Source: a virus
Virus record (IMG/VR): IMGVR_UViG_3300025853_000045
Span: 26,953-90,952 of that record
Reading direction: 5' to 3' (one strand)
DNA: 64,000 nt
Below are positions 1 through 64,000 of the stretch, in pieces. Under the pieces are notes generated by a model. It saw nothing but the letters and a program-made list of their open reading frames with translations. It ran no database searches and was not told the origin of the DNA. The position numbers and the translations under genes are program-made. Position 1 is the first letter of the stretch, and each line of letters begins with the position of its first letter.

Positions 1-1
1 T

Positions 2-3000
2 CTTGTCGTGGAACGGACTTTGTTCATCGTTGTCTTGGTAAAGATGTGAATTCGCGCCAATGCTGTTGATTTTTTGCATCAGAAAATCGCGCTCGACATC
101 ATCCTTTGTAAATTTCAATTGTTCAACATACGCTTCGGTATCGTTTTGAGCAAGAGAATGTTCATCGGGGGCTATCACATATTCGACACCGTCAATCGTT
201 CCGAACTTCTTGGCTTTATCGACCGTCGTCATCGCTTGATTCACACGCTTTCCTAACGCTTGCATGTTGCCATCGTAATCATCATCAAGCGTGATGAGTT
301 CTTGTTTCAACTCTTTGTCGGTCAACCCACCGTGAGAAATGGGTGAAGGTAAGACGTATTCATTGTTTGAGTAGCGCGTATCAAGATATTTTTGATAATC
401 CTCAAGCGAATAAATGGAGTAGCGCATCGGTTGAGAGCCAATTTGTGTGTCAAACAATTCGGAATTGATTCTGTCAGAATCGCGAACTCTCCCTGTCGGG
501 TCAGTTCGATTCATTGATTTGTATTGACCTTTCTTCCAAGCATCGAGCGCGTCGTCGTCGTGAACGTCGAGAGGTTCGTGCGCGCCCAACAAACCAATAC
601 CAATAGCCAAACGATGTTGAGGATTGTTGCGGTCGTGATTTAACCGCGCAACATCCTGAACGCCTTGCATCAACTGTTCAGCAAAGAACAATCGGTCGTG
701 ACCTTTGCTGTCAGCGTTATCGCGTAACAATTGCATCCTCGCCATAGGATAAGGTGAGACGGTGTCTCGCTCTTCACGCAGTCCGTCGAGACCCATCATC
801 GACATTTCGTCCATAGGGTCAGACATGAAATGAGCCTCCGAGCCGACAAAAGGCGTGAGTGAATCGCTCGTCACTCGTCGTAAGAGTGGCATACCACGCG
901 TGTAATCTTCCATCTCTTCTCCGACAAATTCTTCGGTATCACGCATCGGTCTTTTGCGCTCTCTTAACCGTATGCGAACTTCATTACCTGCCTCAAATTG
1001 CTCAACCAATCGCTCCGTTTCTTCTTCTCCGTATCCGTTCCTTTGTGCTGTATTCCGAAGGCGCGTCTTTTGCTGTTCGTTCAATGCTTCATCTTTCTCG
1101 TTGGGTTTGAACGTATCCATAAGGGCTTCGCGCATTCTTCCTTTTTTCCTTCCGTATTTTGTTCCGAGAGCCTTCCCTTTGACATCTTGTCGGAATGCAG
1201 GAAGAACGTTGCGCACAGGTAAATCTTCAAACCAAACACCCGGCATCGCGCCTTCTCTTAATTGTGGGAAATCATCAAAGTCGAAATCAAAATTACCTCC
1301 ACCTCCACCCATAACGTCCATGAGCATACCGTATGCCGTCATTTCGTGACGTGCGTCGTCAGGGTGTAGCCAATCTTCATCGTTGGTGTGCGTGTAGTGC
1401 AAATCGCTCATACTGTCCAACAACGTGTCGATTTTAGCCTCGCTGACTTTCGTTGTCGCGGCTTGATGAGCAAATGCTTGTTTGAATTTTTTGCCACTTT
1501 CTGTTTTGAAAAATCCGTGTTCAGCGAGTGCTTTCAAATCTTCAATTGTCATGTCGTCTTCCATCTCAATCGAATCTTCACCGAAAAAATCGTTCTTGAC
1601 GATTTTAGGAAACATACCATGACCATAGACTGCTAAATCATTCGCGTCGGCGTATTCATCAAGTGCGTCATTCAACTCGTCCGAATCATTCATCGCCTCA
1701 AACGTTCGCTTCATAACATCTTGACTTAAATTTCGATAACGTCCTTCTGTAAAGTCGTTTGCAAATTTGTCGATTCTTTCATTCGGTGCGCTGTCGATTG
1801 CTTGTTTAGCGGTGCTGTCGTTAAGATAACGGTTTGGCGTAACGTGAGTGAATCCTCGTCGTAAAGACCCTCCTGAATACATATCGCGTAGCGCAGTCTT
1901 CATCAAACGATTATGCAACGCCATGTAGCCCAATACGTCATTGAAATTGTTTCCAACAATTTTCTTCAAATCAGATGGATTTTGCGCGCCGTTCAACTTC
2001 CAATAAGTGATGTCGCGTTGCATATCGGCAGGGAGCATATACACACCATCGACGTAAGCATCTGTGCCTGTTCGTTCATGCGAAGGTATGACCCATCGTC
2101 CATCGTCTGTTTGTATGCGAACATCGTCTTTCACAGCCTGATGAAGGGATACACCCGCACCTTCTTTCACTTGAAGATTATTCTCGTCGATGGCTTGTTT
2201 GAAGATGTAATCTCGCGGAAGACCCTCATTCTCCCATTGTTTACACCATACAAAAAGAGGTTTCATAATCTCGGACTCTTCACCGAATTTTTCAACGAAA
2301 TCCTTTTTGAAATCTTGATAGCCGATGTCAAACATTTTTTCGATGGTAAAATTCTGACCACTCCAATTGCCGAGTATGGTGTCTTTTCTCAACGATGGAT
2401 GCAATTTTTTCGCGGCTTGCATCATTTTTTTGTTGAATTGAGAAGCGAGAGCGTGAGGTGGTGAAAACATAGCACGCATGAGTTGTTGGAAAATTGGTTT
2501 GCTATGATACGACGGTATGTCGTCTTCATATGTTGGGTGAAGGTTGAGCGCATGAATAGGGTGGTGAGGGTGTGTGATGTCCTCTTCATCGTAGTCTTCG
2601 GTGTTCGGACGAGTTTGCATACGCCAACCGTGTGCTTTTCGCGTCATTGCGTCGATAGCACTTTGGTTGTTTTCATCGTGTGCTTTCACCCAATCATCAA
2701 CATGAAAAAGACGGATTGCACGATGTTGCGGTCGACGCGCAGGTTCATGTTTTGTTGAGCGCGAAGTTACAACTTTGGATTGTTGAAACGAATCAACAGG
2801 GATTTCGTCGATTGGATTGTCAACTTTTTGTCGCAAAGCATCCCTACTTCGCTTCATCTGTCGAAGATACTTCTTCGCGTCTTTCAGAACAGGTATGGTT
2901 GTAACACCTTCATTGCGCAAATTCTGTGCGCTCATTAAGACATTGACTGCTTCGTCGCTCGCGTCACCTTTGAGTAGTGCGTCGTAAAAGTCGCTCACCA

Positions 3001-3034
3001 TTCTCGCATGGTATTGCAATGCATTTTCACGCAC
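2..3034 (-). CDS. Large hypothetical virion-associated protein, >1010 aa, truncated by the left window edge
   Basis: Absent from the ORF track because there is no stop in the window. GTG at 3034 follows a GAGGTGGTGA RBS and reads (M)RENALQYHARMVSDFYDALLKGDASDEAV. The frame was spot-checked open at both ends (...IGANSHLYQDNDEQSPFHDK at the edge), not codon by codon. Confidence 0.8.
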   Translation of the reverse strand, partial: MRENALQYHARMVSDFYDALLKGDASDEAVNVLMSAQNLRNEGVTTIPVLKDAKKYLRQMKRSRDALRQKVDNPIDEIPVDSFQQSKVVTSRSTKHEPARRPQHRAIRLFHVDDWVKAHDENNQSAIDAMTRKAHGWRMQTRPNTEDYDEEDITHPHHPIHALNLHPTYEDDIPSYHSKPIFQQLMRAMFSPPHALASQFNKKMMQAAKKLHPSLRKDTILGNWSGQNFTIEKMFDIGYQDFKKDFVEKFGEESEIMKPLFVWCKQWENEGLPRDYIFKQAIDENNLQVKEGAGVSLHQAVKDDVRIQTDDGRWVIPSHERTGTDAYVDGVYMLPADMQRDITYWKLNGAQNPSDLKKIVGNNFNDVLGYMALHNRLMKTALRDMYSGGSLRRGFTHVTPNRYLNDSTAKQAIDSAPNERIDKFANDFTEGRYRNLSQDVMKRTFEAMNDSDELNDALDEYADANDLAVYGHGMFPKIVKNDFFGEDSIEMEDDMTIEDLKALAEHGFFKTESGKKFKQAFAHQAATTKVSEAKIDTLLDSMSDLHYTHTNDEDWLHPDDARHEMTAYGMLMDVMGGGGGNFDFDFDDFPQLREGAMPGVWFEDLPVRNVLPAFRQDVKGKALGTKYGRKKGRMREALMDTFKPNEKDEALNEQQKTRLRNTAQRNGYGEEETERLVEQFEAGNEVRIRLRERKRPMRDTEEFVGEEMEDYTRGMPLLRRVTSDSLTPFVGSEAHFMSDPMDEMSMMGLDGLREERDTVSPYPMARMQLLRDNADSKGHDRLFFAEQLMQGVQDVARLNHDRNNPQHRLAIGIGLLGAHEPLDVHDDDALDAWKKGQYKSMNRTDPTGRVRDSDRINSELFDTQIGSQPMRYSIYSLEDYQKYLDTRYSNNEYVLPSPISHGGLTDKELKQELITLDDDYDGNMQALGKRVNQAMTTVDKAKKFGTIDGVEYVIAPDEHSLAQNDTEAYVEQLKFTKDDVERDFLMQKINSIGANSHLYQDNDEQSPFHDK

Positions 3035-3045
3035 ACTTCACCACC

Positions 3046-3396
3046 TCAAGAATAATCGGTGATTGAATACGCTCCTTCAGGATTCTTGTCAGATGGGTCG
3101 CCTTTCTTGTTTTCGTGCGCTTCAAGAGTGTTCGGATGGCCGATAGGTGTGAATTTGATTTCTTCTTTCTTCGGAGCAGTTCGCGATACATCTTCTGTGG
3201 TGATGCGTCGTTGATTGGTGTCGTAGTATCCTGTGCGAACAGGTTCAACACCTGTTACATTCGCGAAAAGGTCAGCACTTTCTGTGCCGAAGTCTTTGGT
3301 TTCTTTGTCGACTTTTTCAATCAAATCGTTGGCTTGCTTGATAAGTTCATCAACGTCAGGCGCGAGTTGTCCTGCTTCGACTTTCATTGGTTTCAT
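3046..3396 (-). CDS. Hypothetical protein (116 aa), head-morphogenesis region
   Basis: ORF with GGAGG RBS and ATGA overlap with the upstream gene. Confidence 0.75.
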   Translation of the reverse strand: MKPMKVEAGQLAPDVDELIKQANDLIEKVDKETKDFGTESADLFANVTGVEPVRTGYYDTNQRRITTEDVSRTAPKKEEIKFTPIGHPNTLEAHENKKGDPSDKNPEGAYSITDYS

Positions 3397-3743
3397 TGGT
3401 CAATCCTCCTTCCTTCTGCTTCGGCGGCTGTATTTGCCATTGCGTGAATTTCGTCCCATGACATATCGTGCCATTCTTCGTTTGATTCAGGCATCGACAT
3501 ACCTACGTCGTCAATGGCGGCGGCGGCTTTACTGATAACATTGTCACGGTCTCCGCGAAGTGGGTCGCCCCACACATCTTCATTCGCAGGAGTGTTGGCT
3601 CGGACAAAGCCCGCGCGCTTGAGTAACAGTTCAGGTGTATCCATACTTTTTCGCATCGACGTGATTTCAGCATCCATCGACTCCATTTTACTGATGAGTG
3701 CTTTCATCAGTATCATAGCATCGGTTTGCTCACTCACGCTCAC
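3393..3743 (-). CDS. Hypothetical protein (116 aa), N-terminal coiled coil
   Basis: ORF overlapping both neighbours by 4 bp. Confidence 0.75.
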   Translation of the reverse strand: MSVSEQTDAMILMKALISKMESMDAEITSMRKSMDTPELLLKRAGFVRANTPANEDVWGDPLRGDRDNVISKAAAAIDDVGMSMPESNEEWHDMSWDEIHAMANTAAEAEGRRIDQ

Positions 3744-4078
3744 ACCTGACCTTGCTTCTTGAAGTGTGAACCAATGCGGTCAGGTCCGATGTATCCCATA
3801 GGTCGTTCGCTCTTCGCGATGACGCCTTGAGTGCTGTTGAATTGAGCGACAGGGAAGCCACCTGCGAATCGGTCGTTGACACCGAGAACACGGTCGCCGC
3901 CTTGTTCGGACTTGTAAATTTGACCCACGTCATCCGCGAGATAATCACTTGTGGATTGGATACTGCGAAGAAATTGTTCGGCTGAAACGAGGTCGTTGTT
4001 TGCAAGCGCGACCTTGAATTCAGATAGCGCGGTTTCCAATTTGCGAACCATCGGGTCCATCTTTTGCAATAGGCTCAT
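3740..4078 (-). CDS. Hypothetical protein (112 aa, MSLLQKMDP...)
   Basis: Start moved to ATG 4078 because the longer ORF overlaps the portal gene. A TATA-like CTTAAAG lies about 25 nt upstream. Confidence 0.75.
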   Translation of the reverse strand: MSLLQKMDPMVRKLETALSEFKVALANNDLVSAEQFLRSIQSTSDYLADDVGQIYKSEQGGDRVLGVNDRFAGGFPVAQFNSTQGVIAKSERPMGYIGPDRIGSHFKKQGQV

Positions 4079-4115
4079 ACGGTTTACGAGGAAAGCCCAC
4101 GCCTTTAAGTTATCC

Positions 4116-5945
4116 CTAAAATCCGCTTTCTTTCTGTTTCGCGGTTGGGTCTTTCGCGGCTTGAACGCTGTCGAGTGCTTCCTCAATTGGTGTCTTCTTC
4201 GCACCACGTTGATTTTTCTTCGTGGATGGTGCGCCTGATTGGTGTGTTTCTGAACTGATAGGTGCAGGTCCACGTTCGCGCAGTCCTTCGCTTTCACCCA
4301 ATCCGAGTGCTTTCTCCATCATCATAATCTGACCACTGCCGGGTGGAGCCGCTCCGCCGGGAGGCGAAGCCCCTGCCCCCTGTGGCATCATCGCGCCCCC
4401 ACCCATAGGAGGTCCGCCACCACCGGGCGGCATTGGTGGAGGCATACCACCTGCCCCCATAGGTGGCATTCCTCCGCCACCCATACCACCTGCTTGTTGT
4501 TGTTGCATGGCTTCCTGCGGGTCAGGTTTCTTGTAAACGAAGCGTATGTCGCGACCTGCATCTTCGGTCAATTCGGGTTGGAATCCGAGTTGTTGCATAC
4601 GCTGTGCGATATTGACTTCTTGCTCATCGCGTCGAAGTCGTGTGATTTCATCTTCTTCTTCGTTTGGATAAAGTGTAAGCGACCAATGATGAACACCCAT
4701 TTGGTCGAGCAAACGCGGGAACAGTTCGCGCGAATACAACTTCTGTCCTGATTCGACAGCACGATTGGTAACGAGGATTTGCATACCTTCATTGTTCAAC
4801 CCTCCTGATTTACCTGCGTCCATCATGAACACATTCGATACACCGTAAAATGCGGCAATACGCATTCGTATTTCATCACGAACCTGTGCGTATTGCATCT
4901 CATCGAGACTGTCCATGAAACGAACAAACTCAACTTTACCGCGACCTGATGAAGACTCAACACCAACCTTCGGAATATAGTGTGGGTCACGCTCCATCTT
5001 TTCTTCCGCGCCTTTCCAAAACGAAGCGGTGGATTGGATGTTGTCGGTTGTGATGGCGAGAACACCGCGAGGTATTCGTCGCTTTTGATATGCGAGGTAA
5101 ATGTAATTGTCCATCGCTGTAAGCGACTGTGCTTGACGCCACATGCTCGCGACGGGTGAACGCCCATACAACTTCGATGGGTTGAATTTAGACAGATGCA
5201 ACACTTCTCCGTCAACATAGTATTGCGTTTTACCGCTCCCTGCTGTGTTGATGTAGTGAACGTCTTGAAGTGGTAAAGAACAAACGTCGCACTTTTTGTG
5301 GTCGCCGTTGTGAGGGTAAGTTTTGTCTCGGTGAATAGGACATATGAGGTATCGTCCTCCGCGCTTCCCTGCTTTGTCAGCCACGATGCGCATGAAGGTT
5401 GGGTCTCCGCGAACCAATTCTTTGACGCGGTAAAATTCAATCTCACCGCTTTGTGGGTCGATGAAGTATTCCTTGATGAGCAACAAGAACGCGTCGTCGA
5501 CGATGTTCAAATCCCATTCAATCTCTTTCATGACTTCAATAAACGATTGGTCCATGCTGTTGCGCTGTTTCATCAACCATCGCGGATACAAAATTTGGTC
5601 AGCATCAGGGCTTTCAAATTCTTCGTTGCCGCATATCCGACATTGCGACACAGTATCGTGTTGATATTCTTCTTCACAGTTCGTGCATTTCTTGTGGAAT
5701 TTCTTTTCCCAATAATAACCGCGACGAAATATCTCTTGACATAGCGTGTTGATGGTTGTTCGGAGGATGATTGATTCTTGAACAGTCGCGTAAAGTGCAG
5801 GGATTGAAACACCTTGAACGAGAACAGGCTCTTGAATACCCGTCTTCCAAAGCGGCATCTGTGGTTCAGGCGTTGTTCGACGACTGAACGGCTTGGTCAA
5901 TCTCGACAAAAAACGACCGACTAAGCCTTTCTCTTCTGCCATCAA
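4116..5945 (-). CDS. Portal protein with two Cys-rich (Zn-ribbon-like) insertions and a G/P/M-rich C-terminal tail
   Basis: Portal-like segments LYGRSPVASMW, RIPRGVLAI and IRMRIAAFYGVSNVFM; 609 aa; close to the terminase gene. Confidence 0.85.
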   Translation of the reverse strand: MMAEEKGLVGRFLSRLTKPFSRRTTPEPQMPLWKTGIQEPVLVQGVSIPALYATVQESIILRTTINTLCQEIFRRGYYWEKKFHKKCTNCEEEYQHDTVSQCRICGNEEFESPDADQILYPRWLMKQRNSMDQSFIEVMKEIEWDLNIVDDAFLLLIKEYFIDPQSGEIEFYRVKELVRGDPTFMRIVADKAGKRGGRYLICPIHRDKTYPHNGDHKKCDVCSLPLQDVHYINTAGSGKTQYYVDGEVLHLSKFNPSKLYGRSPVASMWRQAQSLTAMDNYIYLAYQKRRIPRGVLAITTDNIQSTASFWKGAEEKMERDPHYIPKVGVESSSGRGKVEFVRFMDSLDEMQYAQVRDEIRMRIAAFYGVSNVFMMDAGKSGGLNNEGMQILVTNRAVESGQKLYSRELFPRLLDQMGVHHWSLTLYPNEEEDEITRLRRDEQEVNIAQRMQQLGFQPELTEDAGRDIRFVYKKPDPQEAMQQQQAGGMGGGGMPPMGAGGMPPPMPPGGGGPPMGGGAMMPQGAGASPPGGAAPPGSGQIMMMEKALGLGESEGLRERGPAPISSETHQSGAPSTKKNQRGAKKTPIEEALDSVQAAKDPTAKQKESGF

Positions 5946-7342
5946 ATCATCTCCACAAGTCGGTTCGCGTCATCGACAAGACGTAGCGTTTCGCCGTCTC
6001 GCTCAAACATCGCATGGACTCCCGCTTCATCAATGTTCCACTCTTTGAGAAGTTCAGCGCGCTTATCAGGAACGTCACGCCAATTCAACCACTTCACCAT
6101 TTTGTATAGGTCGTCTCTTCTCGACTTAACGATGTCGGTTTTTCTTCCTCGCAAATCAAGCAATTCAATAACAGCACTCGCTTGCCCTTTCTTCATTCGC
6201 AAATGAGGCGCGATACCTTTCAACAATGTTCGTAAATCATTTTCGCTGTAAAATTGCAACCGATGTTGCGTCCGTCGACTGTTTTTGTGTATCTTCAAAT
6301 CTGTTTGCAACACACCACATTCGAGTGCTTTATGCAATCGCTCGCAATGCAACTTACCACGCTCTCCTGTGGCGATGAAACCTGCTCGCGGCTCCATGCG
6401 CTTTGTAATCGTGATGTATCCGTCAGCGTCAAGAAAACCCGCCGCATACGCCCATACATCTTTGAAAATCACATTGTTATCGCGAACGATTCCCCAATTG
6501 TTACCAATCTTTTCGATGTCGTATTCGACACCATGCATCTTGAAAAGCGCACTTAATTTAGAAGGAGAAGTGTGTTTCGTTCCTTCCATAGAAGCAAAGA
6601 TTTCGTTTGAAGGTAAAGGTCCGCGCCTTTCAAGAATTGTAACGGCTTTAGTGAGAAAAACAGCATCGGTCTTTTTGATGTTGTCAATTGAATGTAACGT
6701 GTTTCTCCATTCTTTTTTCGCGTTCTTCTTCAACTGTTGAGCATCGACCCACATTTGACGTTGGTCATCGGTGAAATCACCTTCGATGAGTAACAACTTG
6801 CTGATGGTATCATTGGCTTTCTCCCATTGAACGCACGCACGTCGAAGAGCATATTCGCGAGTCTGACCGTGTTTGCGGAGTGCTTGTAAATCACGTTCGC
6901 TGATTCCTAAATTGCGAACGGTTGGTTCGTGTTTACCAATCCATTCGATGGATTGCAACGTTGCCTCAACTTCCTGCCTTTTTGCGATACGAATAGCGTC
7001 AATGGCTTCGTCGATAGCGTCACGCATACCTTTGTTGATACGGCGCGCCATTCTCAAATCTTTAACAAGTTCTTCCGCGCCTCGACCAAACATTGACTGA
7101 AACCAACCACCATCAGGGAGCGAACGTTTGAGTTGTTGTTTGATTTTATTCGTCATCTCTTCTTCTTCTTCGCGCTTCTTGTTTTCATCGACGAGTGGTG
7201 GTGTTGGATTAGCGTTGACTTCACCACCACCCTGACTGATGGTTTGAGGTGCGTCGCCAAACGAAGCACCGCGAATCTGATTTTTCAACAAAGGATGAGA
7301 ACGAACAATGTCAGAAATGTCGTTCAAGTTAATTTGTGCCAT
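5942..7342 (-). CDS. Protein with a C-terminal LAGLIDADG homing-endonuclease domain fused to a helical N-terminal region
   Basis: YAAGFLDADGYITI motif. ATG 7342 follows a GGAGG RBS. Confidence 0.8.
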   Translation of the reverse strand: MAQINLNDISDIVRSHPLLKNQIRGASFGDAPQTISQGGGEVNANPTPPLVDENKKREEEEEMTNKIKQQLKRSLPDGGWFQSMFGRGAEELVKDLRMARRINKGMRDAIDEAIDAIRIAKRQEVEATLQSIEWIGKHEPTVRNLGISERDLQALRKHGQTREYALRRACVQWEKANDTISKLLLIEGDFTDDQRQMWVDAQQLKKNAKKEWRNTLHSIDNIKKTDAVFLTKAVTILERRGPLPSNEIFASMEGTKHTSPSKLSALFKMHGVEYDIEKIGNNWGIVRDNNVIFKDVWAYAAGFLDADGYITITKRMEPRAGFIATGERGKLHCERLHKALECGVLQTDLKIHKNSRRTQHRLQFYSENDLRTLLKGIAPHLRMKKGQASAVIELLDLRGRKTDIVKSRRDDLYKMVKWLNWRDVPDKRAELLKEWNIDEAGVHAMFERDGETLRLVDDANRLVEMI

Positions 7343-7464
7343 TGTCCTCCATTCGCATTCAACGGTTTTCCATGCGCTGTCCAACATAATTCGCAAAACC
7401 CAAACGGTCTTTCACCTTCCATGTAGCATATACCGCAAAACATGAAATTGTGATTAGCAACCAT

Positions 7465-7881
7465 TCAACAATTCCACCGTTTCAACGCCGCTCCTTTCGG
7501 GGTCAACTTACCCTTTTTGGAAGTAGGACCTTTGACGCCACCCATCCGCGCACAAAAAGACTTACGGCGTTTAGCCTTCTTAGAACCCGCTTTCAATTTA
7601 CTTGGTTTGGTCGTCACAGGAGGTTTGAGATTTGAGCCTTGTTCACGCTTTGCTTTAGCGCGCCCTTTCGCATTCAGTCCACCTTTACGATGATGCCTGT
7701 TGGGATTGTATCCGTGAAACGGTTTGCTCTTTTTCTTCGCTTTGAGAACGCTATTCGCGATGTCAAACGGCGAACAACATGTGCAAAACGACACTTCTTT
7801 CGCGATGTCTTCGTCGTTCATCATTGCTAATTCTTCGGCTGTTATTGGTTCATCGTGGTATATGTATTCGTATTCTGTCAT
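7465..7881 (-). CDS. Small basic virion-type protein (DUF6321-like domain)
   Basis: KGGLNAKGRAK...NLKPPV...RRKSFCARMGG...ALKRWNC is a recurrent phage domain; the family name is from recall. Confidence 0.7.
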   Translation of the reverse strand: MTEYEYIYHDEPITAEELAMMNDEDIAKEVSFCTCCSPFDIANSVLKAKKKSKPFHGYNPNRHHRKGGLNAKGRAKAKREQGSNLKPPVTTKPSKLKAGSKKAKRRKSFCARMGGVKGPTSKKGKLTPKGAALKRWNC

Positions 7882-7885
7882 GTTA

Positions 7886-8344
7886 TCAACTTCCTGTGTT
7901 GTGATATGCACCGCATCCTATAACTCGCGAACGACCGTTTTCATAGACTACTCGGTAGCAACGATAAGCGCGAAGGCCGTATTCCCGCTGAATCCGCAAT
8001 GCCTCTTGTTCGGAGCGAGGCTCTTTCCCATCGGGGCATTGATTGGCCTTCATGAAGACCCACGCCTCGTTCATCGCTTTAACGATGGTGGGCTTTCCGC
8101 CTACGCCCTGCTTTTTGCTACGCTTGCGTTTTGTCGCCGCGCGCTTTTGACCTGACGTCATCGAACCGCTTGTCTTTGGCGTCTTACTTGAAACTTTGAC
8201 GGATGGTCGACACTTCGGATAACCCTTTGAAGAAGTCTTGGCTTTGCTTCGGCCACATGGAGGATGCTTACCATCCTTACCTGTGCGCGAAACATCCACC
8301 CACTTCTCCTTGAACCAACGGTTCAAGTTCTTCTCAACCGTCAT
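7886..8344 (-). CDS. Small basic protein (LNRWFKEKWVD...CGR...YPKCRP domain plus a second module)
   Basis: Recurrent phage motif; ATGA overlap with the upstream gene. Confidence 0.7.
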   Translation of the reverse strand: MTVEKNLNRWFKEKWVDVSRTGKDGKHPPCGRSKAKTSSKGYPKCRPSVKVSSKTPKTSGSMTSGQKRAATKRKRSKKQGVGGKPTIVKAMNEAWVFMKANQCPDGKEPRSEQEALRIQREYGLRAYRCYRVVYENGRSRVIGCGAYHNTGS

Positions 8345-8544
8345 TTTTTCGCCCACGCATCACAAGTGTAGTCTTTGTTGCAAGTGAAATCATACCACTT
8401 GCAGTAGCCCGTTTGAGGGTCTTCTGTTGCTGAATCATCCCACGCTTTACAATTGCCACAGCACTTGCTACTTTCACAAGGGCGATAATTTGGCGCGTCT
8501 TTCTTTGCTTTCATCAAAGCCCACGCATCTTCAAGAGGAATCAT
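8341..8544 (-). CDS. Small Cys-rich protein with a HiPIP-like pattern
   Basis: Y...CxNC...GYC...Y.CDAW spacing resembles high-potential iron-sulfur proteins. Confidence 0.55.
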   Translation of the reverse strand: MIPLEDAWALMKAKKDAPNYRPCESSKCCGNCKAWDDSATEDPQTGYCKWYDFTCNKDYTCDAWAKK

Positions 8545-8735
8545 TTCTTCTTCTTCCCTCCCTTCTTCTTGCGGAACTTACCGCGACAGTATTGAACAGC
8601 CCATCCATTCGCGTATGCTGATGGATACACCTTGAATTTGCGCTTCGCCGCCGCTTTACCTGCGGGACATAACTTCTTCTCAAGATAACCAAACGCCGCT
8701 TCTCCGCCTACACAGAATTCACAATCGCACGTCAT
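8541..8735 (-). CDS. Small basic protein (KRKFKVYPSAYAN motif)
   Basis: GAGGTGG RBS before ATG 8735; recurrent phage motif. Confidence 0.7.
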   Translation of the reverse strand: MTCDCEFCVGGEAAFGYLEKKLCPAGKAAAKRKFKVYPSAYANGWAVQYCRGKFRKKKGGKKKK

Positions 8736-8737
8736 TT

Positions 8738-9037
8738 TCAACCACCTCGACAAATAGGGCAGGGGTCGCCTTCAATTTGGCCCTTCCCTTGACAAGCGGG
8801 GCAGTTAGCATCACCGCTTGGTTGTTCAGTCATAAACCCTTGAAGAAATTGCATCATCTCGCGATTTTCGTCGGGCGTAAGAGGTGCGCGCAAGTTGGCA
8901 GGTTTTTGACAATGGTGATTATTCAAACCGTTTTCGCCGTAAAAATAGCGTTCGCATTTAGGACATTGCACTTTGCGACCGCCGCGCCCCTCATCTCCGA
9001 GAGGCATGTTTTTCAAAAAAAGCCACCAATCGCTCAA
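8738..9037 (-). CDS. Zn-finger protein (CxxC...HHC plus DnaJ-type CxxCxGxG)
   Basis: CPKC...NNHHC and CPACQGKG...CPIC. Confidence 0.7.
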   Translation of the reverse strand: MSDWWLFLKNMPLGDEGRGGRKVQCPKCERYFYGENGLNNHHCQKPANLRAPLTPDENREMMQFLQGFMTEQPSGDANCPACQGKGQIEGDPCPICRGG

Positions 9038-10434
9038 TCTAACAACCCCGCCATTATGTCATCCAAGTCCACAATACGCTCACGGAACTCCGTTGTCGCC
9101 CAATGAGCCAACGCGAGAGCAATAGCAAAGTCGTCATGCCGACCGATGCTGTCAAGCCGTCCTTTCTTGCTCATACCGAACATCAGCAATTCACGTTCAA
9201 GTTCAGACGTGAGTGTACGAGAACGGTCGTCACCGTAAGGCAATCGTATTTGTTCATTCTCAAAACGCAACACCAACCCCATGAGTAGTGACTCGCGACG
9301 TTGCCGTGTGGATATGAATGTCTTAATTGGTAAGTCTGTATCCGCGCGTAGTTCTGTTGCGAAGACGCGTTGAAAGTTGTTGGCTTCAAGTTCGATGACG
9401 TCAGGATTGAATTTTGCATTCAAACGCTGTATCTCCATGATTTGCGTGCGGAAGTCCATGTTCTTACGACGAACCGCATGAACCATCTCAAGTAATTCAG
9501 GGTTGGTTGATGGACGTCGAAGAACGACCATCACGGTATAGTCAGCCGCGCGGTCTGATGAAATCGCGGGGTCCCAACCGATGAAGTATTGGTCGTCAGG
9601 GTCGCCTGTTTCACGTTCGATTAACCGAAGCGACGAATCTTTTGCCGCTTGAAGAACGGTGGATGGGAAGAGACTGCTAACGTCGTCCATTGGTTCACAT
9701 AGATATTCACGCGCAAATGCAATCGCGGGCATATCGTTTCGACGTGCATCAAGTGATTCTAAATCCCATCGTTCAGGCCACAACGCCTCACCTTTGCTGT
9801 TGATGGCAGGGTAAGTTTCGACAAGATACCCTTCGCGACTTTCCAACTCCGTGTAAAGGTCGGTCGGTGTAAACGGTGTTCCGACAATCATCAACTTGGA
9901 TGTGTGGTGAAGTGTAGGAACAAGGACTTCGTAAAACCACGAAGCGACGCGAGCGAGTTCTGTGTCGGTTGTTCCCCACAGAATGTCGTCGCATAGAATC
10001 AAGTCAGGGTGAATACCACGAATAGCACCACCAACCGACTTTGCGCTGATGTTTGAGCCGTTACTGAAACCAAAAAATGTCTTCGACCATGAGTCAGCCT
10101 TCTTCATTTTCGCGAGAAACGGCACACCATCAATCAAATCATTGAGTGTGCGCATGTGGTGAATGGACTGATGAAGACTGTGCGAAATCAAAACGGCTTT
10201 GGTCTTGGGATTGAATGCAGTCTTCCAAAGCATGTAGCCAAGAAACAACGTTGACTTACCGTGGTCACGCGCCGCTTTGACACAATATCGCTTTCGTGAT
10301 TCAAGGTTGTTATACCACTGCTCATGATGCCACGACAATTGAAACCCAAGAATCTCTTCAAAGAAGAATTTGAAGTCGCGCTTCGCTACTTCAAAATCAA
10401 TCTCTTCGATGGCTTCAAGGGATAACTGTTGCAC
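9034..10434 (-). CDS. terL: Terminase large subunit
   Basis: Walker A ARDHGKST, Walker B ILCDD, coupling motif VGTP, nuclease IGWDPA and HDDFAIALALA. Confidence 0.95.
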   Translation of the reverse strand: MQQLSLEAIEEIDFEVAKRDFKFFFEEILGFQLSWHHEQWYNNLESRKRYCVKAARDHGKSTLFLGYMLWKTAFNPKTKAVLISHSLHQSIHHMRTLNDLIDGVPFLAKMKKADSWSKTFFGFSNGSNISAKSVGGAIRGIHPDLILCDDILWGTTDTELARVASWFYEVLVPTLHHTSKLMIVGTPFTPTDLYTELESREGYLVETYPAINSKGEALWPERWDLESLDARRNDMPAIAFAREYLCEPMDDVSSLFPSTVLQAAKDSSLRLIERETGDPDDQYFIGWDPAISSDRAADYTVMVVLRRPSTNPELLEMVHAVRRKNMDFRTQIMEIQRLNAKFNPDVIELEANNFQRVFATELRADTDLPIKTFISTRQRRESLLMGLVLRFENEQIRLPYGDDRSRTLTSELERELLMFGMSKKGRLDSIGRHDDFAIALALAHWATTEFRERIVDLDDIMAGLLD

Positions 10435-10440
10435 GCGCCA

Positions 10441-12066
10441 TCACCGAATGTTCAACCCTTTCAATAGCGCATCCCATGATGCTATGTGTTTATCGCTTGA
10501 GAACAACGCGAGAGGTGCGGCGGCAGGGTCATCATCATCACCACCACTCCCTGCTGAATCAGGGAACATAACCTGCGCTTGTTCACCACTCGTCGCTTCC
10601 TCAACCTTTTGTTTCGCGTCAGGATTGCCTTGTTCTGCTGATTGAACAGTCGCGTCAGCCTGTGCAGGTGACATACCGTGATAAGCGGCAACAGCCTGTG
10701 CCAACTTGGTCCTGTATCCCCTGCTACCTGTCGCGGATGTAATCGCTTCATAACTTTCGGGTTTGTCAAACAAACCAAGTGCTACTTCACGCGCTTTTTT
10801 GCGTGAAGTGCCGCCTGTATATCCTGCTGTATCGAGCATTTGGTCTGCGAATCGTCCGCGCTCATCATCTTCTTGAGACGCATCTCCGTCAAGTGTGAGG
10901 TCATACATTTCTTCATCTTGAGGTTGTTCATTCTCACCTTCGCCAAGTGTGAGGTCATACATTTCTTCATCTTTAGGAGGCTCGGCAGGTGCAGGTGTTG
11001 GATTGATAGCAGGTGGTGGTGGTGAGTCGGTATTGACCGACTCTTTTAGTCCTTCAGACGCGCTATCAATTTCTTGGTTGATTGCTTCAACAGTTCCTTC
11101 ATTTGCATCTTGCTCGGCTTGTCGCGCTTCTTGCATTTGTTCAGGCGTCTGTTGCAATCCACGATTTTGTCGCGAAATGTCCAACGCTCTTCGGAATCTG
11201 TTTGGTCGCGGACCTTCTAACGAACTTTTCTTTTCAGCCAATTGTTGTCGCATCTCTTCTTCTTTTTGAGCCAATGGTGTTTGAGCAATCGCCACCAACT
11301 GACGGTGTCGCTCACCTGCGTCAGTTCCCGCTTCTCGACGAGCGCGCGCTCGTTGGTCTTCTAATCTATTCAAGTCACCTTGAAGAACGTCGCGTCGCAT
11401 ACCTGCCGCTTTGTCTTTGCGTGCTTGGTCTTTCGCTTGTCTTCTTCCTTCTCGGTAATTCCCCGCCACTCCCATGAAATCTCGCATACGCTCACTCGCG
11501 CCCGGAAATTTATCAGCCAAGAATCGCCCTGCCTGACCTGCTTTGTCACCGACAAACCGTCCTGCACCTGCGATGCCTCGACCCATACCTTTGACACCTT
11601 CGACTACACCTCGACCTGTTTGAGCGACAGCGCGACCTGCGGCTTGTCCGTATTGACCTGTTCGTGCTAAATTGCCAACGGTGCGTTGTCCTTGCTCAAG
11701 CGCGGCTTGTGAATCCAAAGCGCGTTGCGCACCGAGCAAACGTCGTGCGTCTCGCGCATTTCTAAAAGCGGTATTTGTATTACCAACAGTTCCCGAAATA
11801 GCAGGAACAAATCCTTGATTGACGCCGAAAGGTTGCTGTGGTTGCTGTGGTTGCGGAACATTCTTCCGAATGATGTCAGGATGTGAGTTGTCGCGCTCCG
11901 CGACAGCCTTGATGAGTGGCTCCCAAGTGTCGTCGTGTTGATTGAGCATAACGTAATTGACATCCGTGAGGTTGCCTCCTTTCGCGAAGATAAACTCCAT
12001 TGTGCCTAAATCGACACCGTGTTCAATCATACTGCTGTTCCATTCAATTTCCCATGTTTCAACCAT
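10441..12066 (-). CDS. Hypothetical virion/internal protein (about 541 aa) with two DEEMYDLTL repeats
   Basis: Long ORF; start ATG 12066 overlaps the end of the upstream gene; Ala/Gly/Gln-rich helices. Confidence 0.8.
   Translation of the reverse strand: MVETWEIEWNSSMIEHGVDLGTMEFIFAKGGNLTDVNYVMLNQHDDTWEPLIKAVAERDNSHPDIIRKNVPQPQQPQQPFGVNQGFVPAISGTVGNTNTAFRNARDARRLLGAQRALDSQAALEQGQRTVGNLARTGQYGQAAGRAVAQTGRGVVEGVKGMGRGIAGAGRFVGDKAGQAGRFLADKFPGASERMRDFMGVAGNYREGRRQAKDQARKDKAAGMRRDVLQGDLNRLEDQRARARREAGTDAGERHRQLVAIAQTPLAQKEEEMRQQLAEKKSSLEGPRPNRFRRALDISRQNRGLQQTPEQMQEARQAEQDANEGTVEAINQEIDSASEGLKESVNTDSPPPPAINPTPAPAEPPKDEEMYDLTLGEGENEQPQDEEMYDLTLDGDASQEDDERGRFADQMLDTAGYTGGTSRKKAREVALGLFDKPESYEAITSATGSRGYRTKLAQAVAAYHGMSPAQADATVQSAEQGNPDAKQKVEEATSGEQAQVMFPDSAGSGGDDDDPAAAPLALFSSDKHIASWDALLKGLNIR
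10890..10973. repeat. Perfect 30-bp direct repeat (10890-10919, 10944-10973) encoding DEEMYDLTL
   Basis: caagtgtgaggtcatacatttcttcatctt occurs twice, 54 bp apart. Confidence 0.95.
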
Positions 12067-13864
12067 TGAGTGCGCCTCCACAAGACCGCTTGATAGCGCG
12101 AACCACGTCATGCGTCGTGTTAAAAGATTTCGCTATCACATTCCAATCTCCGAGCGACATAGCAATCGCGCGGACATCAAGACTCGACATACCTACATTT
12201 TCGCCCAACTGTTGCATATCATACGAATCCATAGGGTCGTATTTCTGCATCAATGAGCCACCTGCGTCATGCATTTGCACACGCTCCATAATCGTCGCGA
12301 TGACACCCATTGGGTCATCGTTCGACTTCATTGAGAAAGATGGACCGAACCCACCAAACCCTCCAAATTCAGGCGGAGCAAATCCGCCGAATGGCACTTG
12401 GGCTGAACCGCCTTCGTCAGCCAACGGGTCAGCCGCGAGAGGTTTTTGCGTTTCGTTCTCGGACGGCATTGTGGTCAATGGCTCTTGAGGTGGGAGCAAC
12501 GGCTCAACAGGTTGTTGTTCCGCGCCTATCGTTCCTCCACTCAAGTGCGACGGGAAGGAGTCGTGCAAATGGTCGTAGTTCGTATTGAATTTACCGCGCA
12601 TATCATGATGTTCGTCAGCAAGACCGAGCGAATCCATGTCGATTTGTCTCGCTCTCGACGAAGCATATTCGACGTAATTATCACGCACATTCGGTCTTGT
12701 AAGTGGAGTGTCGCCAAGTTCGACGCCTGTTTCTTCTGCTGTCTTGAGCATAGCCATGATGTCGATTGCCGCATTCTTTTGGCCGCGTTCATCATCGCCA
12801 ATAAGACGACCAAATTGTCCGACGTGTTTCGTGTAAAGTTGGTGAATATCGCGATTTTTGTCAATGCCGATTTGTTCTCGTATGTCTTTCATTATGGTGC
12901 GCAAACCTGTTGCACGTCCATCTTTACCTGTTCCTCCGCCATACAACAACTGATTGACGGGAGCGCGAGCCATCTCTCTCGCTGTGTTTTGGTCGTATCC
13001 CAACTCCATCAATTCATTCATGAAATCAGTCGACATACCGCCCTGCGTTGATGGATTGAAGAATGCATTCGGTAAAACAGACACGATGGACATAGGTGAT
13101 ATTTCACCATACGCGGCAGTTTGAGAGTGCAATTGTTTGTAATGCGAAGGGAATTTTGTGTTCTTCTTTGACGTTGGGTCAGCCTCATTTGACGTGTATC
13201 GTCGCGTTACTCCACTTGTAATTTGTTGAGGTTCGATAACGTTCTGTCTTGCACCCAAACGTGTATCTATACCGCGCTTCTTTACTTCATCTTGGAACTC
13301 TTTGGAAAAATGAAATGCCGCTGACTCAAGATGCACACCAAGCGTTGGGTGCGCTTTGTTGTTCGCGTGGTTGTTGATTAACTTCCCATCTTCTGTTCTT
13401 GTTCTTCGTTGTGCTGTCGGCACACGCTTGTGTTCGTGCGAACCGTAGTGATTGTTCATGTATTCAGGATGGAGACGACCATCTTCTCCGAACGGAATTG
13501 GGACGGTGTGAAAGTCGTCGTTGTTGTCGCGTTTGATTTTGTTGAATCGCATCGCGGAAGCATTCATGATTTCTTTCGCCATACTCAAAGCGTTGGATTC
13601 TGTTGTCGGCTTTCGCCTGACGCCGTTTTCATCAATGTATCCTCCCTTCATGATTTCATTGGCTAAAATCATCGCGCTTTTCTCCATAGGGAATTGACGC
13701 ATGTGCGCAGGTATCTCCTTGAAAGGCTTACCTGTTATCGAATTGATGTAAAAATGTGATTCGTTTTCGTGGTCAGAATCTTCAGGTGGGAACGACATAG
13801 GGTGCATGACCCCATCTTCGTCCATGTAGTAAACGCCTTTTCCTTTGAGGATGATGTCGCTCAA
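12059..13864 (-). CDS. Hypothetical protein (about 601 aa)
   Basis: TTG start at 13864 after a GGAGAGGTGG RBS, overlapping the upstream TGA. Confidence 0.8.
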   Translation of the reverse strand: MSDIILKGKGVYYMDEDGVMHPMSFPPEDSDHENESHFYINSITGKPFKEIPAHMRQFPMEKSAMILANEIMKGGYIDENGVRRKPTTESNALSMAKEIMNASAMRFNKIKRDNNDDFHTVPIPFGEDGRLHPEYMNNHYGSHEHKRVPTAQRRTRTEDGKLINNHANNKAHPTLGVHLESAAFHFSKEFQDEVKKRGIDTRLGARQNVIEPQQITSGVTRRYTSNEADPTSKKNTKFPSHYKQLHSQTAAYGEISPMSIVSVLPNAFFNPSTQGGMSTDFMNELMELGYDQNTAREMARAPVNQLLYGGGTGKDGRATGLRTIMKDIREQIGIDKNRDIHQLYTKHVGQFGRLIGDDERGQKNAAIDIMAMLKTAEETGVELGDTPLTRPNVRDNYVEYASSRARQIDMDSLGLADEHHDMRGKFNTNYDHLHDSFPSHLSGGTIGAEQQPVEPLLPPQEPLTTMPSENETQKPLAADPLADEGGSAQVPFGGFAPPEFGGFGGFGPSFSMKSNDDPMGVIATIMERVQMHDAGGSLMQKYDPMDSYDMQQLGENVGMSSLDVRAIAMSLGDWNVIAKSFNTTHDVVRAIKRSCGGALNG

Positions 13865-15090
13865 CCTATTCCACCTCTCCTGACATACAAGTCGTATGCG
13901 TGTGCGCCCCATCGCGTCGCATCGTCATCAGGGTCGGTCTCGGTTGGACCTGTTGGATTTGATGTCTCCCCACCTGACGAATTCGGTGTGGACGTTTTAT
14001 CTTCTTTATGCATCATGCGTCGCAACAAACGATTCAATTTGTCCATCAACGTTCGATATTCAATCCTATCGCGAGGTGATATACCTACCTTGACTTTCTG
14101 TGCGCGTCCTTTCATGAATTCTTCGGAAGCGAGAATCGAATCCGCACCACCCGCAAGTGAAGTTGCTTCTGTCATTTCTTGACCCATTGGTGTTGGTGCT
14201 GTGCGCGGTTGCCGAGTTGCTTTGCTGTGCAACTTCTTACGACCGCGACCGCGAGGTGGTTTTGTCAATCGAGACATCGGAGACATCGTTGGGATAGGCG
14301 GTGTAATGTCCTGCGTTGGTTGTGTTTGTCGAATTTGTTGTCGTGCCGCTTCCGCTTCGCGTTGTCGTGGGTCAGGATATGCTTGTTTAGCACGCGAACG
14401 GCCTGTCGCACCACCGACACGGATAAATCGGGTTGGCTGACGGTATGTGTATCCTGTTCCAAACGAAGCATACGGAGCGCGAGCGGCAGAAAGGGCTGAC
14501 ATACTCCCCATCTGTCGAACGTTTCCTGCTTTGAGCGGAATACCGCTTCCTTTTCTTCGCCTTCGACGCTTGAGTGATTCGACGGTGACGTTTTTCCTCG
14601 CTTTACGCTTCTTACCTGTTTTCGCTCTCGCTCTCGCTCGTATTGTTGAAATCGTCGTTGTCTTCTGTGGTTTTTCGTCGTCGTATTTTGGCTTGTCGCG
14701 TTTTTTGCGAATCATTTCAAACGCGTCGTCGATGTAATCCGTCGTCGAGAGCATGATGTTCGCACCGAGACCACTCGCGTTCGGATTCGCACCGTCGATA
14801 GCCTCGCTTTGTCCGACCTGTCCTGTCATTTGACCAAGTTCAGCCTGTTGCTTCATATCGCTGTCTTCTTCATCGTCAGGATTCTTTTGAGGAATCTTAA
14901 TTTTCATATGTTGAAGACCTTGCAATTTGCGTGCGCGCTTATCTTGTTCTTCACGCTTCTTTGCATCGTGAAGTGCGCGCTCTTCGGAGTCTTCGCGACC
15001 AACCGATGAATCTTCTTGCAATTCTTCCGCGCTTTGACGCGGATTGAATCGAAAACCTGCGGTGCTTCCTGTTCCCGCAGTTCCAACCAC
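13861..15090 (-). CDS. Hypothetical Arg/Lys-rich protein (409 aa), possible DNA-condensing internal protein
   Basis: Long ORF with strongly basic low-complexity tracts. Confidence 0.75.
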   Translation of the reverse strand: MVGTAGTGSTAGFRFNPRQSAEELQEDSSVGREDSEERALHDAKKREEQDKRARKLQGLQHMKIKIPQKNPDDEEDSDMKQQAELGQMTGQVGQSEAIDGANPNASGLGANIMLSTTDYIDDAFEMIRKKRDKPKYDDEKPQKTTTISTIRARARAKTGKKRKARKNVTVESLKRRRRRKGSGIPLKAGNVRQMGSMSALSAARAPYASFGTGYTYRQPTRFIRVGGATGRSRAKQAYPDPRQREAEAARQQIRQTQPTQDITPPIPTMSPMSRLTKPPRGRGRKKLHSKATRQPRTAPTPMGQEMTEATSLAGGADSILASEEFMKGRAQKVKVGISPRDRIEYRTLMDKLNRLLRRMMHKEDKTSTPNSSGGETSNPTGPTETDPDDDATRWGAHAYDLYVRRGGIG

Positions 15091-15758
15091 TATTCGTCAC
15101 CGCCCATCAATTTGTTACGAAGGCGCGCCCATACTTCAGGGCTTTCTTTCGCCAATTCAACTTTGAGGATGTTGATGGTTTGAGCGTTCATGGTTTCGTT
15201 CGTGCTTCCTGCCGCACGTTCTTGGACGCGCACGATGTCTTTCACCGTCTCACGCACTTCTTTGTGTAACGAAACAATGTTACGAACGTATTGAGGGTCG
15301 TTGCGGTCAGCATCGTCAAGAAAGTGACCTAATTCACCGTTGATTCGTGCTAAATTGTTACGCAAAGACTCCATCTCCTGCCCTGCTTCAACGATGATGA
15401 GGTCAGCCGCACCTTTTTGCACAACAGGCTTGAGGTGGTGTTTAAGATGATGATATACGTTTGATTCAGGAATTTGGAGGTCGTCAGCGATTTGTTGGGT
15501 TGTCATTGATAAGTTGAAATACGCTTGCTCAAGGTTTTCGCGCTTTGGAGAAGTGCAAAAACCGCATTGACTGTTGCTCGCCATGTGATACTCGCCCATA
15601 TGGTTACGAAAATGACGGTCAGCCGTTCCTTCACGCCATCCCATATCACTATCCATATCTTTCGCGGTCATCATTCCGCTCTTCATCATCTCTTCCAAAG
15701 AGTCGCGACCCTCGTCCTGACAGAATTTGCAAGAAGCACGCGATATACGCTCCGCCAT
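15090..15758 (-). CDS. Tandem Zn-finger/HTH protein with a coiled coil; candidate terminase small subunit
   Basis: Two CxxC...HxxxH units (CKFC...RHFRNHM; CGFC...HHLKHHL). First gene of the run that contains terL. Confidence 0.5.
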   Translation of the reverse strand: MAERISRASCKFCQDEGRDSLEEMMKSGMMTAKDMDSDMGWREGTADRHFRNHMGEYHMASNSQCGFCTSPKRENLEQAYFNLSMTTQQIADDLQIPESNVYHHLKHHLKPVVQKGAADLIIVEAGQEMESLRNNLARINGELGHFLDDADRNDPQYVRNIVSLHKEVRETVKDIVRVQERAAGSTNETMNAQTINILKVELAKESPEVWARLRNKLMGGDE

Positions 15759-15783
15759 AGCAAAGACCAAGTAGCCGTATCAA

Positions 15784-16104
15784 ATGAGTGTTTCTATGCG
15801 AGAGAGGCTTCGTCGTTCACCTAAAATAGCAGGTGTTCCGCTTTCAAAGAATACAGCAAAGAGTCTTTCTCGCGCCGCTATGGATATTATCAAAAACAAC
15901 AAGGCTGACCTCACAGAACGAGAGCGTCGTTACAATATATGCCAACAATGCCCTGAACGGCGACACGACCGATGCGGATTGTGTGGTTGTTTTATCAAAA
16001 CAAAGACGATACTGCTCAACAGCGAATGCCCTATTGGTAAATGGTCAACCTTGTTGTCCGAGTCGTCGGTAAATCATTCCCGTCGCGCTGAACGAGACGA
16101 ATAG
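15784..16104 (+). CDS. Cys-rich protein (DUF6171-like)
   Basis: RYNICQQC...CGLCGCFIKTKT...CPIGKW pattern. Lone plus-strand gene; 60-bp convergent overlap with 16045-16278. Confidence 0.7.
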   Translation: MSVSMRERLRRSPKIAGVPLSKNTAKSLSRAAMDIIKNNKADLTERERRYNICQQCPERRHDRCGLCGCFIKTKTILLNSECPIGKWSTLLSESSVNHSRRAERDE

Positions 16105-16278
16105 TGCGCCGATAACCCAACTTAAGTCGGTTGAAGTCATTTGTGGTCCTGAAAAGACCAAGATAAGAAAGCAACCAAGCGTCAATGTGATAAGTTGAAC
16201 CATAATCATGTCAACAATAACTGATTTGCGCAAATTTGTCATATCGCTGATGGTCGTGTATAGCGAAGAGATGTCCAT
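16045..16278 (-). CDS. Small two-TM membrane protein (77 aa), holin-like size
   Basis: GGAGG RBS before ATG 16278; hydrophobic segments MIMVQLITLTLGCFLILVF and WVIGALFVSFSATGMIY. Confidence 0.75.
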   Translation of the reverse strand: MDISSLYTTISDMTNLRKSVIVDMIMVQLITLTLGCFLILVFSGPQMTSTDLSWVIGALFVSFSATGMIYRRLGQQG

Positions 16279-16279
16279 A

Positions 16280-16861
16280 TCATCGACCTCCTGCCATTCC
16301 GCGCATGAACGAACCGATGCCACCACCAACGTTCTGTAACATGCCGGGGTCCGCGAGAGCGTTATCCAACATACCTTGTAACGAACTTTGGTTTGCGATT
16401 TGCACCATTTGTTGGAATTGCATGTTTGTTTGTTGAACATTGTTGGATGCTTGATTGAGTATTTGCGTTTGCGCCATCGTGACGCTATCAGCAGTCGGTA
16501 ATCCCTGCACACCGCTAAAATCGAACGTATATCCGTTGTCCTTTTCGACCAATTTCGCGTTTGATAGCATTGTGTGGACAGAAACAGCAACAAGACTGCT
16601 CAAAAGCGAGATAAGCATGTTCATATTTGCGCCGTTGTTGTCCGATAACCACTTGTCGATGAGAGGATTGCTTGTTATCATCGCGGACAAAATATCCATT
16701 TCTGACGGTGGTGGAGGTGGCGCATAGGGGTTGTATCCCCCATTTTGCGTTCCATTCGTGATTTGATACGGAACTTGTTGCTGTCCGCTCGGTAATCCGA
16801 GATTCAACGCGCCATTTTGTTGTTGCGCGGGTTGGTTATTGTTGCTAAAAGGCCACACCAT
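16280..16861 (-). CDS. Gln/Asn/Pro-rich protein with a hydrophobic helix (GTPase operon)
   Basis: MVWPF N-terminus, YNPYAPPPPP, MLISLLSSLVAVSV, amphipathic C-terminus. Confidence 0.8.
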   Translation of the reverse strand: MVWPFSNNNQPAQQQNGALNLGLPSGQQQVPYQITNGTQNGGYNPYAPPPPPSEMDILSAMITSNPLIDKWLSDNNGANMNMLISLLSSLVAVSVHTMLSNAKLVEKDNGYTFDFSGVQGLPTADSVTMAQTQILNQASNNVQQTNMQFQQMVQIANQSSLQGMLDNALADPGMLQNVGGGIGSFMRGMAGGR

Positions 16862-16870
16862 GATACAACC

Positions 16871-17752
16871 TCACGCTACACCATCATTTGATTCTGTCGG
16901 TAAAGGAAGAGGGGCGGTTTGTTGCTGTGCTTGATGTATCGCGAGCGCATCAAACAACAACCGCGCATTGTTCCCTGCTTGAAATTGACGCATATCAAAC
17001 ACAATCATCACTAAATCATTCATTCCTGTCGCGGTATTGGTTAAATGTGTGACAGGAATGTTATCTTGTTTGAGCATTTGAAAGAATGGCTCATATTTAG
17101 CGAGTATTGGAGGTGTGTTGTCCTTCTTTTTGATGCTACTGATTGGCACAGCAACGGTCGAAACACCCTTTTTCAACTTCGCTTTAAGCGTCCCACCGCT
17201 CGCTTCCTCTTCTTTCTCGTCTTCTTTCTCCCATTTCGTCAACAAATGATACAAATGAAGGTGTTCAGGGCAGTATGTTGCGCGCAATTTACGCCCACTT
17301 GTGACTTTTTCGCGTGCTACAAAGGCTTCAACCTCGCCTGTTACAGGGTTTTTGAAGTACAAATCCCACAACGTTTGACCTGTTTCTTCGTCTCCAACCT
17401 GCTCGTAAATGTTCCCTGCATGTCGTAAAAGGTGTTCAACATCGCATCCGTCAACGCAACATCGCATTGTGTTGGTATTGTAACGATATTTACCGCCCCA
17501 AATGCGTTTGAGAGAGAAAATTGACCTTTTTGTGGGTTTCAAGAGGCGATATGCTTGCTTTATGTCCTTTCTTCGCGCTTTTTTGGGGTTTGGGTGCTGT
17601 GAAGGGTAAAAATTGACCTGCGGAACTTCGATATGTTGGCTCGCATTGCTCATCGCGGCCTGTGCGGATGCCTGTTGTTGCATCTGTGCGAGGCTCATTT
17701 GTGTCTGTGCGGCGAGGCGTAAGAGGTCGTTTTGAGGGGTATTACCAAGCAT
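16871..17752 (-). CDS. Hypothetical protein with a putative Zn site (GTPase operon)
   Basis: CCVDGC...YCPEHLH; directly downstream of the GTPase. Confidence 0.8.
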   Translation of the reverse strand: MLGNTPQNDLLRLAAQTQMSLAQMQQQASAQAAMSNASQHIEVPQVNFYPSQHPNPKKARRKDIKQAYRLLKPTKRSIFSLKRIWGGKYRYNTNTMRCCVDGCDVEHLLRHAGNIYEQVGDEETGQTLWDLYFKNPVTGEVEAFVAREKVTSGRKLRATYCPEHLHLYHLLTKWEKEDEKEEEASGGTLKAKLKKGVSTVAVPISSIKKKDNTPPILAKYEPFFQMLKQDNIPVTHLTNTATGMNDLVMIVFDMRQFQAGNNARLLFDALAIHQAQQQTAPLPLPTESNDGVA

Positions 17753-17756
17753 TTTA

Positions 17757-18479
17757 TCACCAATTTAGCATTTCAATCAACGTTTTTTCCACATTCCAAC
17801 CAATTTTCGTCGCCATCATGCTAACGCGACACGGAATACCTGCTTTTTGAAGCCTCCGCATGGCAGGACGGTGCGAATCGAACACTTTATGCTCGCGTAA
17901 TCGGTTGGATTGCCACAAAATGTTCGCATTATCATCCCACCACTCGTCCGCTTTGTTCGCGACGAGCCATATTTGCTTCGGAGCGTAGCGTTTTCCGCGC
18001 AATCTTGTCAATAATGAGCGGTATCTCCACCGTTTTTCAATCAACGAGTCGGTGAGATACTCAAAACCACCGATTGCGTCAATAACTTCGGCTCCTTGTC
18101 CTTTCAAGACGCGCGTATCTGTCATAAATATGACAATTTCGACTTGTCGGTCAACCATATCGTCAATCCACAAGTTCCAAAAGCGTTGCTGACCGCCAAT
18201 ATCAGACGAATGTACCACTCTTTTCTCCCCCTGCCATCGAATTCGCTTTCGCGTGGCTTTTGGTAAGACGTATCCGCCACCGATAAGGCGTTTTGCGTGC
18301 ATTGTGCGGTCTTCGATGTCGTCCATTTCACCCGGAGTGCGCATAAATTGGTCGAGCGTGGTTTTTCCAACGCGAGTTGGACCGTAAACACCAATCCTGC
18401 GTGGTTTTACGAAGTTATACAACTCCTTACCGTAAACAATCGCGCCCATAAGTGCGCTTCCTGCTACTGTTCCGACCAA
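17757..18479 (-). CDS. Arf/Sar-like small GTPase (Ras superfamily)
   Basis: G1 GPTRVGKTT, G3 DIGGQ, post-switch-II FWNLW, IVIFMTD, G4 LVANKAD, G5-like MMATKIG; hydrophobic N-terminal helix. Confidence 0.9.
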   Translation of the reverse strand: MVGTVAGSALMGAIVYGKELYNFVKPRRIGVYGPTRVGKTTLDQFMRTPGEMDDIEDRTMHAKRLIGGGYVLPKATRKRIRWQGEKRVVHSSDIGGQQRFWNLWIDDMVDRQVEIVIFMTDTRVLKGQGAEVIDAIGGFEYLTDSLIEKRWRYRSLLTRLRGKRYAPKQIWLVANKADEWWDDNANILWQSNRLREHKVFDSHRPAMRRLQKAGIPCRVSMMATKIGWNVEKTLIEMLNW

Positions 18480-18716
18480 TCATTCCACCCATCCGCGTAT
18501 TTTATTGAAAAACCACTCAACTGTGTTCTCCCAAATGCTTACATCGGTTGCTTGTTCAAACCATGATACACCAAGAGCCGTTGAAAAACCAACGATGATG
18601 CATAAAACCAACGCTTTACCGCGTTCGTAGTAAGTGTCGAGTGTGTTTTGAGTATGTAAAGCGCGCAACGTTGCTTCCGTAGCATCATCTGATGGGGTTT
18701 TGAACAACCAACCCAT
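18480..18716 (-). CDS. Small single-TM membrane protein (78 aa)
   Basis: AGGAGTGA RBS; MGWLF start; TM ALVLCIIVGFSTALGVSWF. Confidence 0.8.
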   Translation of the reverse strand: MGWLFKTPSDDATEATLRALHTQNTLDTYYERGKALVLCIIVGFSTALGVSWFEQATDVSIWENTVEWFFNKIRGWVE

Positions 18717-18721
18717 AACGT

Positions 18722-19243
18722 TCACTCCTTTTTCTTGTCTTTCGCGTATGTCCCGTCAGCGTTTCGCTTACGACCACCGCTCAAATTAAGTGGTTCTTTC
18801 TTTTTTGCTTTGTGTTGAGGCGCGTCAGGCTCATAATCAACATTCATCAAATCGAGATACTGCTGAACTTCGGGGTCTTTCTCCAACTCTTCAAGTTGTT
18901 TCGCGAATGCGACCTCTTGTTTCTTGATTTCAACGTCCATTTGAGCCTTAGCAAACCGCATTTGTTGGTTTTGCATCTGTCGTGTCATGCTTCGTTGCAT
19001 GTTTGAAATAACAGCGCGCTGGTCCATACCATCTTGTGCTATCATCTTGTAAATAAAATACGACATGCCCTGTAATGTGAATGCGCCCATCATGTATGTT
19101 ATCGCGTTTGTTTGTGTTGAATCATCTTTCAGCCATAGCCCTGCGTCAAAGACTGCAATCGCGGCTCCAACGAGTATAGCGACGAAAGAAATCAGTCCGA
19201 ATACTCTCAATTCATCTTTATTTTGTGGCGTTCGCTCTTGCAT
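18722..19243 (-). CDS. Two-TM membrane protein with a C-terminal coiled coil
   Basis: GGAGG RBS; VFGLISFVAILVGAAIAVF and ITYMMGAFTLQGMSYFIY; Q/K/E-rich coiled coil. Confidence 0.85.
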   Translation of the reverse strand: MQERTPQNKDELRVFGLISFVAILVGAAIAVFDAGLWLKDDSTQTNAITYMMGAFTLQGMSYFIYKMIAQDGMDQRAVISNMQRSMTRQMQNQQMRFAKAQMDVEIKKQEVAFAKQLEELEKDPEVQQYLDLMNVDYEPDAPQHKAKKKEPLNLSGGRKRNADGTYAKDKKKE

Positions 19244-19304
19244 ATCAAACAACCTCCATACATACCGCGTGACGCGAGCGATACATAAGCATGTTGATTC
19301 ACCT

Positions 19305-19378
19305 CTTTATTGATATTATCATATTATTATTACAACAATATAGTATATTATCATTATAAGAAAAATATGATATTATTG
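19305..19378. promoter_or_regulatory. AT-rich (TAT)n/(ATA)n island upstream of the GTPase operon
   Basis: Extremely AT-rich tract sharing TAGTATATTAT and TTATAAG words with the islands at 28.9, 47.8 and 58.7 kb. Confidence 0.55.
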
Positions 19379-22300
19379 AGAATCATCTTCTCCCAATTGC
19401 GGCACGTTCGGTCGAGGGAAAAGTTGGAATTGCGGCAACCCTGCCGTTTCAAGTTGCTGTTGTGGTGTCATTGGGATTCGCGGTGATGGCATTTGAGATA
19501 CCGTCGTTGGTTGCTTTTGCGGTGCGACAGGAGGCGCAAGTGATACAGGGCGTTGTGCTGTTGATTGTATCGGCGTTCCCGCGTGCCTTCGGTGCGCTAT
19601 CGAATCGTATATATGTAAATCATCGAAGCGACCGTGTTGCCATGTGGGGTGGAAACCGTTGATGCCTTTTATCACGTTTTCAAATTCTTTCATTTCGGCT
19701 TGATTCAATTTTCCTTCTGATGCCGCTTGCGACACCTCTTCGGCTGACGCGAATCCACCCTTTTCCATCAAGTCCATCATTTTTTGGTCATAAACGACAT
19801 TTGGCGTATATTCGTGTTCAGCCACTTTCCACATCAAGTCGTGCATTTGTTTGTCTTGTTGTCGCGCTTCTTCGGATGCGCTGTAATTGACAGCGACGCT
19901 TTCTTTGAAGACTTGTTGCGCGTTTGGAATGGAGTGCGGTGTTACGTCGGCAGGTTTAGCGTCGTTCAAAATTTCTTCTTTGAAATCATCACCTTTCAAA
20001 CCTGCAACCTTTTTCGACATCGTTAATTTCTTTTCCATATCGTTCTCATCTTGGAATCCTAACATTCGCGCGGCTTCGTTGTAGGCTTGAGTCATGAGGG
20101 GGGTATCGTTTTGTATGAGTGTCAGGAAGTTACCCGGCGACATGCGCGTGTCAGCCGACAATCCAACTCTTTTGTTCGCGGACACAATCTTTTCGTGCAA
20201 TCCAACGTGGGACAATCCGTCGTATTCTTCACACAACTGTTTCAAACCTGTCAAAAGCGCGAATTGATGCCACATTGGTTTGACTGCGTTTCGGACTTCT
20301 GCATTGTATTCCGCGTCTAACCCTTTTCGCTTAACAGGGCCGTGAACGTATTCTCCTTCCTTTAAATCGCGTGAGAAGTATAAATTGCGCTTCGATTGTT
20401 TCATTTGATTTTTAATTTCGTCAGTCCATGTAGGTTCGGCTGATGACGTCTCGACATTTTCAAAATCGACTCTTCGGTCAGCATCAAATCCGAATTCATC
20501 CAACAACGCTGACAAAGCAGGGTGCGACATCTTGGTCAGTTTTTGCTTCACCATCGGTGTGTATTTCACACCTTTTTCTCGCGCATCGTTGGCTTCTTTG
20601 TCATCAGCGCGTCCTGTGGTGACAAGATTCAACATTTTGTTGGCTTCTTCTTCGTCGAAGCCACTCTCGCCCGTATGACGATTCCATGCTTGAGTGAATT
20701 CAGGTGAGTGTCGGAACAAATGAAGAACGTCTTCGACGTCCATAACGTAAGGCTTACCTGCGTTCTTAGGATGAAAAATTTCTCTTAGCGACTCAAACGG
20801 TGTTTGAAAACGCCCATGTTCATAGATGAGTGAACTATATTCCGAAGGATTGTCTCCCCTTAATCGACCTTCTTTGTCCACGCTGAATTGTTGTTTTTCA
20901 CTTCTTACAAGATGACGTGTCGCGTAATCGTGAAGTCGTTCCATTGCTTCCGACACTTCATGCTCTTCGTCTCCGTGAGACATGGATTTGTCAGGGTGGT
21001 TGAGAACCGTGTTGAGCAATTCAAGAACTTCATCTTTGTCTTGACCATTTTCAATAGCCGTGTTCGCCATGTTACTTGCGCGCACTTCAATCATGTTTTC
21101 GTGATACGCTCTCATCAGCGCGTCACTCTTTACTTCGCTTTCAGGTAATTGGTCGATACCTGCTGAATCTTGCGGTTGTTGTGCGAGCCGCTCAATTGCG
21201 TCTTCCATTGAAGCAGGAGCCATCTGACGAGGCGATGCGTCTTCTTCTCCTTGTTCGGCTCTAAATTGCGCAACAAGGTCTTGGAACGTCTTTTCTCTTC
21301 TTCGCGCTTCGTCTCCGCCACCGTAACGCTTTGCGTTCAATTCTCGGATTGTTCCCATGTTGGTCAAAGGTGCAAACATACCTCTCGCGACGTTGTCTTT
21401 GAACACCTCAAGTGCCATACTTTTTGTCGAAGGGCGTCCTTTGACACCCATAACTCGACCCAACTTTTCTTGAAGTGTGTCGGTTGTAAACGATTTACCA
21501 TGATGAGGATTGTGTCGTTCACCTTCATATGAGTGTTCGACACCATTATCATCGACCATTGAATATCCCTTGAGCCAATCGTCGTCGTCAGGGTGAAGAA
21601 TGCCGTGTCCGTGACATTGCGAACAAACACCGTCAGCACACCGTCCTGTGGGCGAATCTTCGTTTTCGTGGTCGCAATCAGGGCAAGTGACGTGATGATG
21701 TTCGTGTGGCTCTTTTCGCGAACCTTCAAAATTTTCTTTGTTTGGTGGGCGCAAGTGTTTTCTGATGTGTTCTCTCATCGCTTTACTTTGAGGGTGCGCG
21801 TTGCGAAGTAGTGGATTATGGGCGCGTATGTAGGATATTGCATCATTCATAGTGACGGCTCGATTACCACCACACGTTCCGCACGCAGTCGCACCACCGC
21901 GAGAAAATGGCACGTCGAACGATTCACCGTTTTTAATTCGCTTAAGTTCTTCATCGGTGTAATGACTGTTTTGAATGGCTTTTGCAATCTCGTTTTCAGT
22001 CATCTCTTTTTCTTCTTCTTCTATGGTTTTGTTGCCCGTCAAAATATCCAAGCGCGCTCTTGTCATATCAGCCTCGTTGTATTGAGCATCAAGAATAGCG
22101 TTCATTTGTTTGCGCGAAAGTCCGCGCTTGTTGTATTTACGACTGTGGGCTTGCAACACAGCCATGTCAGAAAGATTTGGTAAGTGCTTGTTGTTGTCCA
22201 TGAACGTGAGACCTGTTCCACCACTTGCGCCCATTTGACCCACCATGTATTCGTCAGGTGCATACAAAGTTGATTGGCGCGTATTGCCCTCTCCGTCAGC

Positions 22301-25300
22301 CATGAAGACAGTCGAAAGAGGGAAGCCATCGTCGCCTGTGTAAAGTTGTTCACGCAACTTAAGAAGCATGTTGAGTTGCTTCTTTTCGTCTTTTTCTTTG
22401 AGAATAGGCGCGAGAAGGTTTTCGTATTTTTTCTTCTTTTCGTTGTATGACATGCAATTGACCAATGCACCAAGCGCGTATTCGTTTCGTCGCTTGTTGT
22501 ATTCTTCGTCGTTTCTGACGATTTCAGTCTTTGATTCAATGCCGCTTATTCGATTCTTCATTCTCTTGAAGTAATCGGCAGGATTCTTCACACCATCCCT
22601 GAATGCTTCCTTTTCAAAGAACAACGTTTTACCTGCTTGGAGGAACGAGTTCTTAGGAACTTCGGTAAATCGAATTGCACCGCGCCCCGCCTCAACATTC
22701 TCAATCAACGGTTTGTCGAGAACGAGACGGTAATTTTCACCTTGTTTTCGCGGTGGGCGACTGTCGACGATGCGATAGGTCTGATTACTCAAGTGACTCA
22801 GCGACCCTACGGTGATTTGAGAGTCGCCAATTTTGATGTTATGAAGACCCATAGCATATCGCGGAATCTCAATCTCTCTTTGCCCCATTTGAGCGTCCTG
22901 CACCATATCGACATGTCCGTCGCGTATAGCGTGCAATCTTTCGTTGAGTTCATCCGCGTGTTGTTGTGCTATCGCCGCCTTTTGTTGCATCGCGATTGCG
23001 TGTCCTTTAGGATTAACTTTTTCCTGCAAATTACCGCTTTCGACGCGCTTACCGAACTCTTTGTTCCACGCATCCATCGCGAGTTGATAACGTTCTTCGA
23101 TACCACCCAAGTGTTCTTGAAGCATCTGATACCGACGCAACTTTGCTTCGTTCTTTTTGGCGAGATTGATGTCTTTGCTGTTGTTTACAATGAACTTCTT
23201 GATGTCGCTTCTTCCTTTGAAATCTTTGACTTTGTAATTGTATTTCTTTTTACCCTCTTTGTATTGGTATTTGCCGTCTTCGACGTCGTTCATAATCTCC
23301 AACGCTTCAACAAGACCACCCATTTGCGCGTTGAACAAATTGTCCAATCGCAACTGTTCACGTTCTTCGTCGCCCATGAAATTTGAACCCGCAATATGTC
23401 CAATCGCGACACGTTGCGCGGCAGAACTTCTCGCTCCACCCATCGGTTGAATTTTTTCATCTTTGAATTTGATGCCCGGAAATTCAACGTCCAAATCTTC
23501 AATTTTTTCGTTGTATTTCAGCGCGGCTTTGCGTATTTGATTCTTGATTTCTCGACGAACACCGTCGCGACCACCCTGATAGTATTTCGCTTTACGTTCC
23601 AATTTGCTTTTGAATGTGCTAAATTCAGTTCCTTCACCCAACACATGATGTGCAATCTTAGCCAACGACGTTTTGCTTTCATCGTCAGAAAACAACGGAA
23701 TGTATTCGTCTTCGTTCGTTAGTGTATTGAAGATGAAATCGAGTTGCGGAACCATGACACGCTTGTGTTTTATCGACGATGTGCGTGCGCCGTCGCGAGC
23801 CATCCTCGCCTCTTCAGGCGTCGACGATGAAAAATGCTTAGGGTGACACGCAACACATTGCTCTTCATCGTCAATGATTTTTTCTTTGCGCTTATCAGGT
23901 AAGCCTTCCAATTCTTCTCCTTCTTTTGGTTTCGCGTTGTGATGGTCGATGTGTCGCTTTGTTTGCGCTATTCTTTCTTCGTAGCGCGCTGTATTCTCAG
24001 CGTGTGCATCGTTCATTCGCTTGATAGCATACATTGTTCGCAACGCCGCACCTTTCGTTATGTCGCCGCCCAACTTACCAAACATGCTCGCGAATGCTTG
24101 GTCGAATCCTTCTTTTGTAAATCCTGAATTTGCATAGCGCGCTCCCATATCAGCAATGTCGATGGGGTCAATGCCGAATTGTTCAGCGATGTTGCGCAAC
24201 TCTTCTGCGTCTCTCGCCGCTTTGTTGAGGAATTGTTGCGTGACCCCTGCTTCAAAACATGTGTTGTATCGCTCAATGTTCTTTTCAGATTGCTTGTTTA
24301 ATGCTGATTCAGGGTCGTCAGCGTTTACTATTTGATTCATATTGTAAATGTCTTCGGTGTTGAGATTCAAGTCCATAATTTCTTTTAACGACAGACCGCT
24401 TTTCCTCAACTTCCCTCTCACTTGAACAACGCGACGATTCGCTCCAACCAAATCATCCATGAACTTCGATGCTTCTTTGATGATTTGAATTTCGTCGAGT
24501 TTATGATACGGGTGGCCTTCAGGGAAGTCATCTCCGTGAGGAATTTCGCTGAAATACGTCGGACGATAGTCTCCTGTGACGTCGTTCAACACTTGGTCGC
24601 GAAGGTAATTGTATTCATCTCGACCACCTTCAAACATGTCGTTTTCCAACATGAAATCTAAATCGAGAAGACGGCTATCTTGCGCGACTGTTGCTTGTCC
24701 TCCACCACGTCTCGTTGATGCAGTATAACGCCCCAACTTGGTCTGCTTTACACCACCTTTCGTTCCTTTTACTTCACGTTGCATTTCTTCAACAGAAGGA
24801 AGATTGGCTGTTTCACCGCGCGCACTTCTATCTCCACCACGTTCAGTTCGCTCCTGCAAACCAACGTCTTTGATGTCGGCTGACACTCCCACTTCAGGCA
24901 TTTTCGCTTTGCTATCCACTTCATCTCCCAACTGATACAGAATGCCTTCATCTAAAGCAGTAGCAAGAGCAGGGTGCGCTTCCATTTCATTATCGAATTG
25001 AGGCGGGTCGCGTGCAATTGCGCGTCGATTCTTTTCGCTGTTCGGTGCGTCTCCGCGTAAGAAAAATTCCGTCATACCATCAGGTGCGTTTGGTCGCGAT
25101 TCCAACGTCACACCCATCTTACGCGCCTGTTCGTAAAACGAAGGCGTAACGAAGTCGGGAGCCTTGATTGACGTTGCCGCACGACCAAAGCGTCCACCGC
25201 GTCCCGCAGTCCCGACAGCACGATTTTGTAGGAATACGCGCATGTGTTTGTTCAAATCTTCTTGAACCAACTGCACCGCTTCTTTGACGTCAGATAGACC

Positions 25301-26296
25301 TTCGTCCTTCGCTTTACGGTCAATCAACCGCTTCCATTTGTTCATTTCTTTCGCTTTACCCGCATACACTTCGCCGGGTCGGAATACAGGGCTTGAGAAA
25401 ACCTGTTGTTCATACAACTTCTTTGCTCTATCAAGGTCAGCGCGCACTTTTCGCGGCTCATCAAAATATGCCGCCTGTTCTTCAGGCGTTTTGTATTGCG
25501 CGCTAAAGTCTTCACGGTTTGGTTTGGCTTGAGTGACACCTTCCAACATGCTTTGCGGTATGTCGCGCAATGACTTTCGACCCGACACTCTTACCATCGA
25601 ACCTTTCTTTGGTCGCTCTTTGAATTTGCCAAGACTGCGGAACGTTGTTTCACTCAACGGGTGTCGAGACTTTTCTTTGAAGTATTCCATCAACTTGTTT
25701 TTTCCTCGCGGCGAATCAGCGTTGTCAATCCATGCTGTGATGTCAGGTGGCACGCCATGTGTTTTCATTCGCTTCCCTAATTCACCGTTGTCTTGTTCGT
25801 CGATGTCTTTAATGAACTGCAACTCTTGACCGTCTAACGGTTCGCGACCGAGCAAATCCGCTTCTTTTTCTAAAAATTCTTCGCTTTGAAAGTGTTCAAT
25901 CATCTTGTCGAGTGAATCAAGAACGCGCTTCGTAATAATCGGAACAGACATCATGCTCGGTATTGCGATGTCACCCTCTTCATCAAGCACTTCGCTGTAT
26001 CGTTGGTCTTCGTCAAGACCCAATTTATCAGCCAACATATTGTTGTTCGCGAAAAGAATGTCGTCGTAAAGTTCACCGAAGTCAATGTCACCGACTTCTG
26101 TAAATTCATCGTCGTCTTCTTCACCTTCTTTCCAGCGCGGAGGATTTTTCATCAATTTTTCCATGTATCGCGCCATGAGCCTGTCAGCCAACTGTTGATT
26201 GGTTGGTGCTGTGCGCCTCATACCACGCTTGAATCGTCGGACGGTGTCCTCTTCCTCTTCTTCGTCGGCCTTGATGATACGGACAAAGCGACGCAT
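19373..26296 (-). CDS. Giant hypothetical protein (about 2307 aa), probably virion-internal, with CxxC Zn motifs
   Basis: Single open frame; start moved to MRRFVRIIKAD (26296) to avoid overlap with the divergent gene; CVAC, CGTC, CPDC and CSQCHGHG. Confidence 0.85.
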   Translation of the reverse strand: MRRFVRIIKADEEEEEDTVRRFKRGMRRTAPTNQQLADRLMARYMEKLMKNPPRWKEGEEDDDEFTEVGDIDFGELYDDILFANNNMLADKLGLDEDQRYSEVLDEEGDIAIPSMMSVPIITKRVLDSLDKMIEHFQSEEFLEKEADLLGREPLDGQELQFIKDIDEQDNGELGKRMKTHGVPPDITAWIDNADSPRGKNKLMEYFKEKSRHPLSETTFRSLGKFKERPKKGSMVRVSGRKSLRDIPQSMLEGVTQAKPNREDFSAQYKTPEEQAAYFDEPRKVRADLDRAKKLYEQQVFSSPVFRPGEVYAGKAKEMNKWKRLIDRKAKDEGLSDVKEAVQLVQEDLNKHMRVFLQNRAVGTAGRGGRFGRAATSIKAPDFVTPSFYEQARKMGVTLESRPNAPDGMTEFFLRGDAPNSEKNRRAIARDPPQFDNEMEAHPALATALDEGILYQLGDEVDSKAKMPEVGVSADIKDVGLQERTERGGDRSARGETANLPSVEEMQREVKGTKGGVKQTKLGRYTASTRRGGGQATVAQDSRLLDLDFMLENDMFEGGRDEYNYLRDQVLNDVTGDYRPTYFSEIPHGDDFPEGHPYHKLDEIQIIKEASKFMDDLVGANRRVVQVRGKLRKSGLSLKEIMDLNLNTEDIYNMNQIVNADDPESALNKQSEKNIERYNTCFEAGVTQQFLNKAARDAEELRNIAEQFGIDPIDIADMGARYANSGFTKEGFDQAFASMFGKLGGDITKGAALRTMYAIKRMNDAHAENTARYEERIAQTKRHIDHHNAKPKEGEELEGLPDKRKEKIIDDEEQCVACHPKHFSSSTPEEARMARDGARTSSIKHKRVMVPQLDFIFNTLTNEDEYIPLFSDDESKTSLAKIAHHVLGEGTEFSTFKSKLERKAKYYQGGRDGVRREIKNQIRKAALKYNEKIEDLDVEFPGIKFKDEKIQPMGGARSSAAQRVAIGHIAGSNFMGDEEREQLRLDNLFNAQMGGLVEALEIMNDVEDGKYQYKEGKKKYNYKVKDFKGRSDIKKFIVNNSKDINLAKKNEAKLRRYQMLQEHLGGIEERYQLAMDAWNKEFGKRVESGNLQEKVNPKGHAIAMQQKAAIAQQHADELNERLHAIRDGHVDMVQDAQMGQREIEIPRYAMGLHNIKIGDSQITVGSLSHLSNQTYRIVDSRPPRKQGENYRLVLDKPLIENVEAGRGAIRFTEVPKNSFLQAGKTLFFEKEAFRDGVKNPADYFKRMKNRISGIESKTEIVRNDEEYNKRRNEYALGALVNCMSYNEKKKKYENLLAPILKEKDEKKQLNMLLKLREQLYTGDDGFPLSTVFMADGEGNTRQSTLYAPDEYMVGQMGASGGTGLTFMDNNKHLPNLSDMAVLQAHSRKYNKRGLSRKQMNAILDAQYNEADMTRARLDILTGNKTIEEEEKEMTENEIAKAIQNSHYTDEELKRIKNGESFDVPFSRGGATACGTCGGNRAVTMNDAISYIRAHNPLLRNAHPQSKAMREHIRKHLRPPNKENFEGSRKEPHEHHHVTCPDCDHENEDSPTGRCADGVCSQCHGHGILHPDDDDWLKGYSMVDDNGVEHSYEGERHNPHHGKSFTTDTLQEKLGRVMGVKGRPSTKSMALEVFKDNVARGMFAPLTNMGTIRELNAKRYGGGDEARRREKTFQDLVAQFRAEQGEEDASPRQMAPASMEDAIERLAQQPQDSAGIDQLPESEVKSDALMRAYHENMIEVRASNMANTAIENGQDKDEVLELLNTVLNHPDKSMSHGDEEHEVSEAMERLHDYATRHLVRSEKQQFSVDKEGRLRGDNPSEYSSLIYEHGRFQTPFESLREIFHPKNAGKPYVMDVEDVLHLFRHSPEFTQAWNRHTGESGFDEEEANKMLNLVTTGRADDKEANDAREKGVKYTPMVKQKLTKMSHPALSALLDEFGFDADRRVDFENVETSSAEPTWTDEIKNQMKQSKRNLYFSRDLKEGEYVHGPVKRKGLDAEYNAEVRNAVKPMWHQFALLTGLKQLCEEYDGLSHVGLHEKIVSANKRVGLSADTRMSPGNFLTLIQNDTPLMTQAYNEAARMLGFQDENDMEKKLTMSKKVAGLKGDDFKEEILNDAKPADVTPHSIPNAQQVFKESVAVNYSASEEARQQDKQMHDLMWKVAEHEYTPNVVYDQKMMDLMEKGGFASAEEVSQAASEGKLNQAEMKEFENVIKGINGFHPTWQHGRFDDLHIYDSIAHRRHAGTPIQSTAQRPVSLAPPVAPQKQPTTVSQMPSPRIPMTPQQQLETAGLPQFQLFPRPNVPQLGEDDSQ

Positions 26297-26368
26297 TGTT
26301 ATAGCGCACGACAACCATGCCCTTGAAGATAGCGGTATTTCTTTAATCGCGAATAGCATGCGTTGTTT

Positions 26369-26992
26369 ATGGGCGCGCCGTTTGCACAGTCTTGGGCGTT
26401 TCTCAAAGCCGAGGCTTACATCAATATGAATAGTGATGTTCACAATCAAACTATTGTTCCTCAAGTTGAGGGTGGTATGCATAGTCCAAAAGGCACTTTC
26501 ATCTCTTCACTACCGCGCTATCAACAACCAAGACCCGATGGACCAAATTACCGACGCGGGGGTTCAGTTCCGCGTAATTGGGATGAAAAACACGGCAATC
26601 AGCGATTTACGGGAGTGAATGTCGCTAACCAATGGCAACACCTTCGCGACGAAAATCCAACCGTTGACGAGGAAGAATTGCAAGATTCATTTGCTGATAA
26701 GTTCGCTACTGCTTCTGCACATGAGGATGTTCACGGTTTGACAGACGCCGAAATAGGCACATGGGCGGCACACGCGGTTGGTGGTTTCCCTGCCAATTTA
26801 GCGGCAACCAACTTTTCTGTTCCTAAAAATCGCGTAAAAGATTGGAAAACGCTTCGCGACATGGCTCATGAATATGGTGCTTACAGCCTAACTGAACCCG
26901 AAGCAAAGAAGCGGAAAATGGAGTATTACCACTTTGCTCCTTATTTGACGGGTGAAAAGGATATTTCAGAATTACATTCGGGTTCGCGTTAA
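26369..26992 (+). CDS. Putative zincin-type metallopeptidase
   Basis: HEDVH (HExxH) plus a downstream AHEYGAY glutamate; N-terminal PFAQSWAFLKA motif. Confidence 0.55.
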   Translation: MGAPFAQSWAFLKAEAYINMNSDVHNQTIVPQVEGGMHSPKGTFISSLPRYQQPRPDGPNYRRGGSVPRNWDEKHGNQRFTGVNVANQWQHLRDENPTVDEEELQDSFADKFATASAHEDVHGLTDAEIGTWAAHAVGGFPANLAATNFSVPKNRVKDWKTLRDMAHEYGAYSLTEPEAKKRKMEYYHFAPYLTGEKDISELHSGSR

Positions 26993-27011
26993 TTTTTTTG
27001 AAATTTTTTTT
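26993..27011 (+). terminator. Oligo-T archaeal-type terminator
   Basis: TTTTTTTGAAATTTTTTTT immediately after the stop of 26369-26992. Confidence 0.6.
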
Positions 27012-27039
27012 GACCCCACGAAAAAAATGTCTGTATTTC

Positions 27040-27375
27040 GCACGCGGTTAAGCAGGGCAAATTGTCGCGCGAGAAGCGCGACTCCGCCTAAGCGCGATAA
27101 GCAATTTGCCCGCGAGAGGGCGCATCGCGTGAAGCGCGATGCGTCGCAGTCGCGCGAAGCGCGGACGCTCAGGCGCGATGCAATTGTGAGCGACGCCTAT
27201 GTCGCGATGCTTCATATATCGCGATGCATCCGCGACAAGCGAAATATCGCGCGGGGTTGTTCGCGCCGACATCTTATCGCGATACTCATTCTGTCGCGCT
27301 CCAACCATACGGTTGCATCGCGCTGTTGCATTGCTTCTTCGCAACATAGCGCGATAACCAAGCAACCCGCGATTT
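27040..27375. repeat. CGCG-dense non-coding island at the late/early strand switch
   Basis: About 23 CGCG words (hand count, overlaps included) in about 335 bp; no credible ORF. Confidence 0.8.
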
Positions 27376-27380
27376 AGGCA

Positions 27381-27411
27381 GGGGGGGTATATAAGTGAAC
27401 GCGGAATATGT
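27381..27411 (+). promoter_or_regulatory. Promoter copy 1: G-run + TATAAGTGAACGCGGAATATGT
   Basis: TATA box; the identical 22-mer recurs at 47899-47920; followed by a GGAGG RBS and ATG 27434. Confidence 0.85.
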
Positions 27412-27433
27412 ATAGACTCTCGGAGGTACAAAA

Positions 27434-28516
27434 ATGTCAGAAGACTTAACCCTGCAAATTGAAGCATGTGGTTCTCTTGTCATGAGTGGTTTGAAACTAA
27501 TTCAATCCGCTCCTGTCAAGGAAGCCAAGACAAAGGGCGACAAGCACAAACTGTGTGCTGAACTCGTCCGTCAAATGAACAACACCCCAACCAACGGTGG
27601 CCCATCGTTGTTGTATGCCATCCGAGACCATGTAGTTTCGGAGGGTATCGACAACACAACGATGTCCAAGACAGTTGAGAAGAAGGCGAACGGTAAACCG
27701 TCGTCCTTCAACATAGGCAATCAAGCCTACAACATCCTTGCGGATGTCCTCAACGCTGTCAGGGCTCAACTACCGAAGGGCCTCAAGAAGGTGAACACAA
27801 CAGCACTCAAAACTGCTTGTGTCGCTCTCGTTGAAGCCTGTTGGCCTGAATCGGATGAAGAAGACGACGACATCGTTTTCGACTTCTCCGACTCCGACGA
27901 TGAACCAACGGTTGATGACCTCGATGAAGATGACTTCGACGACGATGAAGATACTGAGGCGTCTGTTTCAGGTTCTTTCATCGACATCGACCTCATCAAG
28001 GCCAAAGCATCAGAACCATCTGTTGTTGAGAACGCTTTCGCTCTCTATACCAACGATGACAACGTTGATGCTAACGGTGGCTTTTTCCGTTTCTATAACG
28101 GCAAGGGCAGAACATCGAAGCCTCTTCATCACAACACCCGTTCACCACTTGAACAGTTCAAGGCTACTGTCTGCAACTACATGATGGCTAACCTTTCGGG
28201 TCTCTCATGGACTCGACAGAACAAGCAGAACGAGAACGTCTTTATCCCAACTCCAAAAGAGAACAGGGACATAGGACGTCGAGTTGTCTCGGCTGTCATG
28301 ATTCTTTCAGGTGTAACCAAATTCAACCATGACCTTCGCAAATACATCAGCGATGATACCATTGGTCGAATCTGTTCCGCTATCTTCGGTGAAGTCCCTG
28401 ACTCATCCAACCTTAAGTCTCGACATGGTTGGACATTGCCGTATGAACGTGGTAACACCGCTTCTTCATCTGTTGATGATGAAGCATACACCATGAACGT
28501 CATCAACCTGCTTTGA
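27434..28516 (+). CDS. First early gene; two-domain protein with a very acidic linker
   Basis: 360-aa ORF with GGAGG RBS, its own promoter and terminator. Confidence 0.85.
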   Translation: MSEDLTLQIEACGSLVMSGLKLIQSAPVKEAKTKGDKHKLCAELVRQMNNTPTNGGPSLLYAIRDHVVSEGIDNTTMSKTVEKKANGKPSSFNIGNQAYNILADVLNAVRAQLPKGLKKVNTTALKTACVALVEACWPESDEEDDDIVFDFSDSDDEPTVDDLDEDDFDDDEDTEASVSGSFIDIDLIKAKASEPSVVENAFALYTNDDNVDANGGFFRFYNGKGRTSKPLHHNTRSPLEQFKATVCNYMMANLSGLSWTRQNKQNENVFIPTPKENRDIGRRVVSAVMILSGVTKFNHDLRKYISDDTIGRICSAIFGEVPDSSNLKSRHGWTLPYERGNTASSSVDDEAYTMNVINLL

Positions 28517-28589
28517 TTCGGTCTGCATTGAACCCTTAGTCGCCAACAACGACACCCTTCTCATGGCTTGCATCCTACTGCACCCCTTT

Positions 28590-28632
28590 GGATGACCGCC
28601 CCGCTTCGGTGGGGTTGGTCATCCTTTTTTTT
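28590..28632 (+). terminator. Hairpin (TTCG loop) + T8, intrinsic-terminator-like
   Basis: GGATGACC-GCCCCGC-TTCG-GTGGGGT-T-GGTCATCC-TTTTTTTT. Confidence 0.75.
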
Positions 28633-28716
28633 ATGCCTCGCAAATGTGATGTCCCATCACATTTGCTCTTCTTTGGCATAAACAGACGTCGACCAACCAT
28701 ACGGTTGCGTCTGTTT
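28630..28716. other. Two further stem-loops, possible structured RNA or operator
   Basis: GCAAATGTGATG-TCC-CATCACATTTGC (perfect 12 bp, outer TTTATGCC/GGCATAAA) and AAACAGACG..CAACC-ATAC-GGTTG-CGTCTGTTT. Confidence 0.6.
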
Positions 28717-28930
28717 GTTTTCACACTCACAGCGAGAAAATATCTCGCTCTCTTATCGAACACGCACAATTCCTGACCTGTTCGACATAACATTCCACGC
28801 TGTTCAATCAGCATATCACATTCACCCTCGTCGTGATTCATTCACGATGATGCACAATCATAGACACGGTATCCAAGATGTTCTCATCCGCGTCTATTAA
28901 CAACACCAAGACGAACCTTTATCGCGAATC

Positions 28931-28995
28931 TTATGTTGTTCTTATAATAATAAGTAGTATATTATTATCATAATAAATAGAGAATATCAAGAATC
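28931..28995. promoter_or_regulatory. AT-rich island with the TTATTAT-C-ATAATAA palindrome, upstream of the early operon
   Basis: Palindrome at 28962-28976; the same element in reverse orientation is at 47813-47827. Confidence 0.65.
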
Positions 28996-29031
28996 ATAGT
29001 CCAATGGACACACAAATGGAAGTGAAAAAAA

Positions 29032-29442
29032 ATGAACAAACAAAGAAACATGATACACATAATGATTGATGGTAAATGGTATGAAGGGAGCGACAACAGA
29101 AATGCTTCTCCCCTCTTACCTTCTCCTGTTGCAAGGCCAATGCCTGACCACATGCAGACAATCCTGAACAACGTTGCAGAACGAGCGAAGATTGAGCGAC
29201 GCTACTCAGTATCAGACGCACACTACGTTTTCTGTCGCTACGGCGTTGATGGTTCTCCCATCACTCGTTCTGTTCAAATCGTCAACGGTGACAACTTCGA
29301 CTTCTTCGTTGAAGACATCGAAAAGCATGACGGATTCACAGTCGAAGACGGAGGACTTGTTCGTGTCTTATTCAACGGCAACCTACACGACTGTGCTTCA
29401 TGGCACATCTGCAAAGACGGATTCATAGGTGATGAAGAATGA
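29032..29442 (+). CDS. Hypothetical protein
   Basis: First ORF of a chain linked by ATGA overlaps; start uncertain (29032 or 29050). Confidence 0.7.
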   Translation: MNKQRNMIHIMIDGKWYEGSDNRNASPLLPSPVARPMPDHMQTILNNVAERAKIERRYSVSDAHYVFCRYGVDGSPITRSVQIVNGDNFDFFVEDIEKHDGFTVEDGGLVRVLFNGNLHDCASWHICKDGFIGDEE

Positions 29443-29786
29443 GCCTCCCTACATACATAGGATTTCAATTTACATACCCTGAAGACCACGTTCATTATGA
29501 ATATCCTAATGCTCATCCTCGATGGAACGAGATGACAGCCGAAGAACGAATGGAATACATGGACGCATGGATGGAACACGACAAGGAACAGCGATACGTC
29601 GCTCAATTGTTGAAGCCTCACGTTTGGATTGTCCAATTCAAATGGGAACGATGCATTCACTTTGTCGGTAAGACATTGACAGACTGCATTCGATTCTGTC
29701 GCGACCAAGATTGGGTTGAAGAAGATACGAATACAATCTATGACCATATCACTATCAACATTCACAACATACAGGAGTGGGAATAA
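29439..29786 (+). CDS. Hypothetical protein
   Basis: GGTGA RBS, ATGA overlap. Confidence 0.75.
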   Translation: MSLPTYIGFQFTYPEDHVHYEYPNAHPRWNEMTAEERMEYMDAWMEHDKEQRYVAQLLKPHVWIVQFKWERCIHFVGKTLTDCIRFCRDQDWVEEDTNTIYDHITINIHNIQEWE

Positions 29787-30296
29787 ATGACAAACGAAAC
29801 GAAAATACTGACAGCACTACTTGACCCGAACGGAACAGACAATTACCTAATGCACACAACTGTTGGGCGCAACATAACTATCCGACACAACGGTCGCGAT
29901 AACGCCATCATCATTGAGCATGGCGACAAGCGAATCATGATTGCAATGGGTAAAGAAAATTCATTGGACAAACTCGTCCCTTTCATGAGAGCGAAGAAAG
30001 GCGTCCGAGAATTTGACACCTATCGACAACCACTCACACAAACAAAAGGTGGTGAAGATGGAAAGGGTATTCCTTCTGTCTTCAATTTCAAAATCATGGA
30101 GCGATTGACACCACTTGAACAACACATCATTGACAATCTCGACATCCCTGATGTGGATGGTGGATTTGTTATGCGCCCTGTTGATACGATACGCTATCGT
30201 ATGTTAGACCATAGCAAAATCGTCATCCCTGAAACCCTTGACTATCTCATCAACGACGATGGAGAAATCATTCACCCTGCGGAGGAAGAAGAATGA
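29787..30296 (+). CDS. Hypothetical protein
   Basis: AGGAG RBS, abuts the previous stop. Confidence 0.75.
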   Translation: MTNETKILTALLDPNGTDNYLMHTTVGRNITIRHNGRDNAIIIEHGDKRIMIAMGKENSLDKLVPFMRAKKGVREFDTYRQPLTQTKGGEDGKGIPSVFNFKIMERLTPLEQHIIDNLDIPDVDGGFVMRPVDTIRYRMLDHSKIVIPETLDYLINDDGEIIHPAEEEE

Positions 30297-30553
30297 CTGA
30301 CGAATTGAAGACACGAATCGAAACAGACGAATACATTTACGAAGAATACTTTGACGCGACTCAAGGTATCGACCAACAACCAACACCCTCAATGACTGCA
30401 TGGAATCGCTCGATGCGTTCCTTGTTTCACTTGCAACACAAAACAGACGCCCCTGAAAATCAGGATTGCCTCAAGCACATTTACGAAGAGCGCAACAAAA
30501 AGAACCGTTGCGTCTGTGACGAATGCTTTGAAGGAGATGAAGAAAATGATTGA
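30293..30553 (+). CDS. Hypothetical protein (C-terminal CxCxxC)
   Basis: GGAGG RBS, ATGA overlap. Confidence 0.7.
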   Translation: MTDELKTRIETDEYIYEEYFDATQGIDQQPTPSMTAWNRSMRSLFHLQHKTDAPENQDCLKHIYEERNKKNRCVCDECFEGDEEND

Positions 30554-32087
30554 GAAACCTATGACCAAAGAAGAAACAACCGAATTGATACGAAAAGCAA
30601 TGGGTGGAACACCAACCGCTGAAATCATTGAAGCAACAGCACGCCGATGGCAAAGCGAAGCATTCAGTCATTGGCTCGGACTCCCTGATGACGAACGCCG
30701 AATGACTGTTCAGGCCGCGACAGGTTCAGGTAAGACACGCCTTGCAATCATGTGCATCATGGAACACATCAGAAGATACGGCGACAAAGGAGTTGTCGTC
30801 ATGGCTGTGCCATCGAAAGATTTGGTTCAGCAAACAGGCGAACGCCTTCGTGGATTCTCGATACGATACGCGAGAGTCTCTTCCCAATACGGCAATGAGT
30901 ATATGCTCAAGCGACCCGTTTACATCACCACTTACCACTCACTTGACAAAGTAAGCAACAACAAACATGTTGTTGGTAAGAACATCCTATTCATCGGAGA
31001 CGAATGCCACAAGATAGGCGCAACAAGAACAAGAGAACGTCTCGCTCACTTTCAAGGAGACGCCTGTCTCCTTCTCTCCGCTACACCTCGACGAGGTGAT
31101 GGCTTATCCGTCATGCAAATCATGAACGCGCCAATCAGATACACACTCAACCTTGTTGATGGTATCGCACAATCGCGAAGTGGCGGTGGCGAATTGGATT
31201 ACACCATACACCACGTCGCTCTCACTCTCACACCTTCGGAGCAATTTCATCTAAGCGAACTCGATGAGCAAGTTAAGACGCTCAAGTATGTTGCTTTGGG
31301 TGCGCTCAAAGAGTTGGGTCGCATATCGGGCAACGACGGAACTGTCGAAGACATCATGCTCTATTCAAACGCTGACGTTGAAGAGGTTGGATGGTATAAA
31401 GCAAAGACGATGGAGCGTAAGCGAGCCGAGACCAAGATTGCAGACAGGATGTCTGCTGTCGTCGCACTACTGCGAATGCACGTTGGTAAGAAATTCGTCA
31501 TCTTCCATGAGTCCATCATCGGTCTTGAGATTATTGCACAGTTGTGTCGCGACGAAGGTATCAACCCACACATTTACCACAGCGGATTGGAGTTGTCGCA
31601 AGAAGACATCGAGAATTACCCTGAATTTATTACGCCTGATTTGTTTGACCGACTCCACGAATACAAGAAGAACGCGAACAAACACTTGACTCGATGGAAG
31701 GAATCAGCGAGTGACTTCCTACTTACTTGTAAAGCATTGAAGGAAGGATTCGATGCGCCTGATATGGATGGCGTCGTCATGGTATCAGGAACAAACGCTA
31801 CTCGCTCTCGCATTCAAACGATTGGCCGTGTGTTTCGCGGTTCATCTCACAAAGACATTTACTATTTCGTCTCACCTTCTGCAACGACTGACAGAAATTC
31901 AGGGGATGAGAAGTCATTCCACAACGTCATGAGAGAATCAGGAATGGAATACAGCAAAGTCAAATACACATCAACACAGATGCTTGAATCTTTCACCGCG
32001 TCTGTTTCTTACGGCGAAGTGCATGGATTGCATTTGCCTGAAGAAGAAGAAGAAATGTTCGACCTCACACTTGGGGAAGAAGAATGA
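30546..32087 (+). CDS. Superfamily 2 DExH helicase (XPB/Rad25/UvsW-like) ending in EEEEEMFDLTLGEEE
   Basis: AATGSGKT, DECH, SAT, EGFD and QTIGRVFR motifs. Confidence 0.9.
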   Translation: MIEKPMTKEETTELIRKAMGGTPTAEIIEATARRWQSEAFSHWLGLPDDERRMTVQAATGSGKTRLAIMCIMEHIRRYGDKGVVVMAVPSKDLVQQTGERLRGFSIRYARVSSQYGNEYMLKRPVYITTYHSLDKVSNNKHVVGKNILFIGDECHKIGATRTRERLAHFQGDACLLLSATPRRGDGLSVMQIMNAPIRYTLNLVDGIAQSRSGGGELDYTIHHVALTLTPSEQFHLSELDEQVKTLKYVALGALKELGRISGNDGTVEDIMLYSNADVEEVGWYKAKTMERKRAETKIADRMSAVVALLRMHVGKKFVIFHESIIGLEIIAQLCRDEGINPHIYHSGLELSQEDIENYPEFITPDLFDRLHEYKKNANKHLTRWKESASDFLLTCKALKEGFDAPDMDGVVMVSGTNATRSRIQTIGRVFRGSSHKDIYYFVSPSATTDRNSGDEKSFHNVMRESGMEYSKVKYTSTQMLESFTASVSYGEVHGLHLPEEEEEMFDLTLGEEE

Positions 32088-32124
32088 TAGTCCACGCGAC
32101 AAACAAAAAAAAGGAGGAACAAAA

Positions 32125-32775
32125 ATGCCACACCGAATAAAGCATAACGAAGAACAAACATACACAGACGACCCAACAACCTATGAGTTGCCACAAGACC
32201 ATAGGCTTGAGTTGGTATCTGTTGAACGAACACCAATGGGAAGCACAGCACCCGTCCATGTCATGAGAACATGGGAGGTTGTCTTCTGTCCTCTCATGCA
32301 AGAAGCACGATTGAATGCGGAACGCGAACAAAAAGAAGAGGAAGCAAAGAAGATTGCGGACGAACGCTTCGCGACGAAGATGCATTTGGTGGACAAACTT
32401 CAACAAAAAACCGTCAAGCAACTCAAGGAGTTGGCGAACGACATGAATGCGCGTCGCCCTAACTGCATTGTAGTGCCATCCAAAATCAAGAAGGCCGAAC
32501 TTTCTTACTTGATTGCGAACACATTCATGGACTTGAACGACAGGGGATTGACAACAGTCACTAATAATGACGACGGAACATTCACTCTTGAAATCACATT
32601 TGAATGCGACCTATGCGGAGACGATACCCATGTTGGATTCGTTGATAACGCTCAAACATTCAAGGTCTGCAAGTTTTGTGATACCGATGGTTCACAATTC
32701 AAGCCGAAAGATTGGCCTCAAGATGTCTTGGATGAAATCAACGTTGACCTCGACACAGGATTGGTGAAAGCATGA
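32125..32775 (+). CDS. Protein with a SAP/Rho-N-like helix pair and a Zn ribbon
   Basis: AGGAGG RBS; KTVKQLKELA...KKAELSYLI; CDLC...CKFC. Confidence 0.65.
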   Translation: MPHRIKHNEEQTYTDDPTTYELPQDHRLELVSVERTPMGSTAPVHVMRTWEVVFCPLMQEARLNAEREQKEEEAKKIADERFATKMHLVDKLQQKTVKQLKELANDMNARRPNCIVVPSKIKKAELSYLIANTFMDLNDRGLTTVTNNDDGTFTLEITFECDLCGDDTHVGFVDNAQTFKVCKFCDTDGSQFKPKDWPQDVLDEINVDLDTGLVKA

Positions 32776-33251
32776 GTCAGGTCGAAGGATTACTTTGGAA
32801 CAAATGGGTCGCTGTGCAACCGTCCTATCTTACAACACATATCTTACATCTGCAACCTGAAGAATACGACATGCAAGAACAGCGAATCGCGATACGATTC
32901 TTACAATTGTCTCGCTTACTTTGCCGAAACGAAATACCCACAACGGTTCTCTTAGAACTCGCGGAGGGTAAAAGGTTCGTGGACATTGAGACACACGACG
33001 AAGAAAACTACCGCGTCTATTTCCCACTCAACCCTGTTCAACAGATGATGCAGGACGAGGCTGACTACTTACAAGCACGCGCTGATGCACAAAATGAATC
33101 ATTACAAACAGGTATCATCTTGAAATCAGAACGCGAAGAGTTGGAGGAACAAATCGCTGACCTTGAACAGGCCATTGAAATCGGTGGCTATGGTTCAAAC
33201 GACTTGAGAATACTTGACTCACTCAAGAAAGAATTGGAGGACTTAGAATGA
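32772..33251 (+). CDS. Hypothetical protein
   Basis: GGTGA RBS, ATGA overlap. Confidence 0.7.
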   Translation: MSQVEGLLWNKWVAVQPSYLTTHILHLQPEEYDMQEQRIAIRFLQLSRLLCRNEIPTTVLLELAEGKRFVDIETHDEENYRVYFPLNPVQQMMQDEADYLQARADAQNESLQTGIILKSEREELEEQIADLEQAIEIGGYGSNDLRILDSLKKELEDLE

Positions 33252-33643
33252 ACAGCATACCAAAGACAAAAAGATACATTGAAATGGACATCAAAGAAAA
33301 GATTGCTAACGATTGTGGAGGCACACAACTTATTGATGATGTGAACCATCCTGTGCGACGCTACTTCCGCTGTTGGCTTGACGGTTCTTACGAATACGAT
33401 GGCGGGATTACTTATCGTCGCAACTGTGATTTCATTCTGAAACATCACGACGACCATCGAATCATGCGTCAGTTTGTTGTCAATCAGTTCGCTACTTACA
33501 CAGCACACGAATACAATTGTTCGGTTAGATACGCGAGAGAATGTATCGTTGCTTGCATTGAGAAACCAAATCTTGAGCATCTCAATGAGTTGCTTATCGA
33601 AGACGCACTCGACCTTGTTGACATAAGGGAGGAAGAACAATGA
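33248..33643 (+). CDS. Hypothetical protein
   Basis: GGAGG RBS, ATGA overlap. Confidence 0.75.
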   Translation: MNSIPKTKRYIEMDIKEKIANDCGGTQLIDDVNHPVRRYFRCWLDGSYEYDGGITYRRNCDFILKHHDDHRIMRQFVVNQFATYTAHEYNCSVRYARECIVACIEKPNLEHLNELLIEDALDLVDIREEEQ

Positions 33644-34065
33644 AAGAAGAACAATACGAAGACCGAAGACAAATGGCCGTTGATATTCTCAACGGTATAG
33701 ACAACACGAACATGACCAGCGATGGATTGATTCGCCACGCGATGGACTTGATGTGCAACTATGGATACACAACATACCGCAAAGCAATGCGCACAGTCCT
33801 TGAGTATTACAATGCGAATCCGAAAATGTATCGTAACGACATACCGACCCGCTACACATACATGGGTCAGTTGTGGCGAGAAGAATACCCCGACGCGTAT
33901 GAAACATACCGAGAGGAACTTCGCGCAAAGCGAGAAGCCCAAAAGATTGCAGAAGAAAAAACCATCGTCAATCAAATGATAAGCGACTTGGCTCATGACT
34001 TGGCGAACCGCGACCAACACAACTCGATGATTGGCTTTGAACCAACGGACGGTGAGGGTCAATGA
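33640..34065 (+). CDS. Hypothetical protein
   Basis: GGAGG RBS, ATGA overlap. Confidence 0.75.
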   Translation: MKEEQYEDRRQMAVDILNGIDNTNMTSDGLIRHAMDLMCNYGYTTYRKAMRTVLEYYNANPKMYRNDIPTRYTYMGQLWREEYPDAYETYREELRAKREAQKIAEEKTIVNQMISDLAHDLANRDQHNSMIGFEPTDGEGQ

Positions 34066-34229
34066 AGTCAGTCTTCATGCTCAGTGTTCCCTACGAAGGA
34101 CTATGTGGACCTGCTTTTACTACCCGCGAAGAAGCGGAGAAGTTTTGGTCGGAAGAAATCAGCACAGACTACGGTGAGAAAATCGTTGAAGTCAAGGTTC
34201 GCACATCAGCAAAGGAGGATTCACAATGA
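34062..34229 (+). CDS. Small hypothetical protein (55 aa, MKSVFMLSVPYEG...)
   Basis: Below the ORF-track cutoff; fills the gap exactly with ATGA overlaps at both ends. Confidence 0.7.
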   Translation: MKSVFMLSVPYEGLCGPAFTTREEAEKFWSEEISTDYGEKIVEVKVRTSAKEDSQ

Positions 34230-34684
34230 GTGACCAAGACGCTTGGCTGACTGAACTTGAAAAACTGATACAAGACCCGCACTCGGTTGTGTCGTTCCAC
34301 ATGAATGACACAGGCGACGGAGAATACATACTGAACGCTGATGCAATCATTCGACCATCGAGCATGTATCGAAATGTATTCATCAACCCACACAGAACAT
34401 TCTCTAACCTGCCACACAGCATGGTCAAGACATGCCCTTCGTGCCAAAGCGAATGGCAATCGTTCGTCAGCAACGGTCTGATGGACGTGCGATATTGTTG
34501 TGGTATCTCCATTTGTGAGAATACATACGCGCAAGTTAAAAATCGTAACCTTTATGGTGAGAGTAGCGTTGCAAAAGATATGGCGCGCAACACAGAAATA
34601 ATGTTCGACCTGATTCTCGATGATGACATCGAAGAAGAAGACGACGACGACATGTTCGACCTAACATTAGGAGGGACTATCTGA
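34226..34684 (+). CDS. Zn-ribbon protein with two acidic MFDL[IT]L motifs
   Basis: CPSC...CC; C-terminal IMFDLILDDDIEEEDDDDMFDLTLGG. Confidence 0.8.
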   Translation: MSDQDAWLTELEKLIQDPHSVVSFHMNDTGDGEYILNADAIIRPSSMYRNVFINPHRTFSNLPHSMVKTCPSCQSEWQSFVSNGLMDVRYCCGISICENTYAQVKNRNLYGESSVAKDMARNTEIMFDLILDDDIEEEDDDDMFDLTLGGTI

Positions 34685-34878
34685 TGCGCCGATTTGAATT
34701 AAGAACCAATTCAAGAGACGATGCGTTCTTTCACATTCACATCGTTCATGATGAAGAAGAACGACGACAACAACGACTCAAGGACTTCAAGAAAGTCATT
34801 GAGATATACTGCGAGAACTTGAAGTCTCGCACATCACAGTCCACAGGACACAACACAAAAAAGGAGGAAAAAATATGA
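34684..34878 (+). CDS. Small hypothetical protein
   Basis: GGAGG RBS; overlaps both neighbours. Confidence 0.6.
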   Translation: MRRFELRTNSRDDAFFHIHIVHDEEERRQQRLKDFKKVIEIYCENLKSRTSQSTGHNTKKEEKI

Positions 34879-36890
34879 ACCCCGAAAAACAAGTAAGAGC
34901 CGTAGTAATCGGCTCGGTGAAGCAAGAAAACAACACCATGAAGCAGGTGATTTACACCGACGCTTCAGGTGACGAACAAACGAAATGGATACCGAACGCG
35001 TGTATCGTCTCGACGGAAGAGATTGACGGTCAGTCAATCATGTTCCTACAAGACGCGACTGTCAATTCGGTTGAAGTAAGTGTAGCAGATATGTATGGTT
35101 TCTCAACCGACCACGCACAGATGCAAGACATGGCTGACGCATGGATTGAGTTCGGTGAAGTAACACCGTTCTCGCTCGACGCTGTCGAACTTCAACGCGA
35201 AGGTGAAGAAGTCGAAATGGATTTCGCATCAAAGGATGACACCGTTGAGATGTTTGACCTAACATTGGAAGATGACATTGACGACGAAGAGTCTGATGAC
35301 TCGACGCCTCAATTCGACACCACGTCTTTCGACCTTTCAGCATTCGTTGAAGAAGAAGAAGCAGTCGATGACGAAGCAGTCAAGCAAGCGAAGAAGAAAC
35401 AGAAGGCTATCGACAAGGTCGCTCTCGCAAGAGAGAAGCGCAAGGCTGACTCCGACAAAGTGAAGGAGACACTCAACGACCCAATCAGCAAAGCAATGGC
35501 TGACGGTAAGCGACACGACGACTTTGGTGCATGGAACTTTGAAGCCAAGACATACGAACTCGCGATGATTGACTACGGGCCGAACGGCGAGAAGACAATC
35601 ATTCCTGTTCGCACAACAAATGGCGATGCGCGGATGAGAACTGTTGTCAATCCAACACTCGCTGACGAAGACAACCCACTCGGCGTTGTCCTCAATCGTG
35701 CTGTCGGAAGCAACTTTGAAGTCATCGACCACCCAACTGTCTTCAAGCCTGTCATTGAACAAATCAATGCGGTGAACGATGCGGCGGGTCAAGAGTTGAT
35801 TTCATGGTCAGCATTCTCAATCAACAAAGGTTCACGCGCTGTCATGAACATTGACATCACAGGTTACGCGACCAAGACACGAAGCGAATCAGCCAAGTCC
35901 TTGAGCAACTACAACTATGTCAATCTGTCAGCGAATCGAATCCAAGACGCGCTTGTCGAAGAGCATGGTGGACACCGAATGGGTGTAACCATCCTCAACT
36001 CTCACGACGGTAAGTCAGCACTTCAAGCATTCATGACTGTCCTCCGCACTTACTGTGGCAACCTTGCCATGCGCGGTGGTGTTCAGAACTTGTTGATGTA
36101 TGGCAACAGCACGAAGGTTCGACACATGAAGGGAAGCGTTGGTCAATTCGACGCTCACGATTGGGCTGAACGAGTCGTTGGTGCATTGGCGGAGAACCAA
36201 AAGAACCTCCTTGCCATGTCCATCCTGCGACACATCCCGAAAGAAATCATCAACTTCGATAGTATGCTGACTGTTTTCAACAAGCATGGTCTTCTCCCTC
36301 AACCGACTGTCAAGGTCGCGGCAGGTGACAAGAATCAATTCGACGTCGATGAGCAGGGCAACGTTGTCATGACGACTGCTTCTCTCGGTAAAGATGCGGC
36401 TCGCGTTCTTGGCGGACATGCTTACAACGCGGCGGTGAAAGGTTGGGTCGACCCTGACGTTCACTATGTCGCGGCTACAACCAAGAGTGGTGCGCCTCAA
36501 CGTGACGAAGATTCAATCGGAACAATGTGGCACGTCGCTCAAGTTGGTTCAGGTATGGTTACACACAACCCAATGTATTCTGACGGGACGCGTGTTTTGC
36601 ATGGTAAGAAACAAGGTGTCGAGACGTTCATGAATCGTTCAGGCACAATGACTTCTCTCTTTGAAGACATCGCATTCCGCGCTGTCAACAAGTATGCTGA
36701 ACACACAGGACAACCTGTTGATGACCTCCAAGCAATGGAGCAATGGTATGCGGAGAACCCTCACATGCTTGAAGTTCCATACAGCGATACTGTCAAAGGC
36801 ACAAAGAAGATGAAGCCAATCACAGAAGTTCCTTCTTTCCAAGAAACATGGAAGGTCAAGATTGTTGAAGAAACGGTGAAGACCAAGTAG
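34875..36890 (+). CDS. DUF932/DUF945-like protein with an acidic N-terminal extension (EMFDLTLEDD)
   Basis: ILNSHDG...LRTYCGN...VRH is the DUF932 signature; AGGAGG RBS. Confidence 0.75.
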   Translation: MNPEKQVRAVVIGSVKQENNTMKQVIYTDASGDEQTKWIPNACIVSTEEIDGQSIMFLQDATVNSVEVSVADMYGFSTDHAQMQDMADAWIEFGEVTPFSLDAVELQREGEEVEMDFASKDDTVEMFDLTLEDDIDDEESDDSTPQFDTTSFDLSAFVEEEEAVDDEAVKQAKKKQKAIDKVALAREKRKADSDKVKETLNDPISKAMADGKRHDDFGAWNFEAKTYELAMIDYGPNGEKTIIPVRTTNGDARMRTVVNPTLADEDNPLGVVLNRAVGSNFEVIDHPTVFKPVIEQINAVNDAAGQELISWSAFSINKGSRAVMNIDITGYATKTRSESAKSLSNYNYVNLSANRIQDALVEEHGGHRMGVTILNSHDGKSALQAFMTVLRTYCGNLAMRGGVQNLLMYGNSTKVRHMKGSVGQFDAHDWAERVVGALAENQKNLLAMSILRHIPKEIINFDSMLTVFNKHGLLPQPTVKVAAGDKNQFDVDEQGNVVMTTASLGKDAARVLGGHAYNAAVKGWVDPDVHYVAATTKSGAPQRDEDSIGTMWHVAQVGSGMVTHNPMYSDGTRVLHGKKQGVETFMNRSGTMTSLFEDIAFRAVNKYAEHTGQPVDDLQAMEQWYAENPHMLEVPYSDTVKGTKKMKPITEVPSFQETWKVKIVEETVKTK

Positions 36891-36995
36891 GCGTAAAGTA
36901 ATCTGACGCGTATCTGTCCTACCATCTGATACCCCCTTCGTATTCCACGACGCGGTTTACACGTTCCGCGATAACAAAGACGTGTCTCTCTCTCA

Positions 36996-37061
36996 TGGGG
37001 AGAGTGTGGTAAGTTCTTCTTCCGTAGGACGCATCCCTCTTTGTTCGCCACACTCTCCCCA
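36996..37061. other. 14-bp perfect inverted repeat enclosing 38 nt (intergenic stem-loop)
   Basis: TGGGGAGAGTGTGG (36996-37009) / CCACACTCTCCCCA (37048-37061). Confidence 0.75.
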
Positions 37062-37131
37062 CCTTTCGCATGATGAACCCTTGACTCATGTTGCTCGCAT
37101 TATCGAGCGCGTCTGCAAGAACGGTGAAACT

Positions 37132-37818
37132 ATGACCGATAAGAAAAACAAAAAGAAAGAAGCACAACGATACACCCGCGAACATGATGAAACATTCCTC
37201 ACGTTCGTGACGCGTATCGTAAACACAGAAAACAAACCGATGACTGTTGATGAAATTTGCGACAAGATGGATGGAACGTCTCGTTCTGTTCGTAGCGCAG
37301 TCCTTTGGCATACATCATGTAGTGATGCTGTCCGTCGAGGATGGATTGAGAAGACGCGTTGTCCTGATGCAAAGGGGCGCAACCGTGTTCACTATCATCC
37401 ATTGACGCTACATCCGATTGGTGATGAGATTGCTCGCCCTCTCTTCACGAAGGGTGGTGCAATTGATGAGCCTCCTATCTTTGTGTATGAGAACGAGGGT
37501 ATTGACCTTGACGACCTCCCTGCTGACCCTGCTCCTGACGTTCAACTCGGCAACGATGCGATGAAGACTGTTCAAGCATGGGAAGAACTCAACGGGCAAG
37601 AGCGCGTCGCTGTTCTTCAACTGCTATCGTCTCCTGTCAAGGCGACACACACAAAGCATATCTTTGACGCTGAAGATTTGATTGATACATTGCGTGCTAT
37701 CAATCCTCGCCTCTATGAGCAAGTCCTCGATACTATTGGAGATGCGATTGATGTTGATGGAACATGGGAAGCAACACCAACAGGAAAGATGGTTTACAAG
37801 ACGGGTGTGTATCAATGA
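37132..37818 (+). CDS. Winged-HTH-like DNA-binding protein
   Basis: GGTGA RBS; KPMTVDEICDKM..TSRSVRSAV...GWIEK. Confidence 0.6.
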   Translation: MTDKKNKKKEAQRYTREHDETFLTFVTRIVNTENKPMTVDEICDKMDGTSRSVRSAVLWHTSCSDAVRRGWIEKTRCPDAKGRNRVHYHPLTLHPIGDEIARPLFTKGGAIDEPPIFVYENEGIDLDDLPADPAPDVQLGNDAMKTVQAWEELNGQERVAVLQLLSSPVKATHTKHIFDAEDLIDTLRAINPRLYEQVLDTIGDAIDVDGTWEATPTGKMVYKTGVYQ

Positions 37819-38396
37819 GTCGCGAAGAAGATTGGGGCAAGTGGACACATTTGAAAGAGGCAAAAGTAAAGTTGGATGGAGAAACCATTCCTGCATTTAC
37901 AGACCTCATAGACTTGAGCGACTATTCGCTTGAAGATAAGATTGACATACTTGAGGTATGCTATGGCGAAGAACACATCAATCAATTGATTGAGATGACT
38001 TCGACTCACACAGAAAACGCACGACAAGAACTTGGACGAGTTCAGGCTCTTGTTCTGCAACAAGATGACACATGGGACATGCTTGGCGACTGCGGTTGCT
38101 TGGGCGCGAACTGTCGAAGCGCATGGCAATGGGTTCAGAAAGCGAACGACCTATCGTGGCGTGGCGCGCATGGTGGAGACCTATGGCAAGAGGCATGTCC
38201 TCAAGCGACGTCAATGTTCTTCCACCCTGAAACAGGCGAAACATATCCGAAGCCTCAATGGGGGATGAACCCTGAATTTATCTTGCGCTTCATGGAAAAG
38301 CGATGGGGCGATACACAAGGTCAGGACTTGGACAACTTCTTGGGCGCGAACTTGGCTATTTCAGAAGGACGCAGTAATGATTGGAAGGTTGATTGA
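37815..38396 (+). CDS. Hypothetical protein
   Basis: ATGA overlap. Confidence 0.7.
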   Translation: MSREEDWGKWTHLKEAKVKLDGETIPAFTDLIDLSDYSLEDKIDILEVCYGEEHINQLIEMTSTHTENARQELGRVQALVLQQDDTWDMLGDCGCLGANCRSAWQWVQKANDLSWRGAHGGDLWQEACPQATSMFFHPETGETYPKPQWGMNPEFILRFMEKRWGDTQGQDLDNFLGANLAISEGRSNDWKVD

Positions 38397-38397
38397 A

Positions 38398-38655
38398 ATG
38401 GAATACAAGAAACGAACAGGTAAGAAACAAACGCTACGCAAAGCACGTCAAGAGATGTGCATGAGTGTCGCAGAAGTTGGTAACATATACTCATCAAGAG
38501 AACTGCTTGAGATGGTATCAGAAAAGTATCCTCACAATCAGAAAGCACCGAAGAACACATTCTCCTTAGCACAATCGTTGCGCGGTTGTGATACATGGGA
38601 GATGGTCAGAAGTTGGCCTCACAATGGACGATTTGGATGGAGGCGAGTCGCATGA
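38398..38655 (+). CDS. Small basic protein, possible HTH
   Basis: In the operon chain. Confidence 0.6.
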   Translation: MEYKKRTGKKQTLRKARQEMCMSVAEVGNIYSSRELLEMVSEKYPHNQKAPKNTFSLAQSLRGCDTWEMVRSWPHNGRFGWRRVA

Positions 38656-39146
38656 GAATCACATGTCAAACAATGAAAGGACATTACGCATGGTTGAACA
38701 ATGACAAGTGTAGCGGTTTCGTGAACGACATCACGAAGCCGACTGTCATCTTCATCCCAAAGTCAGACGAAGCGAAGTTGGAAGTCATGCTTAACGGTGG
38801 ACATACGTTCAACGAAGAAGTAAACGAACGACTCCTTACAGAAACGAACAAACCAATTGGCTCCGCGCCTGTTAGTAGTGTTCGTTTGATTACAAATCAC
38901 AGGAACGTTATGATTGGTTCGCGACTGATTGCTAAACAATGGTTGCGAACTATCAACAAATGGTATCGAAGACAGAAGGATGTTTATTCTTTCTTGACGA
39001 ATGGTCTTCCGTATGGTTTCCTACGGATTGCCTCACCCTGCAACGATTGGTGGATTATCTTAGCACCACTCGCAGACCATGACCCTCATCCGAATGGGTT
39101 CTCCCTACTCGGACTCGACCCTTTCCCTATGGAGGTATTGATGTGA
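38652..39146 (+). CDS. Hypothetical protein
   Basis: GGAGG RBS, ATGA overlap. Confidence 0.7.
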   Translation: MRITCQTMKGHYAWLNNDKCSGFVNDITKPTVIFIPKSDEAKLEVMLNGGHTFNEEVNERLLTETNKPIGSAPVSSVRLITNHRNVMIGSRLIAKQWLRTINKWYRRQKDVYSFLTNGLPYGFLRIASPCNDWWIILAPLADHDPHPNGFSLLGLDPFPMEVLM

Positions 39147-39412
39147 GCATCCCAAGAGCAAACATCTTAGGCGCGAATCAAATCATCATGTGGTGTGGAG
39201 AAATAACTGCCTTTCAATCATACAGCACAACTGTTGCTATAATGAAAAATGGTAAAACGTATCTCAACAAAGATTGTTGGAATATGTATTCACAAACCAC
39301 GAACAGATACCTGAACCAATTCTTAGGAACATCAAGCGTAAGAGAAATTCGCGAAGGTGTTGAGAGTGGTGAATACATTGTCGTTGATAATTTCGACGAG
39401 GTGAAAGAATGA
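39143..39412 (+). CDS. Hypothetical phage protein (FQSYxTxVA...YSxTTxRY type)
   Basis: GGAGG RBS; motif recurrent in small phage proteins. Confidence 0.7.
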   Translation: MSIPRANILGANQIIMWCGEITAFQSYSTTVAIMKNGKTYLNKDCWNMYSQTTNRYLNQFLGTSSVREIREGVESGEYIVVDNFDEVKE

Positions 39413-39996
39413 TTAACAATATGAAAGACGCAAAGAAAGAACTACGAGAACTACGAGACGAAGCGAACTGTGATGATGCATGTCAATGCGAACGCTATGA
39501 CAGAACCATCGACTTGATGGATGGCATGGAGAAACAATTCCGCGCATTCCTAAGTAAGGTTGCTGACCCAAAGCATTCCGATGGCGAAGGGTTAGCACAG
39601 ATACCTCAAGAAGTTCCCGACGAATACTTGAGCGATGGTGCATTGCTCGACATGATTATCGAACTCCTTGAAGGGTTCGACATAAGCATCGACCAAGAAG
39701 CAACCAAGTTGGCGAAGGTGAATGCTATCGACATAAACAAGTGGGCGAACAATGCTTTGCATGTCGCACGCTTTGGCAACAGCGCATCATCAGGAGAGCG
39801 CGCATCATACTACGGACTGCCTATGCTATACGACGCACTCATGGAACTGTCCGCACTCGACCCATACCACCGCGCGGCGGTAGCCAACTTCGTTACAGAT
39901 TGGGCGAACGGCTCGACAAAGAAGTTGTGGGAGACGCTACAACAAATGTATCACGCTCACGATTCAGAACAAGCAAATCAGAAGGTGAATCAATGA
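39409..39996 (+). CDS. Hypothetical protein
   Basis: GAGGTGA RBS, ATGA overlap. Confidence 0.7.
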   Translation: MINNMKDAKKELRELRDEANCDDACQCERYDRTIDLMDGMEKQFRAFLSKVADPKHSDGEGLAQIPQEVPDEYLSDGALLDMIIELLEGFDISIDQEATKLAKVNAIDINKWANNALHVARFGNSASSGERASYYGLPMLYDALMELSALDPYHRAAVANFVTDWANGSTKKLWETLQQMYHAHDSEQANQKVNQ

Positions 39997-40517
39997 ACAT
40001 ATTTGTATTACACGAAGACCCAAGAGAAGCCGCGCGAATGATGTGCGACAAGCATATACCGAAGATGGTTGTGGAGAGCGCGCAAATGCTCGCGAGTGCT
40101 TTGCGAACGCATGGTGCTACTGACAAAGAGATGCCACTCACACAGAAAGGCACACCATACAAGGGTGGCTATCACAATCACCCATGCACTCGATGGACGT
40201 CGATGACACAGATGAATTACACATGGCTGTTGTGGCACGCGAGAGAGTTGGCGGTGCAGTATTACCTGCGCTTCAACAAAACACATGCTTGCAGTCAAGC
40301 GATTCAAATGATGTCGGAAGACAACATGATTGACAAGATACCAATGGGGCGTCTGACCTCATTTGCTCGCGCTTTCAACAAAGAGTTGTATCCACAACTT
40401 TACGATGAGACGCAATACACAGCGGTTGAAGCATACCGCGCTTACTATTCCCTTGACAAGCGACGTTTCGCTACATGGAACAAGGGAGTATCCGCACCTG
40501 ATTGGTGGGAGGACTGA
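39993..40517 (+). CDS. Pyrimidine-dimer DNA glycosylase / endonuclease V-like protein
   Basis: MNIFVL...CDKHIPKMVVESAQML...HNHPCTRW...NYTWL...YRAYY...PDWW family signature. Confidence 0.85.
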   Translation: MNIFVLHEDPREAARMMCDKHIPKMVVESAQMLASALRTHGATDKEMPLTQKGTPYKGGYHNHPCTRWTSMTQMNYTWLLWHARELAVQYYLRFNKTHACSQAIQMMSEDNMIDKIPMGRLTSFARAFNKELYPQLYDETQYTAVEAYRAYYSLDKRRFATWNKGVSAPDWWED

Positions 40518-40521
40518 TACA

Positions 40522-40929
40522 ATGACAGACAAAAACAAAGACGACAAAAACAAAGACGACAAAAGAAACGGAGCAGGACGATTGAAAGTAATTGAGAATG
40601 CTTTGTCAAGAACAAAAACAGAAACCGCGCAAATCATTGTGCGTGCAGAAGAAGCAGAAAAGCGCATAAACATCCTGCGCGGAATACAGAAGTGTGTCGA
40701 CAGTAGTGAGCAACACGATTGGGGAATTGCTCAAGTGACGTGGAAGAACTACCCATTTGAAATTGAACAAGTCCATATTCGATGTGCGAATTGTGTTTGC
40801 TCGATGTTCGTCGGTCAAGGCGAACACTCCGACAACAAAATTTTTGCTGAACTCGACGGACTCGATGTTCCACTTGAGGAATACCTGATACCGCCCGAAG
40901 AGCGAGACGCGAAGGAGGGAGAAGAGTGA
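40522..40929 (+). CDS. Hypothetical protein
   Basis: GGAGG RBS; coiled coil and CxxC. Confidence 0.7.
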   Translation: MTDKNKDDKNKDDKRNGAGRLKVIENALSRTKTETAQIIVRAEEAEKRINILRGIQKCVDSSEQHDWGIAQVTWKNYPFEIEQVHIRCANCVCSMFVGQGEHSDNKIFAELDGLDVPLEEYLIPPEERDAKEGEE

Positions 40930-41234
40930 AATTTACAGTTGATATTTGGTTCGCACCCGAAGACATTGAAGCATACAAAGAAAGCGGAATGCTCGGTTGC
41001 GCTGATGAGGAACATCATTTTGATTCACTCGCTGAAGCATGGAAGTTCTTTACTACACCGCGCGAAGCATTTTACTTACAAATCACACACTATCCTAATC
41101 ATACACTTGATGAGTGGGGCGACGGAAACATCCTCGCAGAAGGTAAGACGGACGAATATGCCATGCTACATGCAATTGGGATGAGCGAAGACGGATTAGA
41201 ATTTGGAGAATGGCTATCGGAGGAATCAGAATGA
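40926..41234 (+). CDS. Hypothetical acidic protein
   Basis: GTGA overlap, GGAGG RBS. Confidence 0.7.
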   Translation: MKFTVDIWFAPEDIEAYKESGMLGCADEEHHFDSLAEAWKFFTTPREAFYLQITHYPNHTLDEWGDGNILAEGKTDEYAMLHAIGMSEDGLEFGEWLSEESE

Positions 41235-41428
41235 GCGAGAAAAGAGAGTATCTATTCATACTACAAGGTGAACTGACAGCATTTCAAAGGACGGTAATAG
41301 CGAAGTGGATGATGAGAAAAGCAATCCAACTCAACTTAGGAATGGCCTGTAACAACATGGAAGGCGGGGAACTGAGTTACGAAGAGATGACACATCCAAC
41401 GCAACACCCAAAGGAGGAACAACAATGA
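41231..41428 (+). CDS. Small hypothetical protein
   Basis: GGAGG RBS, ATGA overlaps. Confidence 0.65.
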   Translation: MSEKREYLFILQGELTAFQRTVIAKWMMRKAIQLNLGMACNNMEGGELSYEEMTHPTQHPKEEQQ

Positions 41429-41919
41429 CGTTCTTTGTTTTACACGAAAACCCTGTGCAAAGCGCGAACATGCTATGTTGGCTCGATTGCGAGTCCGCCG
41501 CTTTTGACGGTGCGCGCATCATTGTTTCTGCTATCAAGAGAAGCGGAGAACAAATTGACGACTTACCATTTGAGCCACTCGACGACCACCCACTTGTGAA
41601 ATGGGTTGTTATATCCAAAGAGAATGCTCGATGGCTATATCGAAACACGCGCGCCGCTTCAATCAAGTGGGGTTCTGGACACAAGATGGCAGGATACGCT
41701 GATTTGATGGAGAGGCTTAACAAGGTTGCATCTGTTATTGATAGACGCATCGAAGGAATCGCTGAAACACAAACGACGCTGTTCGGCAACATTTACATCG
41801 ACGAACAAGTCGATGTGTTGGAGTCTGTCGAATCAAACCGCGCTTACTATGAGCGAACACGAAAACACCTGACGTGGGCTGACCACGACCCAACACTCTA
41901 TGGAGATGATGAAGAATGA
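41425..41919 (+). CDS. Diverged paralogue of the pyrimidine-dimer glycosylase
   Basis: MTFFVLHENPVQSANMLC...HPLVKW...NARWL...NRAYY aligns by eye with 39993-40517. Confidence 0.7.
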   Translation: MTFFVLHENPVQSANMLCWLDCESAAFDGARIIVSAIKRSGEQIDDLPFEPLDDHPLVKWVVISKENARWLYRNTRAASIKWGSGHKMAGYADLMERLNKVASVIDRRIEGIAETQTTLFGNIYIDEQVDVLESVESNRAYYERTRKHLTWADHDPTLYGDDEE

Positions 41920-42197
41920 CATACGGAACAAAACCTAACCTGATACTCGGATACTTATGCGAGATTTACGAAGTTGGTGAGCAATTCACCGTTAAAGAAG
42001 CAGTCGACAAATTGTTTTCTTACAACCCGAACGAAAAGAAAAACCTACCGCGCAGTTATACAGGGAAGTTCATTCCCTCAAGAGTTGCACTTGGCACTTG
42101 GTTGAGGCGAGATGAACGCTTTTACAAATTCACTTACGACGAGATGGTCGAGAGTGCGAACAACATCAAAGAACAAATATGGAGGCGAATTGAATGA
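41916..42197 (+). CDS. Small HTH-like protein
   Basis: In the chain; resembles 38398-38655 and 57716-57955 in size and pattern. Confidence 0.6.
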   Translation: MTYGTKPNLILGYLCEIYEVGEQFTVKEAVDKLFSYNPNEKKNLPRSYTGKFIPSRVALGTWLRRDERFYKFTYDEMVESANNIKEQIWRRIE

Positions 42198-42541
42198 CAA
42201 GAATAAACCCACTAACAGGAAAAGAAATAGTAACATGCGTCATCTGCAAAGGTGACATCGACCACAAGACTGACCCCACAACAGGGAGAGTCTATTGGAC
42301 AGAAGGACACAACGCACAGCCCGTCGCTGATGGTCGCTGTTGTGATGTCTGCAACGCTACTGCTGTGATGACTGCAAGGCTATCGCATATCTTTGGCGAA
42401 CGCGCCGCTTCGGTTGCGAACGCTATCGCTTCCACACCAAAGCCGACACCATGCACAGCGTTTCGCAAGGGTGATGACCCACGCTACGAATGCACCTGTG
42501 CTAAGTGTCGCGCAGTATTTGAAGAAGGTGATGAACAATGA
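42194..42541 (+). CDS. Zn-finger protein (CVIC...GHNAQP..GRCCDVCN)
   Basis: Cys pattern; GGAGG RBS. Confidence 0.75.
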   Translation: MTRINPLTGKEIVTCVICKGDIDHKTDPTTGRVYWTEGHNAQPVADGRCCDVCNATAVMTARLSHIFGERAASVANAIASTPKPTPCTAFRKGDDPRYECTCAKCRAVFEEGDEQ

Positions 42542-44553
42542 ACATAACGTATGAACGATACACAGACCAATGGGGCGGTAAAATCGCCTTGAACAAGATA
42601 CCCTTCAACTTGAAGGATGAGATGAAACAACACATGAACGACGAATCCTATTGTTTCGGATGGAATGGAGCGAAAGGGTTGTGGTGGATTACAGACCGCG
42701 CGGATGTTATTGAGAAGGCTCTCAACTTCCTCGCTGAACACGACATCACAGTCGAAGGTTTGGAGTTCGATGAGACACTCGTCGAAGTATCAACCAACGT
42801 GACCGTCGCATTTTCACCGCCCGATAAGTTGAGCCTCAAGTGGGACTTCCAACCCAATTGGAAAGACATCAACGCGTCTATGAAAAGTGCATCCGCAGGG
42901 AACGCAAGGTGGAACAACAACAGCAGGGCGTGGACTATTCCTGTCGCTACGGGTATGGCTGTCGCTACTGCTGTTCGACCTCACTTCGCACCATTGGCTG
43001 ATGCCATCGAAGCGAACGAAGAAGTTCAAGCATCACACAACGAAGTTGTTCAGCGCGTCGAACTATCGAGAGCAGTCGAGACGGACATCGAATTACCTGA
43101 CGTTGAACCATTCACGTTGATGCGACCATACCAACGCGTCGCACCTATTATGTATGCAACAGGAGAGCGCAACCGTATTCTTATCGCTGATGAGATGGGT
43201 CTTGGTAAGTCGCTTCAAGCACTTGGTTGTGTCGAGTTGGCTGAACACGAACGCGTCTTGATTGTATGCCCTGCTGTTGTCAAGCACAATTGGGCGAACG
43301 AGATTGAGAAGTGGATTGGAACACACCACCGTCATGAGTTTGCTTCAACCTTCATCATCAAAGGACGGACAGGAGCAATTGACGCTATGGCGCGCTTCCA
43401 CATCATCAACTATGAGAACTTACAATACCGCGCTGAACATTTGATGGACATTGGATACGATTGCATCATCTTCGATGAAGTGCATCGCATCAAGAATCCT
43501 GACACTAAAACAACAAAGGCGTCACTCAAGATTGCAAAAGGTGTTGATGGTATCATCGCCCTTTCAGGGACGCCAATCACGAACAGACCTTATGAGTTCT
43601 TCACGACTCTCAACATGATGCTCCCTGCTACGTTCGACAACAAGTTCATGTTTGCTATGAAATACTGCAATGCGCGTAAAGTCTCGATTGGCTATGGAAA
43701 AGAAGCATGGGATTACAGCGGCGCGTCGAACATTACTGAAAGTGCTGATTCGTCCATTACTCCATTGAACCATATCTTACACGACTTCATGCTTCGACGT
43801 TCGATGGATGACCCTCGTATCGCAGGTGAGATGCCTGATTTGGTTGAGACGATTGTATCGTTCGACCTCGACGACAAAGGCGTTCAATCCTACAAACAAG
43901 TGCATAACTCATGGATGGAGGATTGGGTCAATCAGCAACAGCAGTTTGGCTCAACAGACGCGGGGTGGACATTGAACATGATGTCCTCGCTCCGTCATCA
44001 TGCAGGACGACTCAAAGTCGACGCGGCAGTTAAGTGGGCAACAACTTACTTAGAAAACAACGACAAGCCCCTCGTTGTTTTTGCGCACCACAGGGATGTT
44101 GTTGAAAGGATTGCAGAAGCAATAGACCATCACTACGACGAAGGGATGAATGTGCGCGTCATCACAGGTGAGACACCACACGACGAACGACAAATCATCA
44201 TTGAAGAGTTCCAAGCAGGAGGCTCGGAGTTCCTCATCTGTTCCACCAACGCCATGCGTGAAGGTGTGAATCTTGACTGCGCTAACACCGCCCTCTTCGT
44301 TGAGCGCGAATGGGTTCCTGCATGGGAACAACAAGCGGCGGCGCGCGTTCGACGAATGACTCAAGAAGAATCAACATGCCACAAAGTTGTGTTGTCAGCG
44401 AACGACACCATCGACGTATTGTTTGACCAAGTGGTTGCTGACAAGGCTGACCTTGTCGACAGAATCATCGACGGCTCATCGTCGAAAGAGAGTGGTGATG
44501 TTGCCAACGAACTGTTAGCCAAGTTGAAAGAAGGAAGGGGGAGTCTCATATGA
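42538..44553 (+). CDS. SNF2-family helicase (SMARCAL1/HARP-like)
   Basis: IADEMGLGKS, DEVH, LSGTP, MLRR, EGVNL and QAAARVRRM motifs. Confidence 0.92.
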   Translation: MNITYERYTDQWGGKIALNKIPFNLKDEMKQHMNDESYCFGWNGAKGLWWITDRADVIEKALNFLAEHDITVEGLEFDETLVEVSTNVTVAFSPPDKLSLKWDFQPNWKDINASMKSASAGNARWNNNSRAWTIPVATGMAVATAVRPHFAPLADAIEANEEVQASHNEVVQRVELSRAVETDIELPDVEPFTLMRPYQRVAPIMYATGERNRILIADEMGLGKSLQALGCVELAEHERVLIVCPAVVKHNWANEIEKWIGTHHRHEFASTFIIKGRTGAIDAMARFHIINYENLQYRAEHLMDIGYDCIIFDEVHRIKNPDTKTTKASLKIAKGVDGIIALSGTPITNRPYEFFTTLNMMLPATFDNKFMFAMKYCNARKVSIGYGKEAWDYSGASNITESADSSITPLNHILHDFMLRRSMDDPRIAGEMPDLVETIVSFDLDDKGVQSYKQVHNSWMEDWVNQQQQFGSTDAGWTLNMMSSLRHHAGRLKVDAAVKWATTYLENNDKPLVVFAHHRDVVERIAEAIDHHYDEGMNVRVITGETPHDERQIIIEEFQAGGSEFLICSTNAMREGVNLDCANTALFVEREWVPAWEQQAAARVRRMTQEESTCHKVVLSANDTIDVLFDQVVADKADLVDRIIDGSSSKESGDVANELLAKLKEGRGSLI

Positions 44554-44912
44554 CATTCATGAACGAATGGATTCACACATTATTTGACGGGACGCAAGTT
44601 CCGATTTCAGAACTGAGTGACAACCAAGTAAGCGACCAAGCGAATAAGATACAGCGAGCAATGGTGAGACAAATGCTACGTCTCCTTCACTTTCAACGTG
44701 AGATAAACAAACGCGGTTTGGAACATCCAAGACGCGTTGTCAACAACGATGCTTTTTCGATTGCACACATATGCACGAACATGGCAGTTAAGTCATTCAA
44801 TGAAATCCAAGAGCGCGCCAAATCACAATGCATTGAATGTGATGGTTTCGGACACATGAAAGATTTGCATGACGATTGCCCTGCGTGCGATGGGACGGGT
44901 GAGCAAGAATGA
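44550..44912 (+). CDS. Protein with a C-terminal DnaJ-type Zn finger
   Basis: CIECDGFG...CPACDGTG. Confidence 0.7.
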   Translation: MTFMNEWIHTLFDGTQVPISELSDNQVSDQANKIQRAMVRQMLRLLHFQREINKRGLEHPRRVVNNDAFSIAHICTNMAVKSFNEIQERAKSQCIECDGFGHMKDLHDDCPACDGTGEQE

Positions 44913-45103
44913 TTGCTCAAGAACCACTTGATGTCATCATCGTTCCGACTGACCAATGTCCGTGTGGAATGCACCCCGACGCGCTTGTTGACATGCTCAT
45001 CTATCGAACAGTTCCGCATGGTCTCTTCCACAAGATTGAGATTGTGTGCGACATTACTAACACAACTTACGACGCGGCACTCGTCTTTATGCCACAACAA
45101 TAA
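44909..45103 (+). CDS. Small hypothetical protein
   Basis: GGTGA RBS, ATGA overlap. Confidence 0.6.
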   Translation: MIAQEPLDVIIVPTDQCPCGMHPDALVDMLIYRTVPHGLFHKIEIVCDITNTTYDAALVFMPQQ

Positions 45104-45130
45104 ATAAGTTGCGCCTCTTCGGGGTGAATA

Positions 45131-45424
45131 ATGCCTGACTATAATCTGTCCACGTCTCATTTTGGAGATGATGGCTTCATCATTCATCCAACCGTTGGTG
45201 GCACAGACGTCACCGAAGCCGCCATCACCGACAAAGATGGCGTCGTCCATTCCATCGAAGGTTTCGACTACGCGTCACACCTTCTCGGTGATGCGATTGT
45301 ATGCACATGTGGTGAACACATCGACGCACATCAAATCGCACTTTACACCAAGAAGAGGGAATACATCATTATTCCTGCGCGCTGTTGTAAGAAGTTCCGA
45401 TGGTTCAGGAGTGATGAGATATGA
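45131..45424 (+). CDS. Small Zn-ribbon-like protein
   Basis: CTCG...CC; GGTGA RBS and a TAAATAAG box upstream. Confidence 0.65.
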   Translation: MPDYNLSTSHFGDDGFIIHPTVGGTDVTEAAITDKDGVVHSIEGFDYASHLLGDAIVCTCGEHIDAHQIALYTKKREYIIIPARCCKKFRWFRSDEI

Positions 45425-46101
45425 TACAAGACGAATGGCAACCCGAAGAGAAAGATGTTGAATGGACAAGAGAACAATTCAAACGCATGAGCGTCGGTGA
45501 CACATGGGGTGTTGCTGATGCTGTTCTGCGTAAAGATGACGACAACACACTCAAGGTCATTCAAGCGTCGCCTTCATCCATACTACCTCTTGAACGAATC
45601 AAGAAGGTGTGTGAAGTGTTGGAGGTCTCTTTCGATGTAAGCGAGGCCGAACTCATCAACGACCCTGAACGCGCGGCACAGGAAGCGGCGAAGGAATGGG
45701 TACATCCCGAAAGCGAAATCCCAATCACGAACTTTGATTTGGAGAACGCGCAATGGAATGAAGTCACACACGAAGGTATGCAGGGCGCGTGGGAAGTTGT
45801 CGTCGAACACGAATCGGACGACCCTGACAATCCTCACCGCGTCACAATGACTCCGATGGATTACCACCTCGTCGCAGGTGACGAACTCTTCTTCTCATGG
45901 CGAGGTCAAGACGGATTGGTATGGCGCGTCATTGAACGTGAAGAAATCATTGCACTCGCTGACAGCGGAACGTTTCTTGAACCTCTCGCTTTCACGAATG
46001 AAATGCTTCTCGTCATGCCAACCATGTATGAGGGTGTTGTTATTCCTCCACATTTGCGCGGTCTCATTTTCACACCTCGACCAAGAGATGAAGAAGAATG
46101 A
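45421..46101 (+). CDS. Hypothetical acidic protein
   Basis: GGAGTGA RBS, ATGA overlap. Confidence 0.75.
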   Translation: MIQDEWQPEEKDVEWTREQFKRMSVGDTWGVADAVLRKDDDNTLKVIQASPSSILPLERIKKVCEVLEVSFDVSEAELINDPERAAQEAAKEWVHPESEIPITNFDLENAQWNEVTHEGMQGAWEVVVEHESDDPDNPHRVTMTPMDYHLVAGDELFFSWRGQDGLVWRVIEREEIIALADSGTFLEPLAFTNEMLLVMPTMYEGVVIPPHLRGLIFTPRPRDEEE

Positions 46102-47420
46102 GGTTTGAAGATTTGGCGAACGCTGTGCTGTCAGCACAAACCGAGCCGAATCAACACAAGCAAATCCTCTCCGAACTGTTCCTGAAAAACAAGGACAGCG
46201 CGCATGACATCATTACAATATGTTGTGCAAACCCGCGCACATCCATCAAGCCTCATCATGTTGTCAAGATGTTGGCCGAATCGTATGGGTTGTTCCCTGA
46301 AGAATACGAATCCCTCATGGACGAACACGAAATGCCATCGCTTCTCGCAAGCGAATCACCAAACGAAACGCAGACGTCTGTCTCTTTGCGTGAGGCTATC
46401 GAAATCAAAGAGATGATAGTCAAGGGTGAGATGAACGCTGACGTCGTCTTCAAATCCTTGAGCCGAATCAGCGCAGGTGTGTTTTGGGCTTTCTGTTTTG
46501 GAAGAACCACCATCAACTATCGACGAATCATGCGTGCCATTGCGCACGTCACACCTTACGATACGAACCACCTACAAACCATGAGAACCATCATGCATTC
46601 AGGTGATGTTATACAGCGCGCTCTTGATGGAACACTCCCATCAGAATACAACATAGAGCCGAACTATCCATTCAAAGCACCCACTTATTCTCGATGGAAC
46701 AAGTGGTCAATCCCATTCACAAACACGCATTATGAAATTGTGCGTGGTAAAAATTACTTCGCCCATAGAAGTGCGGGAAGGGTATTTTCATTTGACCGCC
46801 ATGCTATACGAATCGCCCGCGCGCCACTCATCGAAGGTGAAGATGATGTGGTGTGTGAGTTGGACGAATCGGGGAACATTGTCGAATGGCTATACCGAGA
46901 TGGTGAGCCGAATCTATGGAAGAAGAACAGAAACGCGCGGGCTACGAATCCAAAGTTAATCAAAGACCGCGCTCACTTGAGAGCAATCGTTCAGTCATTG
47001 GAGGAAGGAGAAGTCCTGCGCCTCATAGATGCTGAACGACCCTACTTCCACAGCGGAGGTGTTGGAGGATTTATTGTGCCAAGAAGAACGTTTGATTTAC
47101 CGCTACTGATACTCGGAGGATACCGTGATGGAGATGGTATCCGAATCAAGATTGCCGCGCTCGACGGTTTCGAGCCTTTCCCTGTTGGCTACGCCTATGT
47201 GAAAGCAGACGACATACCTGACCGACTCGCACGATTGTATGATGCGCAGACCATGATTGAGATTGACGAAGGACTCATCGGTATCTTCCACTCACTCGGA
47301 TACATACACGAAGAGAAGATGATGCGCGCACCTTATCTTGCACGACTCGATACAACACTCGGTCAATCCGACGCCATTCAAATTGGAGATTTACTTGAAC
47401 GGAGTGAGCCGAATGGATGA
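46098..47420 (+). CDS. ATP-dependent DNA ligase homologue, apparently catalytically degenerate
   Basis: MRFEDLA start; YEIVRG.NYFAHRSAGRVFSFDR at the motif-I position; PYFHSG, FDLPLLILGGY and MRAPYLARL echo later ligase motifs. Confidence 0.6.
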   Translation: MRFEDLANAVLSAQTEPNQHKQILSELFLKNKDSAHDIITICCANPRTSIKPHHVVKMLAESYGLFPEEYESLMDEHEMPSLLASESPNETQTSVSLREAIEIKEMIVKGEMNADVVFKSLSRISAGVFWAFCFGRTTINYRRIMRAIAHVTPYDTNHLQTMRTIMHSGDVIQRALDGTLPSEYNIEPNYPFKAPTYSRWNKWSIPFTNTHYEIVRGKNYFAHRSAGRVFSFDRHAIRIARAPLIEGEDDVVCELDESGNIVEWLYRDGEPNLWKKNRNARATNPKLIKDRAHLRAIVQSLEEGEVLRLIDAERPYFHSGGVGGFIVPRRTFDLPLLILGGYRDGDGIRIKIAALDGFEPFPVGYAYVKADDIPDRLARLYDAQTMIEIDEGLIGIFHSLGYIHEEKMMRAPYLARLDTTLGQSDAIQIGDLLERSEPNG

Positions 47421-47766
47421 GGACTCGTTCTTTCTTGCATGGTTGGCGAGAGAATGTCGATTTCAAATCAGCGTTCACTTCGCACCCAAGACACGCATTG
47501 GGTATCGAGTTGAACGACGTGTGTTGGTGAGCCGAAAAGACGAACCCGCCCTCAACATGTGGCTCGCCACGCAGGGTGTCAATGCGAGAGTCATCAAAGA
47601 CGCCGCCCTCATTCGTCAGGTTATACGAATCCTCACCCCCGTCAAGCAGTATGTGGCCGACATGGACAACATGCTCAAGATGATTCGACTGATGGATTAC
47701 AAAGGTCGGTCTCCTACACATCAAGAAATCGAAGACATCATCCGAATGATTGACGGTGATAGTTGA
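47413..47766 (+). CDS. Degenerate single-motif LAGLIDADG protein
   Basis: FLAWLARECRFQISV..PKTRIGYRVERRVLVSRKD follows the I-CreI-like pattern. Confidence 0.6.
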   Translation: MDEDSFFLAWLARECRFQISVHFAPKTRIGYRVERRVLVSRKDEPALNMWLATQGVNARVIKDAALIRQVIRILTPVKQYVADMDNMLKMIRLMDYKGRSPTHQEIEDIIRMIDGDS

Positions 47767-47789
47767 AGTTCGTTATCCACGTCTGTTAC

Positions 47790-47870
47790 TTTTCATTATC
47801 AAGATTCTATTATTATTATGATAATAAGAAGTAATTTATTATTCTTATAATAATAATAAGATAATATCGA
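47790..47870. promoter_or_regulatory. AT-rich island with palindromes; candidate replication origin or regulator site
   Basis: TTATTAT-G-ATAATAA (47813-47827) and TCTTATAATAATAATAAGA; precedes the replication operon. Confidence 0.6.
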
Positions 47871-47890
47871 GAAAACGTGCCTCCGAACTT

Positions 47891-47920
47891 AGGGGGTTTA
47901 TAAGTGAACGCGGAATATGT
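47891..47920 (+). promoter_or_regulatory. Promoter copy 2: G-run + TATAAGTGAACGCGGAATATGT
   Basis: Identical 22-mer to 27390-27411, at almost the same distance from the start codon. Confidence 0.85.
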
Positions 47921-47941
47921 CGAGACGGTTGAGGCGAAAAA

Positions 47942-48826
47942 ATGAAATTTGAACCTGAAAATTTAGAAGAATACATCGGTCATGATGACCCGAACAATCC
48001 GCTGTTTTATCTCGACGAGTGGGATAGTGATAGCCCCCAATGTCTCCTGTTTCATGGAGACGCAGGACTCGGTAAAACAACGGCGGCTTACATCTTAGCC
48101 AAACAACTGAACCTCGACATCGTCGAATACAACGCTTCTGATGAGCGCGGTATTGAGTTCATCCGAACCAAGTTGAAGACCGTATCGAATGCCGCTCCAC
48201 TATGGGATGGCGGTCGACTTATCCTGTTGGATGAGGCTGATGGTCTGACGAAGTCAGCACAAGATTCTCTTAAGAGAATCATGGAGAAAAGCAATTGTTG
48301 GTGGGTCTTGACCTGCAATGACAAGTCCAAGATAATTTCACCAATTGTATCCCGCTGTGTAGCATTCCCATTCAAGCGATACAACCAAAAACAAATCCGC
48401 GCGTATGTCAATGTTCTGTTTTCTAAGACAGGAGTGATGTCGAAGGACAGCCCCGCAGTATTGCAGTCGCAGTTCGGTGGAGACCTTCGCGCAATCGGTA
48501 AACACATCTTGAGCGGTAAAGAAGTCGGTGATTTTCAAGACCAAACATCTCTCGACAAAGTCGCACTTTCTTTGGCGGCAGGAGATTGGAATACAACTCA
48601 CAAAACGATGCTTGAACTTATTCGTTCAGGCGCGTCCCTTCATTATTTGATGAGGGAGATTCACAATTACGTTAAATCCGTAGGGCTTCCTTCGGAAAGA
48701 CTATATACATTCTATGTCGTATGGGGAGATTTCGTGTTAAGAATGAACCAATGGCCCCTCGATGAAGAGTCCTTCGTGGACTATTTCATTGCGAGTCTAT
48801 ACGACATTGACAACAAAAAACAATAG
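47942..48826 (+). CDS. rfcS: Replication factor C small subunit (clamp loader)
   Basis: GDAGLGKTT, EYNASDERGIE, LLDEADGLT.SAQ and SRC motifs. Confidence 0.93.
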   Translation: MKFEPENLEEYIGHDDPNNPLFYLDEWDSDSPQCLLFHGDAGLGKTTAAYILAKQLNLDIVEYNASDERGIEFIRTKLKTVSNAAPLWDGGRLILLDEADGLTKSAQDSLKRIMEKSNCWWVLTCNDKSKIISPIVSRCVAFPFKRYNQKQIRAYVNVLFSKTGVMSKDSPAVLQSQFGGDLRAIGKHILSGKEVGDFQDQTSLDKVALSLAAGDWNTTHKTMLELIRSGASLHYLMREIHNYVKSVGLPSERLYTFYVVWGDFVLRMNQWPLDEESFVDYFIASLYDIDNKKQ

Positions 48827-48838
48827 GAGGAAAAAAAT

Positions 48839-50161
48839 ATGCCAAACCTAAACCAAAACGAAGCAAAAACGAACGAACAAAACAACGCAGGACTTCACCC
48901 TGAAGTCGAAGAGCGTCTCAAGTGGTGGGCTGAAAAGAACGCCAAGACTCTCGACGACGCAACAGGTGAATTCTTCACCTATCTGAAAACAGAAATGGGT
49001 GTTGACAATCCGAACGACGAAGATGACGAATTCATGGTGGATGCCGCCGAGACATTTGTCGTTGAACGACGAGTCATGAGTGGCGGAGCAAACAACGCTA
49101 CACAACTTGTTGGATACTTCGTCGGCGTCGACCCAAAGATGCGAGACGGACAAGAACGAAAGCGAACCCCTGCTGTATCAGCCGCGCTCAACAACCTTGA
49201 TGATGCAATTCAACAAGGACTTGTAGCACGCGCTTATACTGAAAACGGTGTATGGATGCTTGAAAAGAAAGACGGTGCTGTTGCGACAGAAGAACCTGCG
49301 GATACAAAACCGTGGTTCCTCTTCGACGAACAAGGTCTTTCGCTCGCCATCTTGCAGAACAATCCTGAATGGAGTCGTTACGGTGAACCAATCACACCGT
49401 TCCGCTATCAGCGAACGTATCACTTTCTCGGCAACGTCAAAGATAATTTCTTGGACGAACAAAGACTGTTGCGCATAACTGTTACATCAAACAATCCTGA
49501 AGAATGGTTTGTTCCACAGATGTTCAGCCCATGCACACTCAAGGTCCGACAACAATCAGCAAACGTCAAGCCTGAATGGGCTGATACATACAATGCTTAT
49601 GCTCTTCCCGGTGCTTTGACATACGGCGATGACTTTGTTGATGAAGAAGTCCGAGCAGTCATTCAACCATCCAAGTTGATTCCTGAACTCAATGCATACA
49701 TTGGTGATATGTCCACACTTGCCGAAGTCTTTGAGACGCGCCAAGAAGTCATACCGGGCTACAACCCTGTCGGCCCGATGGTCTTCGTTCGTGGTAAAGT
49801 CAGCGACATGCGAAAGGAAGCACGCGAAACCGAGTGGGACCCAACAGGTCATGACTATTCAATGAGCATCTCTTCTTTCGACCTCATGCGAACCTTCAAC
49901 GGTGGTCGACGACAAAACCTTCCATGCTACATTCATGGTCTTCTCGGAGACGCGGGTCATCCCTTTGAAGTAGCAACCGACGACGGTTGGAAGCCATACG
50001 CTGTCAAGTCCACAGTCATCGTCTTCGGACGATTGAGTGTTCGTGCGACTGATGACGGTGTCGAACCTGCCATCAAGACTCTCGGTGTCTATGCTGTTCC
50101 TCGCCTTGCAATCCCCGCAGGTGAGGGTGGCGAGACAAGCCTTGACCAATACGGAGCGTGA
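48839..50161 (+). CDS. Putative ssDNA-binding (multi-OB-fold, RPA-like) protein
   Basis: Beta-rich segments (VFVRGKVSD, VIVFGRL) and position in the replisome operon; function is inferred. Confidence 0.45.
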   Translation: MPNLNQNEAKTNEQNNAGLHPEVEERLKWWAEKNAKTLDDATGEFFTYLKTEMGVDNPNDEDDEFMVDAAETFVVERRVMSGGANNATQLVGYFVGVDPKMRDGQERKRTPAVSAALNNLDDAIQQGLVARAYTENGVWMLEKKDGAVATEEPADTKPWFLFDEQGLSLAILQNNPEWSRYGEPITPFRYQRTYHFLGNVKDNFLDEQRLLRITVTSNNPEEWFVPQMFSPCTLKVRQQSANVKPEWADTYNAYALPGALTYGDDFVDEEVRAVIQPSKLIPELNAYIGDMSTLAEVFETRQEVIPGYNPVGPMVFVRGKVSDMRKEARETEWDPTGHDYSMSISSFDLMRTFNGGRRQNLPCYIHGLLGDAGHPFEVATDDGWKPYAVKSTVIVFGRLSVRATDDGVEPAIKTLGVYAVPRLAIPAGEGGETSLDQYGA

Positions 50162-50166
50162 AAAGA

Positions 50167-51171
50167 ATGCCAAACTTGAATGATTTGAAGAAAGAAGCCA
50201 AGAAAGAATTTGACCCAAACACAGGTGAGACTGTTGAAGTTACACCTGATTTGGTCAACGAAAAGAAAAGCGACAGACAACCCATTGCTACATCAGTATG
50301 GGATGAAATCGTAAACGCAGGAGATACAGTCCCGAACGACATGATTCTTTGTGGTCTTGTAGGACCCGAAGGAGTCGGTAAGACAGGAATCGTTCTTGAC
50401 AGCATGACGCCTGAAGAGAAAGCGCGCGGAGATGTAATCTTTGTGTTGGACTTCGACGGTGGCGGACAAACAACTCGCGTTACTCATCATCGAGAACATG
50501 CGAAGAACATCCGTTGTCTCAACCCAAGCGTTATGTTTGAAACACTTGATGAAGATGGAGAGACGCGTGAAGCAATTGATTACCCTGCTACACACCGACG
50601 TGTGATGAAGATTGGACAGACCCTTGTCGATTGGGCGGCGAATCCCGGCGACAGACCTCAACTCCATTCAGTCCTCTTTACTGCTGTCGACTTGTGGGAT
50701 AGCGTTGCAACCAACTGTATGTTCATCGAAGACTTAGGAACTGCTCCTGATGGTATTGGTGCGAAGGTTGCACCACATCAACAGATTGGTATGCGATTCA
50801 ATTGGCAGATTCGTTCGACACGATTCCACCAACTCACGACCATCGCTCGCACATTGATGTCGCTTGGAGTCCGCGTCTATTTGGAAACGCACTTCAAAGA
50901 CCTACAAGATAAGTCGGGAACTGTCATTGGGAAGAAGGCCGCATGGGAGAAGTCCACAGCAAACTATCTCAATCAAATTCTTTACTTCCACAAAACAAAG
51001 GTGCGCGGTGAAGATGGTTCTCCGACAGGTGAAACGCGATACGAGGTTGAGTTTGTCAAGTGCAAAACCAATCCTAAACTGCTCGACCAACGTCGAACAA
51101 TCATGATTACAAAGAAGGATGAAATGCCACAATGGTTCGGACTTCCTGAACTCCGAGAGGATGGAATATGA
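50167..51171 (+). CDS. P-loop ATPase (RecA/Sak4/AAA_24-like recombination protein)
   Basis: GPEGVGKT, VLDFDGG, LETH.K. Confidence 0.7.
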   Translation: MPNLNDLKKEAKKEFDPNTGETVEVTPDLVNEKKSDRQPIATSVWDEIVNAGDTVPNDMILCGLVGPEGVGKTGIVLDSMTPEEKARGDVIFVLDFDGGGQTTRVTHHREHAKNIRCLNPSVMFETLDEDGETREAIDYPATHRRVMKIGQTLVDWAANPGDRPQLHSVLFTAVDLWDSVATNCMFIEDLGTAPDGIGAKVAPHQQIGMRFNWQIRSTRFHQLTTIARTLMSLGVRVYLETHFKDLQDKSGTVIGKKAAWEKSTANYLNQILYFHKTKVRGEDGSPTGETRYEVEFVKCKTNPKLLDQRRTIMITKKDEMPQWFGLPELREDGI

Positions 51172-51527
51172 ATTGGAAGAAGACAGGCACACCCGCTCAC
51201 AATAGTGCTGTTGAGCGAAGCGCGGAAGACGTTGATGAGTACGAAGCCAACCCCACTTGTAGTGAGTGTGGTGGAAGCGGAGAAATCATCATAGAACAAC
51301 CTGTTCGCAACTACGAAGGAGAGTGCGTTGATGTTGAATTCATCAATCATCCCTGCGATTGCATCTTCGTCAAGTGGCAAGTGCTACCTGAAAAGAACTG
51401 TAAGCAATGCAAAGGAACAGGTCAAGTGCAAGAACGATTGCTCCATCCTGACACAAAGGAAGAGTTTGTTCGATTCCACGACTGCGTCTGTTTACGATAC
51501 GTCCGAGAGGTGAAAATCAATGAGTGA
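51168..51527 (+). CDS. Tandem DnaJ-type Zn-finger protein
   Basis: CSECGGSG...CDC and CKQCKGTG...CVC. Confidence 0.75.
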   Translation: MNWKKTGTPAHNSAVERSAEDVDEYEANPTCSECGGSGEIIIEQPVRNYEGECVDVEFINHPCDCIFVKWQVLPEKNCKQCKGTGQVQERLLHPDTKEEFVRFHDCVCLRYVREVKINE

Positions 51528-51705
51528 AAAAGTAAGACACATCATAAAAAACAAAGCCCGATTGTGTGGCTCGCAAGGTAACTACGAGCCTGTTGGCACA
51601 AATACTGAATTACTGTTGTGCAACGATTGCCGAACAATACACTACACTCAAACAGGAGAGTGGCTATATGCAGACAGTGAAGCACCCGATGAAGGTGATG
51701 ATTGA
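51520..51705 (+). CDS. Small Cys/His protein
   Basis: GAGGTGA RBS; H...LCG...CNDC. Confidence 0.6.
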   Translation: MSEKVRHIIKNKARLCGSQGNYEPVGTNTELLLCNDCRTIHYTQTGEWLYADSEAPDEGDD

Positions 51706-52476
51706 ATGAGTCTTGTTCAAGCAAAATTCGATACAGAATCTTTGTGTGCTTTCATCAACGGCTTCGGTGAAGGGGTCAACGACCTCCGATGTCAGATTGC
51801 TAACATGAAGATGACTGCTTCCGTTGATGTCGAGACACACTTCTTTAGGAATTCTGTTTCGATATTGATGACGTCAGATGGAGGTTCGTATAAGCAGGGC
51901 GATGTATTCATTCCCCAAATCGACAAGGTTGTTGCGTTCCTCAAATTCTGTGACAGAAAGACGCCTACGATGTTGCGTCATTCAGCGGGTATTCTTACCT
52001 TGAGTAACGGTGACGACACATACACAATACCAACGTATCGCGATGTGCTTTCATACGCAAGTGTGGAGCGCGCGCATTCAGCAATTGACAAAGCAAAGAA
52101 GAACAGTTGGGGTTTACTTGGTCGCGCGAAAATTCAAGCGCATGGCTCATTCATGATGAGTGAGTTGCATGGCCTTCAAACCATGACCAAAGCCACATCC
52201 AAAGATGCACCTGTCCGTGTGTCAGTAACCGATGGACAGATGAAAGTGTCAGCGGGTCAAGCAAGAGGCGCGCGTATGACAAGAGTCATTGAAACAAATT
52301 CAGAAACCACATGGGAAGATTGCGAATCAGTCTTCTCTTCTTCACTTCCTTCGTTGTTGAGGATTATGCCAAGCGGTGTTATCCATTACCACATGGGAGA
52401 AAAGAGTGCGTTGATTTTGGACAACCAAGACACAGGTGCGCTTCTTGTTTTGAAACATCAGGAGGGTGTTGATTGA
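51706..52476 (+). CDS. PCNA-like sliding clamp
   Basis: 256 aa with a two-domain alpha/beta periodicity; directly upstream of PolB and in the same operon as RFC. Confidence 0.6.
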   Translation: MSLVQAKFDTESLCAFINGFGEGVNDLRCQIANMKMTASVDVETHFFRNSVSILMTSDGGSYKQGDVFIPQIDKVVAFLKFCDRKTPTMLRHSAGILTLSNGDDTYTIPTYRDVLSYASVERAHSAIDKAKKNSWGLLGRAKIQAHGSFMMSELHGLQTMTKATSKDAPVRVSVTDGQMKVSAGQARGARMTRVIETNSETTWEDCESVFSSSLPSLLRIMPSGVIHYHMGEKSALILDNQDTGALLVLKHQEGVD

Positions 52477-54800
52477 TTATCGACGTGACTTACTACGATG
52501 ATTCAGCACCCTTTGTTTACAAGCGATGGCGAGATGAAGACGGAAATCTCATCGAGAAGGTTCACGACGACATCTTACCCTACATGTATATCCCAAAGGC
52601 AACGAGCAACTACGCTATTGAGCGCGCGCTAAGAGGTTATCCGAACGCAGAAGTTGTTGATGGTCATTGGGAAGCATTGGACGGGACGCTACTTAAAAAG
52701 GTGACATCGACCAATCCATTCGACATCATGGCGATGACCAAAATGTTCTCATCAACCTACGAAGGTGATGTGCGATTTGAAGACCAAGTCCTCATTGATA
52801 CAGTCAAAGAGATGCCAAAATGGAAGCCGCGCAAGTGGTGGTATGATATTGAATGCAACACAGGTGATGATAAATTCACGACTGTTATCGCTGTCATCGA
52901 CTCCGACCTCGACACACCCGTTGTCTTTGCATGGGCTGATGAGCGAACCAATTGTTCATTACCTCATACTCAAGCGGGTCTTTGGGATAGGAGTGTGCGA
53001 GACATAGAATATCATCTGCGACTTTACACTTCGGAGAAAGACATGTATGACGGATTCATTGAGTTCCTTCAAGCGCGCAATCCCGACATGATGATTGCTC
53101 ACGCGGGAACATTCTTTGACATACCTCACATGATTGAACGCCTTGACAAGATTTACGGTCATGGCGGTGCGTCGAAGTTAAGTCCTATGGGTGTCATTCG
53201 ATACCCAAGAAAGGGAGAGCGATACAGATACGACGCGCAACCTATTGCAGGACGCATTCAGTTCGACACATCAGCACCCGAAGGCACAGGGACAGGATTT
53301 GAACGTGTATGGAAAGACAGCGGAGGCGGACAATTACCGAACCTCAAGTTGAATACCATTGCTGAAACACTCGGACTCGGTTCAAAGTTGACCGAAGAGA
53401 TTGAAGGCATGACCGTTCACAACGGTTGGTATGAACATTGGGAAGACTTCGTCGACTACTGTTTGCTCGACACCGCCCTCCTTCGTGGTATTGACGAAGC
53501 ACGAAACGTGACCGACTTTTACATGGAGATGGTTCGACTTACAGGTGTTTCTTTCAAGTCTGTATCGAACGTAACAAACTTTGCGCGCGGTCTTATTTCA
53601 CGAAGAACAGGACTTAAAGCAATGTCGCGATACAAGTCGACGCATGACAAATTACAGGGCGCGGAGTTCATTAGAAAGGACAACGGTCTCTATGAGAACA
53701 TCGCTGTTCTCGATTACAAGGGGCTGTATCCATCGTTGATGACAGGGTTCAATCTTTGTTGGACAACGAAACGAGACGGACCCGGACCCGGCATTATTGA
53801 ATTGGAGAACGGAACGTTTTGGGACCAAAAGACCAAAGGCATTCTCCCTCAAATCGTCGATTACCTCTTTGATTATCGCGACGAGTGTAAGCAAAAGATG
53901 AGAGACGCTGAAACTAAAGAAGAGCGACTTGCATGGAACACAACACAATCAGCAGTCAAGCGCGTCATGGCGTCACTTTACGGTATGACCGCACACGCAG
54001 GATACGGTTGGTCTGACATGGATATTGCCGACACCATCCTTTCACAGGGACGTCGATGCATTGCTTTGCTTGATTCAGTAGCAACCAAGATGGGATACAA
54101 TGTCATCTATGGTTTCACCGATTCCGCTTTCATCGAAGTTCCTCTTGAGGATGCCGAGCGATTAGCACAGCGCGTAACAGAAGTTGTTCAACAAGAGACG
54201 GGTAACAAAAAGTTGTTTGCTGAACTTGAGGCTTACATGCCGTATTGGTTCTTAGCAGGAAGCAATATGTATGCAGGTATCGTTTCGTATCCCGAAGAAG
54301 ACAAAGGCAAATGGAAAAATGCCAACTTCATGAAGGGAAGCAACATCGCGCCTATCAGCAAACGTGCTGAAAGAACAGTTCTTGAACTCATATGCAACGG
54401 TGCATCAGAAGGTGATGTGCGCAACGCAGTCCTTGAGATGGTTATGCCTATTCGTAAAGGCGAATACAATTTCAAGGAAATAACACAATCGACACGCATC
54501 GGTGTGTTATCAAAACGAACAGCGGCAGGACAAGCCGCGCTATACTACAACACACACAACGATGAGAAATTCAAAGTCGGTGATAACGTGCAATACATCT
54601 ATGTGTCGCACCCTCCACAAGGAATGCCACCGACCAAGTATGCCGCTTATCGTGAAGAACATGAACTCGACGGATACGAAGTTGACCAAACGGCTATCGT
54701 TCAGAAGTTGGTTCAGAAAAAAATCGAAGCAATCTTCAAAATCTTAGGTTGGGATATTGAAGCCGCTATGGGGAAACCCAAACCTGCAACCTATTGGTGA
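52473..54800 (+). CDS. polB: Family B DNA polymerase
   Basis: ExoI YDIEC, ExoII FFDIP, ExoIII YCLLD, motif A LDYKGLYPS, motif B KRVMASLYG, motif C YGFTDS. Confidence 0.96.
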   Translation: MIIDVTYYDDSAPFVYKRWRDEDGNLIEKVHDDILPYMYIPKATSNYAIERALRGYPNAEVVDGHWEALDGTLLKKVTSTNPFDIMAMTKMFSSTYEGDVRFEDQVLIDTVKEMPKWKPRKWWYDIECNTGDDKFTTVIAVIDSDLDTPVVFAWADERTNCSLPHTQAGLWDRSVRDIEYHLRLYTSEKDMYDGFIEFLQARNPDMMIAHAGTFFDIPHMIERLDKIYGHGGASKLSPMGVIRYPRKGERYRYDAQPIAGRIQFDTSAPEGTGTGFERVWKDSGGGQLPNLKLNTIAETLGLGSKLTEEIEGMTVHNGWYEHWEDFVDYCLLDTALLRGIDEARNVTDFYMEMVRLTGVSFKSVSNVTNFARGLISRRTGLKAMSRYKSTHDKLQGAEFIRKDNGLYENIAVLDYKGLYPSLMTGFNLCWTTKRDGPGPGIIELENGTFWDQKTKGILPQIVDYLFDYRDECKQKMRDAETKEERLAWNTTQSAVKRVMASLYGMTAHAGYGWSDMDIADTILSQGRRCIALLDSVATKMGYNVIYGFTDSAFIEVPLEDAERLAQRVTEVVQQETGNKKLFAELEAYMPYWFLAGSNMYAGIVSYPEEDKGKWKNANFMKGSNIAPISKRAERTVLELICNGASEGDVRNAVLEMVMPIRKGEYNFKEITQSTRIGVLSKRTAAGQAALYYNTHNDEKFKVGDNVQYIYVSHPPQGMPPTKYAAYREEHELDGYEVDQTAIVQKLVQKKIEAIFKILGWDIEAAMGKPKPATYW

Positions 54801-55042
54801 TGACCATGACAAACGAAGAACACATACAAAAATTGGAAGCCCGAATAAACGAACTTGAAAAGCAAGTAAGCGAACTTGACGGAATAGCAAGCGCGCGTCT
54901 TGATTCTCTTGAAGAAGACCTACCTCATGTTGCTAAATTAGCACGCGCAGTTGCGGAACTTCAAGAAGAACTGCAACGTAAGTTCCCTGACCTATATTTC
55001 ATCAACAAGATTGATGCTCCGACAATGGTGGGTCAGCAATGA
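54800..55042 (+). CDS. Small coiled-coil protein
   Basis: Heptad repeats; overlaps the polB stop. Confidence 0.7.
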   Translation: MTMTNEEHIQKLEARINELEKQVSELDGIASARLDSLEEDLPHVAKLARAVAELQEELQRKFPDLYFINKIDAPTMVGQQ

Positions 55043-55335
55043 ATGTTGAATTGACCTATTTTGAAACAGGAACGAAAGAAATTAAATCAGCCAAAGGCGA
55101 ACTTTTTTTCGGAGATGCTTTACTTGGTGAATACATTGGTGTTAAGAATACCAAATCAAGACTGCCATATCTCTTGATACCTACTGCAACAATTGTTTCG
55201 ATAGCAATTGAAGACTTGGATGAAGACCTTTACATGGTCGATGTCGATAGTGTGCGACGTTCAAAAGAACTTGCGCTACGCAGAATTTCAAACGATATCG
55301 ACAGGGAGACAAACGACGGGAGAGCATTTCAATGA
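55039..55335 (+). CDS. Hypothetical protein
   Basis: ATGA overlap. Confidence 0.7.
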   Translation: MNVELTYFETGTKEIKSAKGELFFGDALLGEYIGVKNTKSRLPYLLIPTATIVSIAIEDLDEDLYMVDVDSVRRSKELALRRISNDIDRETNDGRAFQ

Positions 55336-55475
55336 TTGATGCGAAGTTGATTTGTGGACATGTTGAATCTGACGGTTGCGATTGCTACTGTCCTCGATGC
55401 GATAAGCGTCTAAGCACAGACCCCGAACTCAATGCACCCTGCGAGCATTGCCTTGAAATCTTGGAGGAAGAATGA
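55332..55475 (+). CDS. Small Cys-rich protein (47 aa)
   Basis: MIDAKLICGH...CDCYCPRC...CEHC; ATGA overlaps at both ends. Confidence 0.65.
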   Translation: MIDAKLICGHVESDGCDCYCPRCDKRLSTDPELNAPCEHCLEILEEE

Positions 55476-56395
55476 TGGTAAAGATTTACGAAGACGGCTC
55501 AAGTTATGCATGGACACCTGAAATGGGTGAAGAAGGAATTGTTATTCGCATGAGTAAATCGACATTGGGTTCGATTGATTGGTGTGCGCAACAGATGTGG
55601 CTCGACCATAATTATCCGAAACCTCAAGGATTGGTCAAGCATCTTGTTTTGGGTGATGATGTTCACAATGGTCTTGATTTGTTTTATCAGAAAATTGAGA
55701 AGCAAAAGCGAGGCATGACCATCAGGCAACTCAAGAATAATGGGGCTGACATGACAGAATATCTCAAGAAGTTGATTCCGAGTGAGAAAGAAGTTATGGA
55801 AAATCGTCGCGCGGAGAACAAAGACTTCCCGTTTTATCACGATGATTATTACCGCAACATGAATTGGTTGATGGAATTTGAAAACGCGCGCATTAAGATG
55901 GCATCCGAAGTATGGATGCCACTCGCAAATGAGGTGCGTCTTGAAGTCAAGTTGGATATGGACATCGAAGGATACGGAACAATTCCCGTTCAGTTCGTCG
56001 GTATCATCGACCGTGTGTTTGAAGCACCCGATGGTGGACTGATGCTATACGAGTTGAAGACAGGTAAATGGGCTGACTACAAATTATCTGACATGAGAAG
56101 AGAGATGGCCTTTTACAAATTTCTTATCGAAAATTGCGACAGCGCGTATTTACAAGAGCGAAACATCGACAGACCCGTTACACATTGGGGATGGCGATAT
56201 TCCTCCGCTGACCATTGGACAATTGAAAAAGCCAAGTATGGTATAGTTGCGATGAAGAACAGAATGAAGAAGTTGATTAAGATGTATCTTGACCAAGAGT
56301 TCCCTATTGCAAAAGAGAATTACAGATTTTCACCATGCTCTTACTGCGATAAACTTGAACTGTGTCCGAAGTATGCAATACAGGTGAGCGAATGA
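55472..56395 (+). CDS. Cas4/RecB-like PD-(D/E)XK exonuclease with Fe-S cysteines
   Basis: N-terminal C, GIIDRV, ELKTG and C-terminal CSYC.....C. Confidence 0.88.
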   Translation: MMVKIYEDGSSYAWTPEMGEEGIVIRMSKSTLGSIDWCAQQMWLDHNYPKPQGLVKHLVLGDDVHNGLDLFYQKIEKQKRGMTIRQLKNNGADMTEYLKKLIPSEKEVMENRRAENKDFPFYHDDYYRNMNWLMEFENARIKMASEVWMPLANEVRLEVKLDMDIEGYGTIPVQFVGIIDRVFEAPDGGLMLYELKTGKWADYKLSDMRREMAFYKFLIENCDSAYLQERNIDRPVTHWGWRYSSADHWTIEKAKYGIVAMKNRMKKLIKMYLDQEFPIAKENYRFSPCSYCDKLELCPKYAIQVSE

Positions 56396-56462
56396 CATCC
56401 GATTACTGTCCTATCTGTTTCGATTGTGAAGAAGACTTGGATGAATGTTGGGAACGAGGTGA

Positions 56463-56660
56463 ATGCTGATGACGCCCGACGAAATTGTTGATGATATGTA
56501 TGCGAGAGCCGAGAAGATACTGAAGATGGTTGATTGCCCTATCTGTGAGTATTGGAGAATCCAAGAACATCAAAAAGTCTGTTCTCAATGCGTTGAAAAA
56601 TTGAAAGACTTCGCTATTACTGCGGGAATGAGGTTTGACCATGAAAGCATTACCAATTGA
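56463..56660 (+). CDS. Small Zn-finger protein
   Basis: CPIC...CSQC; GAGGTGA RBS. Confidence 0.55.
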   Translation: MLMTPDEIVDDMYARAEKILKMVDCPICEYWRIQEHQKVCSQCVEKLKDFAITAGMRFDHESITN

Positions 56661-57723
56661 TTTTCCAAAAGAAGTTGGATTGTTCAGAAAAATTGTCAAC
56701 AACCAATCAGAATTTGAACGCTATTGGTCATCGTTGGAAAATTCACAATGCGCGTATATGTCTGTGTATGGCTTTCGGGCCGTCAAACCAAACGGTCGTC
56801 GCGCTGAATACAACACAGCCATCATCTCTCATTTCGTGTTGGACTTCGACAAGAAGTATCGTAAGGGAAGCAACATGGTTGAAGTTGAGGGTGATGAGGT
56901 TGTCGAACAAGTTCGTCGTCTTCACTATCATTTGCTTGAAGAAAATATCAAACATGGTTTGTGGTTCAGCGGTAATGGATTTCACATTTGGATTGCGCTT
57001 GACAAAACACACTTGCCATCGAACGGGATTCAAGTCTCTCACATCAAAGCGGCAGGTAAGAAGGTCATCAATCAATGGAAGAAAGACATGGAATTGTATT
57101 GCATGGACCCGACTGTGCCATTTGACACCGCGCGTATGATTCGTGTTCCTAATTCATACAACGCTAAACAGCACGTTCTTCGTTGGAGTATTCCACTTAC
57201 AAGCGATATGCTAACGATGAACAATTGGGAACAGATTTGCCACTTGGCTCATCAACCGCGCAATACCGCACACTTCTATGGTGAGAAAGGCGTCAATTTA
57301 CCAATCAAAGAAGTCAAAGACAATCAATTCAGATTCAAAGAAACAGGTGAACCTGTTGAGTTCGACGCTGTCAGGATGGAGGGAGTCAAGATTCTTCCGT
57401 GTCTTTCAGAAGCGGCCTGTCAAGTGGGTAGCAACCCACCACACATCAGTCGCGCGAGTCTCGCAATTTACCTTGCTTCTCGACTTCGCAACTTCTTACC
57501 TGTGCATAGAACAACCGCGCAAATGAGAAACAAACATGTGTTGTCGATTCATGATTTCATCAAGTCGTTACAATGGGCTGACTACAATCCCGGCGTTACC
57601 GAATATCAAGTGCGCTCTATTGTCGAAGGCGGATACAGCGAACGCTGTGAAAGTCTGATAGGGAAGGGTCTTTGTATTGGTCGCTGTCGTCTATGGGATG
57701 GAACAGGTGAGGTTCATGACTAA
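56641..57723 (+). CDS. Archaeo-eukaryotic primase with a fused PriL-like C-terminal domain
   Basis: LDFD, SGNGFH and RMIRVPNS; C-terminal LPC...C......C...C. Confidence 0.88.
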   Translation: MKALPIDFPKEVGLFRKIVNNQSEFERYWSSLENSQCAYMSVYGFRAVKPNGRRAEYNTAIISHFVLDFDKKYRKGSNMVEVEGDEVVEQVRRLHYHLLEENIKHGLWFSGNGFHIWIALDKTHLPSNGIQVSHIKAAGKKVINQWKKDMELYCMDPTVPFDTARMIRVPNSYNAKQHVLRWSIPLTSDMLTMNNWEQICHLAHQPRNTAHFYGEKGVNLPIKEVKDNQFRFKETGEPVEFDAVRMEGVKILPCLSEAACQVGSNPPHISRASLAIYLASRLRNFLPVHRTTAQMRNKHVLSIHDFIKSLQWADYNPGVTEYQVRSIVEGGYSERCESLIGKGLCIGRCRLWDGTGEVHD

Positions 57724-57955
57724 GCAACTTATCAGATTTACAAAAACAGTATTACGAGAAGGCGGAGAAATGACCCTACATGAAATTATGGACGCAATCA
57801 AACAACGATGGCCGCGACGAACACCAACAAGAGCATCGCTGTCAAATGTGTTAGCAAAGAATCCTGACTTCATCATCTTGGATGAAGTGACAAAAGAATC
57901 GACTGTGTCATCAGCGAGTAAATATGACACATACATATGGGGGCTTATCGAATGA
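57716..57955 (+). CDS. Winged-HTH protein
   Basis: GEMTLHEIMDAIK...PTRASLSNVLAKNPDF. Confidence 0.7.
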   Translation: MTKQLIRFTKTVLREGGEMTLHEIMDAIKQRWPRRTPTRASLSNVLAKNPDFIILDEVTKESTVSSASKYDTYIWGLIE

Positions 57956-58641
57956 AACCTCCATTGATTATCGACACAAACGAACGTGGCGCGCTTGTAT
58001 CTTCTATCGAAAGAAGAGCCAAAGCGAGAAGCCCTCGCATTAGTATTTCGCGAGAAAATCTTGTCAACGGTGATTACAAATGTGGTGATTGGTTGATTGA
58101 AGCCAAGAGCGTCGACGACCTCTTCTCATCAATACGAAGCGGTCATCTGATGCGACAACTCGATAACATGGACGCCAATGATGGTAACTATGGTTTGGTG
58201 GTGTGGGGCGAAGTAAAAGATTACGTTCGACGTGCGCAAAGTCGCGGCTCTTCCATTACTGTCAGTCAGGCATTGAAACAGATGTCGGGCTTTCTTGGTC
58301 GCGTCGTTGCAGATTTTGGTTGCTTGATTTATCGTGCGCCAAACGTTAGCGAAGCATCTCAATTTATGGTTGCTTTGCATGAAAAGACCTACAAAAAAGC
58401 AAGTCGGCATGGCGCACAAGCGGTGCGTCGTGTTAGCACAAATGATGTGCGCGCCGATATGTTGCTTACAATTCCCGGCATCGGTGCTGAAATGGCTGAT
58501 GCGATTATCAACGCATGTGGCTCAATCGAAGAAGTCGCATGTGGAGAATGTTTGCGTGACGTTCCTCGTATGGGGAAGGTGTTGCGCAATCGTGTTATTG
58601 AAGTGTTGACGAGCGAAGAAGAAGTTCGCGTCGAACGGTGA
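57952..58641 (+). CDS. ERCC4/XPF-family structure-specific nuclease with HhH
   Basis: IDTNE, GDY, IEAKSVDDL.SS..SG.L..Q and IPGIG. Confidence 0.9.
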   Translation: MKPPLIIDTNERGALVSSIERRAKARSPRISISRENLVNGDYKCGDWLIEAKSVDDLFSSIRSGHLMRQLDNMDANDGNYGLVVWGEVKDYVRRAQSRGSSITVSQALKQMSGFLGRVVADFGCLIYRAPNVSEASQFMVALHEKTYKKASRHGAQAVRRVSTNDVRADMLLTIPGIGAEMADAIINACGSIEEVACGECLRDVPRMGKVLRNRVIEVLTSEEEVRVER

Positions 58642-58664
58642 TACTATGATGACACCAATACGAA

Positions 58665-58725
58665 TCCAATCATTTTATCTTTATTATAAGATAGTGATAA
58701 ACAAGAAAATAAGAAATGGTTATAG
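58665..58725. promoter_or_regulatory. AT-rich intergenic island (TTATTATAAG)
   Basis: Weaker member of the AT-island set; upstream of the helicase-thermosome genes. Confidence 0.45.
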
Positions 58726-58776
58726 GCCAACCACCATTCCCAAGAGTTGTCCGACCCAAAAAAAGGAGAAAAAAAT

Positions 58777-60201
58777 ATGCCCCAAAGACAATGGAACCAA
58801 TACACAGTAGTGAAAGAATACCCAATGATGAAGGAATACCTTGAGCGTTTCCGAATGACTTCGTTCTTCAACGAAGTTCCCGGCCTCATATCATTCTTTT
58901 ATCTTCAAGGCCAAGCCCTTGTTGACTATGCCCGAATACCCGTATGGGCTTCGGCACTTGACCCGCGAATACATGTATTTTGGATACAAGCAACGCGTTC
59001 AGGTAAGTCGATTGCTTGGGAATTCACAGGAGAAGTAGCCGACTTAGCAGGTCTGAACATCGACATGTTCACAAGCGGAACTGACAGCGCGCTTATCGGG
59101 TCAATCGACTCGGTGAGTGATGGTGATGGAGGATACGACCTTGTTCAAAACGAAGGGTTGCTCGGCGGTAAGAAGTGTTTGAACTTCGATGAAGGTTCAA
59201 TCCTTCTTCAATCCAACCCCAAGCAATTCTTTTCAGAAGTCATTCTGTATCTTCAACAGGCCATGAATCCTGTCGGAAGCCACAGCAACACCTTGACCAA
59301 ACACATGAAGAACGGAACAGTCGAAACAGAATCGCGTGTGTCGTTTTGGATTACATCGTTTCCACCAAGCGGAGTCAAAGAATACGTTTTGACCAAAGGT
59401 CTTTTCCAACGCGTTTTGTTGCTTTACCGACCGTGGAGCGATGATATGCGACAGATGGTATCCGAAAGAAGAATGAGTGGTGTTTTCAAAAACCAACTAA
59501 CCGAAGTTCAATCGCTTGAAGATGTTGCTCAACACTTCATTCGTATTCGTGAAAAGACAGAAGCGCGCTTATTGAACTGTGTTGATATGACACAACAAGA
59601 GTGGGAAGAACTCTCACCGGCAGGTAAGGAAGATGTAGCACGCGCTTGTATGCATGACATGTTCAACGTTGACCCATCCTTTGAACCTCAATTGATGGCT
59701 TCAACAGAAGAATACTACACACTCGTTCGTGGTATGGAAAAGCACTTGTCTGATGTTGTTTGTTCCTTTATCCCCAACATCCTCAATTACACAATCGTCT
59801 TTGCAACCCACATTGCATTGATGCGAGTCGAACGTGACAACATACCATTCGATGGTGAGTGGAAAGTCACAGGCGACGATGTTGAAATGGCAACGGAAGT
59901 TCTCTATGACATCTATGAGCAACTCGTTCTTTGGCTTGAGTCCGAAGTCGAGGTTGGTGCGAAAGCCGCTGAAAAGATTGCGCGCAAGGATGAATGGTCT
60001 AACGCGTTCAAGGCTTGTAAGCAAACAGAAATCGAAGGAAAGGGTGAAGGATGGGTTCTCAAGAACGACATGTTTGACCGATATGCCAACCAACTTGGTA
60101 AGAGCAAGCCAACGGTTTACAAGCGATACAAAGACGTGGAAGGTCTTTTCAACACATTCCGTGTCGGTAATGCTGTGTATGTTCGATTCAAGGAGGACTA
60201 A
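58777..60201 (+). CDS. MCM-like AAA+ replicative helicase
   Basis: ATRSGKS, LNFDEG, LQQAM, putative Arg finger FQR and C-terminal wHTH; AGGAG RBS. Confidence 0.65.
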   Translation: MPQRQWNQYTVVKEYPMMKEYLERFRMTSFFNEVPGLISFFYLQGQALVDYARIPVWASALDPRIHVFWIQATRSGKSIAWEFTGEVADLAGLNIDMFTSGTDSALIGSIDSVSDGDGGYDLVQNEGLLGGKKCLNFDEGSILLQSNPKQFFSEVILYLQQAMNPVGSHSNTLTKHMKNGTVETESRVSFWITSFPPSGVKEYVLTKGLFQRVLLLYRPWSDDMRQMVSERRMSGVFKNQLTEVQSLEDVAQHFIRIREKTEARLLNCVDMTQQEWEELSPAGKEDVARACMHDMFNVDPSFEPQLMASTEEYYTLVRGMEKHLSDVVCSFIPNILNYTIVFATHIALMRVERDNIPFDGEWKVTGDDVEMATEVLYDIYEQLVLWLESEVEVGAKAAEKIARKDEWSNAFKACKQTEIEGKGEGWVLKNDMFDRYANQLGKSKPTVYKRYKDVEGLFNTFRVGNAVYVRFKED

Positions 60202-60203
60202 GT

Positions 60204-60467
60204 ATGAACACAATAGAACAAGAAGAACTTTTCAAACAGATATTATCCGAAGTGCTTGACGTTCTTGAAGGTGGAGACGTCGCTCTCGACCTTCCGAATA
60301 TGCCGGGCGCGGCTGTGACAATTCGTATCATAGCAGACATCGCGGGTGGTGCATTGAAAAACATAAACGAGTCAAGAGAATTATTGGACGCGCTTCAAAA
60401 TAAATTAGGTGCGGTTTACAATCCTCAAAACCCATATCCATTTGAAGACAAGGGGGTGACAAAGTGA
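60204..60467 (+). CDS. Hypothetical protein
   Basis: AGGAGG RBS. Confidence 0.65.
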   Translation: MNTIEQEELFKQILSEVLDVLEGGDVALDLPNMPGAAVTIRIIADIAGGALKNINESRELLDALQNKLGAVYNPQNPYPFEDKGVTK

Positions 60468-61090
60468 GCAAAGTAATGGCACTCGATATTGAAACAGCGA
60501 ACTACTCGCATGAGATTGGCGGTTGGAGTCATTACCACTTGTTTGACCCGACAGTTGTAGCCACATGGGATGGCGAACAGGCACATGTGTTCACCAAAGC
60601 ATTCAGCCACGCTCAAAACATTGAAATTGACGGCGCGCAAATACACCCTCTTCACCCAAGAGAATTGGGTGAGCATCTCAAGAAGCACGTCGACAACGGT
60701 GGAGTCATCGTTGGACACAACATTCGTGGTTTCGACTTACCTGTTTTGAGAGACGCGCTTGACATGCATTACGCAGGTGTGTTGCTGAATAAAAACACTA
60801 TCGAAAATAAAGCCGTGATTGATACATCGTGGACGGTGCGTGATGCTTGTGGTAAAAGTCACGGACTTGATTCGTTATGCAAACACACACTCGGTAAAGG
60901 AAAAGAAATCATGGATTCAGCGGACGCGCCTGTGGCTTGGAAAGAAGGCCGAGAATTGGACGTCATGAAATACTGCATTGCAGATTGCCAACTCAATTAT
61001 GACCTGTTTCTTCATGGAAGAAACGAAGGCTTTGTCAAAGGCCGTAATGAAGAGACAGGACTGATTGAGGAATACCAAATAGGATGGTGA
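60464..61090 (+). CDS. DEDDy / RNase H-like 3'-5' exonuclease
   Basis: LDIET, GHNIRGFDL and YCIAD. Confidence 0.88.
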   Translation: MSKVMALDIETANYSHEIGGWSHYHLFDPTVVATWDGEQAHVFTKAFSHAQNIEIDGAQIHPLHPRELGEHLKKHVDNGGVIVGHNIRGFDLPVLRDALDMHYAGVLLNKNTIENKAVIDTSWTVRDACGKSHGLDSLCKHTLGKGKEIMDSADAPVAWKEGRELDVMKYCIADCQLNYDLFLHGRNEGFVKGRNEETGLIEEYQIGW

Positions 61091-61094
61091 AAAA

Positions 61095-62600
61095 ATGTCA
61101 GAAGAAAGAAAGACAGGAAGAGAAGCCCAAATGAGTAATATCCGAGCCGCAGTTCAAGTAGCGGAGACCGTAAGGTCGACGCTTGGTCCTGCGGGTATGG
61201 ACAAGATGCTCGTCGACGAACGCGGAGAAACAATTGTTACCAACGATGGTATCACAATTCTCCGAGAACTTGACACCGCGCATCCCGGTGCGCAGATGAT
61301 GGTTCAAGCGAGTCAGACACAAGAAGAAGTATGCAAAGATGGAACAACAAGTGTTGTTGTCCTCGCAGGTCAAATGCTCGCATTGAGCGAAGGACTGCTT
61401 GTGCGAGGTATCCATCCACAAGTTATTGTGCGCGCATTTAACAAAGCATCGAAGATTGCTCTTCGCAACATGCCTGACGCTGAACACAATGTAGCAGTCG
61501 AGCATGTAGCCGCAACTGCATTGCGTGGCAAAGCATCTGAATCATCACTTGGATTTGCGGCACAAATTGTAGGAGACGCGGCGCATAGAGTCAATGGTGA
61601 ATTGGAGCGCGTTCGCATACTAACACAAGCAGGTGGTAGCATGGACTCGTCGTATATTCACGAAGGACTCGTTCTTAACAAGACGTTTGTCAATCCTGAT
61701 TACGAAGGAGGAAAGAGGCATCATCCTCGTATTCTTCTTCTCGACGGTGGTCTTGACGGATTTAACTACGAAGATGTGCAAATGCAAATCAGCGACCCCT
61801 CACAACTTGAACAAATTCGCCAACAAGAAATGCAAATCCTAAGCAACGTCTCGTCTGTTATTGCCGAGATGTGCGATGTTGTCATTGTCCGAGACGGCGT
61901 TCATGAGGCTGTCGCAAAATACCTCGACAGTCAAGACGTTGGAGTTGTCAGTCGTGTGCAACAAAGCGACTTTGATGCTATCTCCCGCATAACGGGGGTA
62001 TCGGCATACCATCGAATCACAGATGTTCCTGAAGACGCACACCTACGCATCGAAGGAACAGTCGCGTCAATTAAAATTGGCGACCTTGATTATGTATCTG
62101 TATCAGCAAAGGAAAGCGACACACTTACTATGATTATACGAGGCGCAACTCGACAAACTCTCGATGAATACGAACGTGCGTTTGAGGATGCTCTTGGTGT
62201 AGCGTGCCTTTTCATGCAGGACAAGCGTCTGTATCCCGGTGGCGGAGCAGTCATGTCGAAGTTGTCCATGATTATACGCAAACATGCTACGGAATCTCCC
62301 GACATGACCGCGCGTGAAAGAATGTGTATGGAAGCCTATGCTGACTCGCTTGAGATTATCCCTGCCGCTATTGCAAGCAACGCGGGTATGGACCCACTTG
62401 ACGTCGTTATGGAACTGCGTTCATGTTCAGACTTGGAAGGTCTTTACATCGACTTCACAGGCGAAGGTGAAATCACCAACACAGCCGAATTGGGCGTATG
62501 GGAACCCGCCGCGCTTATCGAGCAAATCATCAGTTCAGCGACAGAAGTGGCTTGTTCTATACTCCGCATTGACGACATTATTGCGAGGCGCGGACAATGA
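61095..62600 (+). CDS. Group II chaperonin (thermosome subunit)
   Basis: [38 protein letters not shown] and ILRIDDII. Confidence 0.95.
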
Positions 62601-62743
62601 TTGTTGCGCTGATTACAACACTCTTCGTTGTTATCATCGCTCTTGTAGCGTTTGAGTTGATACTTTACTTAGCCGACCAAACGGTGCGTAGGATAAACAA
62701 TATCCCTATTCCTCATTCTGCTGAAATCGAGGAAGCGGAGTAA
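62597..62743 (+). CDS. Small single-TM membrane protein (48 aa)
   Basis: [25 protein letters not shown]; ATGA overlap with the thermosome stop. Confidence 0.6.
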   Translation: MIVALITTLFVVIIALVAFELILYLADQTVRRINNIPIPHSAEIEEAE

Positions 62744-63575
62744 GCCCTTTGGCGTTCTTACGTCGTTGTGCTTCCCGTATCTGTTTTGCTCGCGCTTGCC
62801 TTTGTCTGAATTTCGCATTGCGTTCTTTGTTGGTTAATGCCTCATGACGCATACGCTCAAGCATTCGATTTTGTTTTCTTCGTTCCTCATCCACAGCAAC
62901 CTGTCTTCGTTGTTGTTGCGCTGAAAAGTCTGTTGGGGAGAAAGCAGGTCGCCCGTCGAGGGTTTTCTGTCCTTGAACGAACAAGCGTTTTTGATTCGGG
63001 TCTTCATCTTTCAACAAGCGCGCTACAATATCCATTGGCTCGCTGTGATACATCATATCGTGTTGCTGATTGATTTCTTGCTGTTCCTTCATAATACAGG
63101 GTGTGCATACAGATGCGCCGAACATTTGGTTTGACATGGCCGCTTCTTGACCACTCATCGGTGCTTTGCACAATTCGCATTCAGCGGAGTGACCGCTAAG
63201 ATTCATCTGTGGTGCTTTGATGACCACCATCTGTGGTGCTTTCACCATGTTCCCACACTTGCATTGTTGACCCGGTCTCGTAACGACACCGCAGTAGTCG
63301 CAATGACGCAGAAACGTCTTGAGTGTCGAACCGACTGACGGATGAGAGCGCGCCCTGTTCGTGTGTGGGTCTTCGGGAACGATTGTGCCTCGCTTGGTGT
63401 GGCTCATGTCTTTACCGCCCTTACCTGCAACACCGCGCTTACGACGCTCACGTTCCAAGTCCCTGCGATACTTCTTACGTTCAGGAGTGGATTCGTATTC
63501 TGTTTCATACTTGCGCTTATGCTCGATTGCTTTGGGAGACTTAGCCTCCTTGAGCATACGCCACCACCAATTCAT
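62706..63575 (-). CDS. Modular basic protein (HNH-like, two Zn fingers, basic helix)
   Basis: KDMSH...NRAR, CDYC..CKC and CELC..CTPC; WRMLK and ARLLK motifs. Confidence 0.7.
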   Translation of the reverse strand: MNWWWRMLKEAKSPKAIEHKRKYETEYESTPERKKYRRDLERERRKRGVAGKGGKDMSHTKRGTIVPEDPHTNRARSHPSVGSTLKTFLRHCDYCGVVTRPGQQCKCGNMVKAPQMVVIKAPQMNLSGHSAECELCKAPMSGQEAAMSNQMFGASVCTPCIMKEQQEINQQHDMMYHSEPMDIVARLLKDEDPNQKRLFVQGQKTLDGRPAFSPTDFSAQQQRRQVAVDEERRKQNRMLERMRHEALTNKERNAKFRQRQARAKQIREAQRRKNAKGLTPLPRFQQNEE

Positions 63576-63584
63576 GCGCGCACC

Positions 63585-63932
63585 TCAAGGTTCGGGTCGG
63601 GGCATCCTCTTGATACCGGGATTAAAACCGGGTGTGAACTCTTCGTTGCCGGACTCCATCGTTCTGCTCGTCTGCTCTCTTGCTCGCTCTTTTTCTCGCC
63701 TCAACCGACTTGGGTTGTAGCGACGCATTGATTCCATAGCGTCAGCCACAGATTCATCATTGGGATGGAAAGGTGCGTTTGGGTCTTCTATTTGCGCGGC
63801 GAGGTTGTCATACACCATAGCGGCGGGATGCTCGATGGGTTTACCGTCTGTATCGCGCATATCGCGGTTGCCCTTCAACAAAGCAAACGCTTCGTCCATG
63901 ACGTTGATTGTTTCAGGTGACAAGGCGCGCAT
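63585..63932 (-). CDS. Hypothetical protein with the MDEAFALLKG motif
   Basis: ORF on the late strand carrying the shared motif. Confidence 0.65.
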   Translation of the reverse strand: MRALSPETINVMDEAFALLKGNRDMRDTDGKPIEHPAAMVYDNLAAQIEDPNAPFHPNDESVADAMESMRRYNPSRLRREKERAREQTSRTMESGNEEFTPGFNPGIKRMPRPEP

Positions 63933-64000
63933 AATAAATTCTCGATGTTGTCGCGCATCACCTTGAATGTCTTTTGAGCGTGGGTCGAAGGTGACACCTT

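Follow-up and report, generated by a model that had tools for sequence, protein, structure and literature searches.

Multi-gene lysis cassettes of small transmembrane (TM) proteins lie just upstream of the terminase genes in phages lambda and P22, and in P2 the lysis cassette is found between the head and tail genes. Among viruses that encode GTPases of their own, the Nucleocytoviricota carry proteins that are recent captures from eukaryotic hosts and are close to cellular Rab, Ras or Ran. The Arf family of small GTPases includes Arl8, Arf1, Arl1/2/3, Sar1 and SR-beta, along with the Asgard ArfR proteins (e.g. GerdArfR1, PDB 8OUM). In Haloferax, the small GTPase ArvA drives vesicle formation together with ArvB and ArvC (PMC10927574), and the egress players of archaeal tailed viruses were described as ‘completely uncharacterized’ in a 2024 review (PMC10791045). 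Here, we describe a cassette of six genes built around an Arf-like GTPase in a window of 64,000 nucleotides, the whole stretch of viral DNA that was analysed. The window comes from a group-A-like magrovirus and carries genes for a terminase, a portal, PolB, a thermosome, and an SNF2 helicase. Neither the cassette nor its GTPase is described in the magrovirus papers or the archaeal egress review that were searched, in agreement with an earlier note on this DNA, which knew of no such module in a tailed virus.

Organization of the cassette

The cassette consists of six co-directional genes on the minus strand (16045–19243), with gaps of 5, 0, 4, 9, and 1 nt between them, and the tight packing reported in the earlier note (gaps of 0–9 nt) is thus borne out. 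In order, the genes are g1 (18722–19243, 173 aa), g2 (18480–18716, 78 aa, beginning MGWLF), the GTPase gene g3 (17757–18479, 240 aa, with a TTG start), g4 (16871–17752, 293 aa), g5 (16280–16861, 193 aa), and g6 (16045–16278, 77 aa). Their spacing is tight, and ribosome-binding sites fall inside the genes upstream. A gene for a giant protein lies upstream of the cassette and genes for an HTH protein, the terminase, and the portal lie downstream. The cassette is situated within the structural/packaging arm of the window and is co-directional with it.

A non-coding region of 129 nt precedes g1 (19244–19372, minus strand). Its distal ~60 nt are very AT-rich, which matches the previous description of a cassette downstream of its own AT-rich element, and this stretch is followed by GGTGAATCAA-N4-CTTATG ~50 nt before the g1 start and then by the ribosome-binding site GGAGGT. 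The latter motif is found 8 nt ahead of the start codons of both g1 and g6. The pairing of GGTGAATCAA with a TTAT box is common to close relatives, and as a composite motif it occurs once in the window. Judged from these motifs, the region upstream of g1 is a candidate archaeal promoter.

Conservation across virus lineages

The six genes are found in the same order and on the same strand in 78–80 of 80 related IMG/VR viral contigs, across which the GTPase is 56 to 97% identical. All six are under purifying selection (dN/dS 0.03–0.12) and, because this is combined with such conservation of order, the ORFs represent more than chance. Synteny, on which the earlier note had made its reading depend, therefore holds across magrovirus-like contigs. 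The cassette was not found in the GenBank phage collection, and among 185,579 species genomes it was present only on three small MAG contigs, none of them labelled Poseidoniales.

Contigs of three further lineages carry related cassettes. All six genes are present in P0123-type contigs, P0125-type contigs have g1 to g5, and in group-B-like contigs the GTPase, g4, and g5 are preceded by a 2-TM and a 1-TM protein. The GTPase, g4, and g5 thus occur together by homology in four lineages, the window's included, and in the other three they are preceded by small membrane proteins whose topology is that of the window's own; between lineages these TM proteins keep position and topology and lose sequence similarity. 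In group B the cassette is located between the genes for the MCP and the tail tube, and in the P0125 type it follows the thermosome (chaperonin) gene instead of structural genes. In three of the four lineages it is co-directional with late genes and outside the replication arm. The recurrence of the GTPase, g4, and g5 next to different neighbours indicates that the cassette moves as a unit, and very probably it is a GTPase-centred membrane module that also acts as one.

A divergent Arf-like GTPase

The g3 protein contains G1 (GPTRVGKT, residues 33–40), G3 (DIGGQ, 93–97, with Trp104), G4 (NKAD, 175–178), and G5 (MAT, 222–224), and Thr59 (or Thr48) between G1 and G3 completes the set of five G motifs expected of a TRAFAC small GTPase. 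Across the family the motifs take the form GxxxxGKT (G1), DxGG (G3, 93–96), and (M/S)A(T/K) (G5). Alignments of 18 sequences show no variation in G1, in the Asp and Gly residues of G3, or in the Asn-Lys of G4, and Asp178 of G4 is nearly invariant (at least 90%) in alignment A7. The sequence DIGGQQRFWNLW provides an Arf-type G3, D-x-G-G-Q with a Trp seven residues on, in line with the Arf consensus (DxGGQ, Trp at +7), and Trp104 is itself nearly invariant. The switch may be unconventional, since many family members have Glu, Asp, His, or Ala in place of the supposed catalytic Gln of G3.

An AF2 model of g3 (pLDDT 71) gave matches to Rab, Ras, and Arl structures in Foldseek (E about 1e-7). Alignment of this model (pLDDT 71) with VIA-align placed Arf, Arl, and Rag proteins first, though by only ~2 Z units: the scores were 13.0 for Arl8b (rmsd 3.0, 157 aligned), 12.6 for Arl8a, 12.0 for Arl2, about 12 for Asgard Arf, and 11.9 for Arf1, against 10.7 for Rab6 and 10.6 for KRAS. 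The N-terminal segment (residues ~2–24) is hydrophobic, rich in small residues, and conserved across all lineages, and the model places a helix at residues 3–24 (pLDDT 45–58). The Pfam Arf family (PF00025) did not match g3 of the window even at E ≤ 1; at E ≤ 10 it was matched by 8 of 18 family members, only distant ones, and its gathering threshold was passed only by the non-viral outlier P0204 (36.2 bits vs 22.3). Searching 1.84 billion representative proteins with the family profile yielded only 85 relatives, among which P0204, a Pfam Arf member, was the sole non-viral protein; no cellular archaeal GTPase was reached at E ≤ 0.001. The identification of the third gene as Arf-like in the earlier note is supported by the G motifs, Foldseek, and the Pfam matches of distant relatives and is favoured by the structural ranking, and g3 is a genuine, very divergent Arf-like small GTPase with a predicted hydrophobic N-terminal helix.

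In common with the Arf family, g3 has the full G1–G5 set, DIGGQ with Trp at +7, a strand with F-x-x-D-x-R behind switch II, and a predicted N-terminal helix directly before beta-1. However, it has insertions in all three intervals from G2 to G5 (G2–G3, G3–G4, G4–G5), the Gln of G3 varies within its family, the window protein has no Pfam Arf match, and its N-terminal segment exceeds a classical amphipathic helix in hydrophobicity. Among the viral structures of BFVD, the model is matched only by Rab/Ras/Ran proteins of the Nucleocytoviricota (E 2e-7 and weaker), likewise virus-encoded members of the Ras superfamily. In contrast to these, g3 belongs to an archaeal tailed virus, lacks a close cellular relative, and is accompanied by membrane partners of its own.

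Membrane proteins and soluble partners

Membrane segments were located by Kyte-Doolittle hydropathy, a simple scan rather than a dedicated predictor. In g1 there is a strong TM segment at residues 14–32 and a conserved, weaker hydrophobic segment at about 47–68, and these two N-terminal hydrophobic helices are followed by a coiled coil and a basic C-terminal tail. The proposal that g1 is a 2-TM protein with a coiled coil therefore stands for one TM segment and the coiled coil, the second segment being weaker, though conserved. Homologues of g1 (dN/dS 0.03–0.10) are present in 78 of the 80 related loci, and an HMM also finds them in lineages of the P0123 and P0125 types (E 3e-17 to 1e-6). The N-terminal peptide of g2 (79 of 80 loci; dN/dS 0.07–0.11), MGWLFKTPSDDATEATLRALH, is acidic and highly conserved, and the protein has a single TM segment at 35–53 and a Trp-rich C-terminal tail. 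Two TM segments, an invariant Asp in the first of them, and a C-terminal YRRL characterize g6, which is found in all 80 loci and in P0123-type loci (E about 1e-5) and is absent from group-B-like loci. The scan confirms the 1-TM topology proposed for g2 and the 2-TM topology of the 77-aa g6; no TM segment was seen in g3 or g4. Of the other high-scoring hydrophobic ORFs in the window, most are overlapped by a longer ORF on the opposite strand, and the count in the earlier note, which places three of the window's four clear TM proteins here, is only a rough one. Thus g1, g2, and g6 are three small integral membrane proteins. The earlier note had asked beforehand whether such TM proteins are ordinary tail components, and no match to a tail or other known virion protein was found for any protein of the cassette.

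The g4 protein has a basic N-terminal region and invariant residues C98 and C161-P-E-H164-x-H166-x-x-H169, from which Zn binding is plausible. It had been put forward as a Zn protein, and the conserved Cys and His residues agree with this, but its fold resembles nothing known: with the AF2 core (residues 50–185, pLDDT about 80–88), the best Z was 4.7 and Foldseek E values exceeded 0.1. In group-B-like viruses its homologue is the gene that follows the GTPase gene (hhalign 91.8%, E 7e-7), and g4 is a candidate regulator or effector of the GTPase. The g5 protein is Q/N/P-rich, as previously noted from its MVWPF start and YNPYAPPPPP stretch; it is helical and of low complexity, with a conserved N-terminus (MVWPF/MGLFG) and a Gly-rich C-terminal motif ending in GGR. 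Its hydrophobic stretch is weak and non-conserved by Kyte-Doolittle, and g5 is probably soluble or peripheral rather than a membrane protein. It was found by HMM in group-B-like (E 5e-7) and P0123-type loci (E about 1e-18).

ArvA-ArvB-ArvC (OapABC) shows a similar pattern, with ArvA, a small GTPase of the Arf/Ras type that acts at the archaeal membrane, encoded alongside conserved partners that include a Cys-rich protein. The analogy to ArvA drawn in the earlier note would be a functional one only, and no Pfam match to DUF2073 (ArvB) or DUF2072 (ArvC) was obtained for g1, g2, g4, g5, or g6 at E ≤ 1. Furthermore, ArvABC has no integral membrane partners, whereas the viral cassette has three.

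A possible role in egress

We propose that the six proteins are parts of one membrane-bound machine, encoded in the late arm of this magrovirus. The positive-inside rule predicts a cytoplasmic location for their conserved soluble parts, namely the N-terminal peptide in g2, the coiled coil of g1 with its basic tail, and both termini of g6. The predicted N-terminal hydrophobic helix would hold the GTPase at the membrane, and the holin-like g1, g2, and g6 would change their assembly state as GTP is bound and hydrolysed, a cycle that g4, g5, or both may tune. The most likely job of such a machine would be to disrupt or remodel the cytoplasmic membrane of the host, or to set the time at which this happens, allowing tailed virions to leave; the host of a magrovirus has no murein wall. 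Late membrane disruption, in egress or lysis, is accordingly named here as a tentative assignment. It is rather doubtful that the cassette is, more specifically, a GTP-switched lysis system, the long-sought egress machine of a major group of archaeal tailed viruses, in which holin-like proteins are gated by an Arf-like GTPase and not by holin concentration alone.

Several features argue for egress. By analogy, the cassette occupies a lambda/P22-like position in the window and a P2-like one in group B, it is co-directional within the structural/packaging arm, and its TM proteins keep position and topology yet lose similarity, as is typical of holins. No further lysis candidate was recognised among the scanned ORFs, which also counts for this reading. 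Likeness to lambda S-R-Rz/Rz1 and P2 Y-K-lysA-lysB-lysC extends to the compact arrangement of several small 1–2 TM proteins with charged cytoplasmic tails (a generic, weak feature), to the location upstream of terminase or between head and tail genes, and to fast-diverging TM proteins. On the other side, no cassette protein matches a known holin, spanin, lytic enzyme such as an endolysin, or other hydrolase in Pfam, PHROGs, or NCBIfam, and the P0125-type cassette follows a chaperonin gene. The viral cassette also differs in containing a GTPase and two soluble orphans, a combination that we know of in no lysis cassette; to our knowledge, no phage lysis system has any GTPase, which counts against the egress reading.

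The location within structural/packaging blocks in two lineages (that of the window and group B) would also suit a membrane-tethered morphogenesis platform, in which the TM proteins and the anchored GTPase mark an inner-face site for prohead initiation, packaging, or head-tail joining. The initiation of T4 proheads is membrane-bound, involving gp20 and the membrane protein gp40, and is comparable in principle; g5, helical, Q-rich, and of low complexity with conserved termini, would be scaffold-like. This is nonetheless unlikely, given that the cassette proteins have no similarity to head, scaffold, or chaperone families, that the P0125-type cassette lies elsewhere, and that GTPase-controlled capsid assembly is, as far as we know, without precedent in tailed viruses. 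In podoviruses such as P22, the genes for ejection proteins lie between those for the head and the tail, and the group-B cassette has a similar position. Packaged g1, g2, and g6 could on this basis form a channel in the membrane of the next host, with the GTPase and g4/g5 as assembly factors. We regard this as very improbable, since the proteins are very small, their conserved soluble parts are all predicted to be cytoplasmic in the producing cell, and a GTPase has no obvious role in the virion.

The Arf-like character of the GTPase and its predicted N-terminal hydrophobic helix would also fit a takeover of the host membrane that has no link to release, akin to the action of Arf/Sar and ArvA GTPases: vesiculation, a replication or assembly compartment, a block to division, or superinfection exclusion. 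The g4 protein, with its conserved Cys and His residues, loosely parallels ArvC, a Zn-ribbon protein encoded near ArvA (PMC10927574). Such a takeover is improbable in view of the lack of DUF2073 and DUF2072 in the neighbours, a g4 fold that matches no GAP, GEF, or Zn ribbon, and the placement of the cassette, which in three of four lineages is co-directional with late genes and lies outside the replication arm; moreover, tailed virions need no membrane.

Wider significance

In the surface ocean, magroviruses rank among the most abundant viruses; the archaea that they infect, Marine Group II or Poseidoniales, are uncultured. With the g3 family, the Arf-like GTPases gain a deeply divergent branch that is specific to viruses, and since g3 occurs here with dedicated membrane partners, small GTPases with such partners belong to prokaryotic viruses too and not only to giant viruses of eukaryotes. 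If true, GTPase-gated egress would represent the use by a prokaryotic virus of a membrane-switch logic that is otherwise familiar from trafficking in eukaryotes and vesiculation in archaea. The cassette is a concrete egress candidate that can be tested, since its size permits synthesis and its GTPase offers textbook sites for mutation in G1, G3, and G4.

A convergent gene at the downstream boundary

No co-directional gene follows the cassette. Its downstream end is bounded by a convergent gene, absent from the earlier note, that lies outside the co-directional unit and overlaps the 3' end of g6 (15784–16104, plus strand). The gene encodes a Cys-rich protein of 106 aa that matches Pfam DUF6171 (E 1.1e-6, 29.3 bits vs a cut-off of 27), and by tblastn it is conserved on the opposite strand in 79 of the 80 related loci.

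Organization and genomic setting of the cassette

All six minus-strand open reading frames that an earlier note had placed at 16045-19243 are present. They run from g1 (18722-19243) through g2 (18480-18716), the GTPase gene g3 (17757-18479, with a TTG start), g4 (16871-17752) and g5 (16280-16861) to g6 (16045-16278), and are separated by gaps of 5, 0, 4, 9, and 1 nt. The motif GGAGGT stands 8 nt before the start codons of g1 and g6, the latter copy lying within the end of g5. Comparison with three relatives indicates strong purifying selection on all six genes (dN/dS 0.03-0.12).

The note had described an AT-rich element before the cassette. A non-coding stretch of 129 nt lies there, 5' of g1, and is strongly AT-rich in its distal part. 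In the proximal part, some 50 nt ahead of the start codon, stands the composite GGTGAATCAA-N4-CTTATG, with the CTTATG box near 19285; the composite is found at this one place in the window and is common to close relatives. We infer a promoter in this region from the sequence. Within the leader of g1, a mini-ORF of 15 codons (19245-19292) was rejected as a gene, its ATG being lost in the closest relative (L048), and a scan for sigma-70 promoters and terminators was disregarded as not meaningful for an archaeal virus. Beyond g6, an apparent gap of 274 nt is occupied by a plus-strand gene (15784-16104) for a Cys-rich protein of 106 aa that matches DUF6171 (Pfam E 1.1e-6, above the cut-off) and contains the motifs CxxC ... 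CxCGC ... CPxGKW. This gene is convergent with g6, overlapping its last 60 nt, and lies on the strand opposite to the cassette in 79 of 80 related loci. With its own 5' region and this convergent gene, the cassette is therefore bounded at both sides.

The minus-strand arm of the window also encodes a portal (4116-5945) and a T4-type large terminase (9034-10434), and the plus-strand arm a family B DNA polymerase (52473-54800), a thermosome subunit (61095-62600), a clamp-loader-like AAA ATPase, two SNF2/DEAD helicases, and a PD-(D/E)XK nuclease. Philosof et al. 2017 (PMC5434244) characterise group A magroviruses by a head-tail module, an archaeal replisome, a thermosome, and an SNF2 helicase, and the predicted gene content of the window is that of this description. 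The next minus-strand gene after the cassette (15090-15770) encodes a 226-aa helix-turn-helix (HTH) protein with an HTH_20/ArsR-like match (E 2e-5); the protein also has a coiled coil and, toward its N-terminus, the Cys pair CKFCQ. The gene holds this place in 80/80 loci, and its product could serve as a late regulator or as the small subunit of the terminase. Preceding the cassette is a minus-strand ORF of 2369 aa (19373-26482) that matches no family. Only 24 of the 80 related loci contain a counterpart to the C-terminal 500 residues, at 20-79% identity, and so this ORF evolves far faster than the adjoining cassette.

Recurrence of the cassette in other viral lineages

Searches with the GTPase located 80 loci in IMG/VR, at identities of 56-97%. 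Among them the partner genes are nearly always present (g1 in 78, g2 in 79, g4 in 80, g5 in 78, and g6 in 80), and the order and strand of the cassette are constant. Further versions occur in other lineages of viruses. One (P0123-type, on contigs up to 97 kb) has all six genes and, again next in line, the HTH gene. Another (P0125-type, up to 110 kb) carries, after a thermosome gene, g1, g2, the GTPase, g4, and a protein beginning MGLFG that resembles g5. In this lineage, at L164:4250-9305, the cassette lies directly 3' of the thermosome (chaperonin) gene and is followed by a protein of 808 aa with a C-terminal transmembrane (TM) helix.

Another version is found in a second large set of marine viral contigs, 70-100 kb in length, that resemble group B magroviruses (P0144 type; 140 matching stretches, of which 80 loci, L081-L160, were kept). 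Here five genes, encoding a 2-TM protein, a 1-TM protein, the GTPase, and g4-like and g5-like proteins, lie between the genes for an SU10-type major capsid protein and a Phage_tube_2 tail tube protein (L088:5222-8123); g6 is absent. Homology of g4 to its counterpart is supported by hhalign (91.8%, E 7e-7), the C...C and MRGTYC-x2-H motifs included, and that of g5 by an HMM match (E 5e-7). For g1 and g2, hhalign between the two groups detected no homology (probabilities below 1%), and the group-B-like membrane proteins are therefore only positional and topological analogues of g1 and g2. The homologous core thus consists of the GTPase, g4, and g5. The small membrane proteins turn over in sequence without change of position or topology, and the cassette relocates as a whole block from one genomic neighbourhood to another.

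Synteny, which the note had proposed as a check, thus holds among related IMG/VR viral loci but does not extend to the GenBank phage collection, where tblastn gave zero matches. Among 185,579 species genomes, the GTPase was found only on three small contigs of metagenome-assembled genomes (L161, L162, and L163; 55-57% identity), labelled Promethearchaeati, Maricaulis, and Parvibaculum; they probably represent viral contigs that binning assigned to unrelated genomes by mistake.

The GTPase is probably a derived Arf-like protein

In an alignment of 18 GTPase orthologues (A1), the G1 motif GxxxxGKT (33-40) and the G4 motif NKAD (175-178) are invariant. The switch I region has a TPGEM motif followed by a conserved RT-x-H, and the G3 motif D-x-G-G (93-96) is followed by R99, F100, W101, and W104. 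G5 is MAT, and ISA in distant relatives. Directly after DxGG the window protein has Gln, where many other members have Glu, Asp, His, or Ala, and GTP hydrolysis may therefore depart from the Arf rule.

The AlphaFold model (pLDDT 71, pTM 0.71) has a helix at 3-24 continuous into beta-1. Foldseek matches it to Rab, Ras, and Arl structures (E about 1e-7), and realignment with VIA-align ranks Arl8b at the top (Z 13.0, rmsd 3.0, 157 residues), followed at Z 11.5-12.6 by Arl8a, an Asgard RagA-like protein, Arl2, an Asgard Arf, Arf1, Arl1, and Arl3, and then by Rab6 and KRAS at about 10.6. In BFVD, giant eukaryotic viruses supply the only viral look-alikes, namely their Rab, Ras, and Ran proteins.

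A search of 1.84 billion representative proteins with the GTPase profile gave just 85 hits, and nearly all of these belong to the same family, either complete or as fragments. Among its distant full-length members, 8/18 show some match to Pfam Arf and 3 to SRPRB; the weakest, P0204 (E 7e-4 to the profile), is itself a genuine Arf protein by Pfam (36 bits). A relative of P0204, and the nearest non-viral one to the GTPase profile, is a Pfam Arf-family protein of 233 aa (L181:1489-2190). The 44-kb metagenome contig that encodes it does not look viral; the gene has IS-transposase and TPR genes around it and no cassette partners near it. Scans of IMG/VR with P0204 and three other relatives (P0154, P0126, and P0158) returned none, a profile search of PDB sequences gave nothing usable, and no longer, fused forms of the GTPase turned up when searched for, which counts as weak evidence. 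We read the protein as a true and highly derived branch of Arf-like GTPases that is specific to viruses. The earlier term ‘Arf-like GTPase’ is upheld by the G motifs but not by family membership, and the fold ranking led by Arl8b favours it by a margin of about 2 Z units. The window GTPase matches no GTPase family in Pfam even at E ≤ 1, and strict membership of the Arf family is therefore not claimed for it.

Partner proteins

Assignments of TM helices and topology were made with a simple hydropathy script and alignments. They bear out the earlier descriptions of g1 as a coiled-coil membrane protein, g2 as 1-TM, and g6 as 2-TM, although the second helix of g1 is the weaker. This helix is nevertheless conserved, and the pair is followed by the coiled coil and a basic tail. 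In g2 a highly conserved acidic peptide precedes the single TM helix and a Trp-rich tail follows it, and in g6 the first of the two helices contains an invariant Asp. The hydrophobic stretch of g5 is weak and non-conserved, and we read this protein as soluble or peripheral.

The conserved core of g4 comprises a basic segment (VNFYPS-H-NP-KAR--DIKQA--LL-PTKR), C98, and an invariant TYCPEHLHLYH, and from its conserved Cys and His residues Zn binding is plausible. Its model has a core pLDDT of 80-88 and matched no solved fold (best Z 4.7 in a wide VIA search, to connexin and spurious; Foldseek E > 0.1). Profile searches of PDB sequences and a search of the ESM Atlas likewise gave no match, and g4 is no recognisable ArfGAP, GEF, or Zn ribbon. 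The five partners have only insignificant matches in Pfam, PHROGs, and NCBIfam, and the g1 and g5 profiles gave nothing usable among PDB sequences. The note had recognized that its reading would suffer if the membrane proteins were ordinary tail components; no tail match was obtained for g1, g2, g5, or g6.

A short motif, M-G/V-W/L-L/P-F, is conserved at the N-termini of g2 (18699-18716) and g5 (16847-16861), as MGWLFK in g2, MVWPF in g5, and MGLFG in other lineages. MGWLFK was considered as a copy of a candidate late-protein tag, ‘[WF]xx[LM]K[AG]’, and set aside, the likeness being loose and the spacing different.

Possible functions

The cassette very probably encodes a GTP-switched membrane complex. 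The note had interpreted it as a machine for lysis, budding, or vesiculation, or as the builder of a replication or assembly compartment, a view that gains partial support from the conserved cassette, the intact nucleotide-binding motifs of the GTPase, and the three integral membrane proteins. Judged by charge around the TM helices, g1 and g6 would be oriented N-in/C-in, with the coiled coil and basic tail of g1 in the cytoplasm, and g2 would be N-in, with its conserved acidic peptide also cytoplasmic. The G domain would necessarily be cytoplasmic, and the N-terminal helix of the GTPase is hydrophobic and rich in small residues. With these topologies, all conserved parts would face the inner side of the membrane, which fits a device acting on the membrane from within rather than a receptor or S-layer enzyme.

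Late membrane disruption or egress is, by analogy and tentatively, the most likely job. The cassette is embedded in, and co-directional with, late structural or packaging genes, and its two main positions, just 5' of packaging genes or at the head/tail junction, are those of classical lysis cassettes, which lie just upstream of packaging genes in lambda and P22 and between head and tail genes in P2. Fast-evolving small TM proteins with conserved topology also behave like holins, a murein-free host would require failure of the membrane (and S-layer) only, and no egress genes are known for archaeal tailed viruses (PMC10791045). Against an egress function stand the lack of a lytic enzyme or holin family match, the chaperonin gene adjoining the cassette in one lineage, and the fact that we know of no GTPase-controlled lysis system. 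The cassette could instead form a membrane-tethered assembly platform, which seems unlikely, or remodel the host membrane or exclude superinfecting viruses in the manner of Arf, Sar, or ArvA, for which the chances appear similarly low. That the proteins are carried in the virion and act in ejection is very improbable.

Relation to known systems

In the view proposed here, the cassette would work like a membrane switch of the Arf/Sar/SR-beta type, although its GTPase fails Pfam membership. It resembles the haloarchaeal vesiculating operon ArvA-ArvB-ArvC in logic only, as a GTPase with a Cys-rich partner at an archaeal membrane; the domains of ArvB and ArvC are absent. Its likeness to phage lysis cassettes is one of layout only. 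PMC11706807, in which a holin/LytA-like pair is reported, gives holins only for Adrikavirales, which are not magroviruses. In keeping with the earlier statement that no such module was known to have been described, neither the GTPase nor the cassette is mentioned in the magrovirus papers PMC5434244 (main text), PMC10160649, and PMC11706807. The sole prior label found is an automatic JGI name, ‘GTPase SAR1 family protein’, attached to two clusters.
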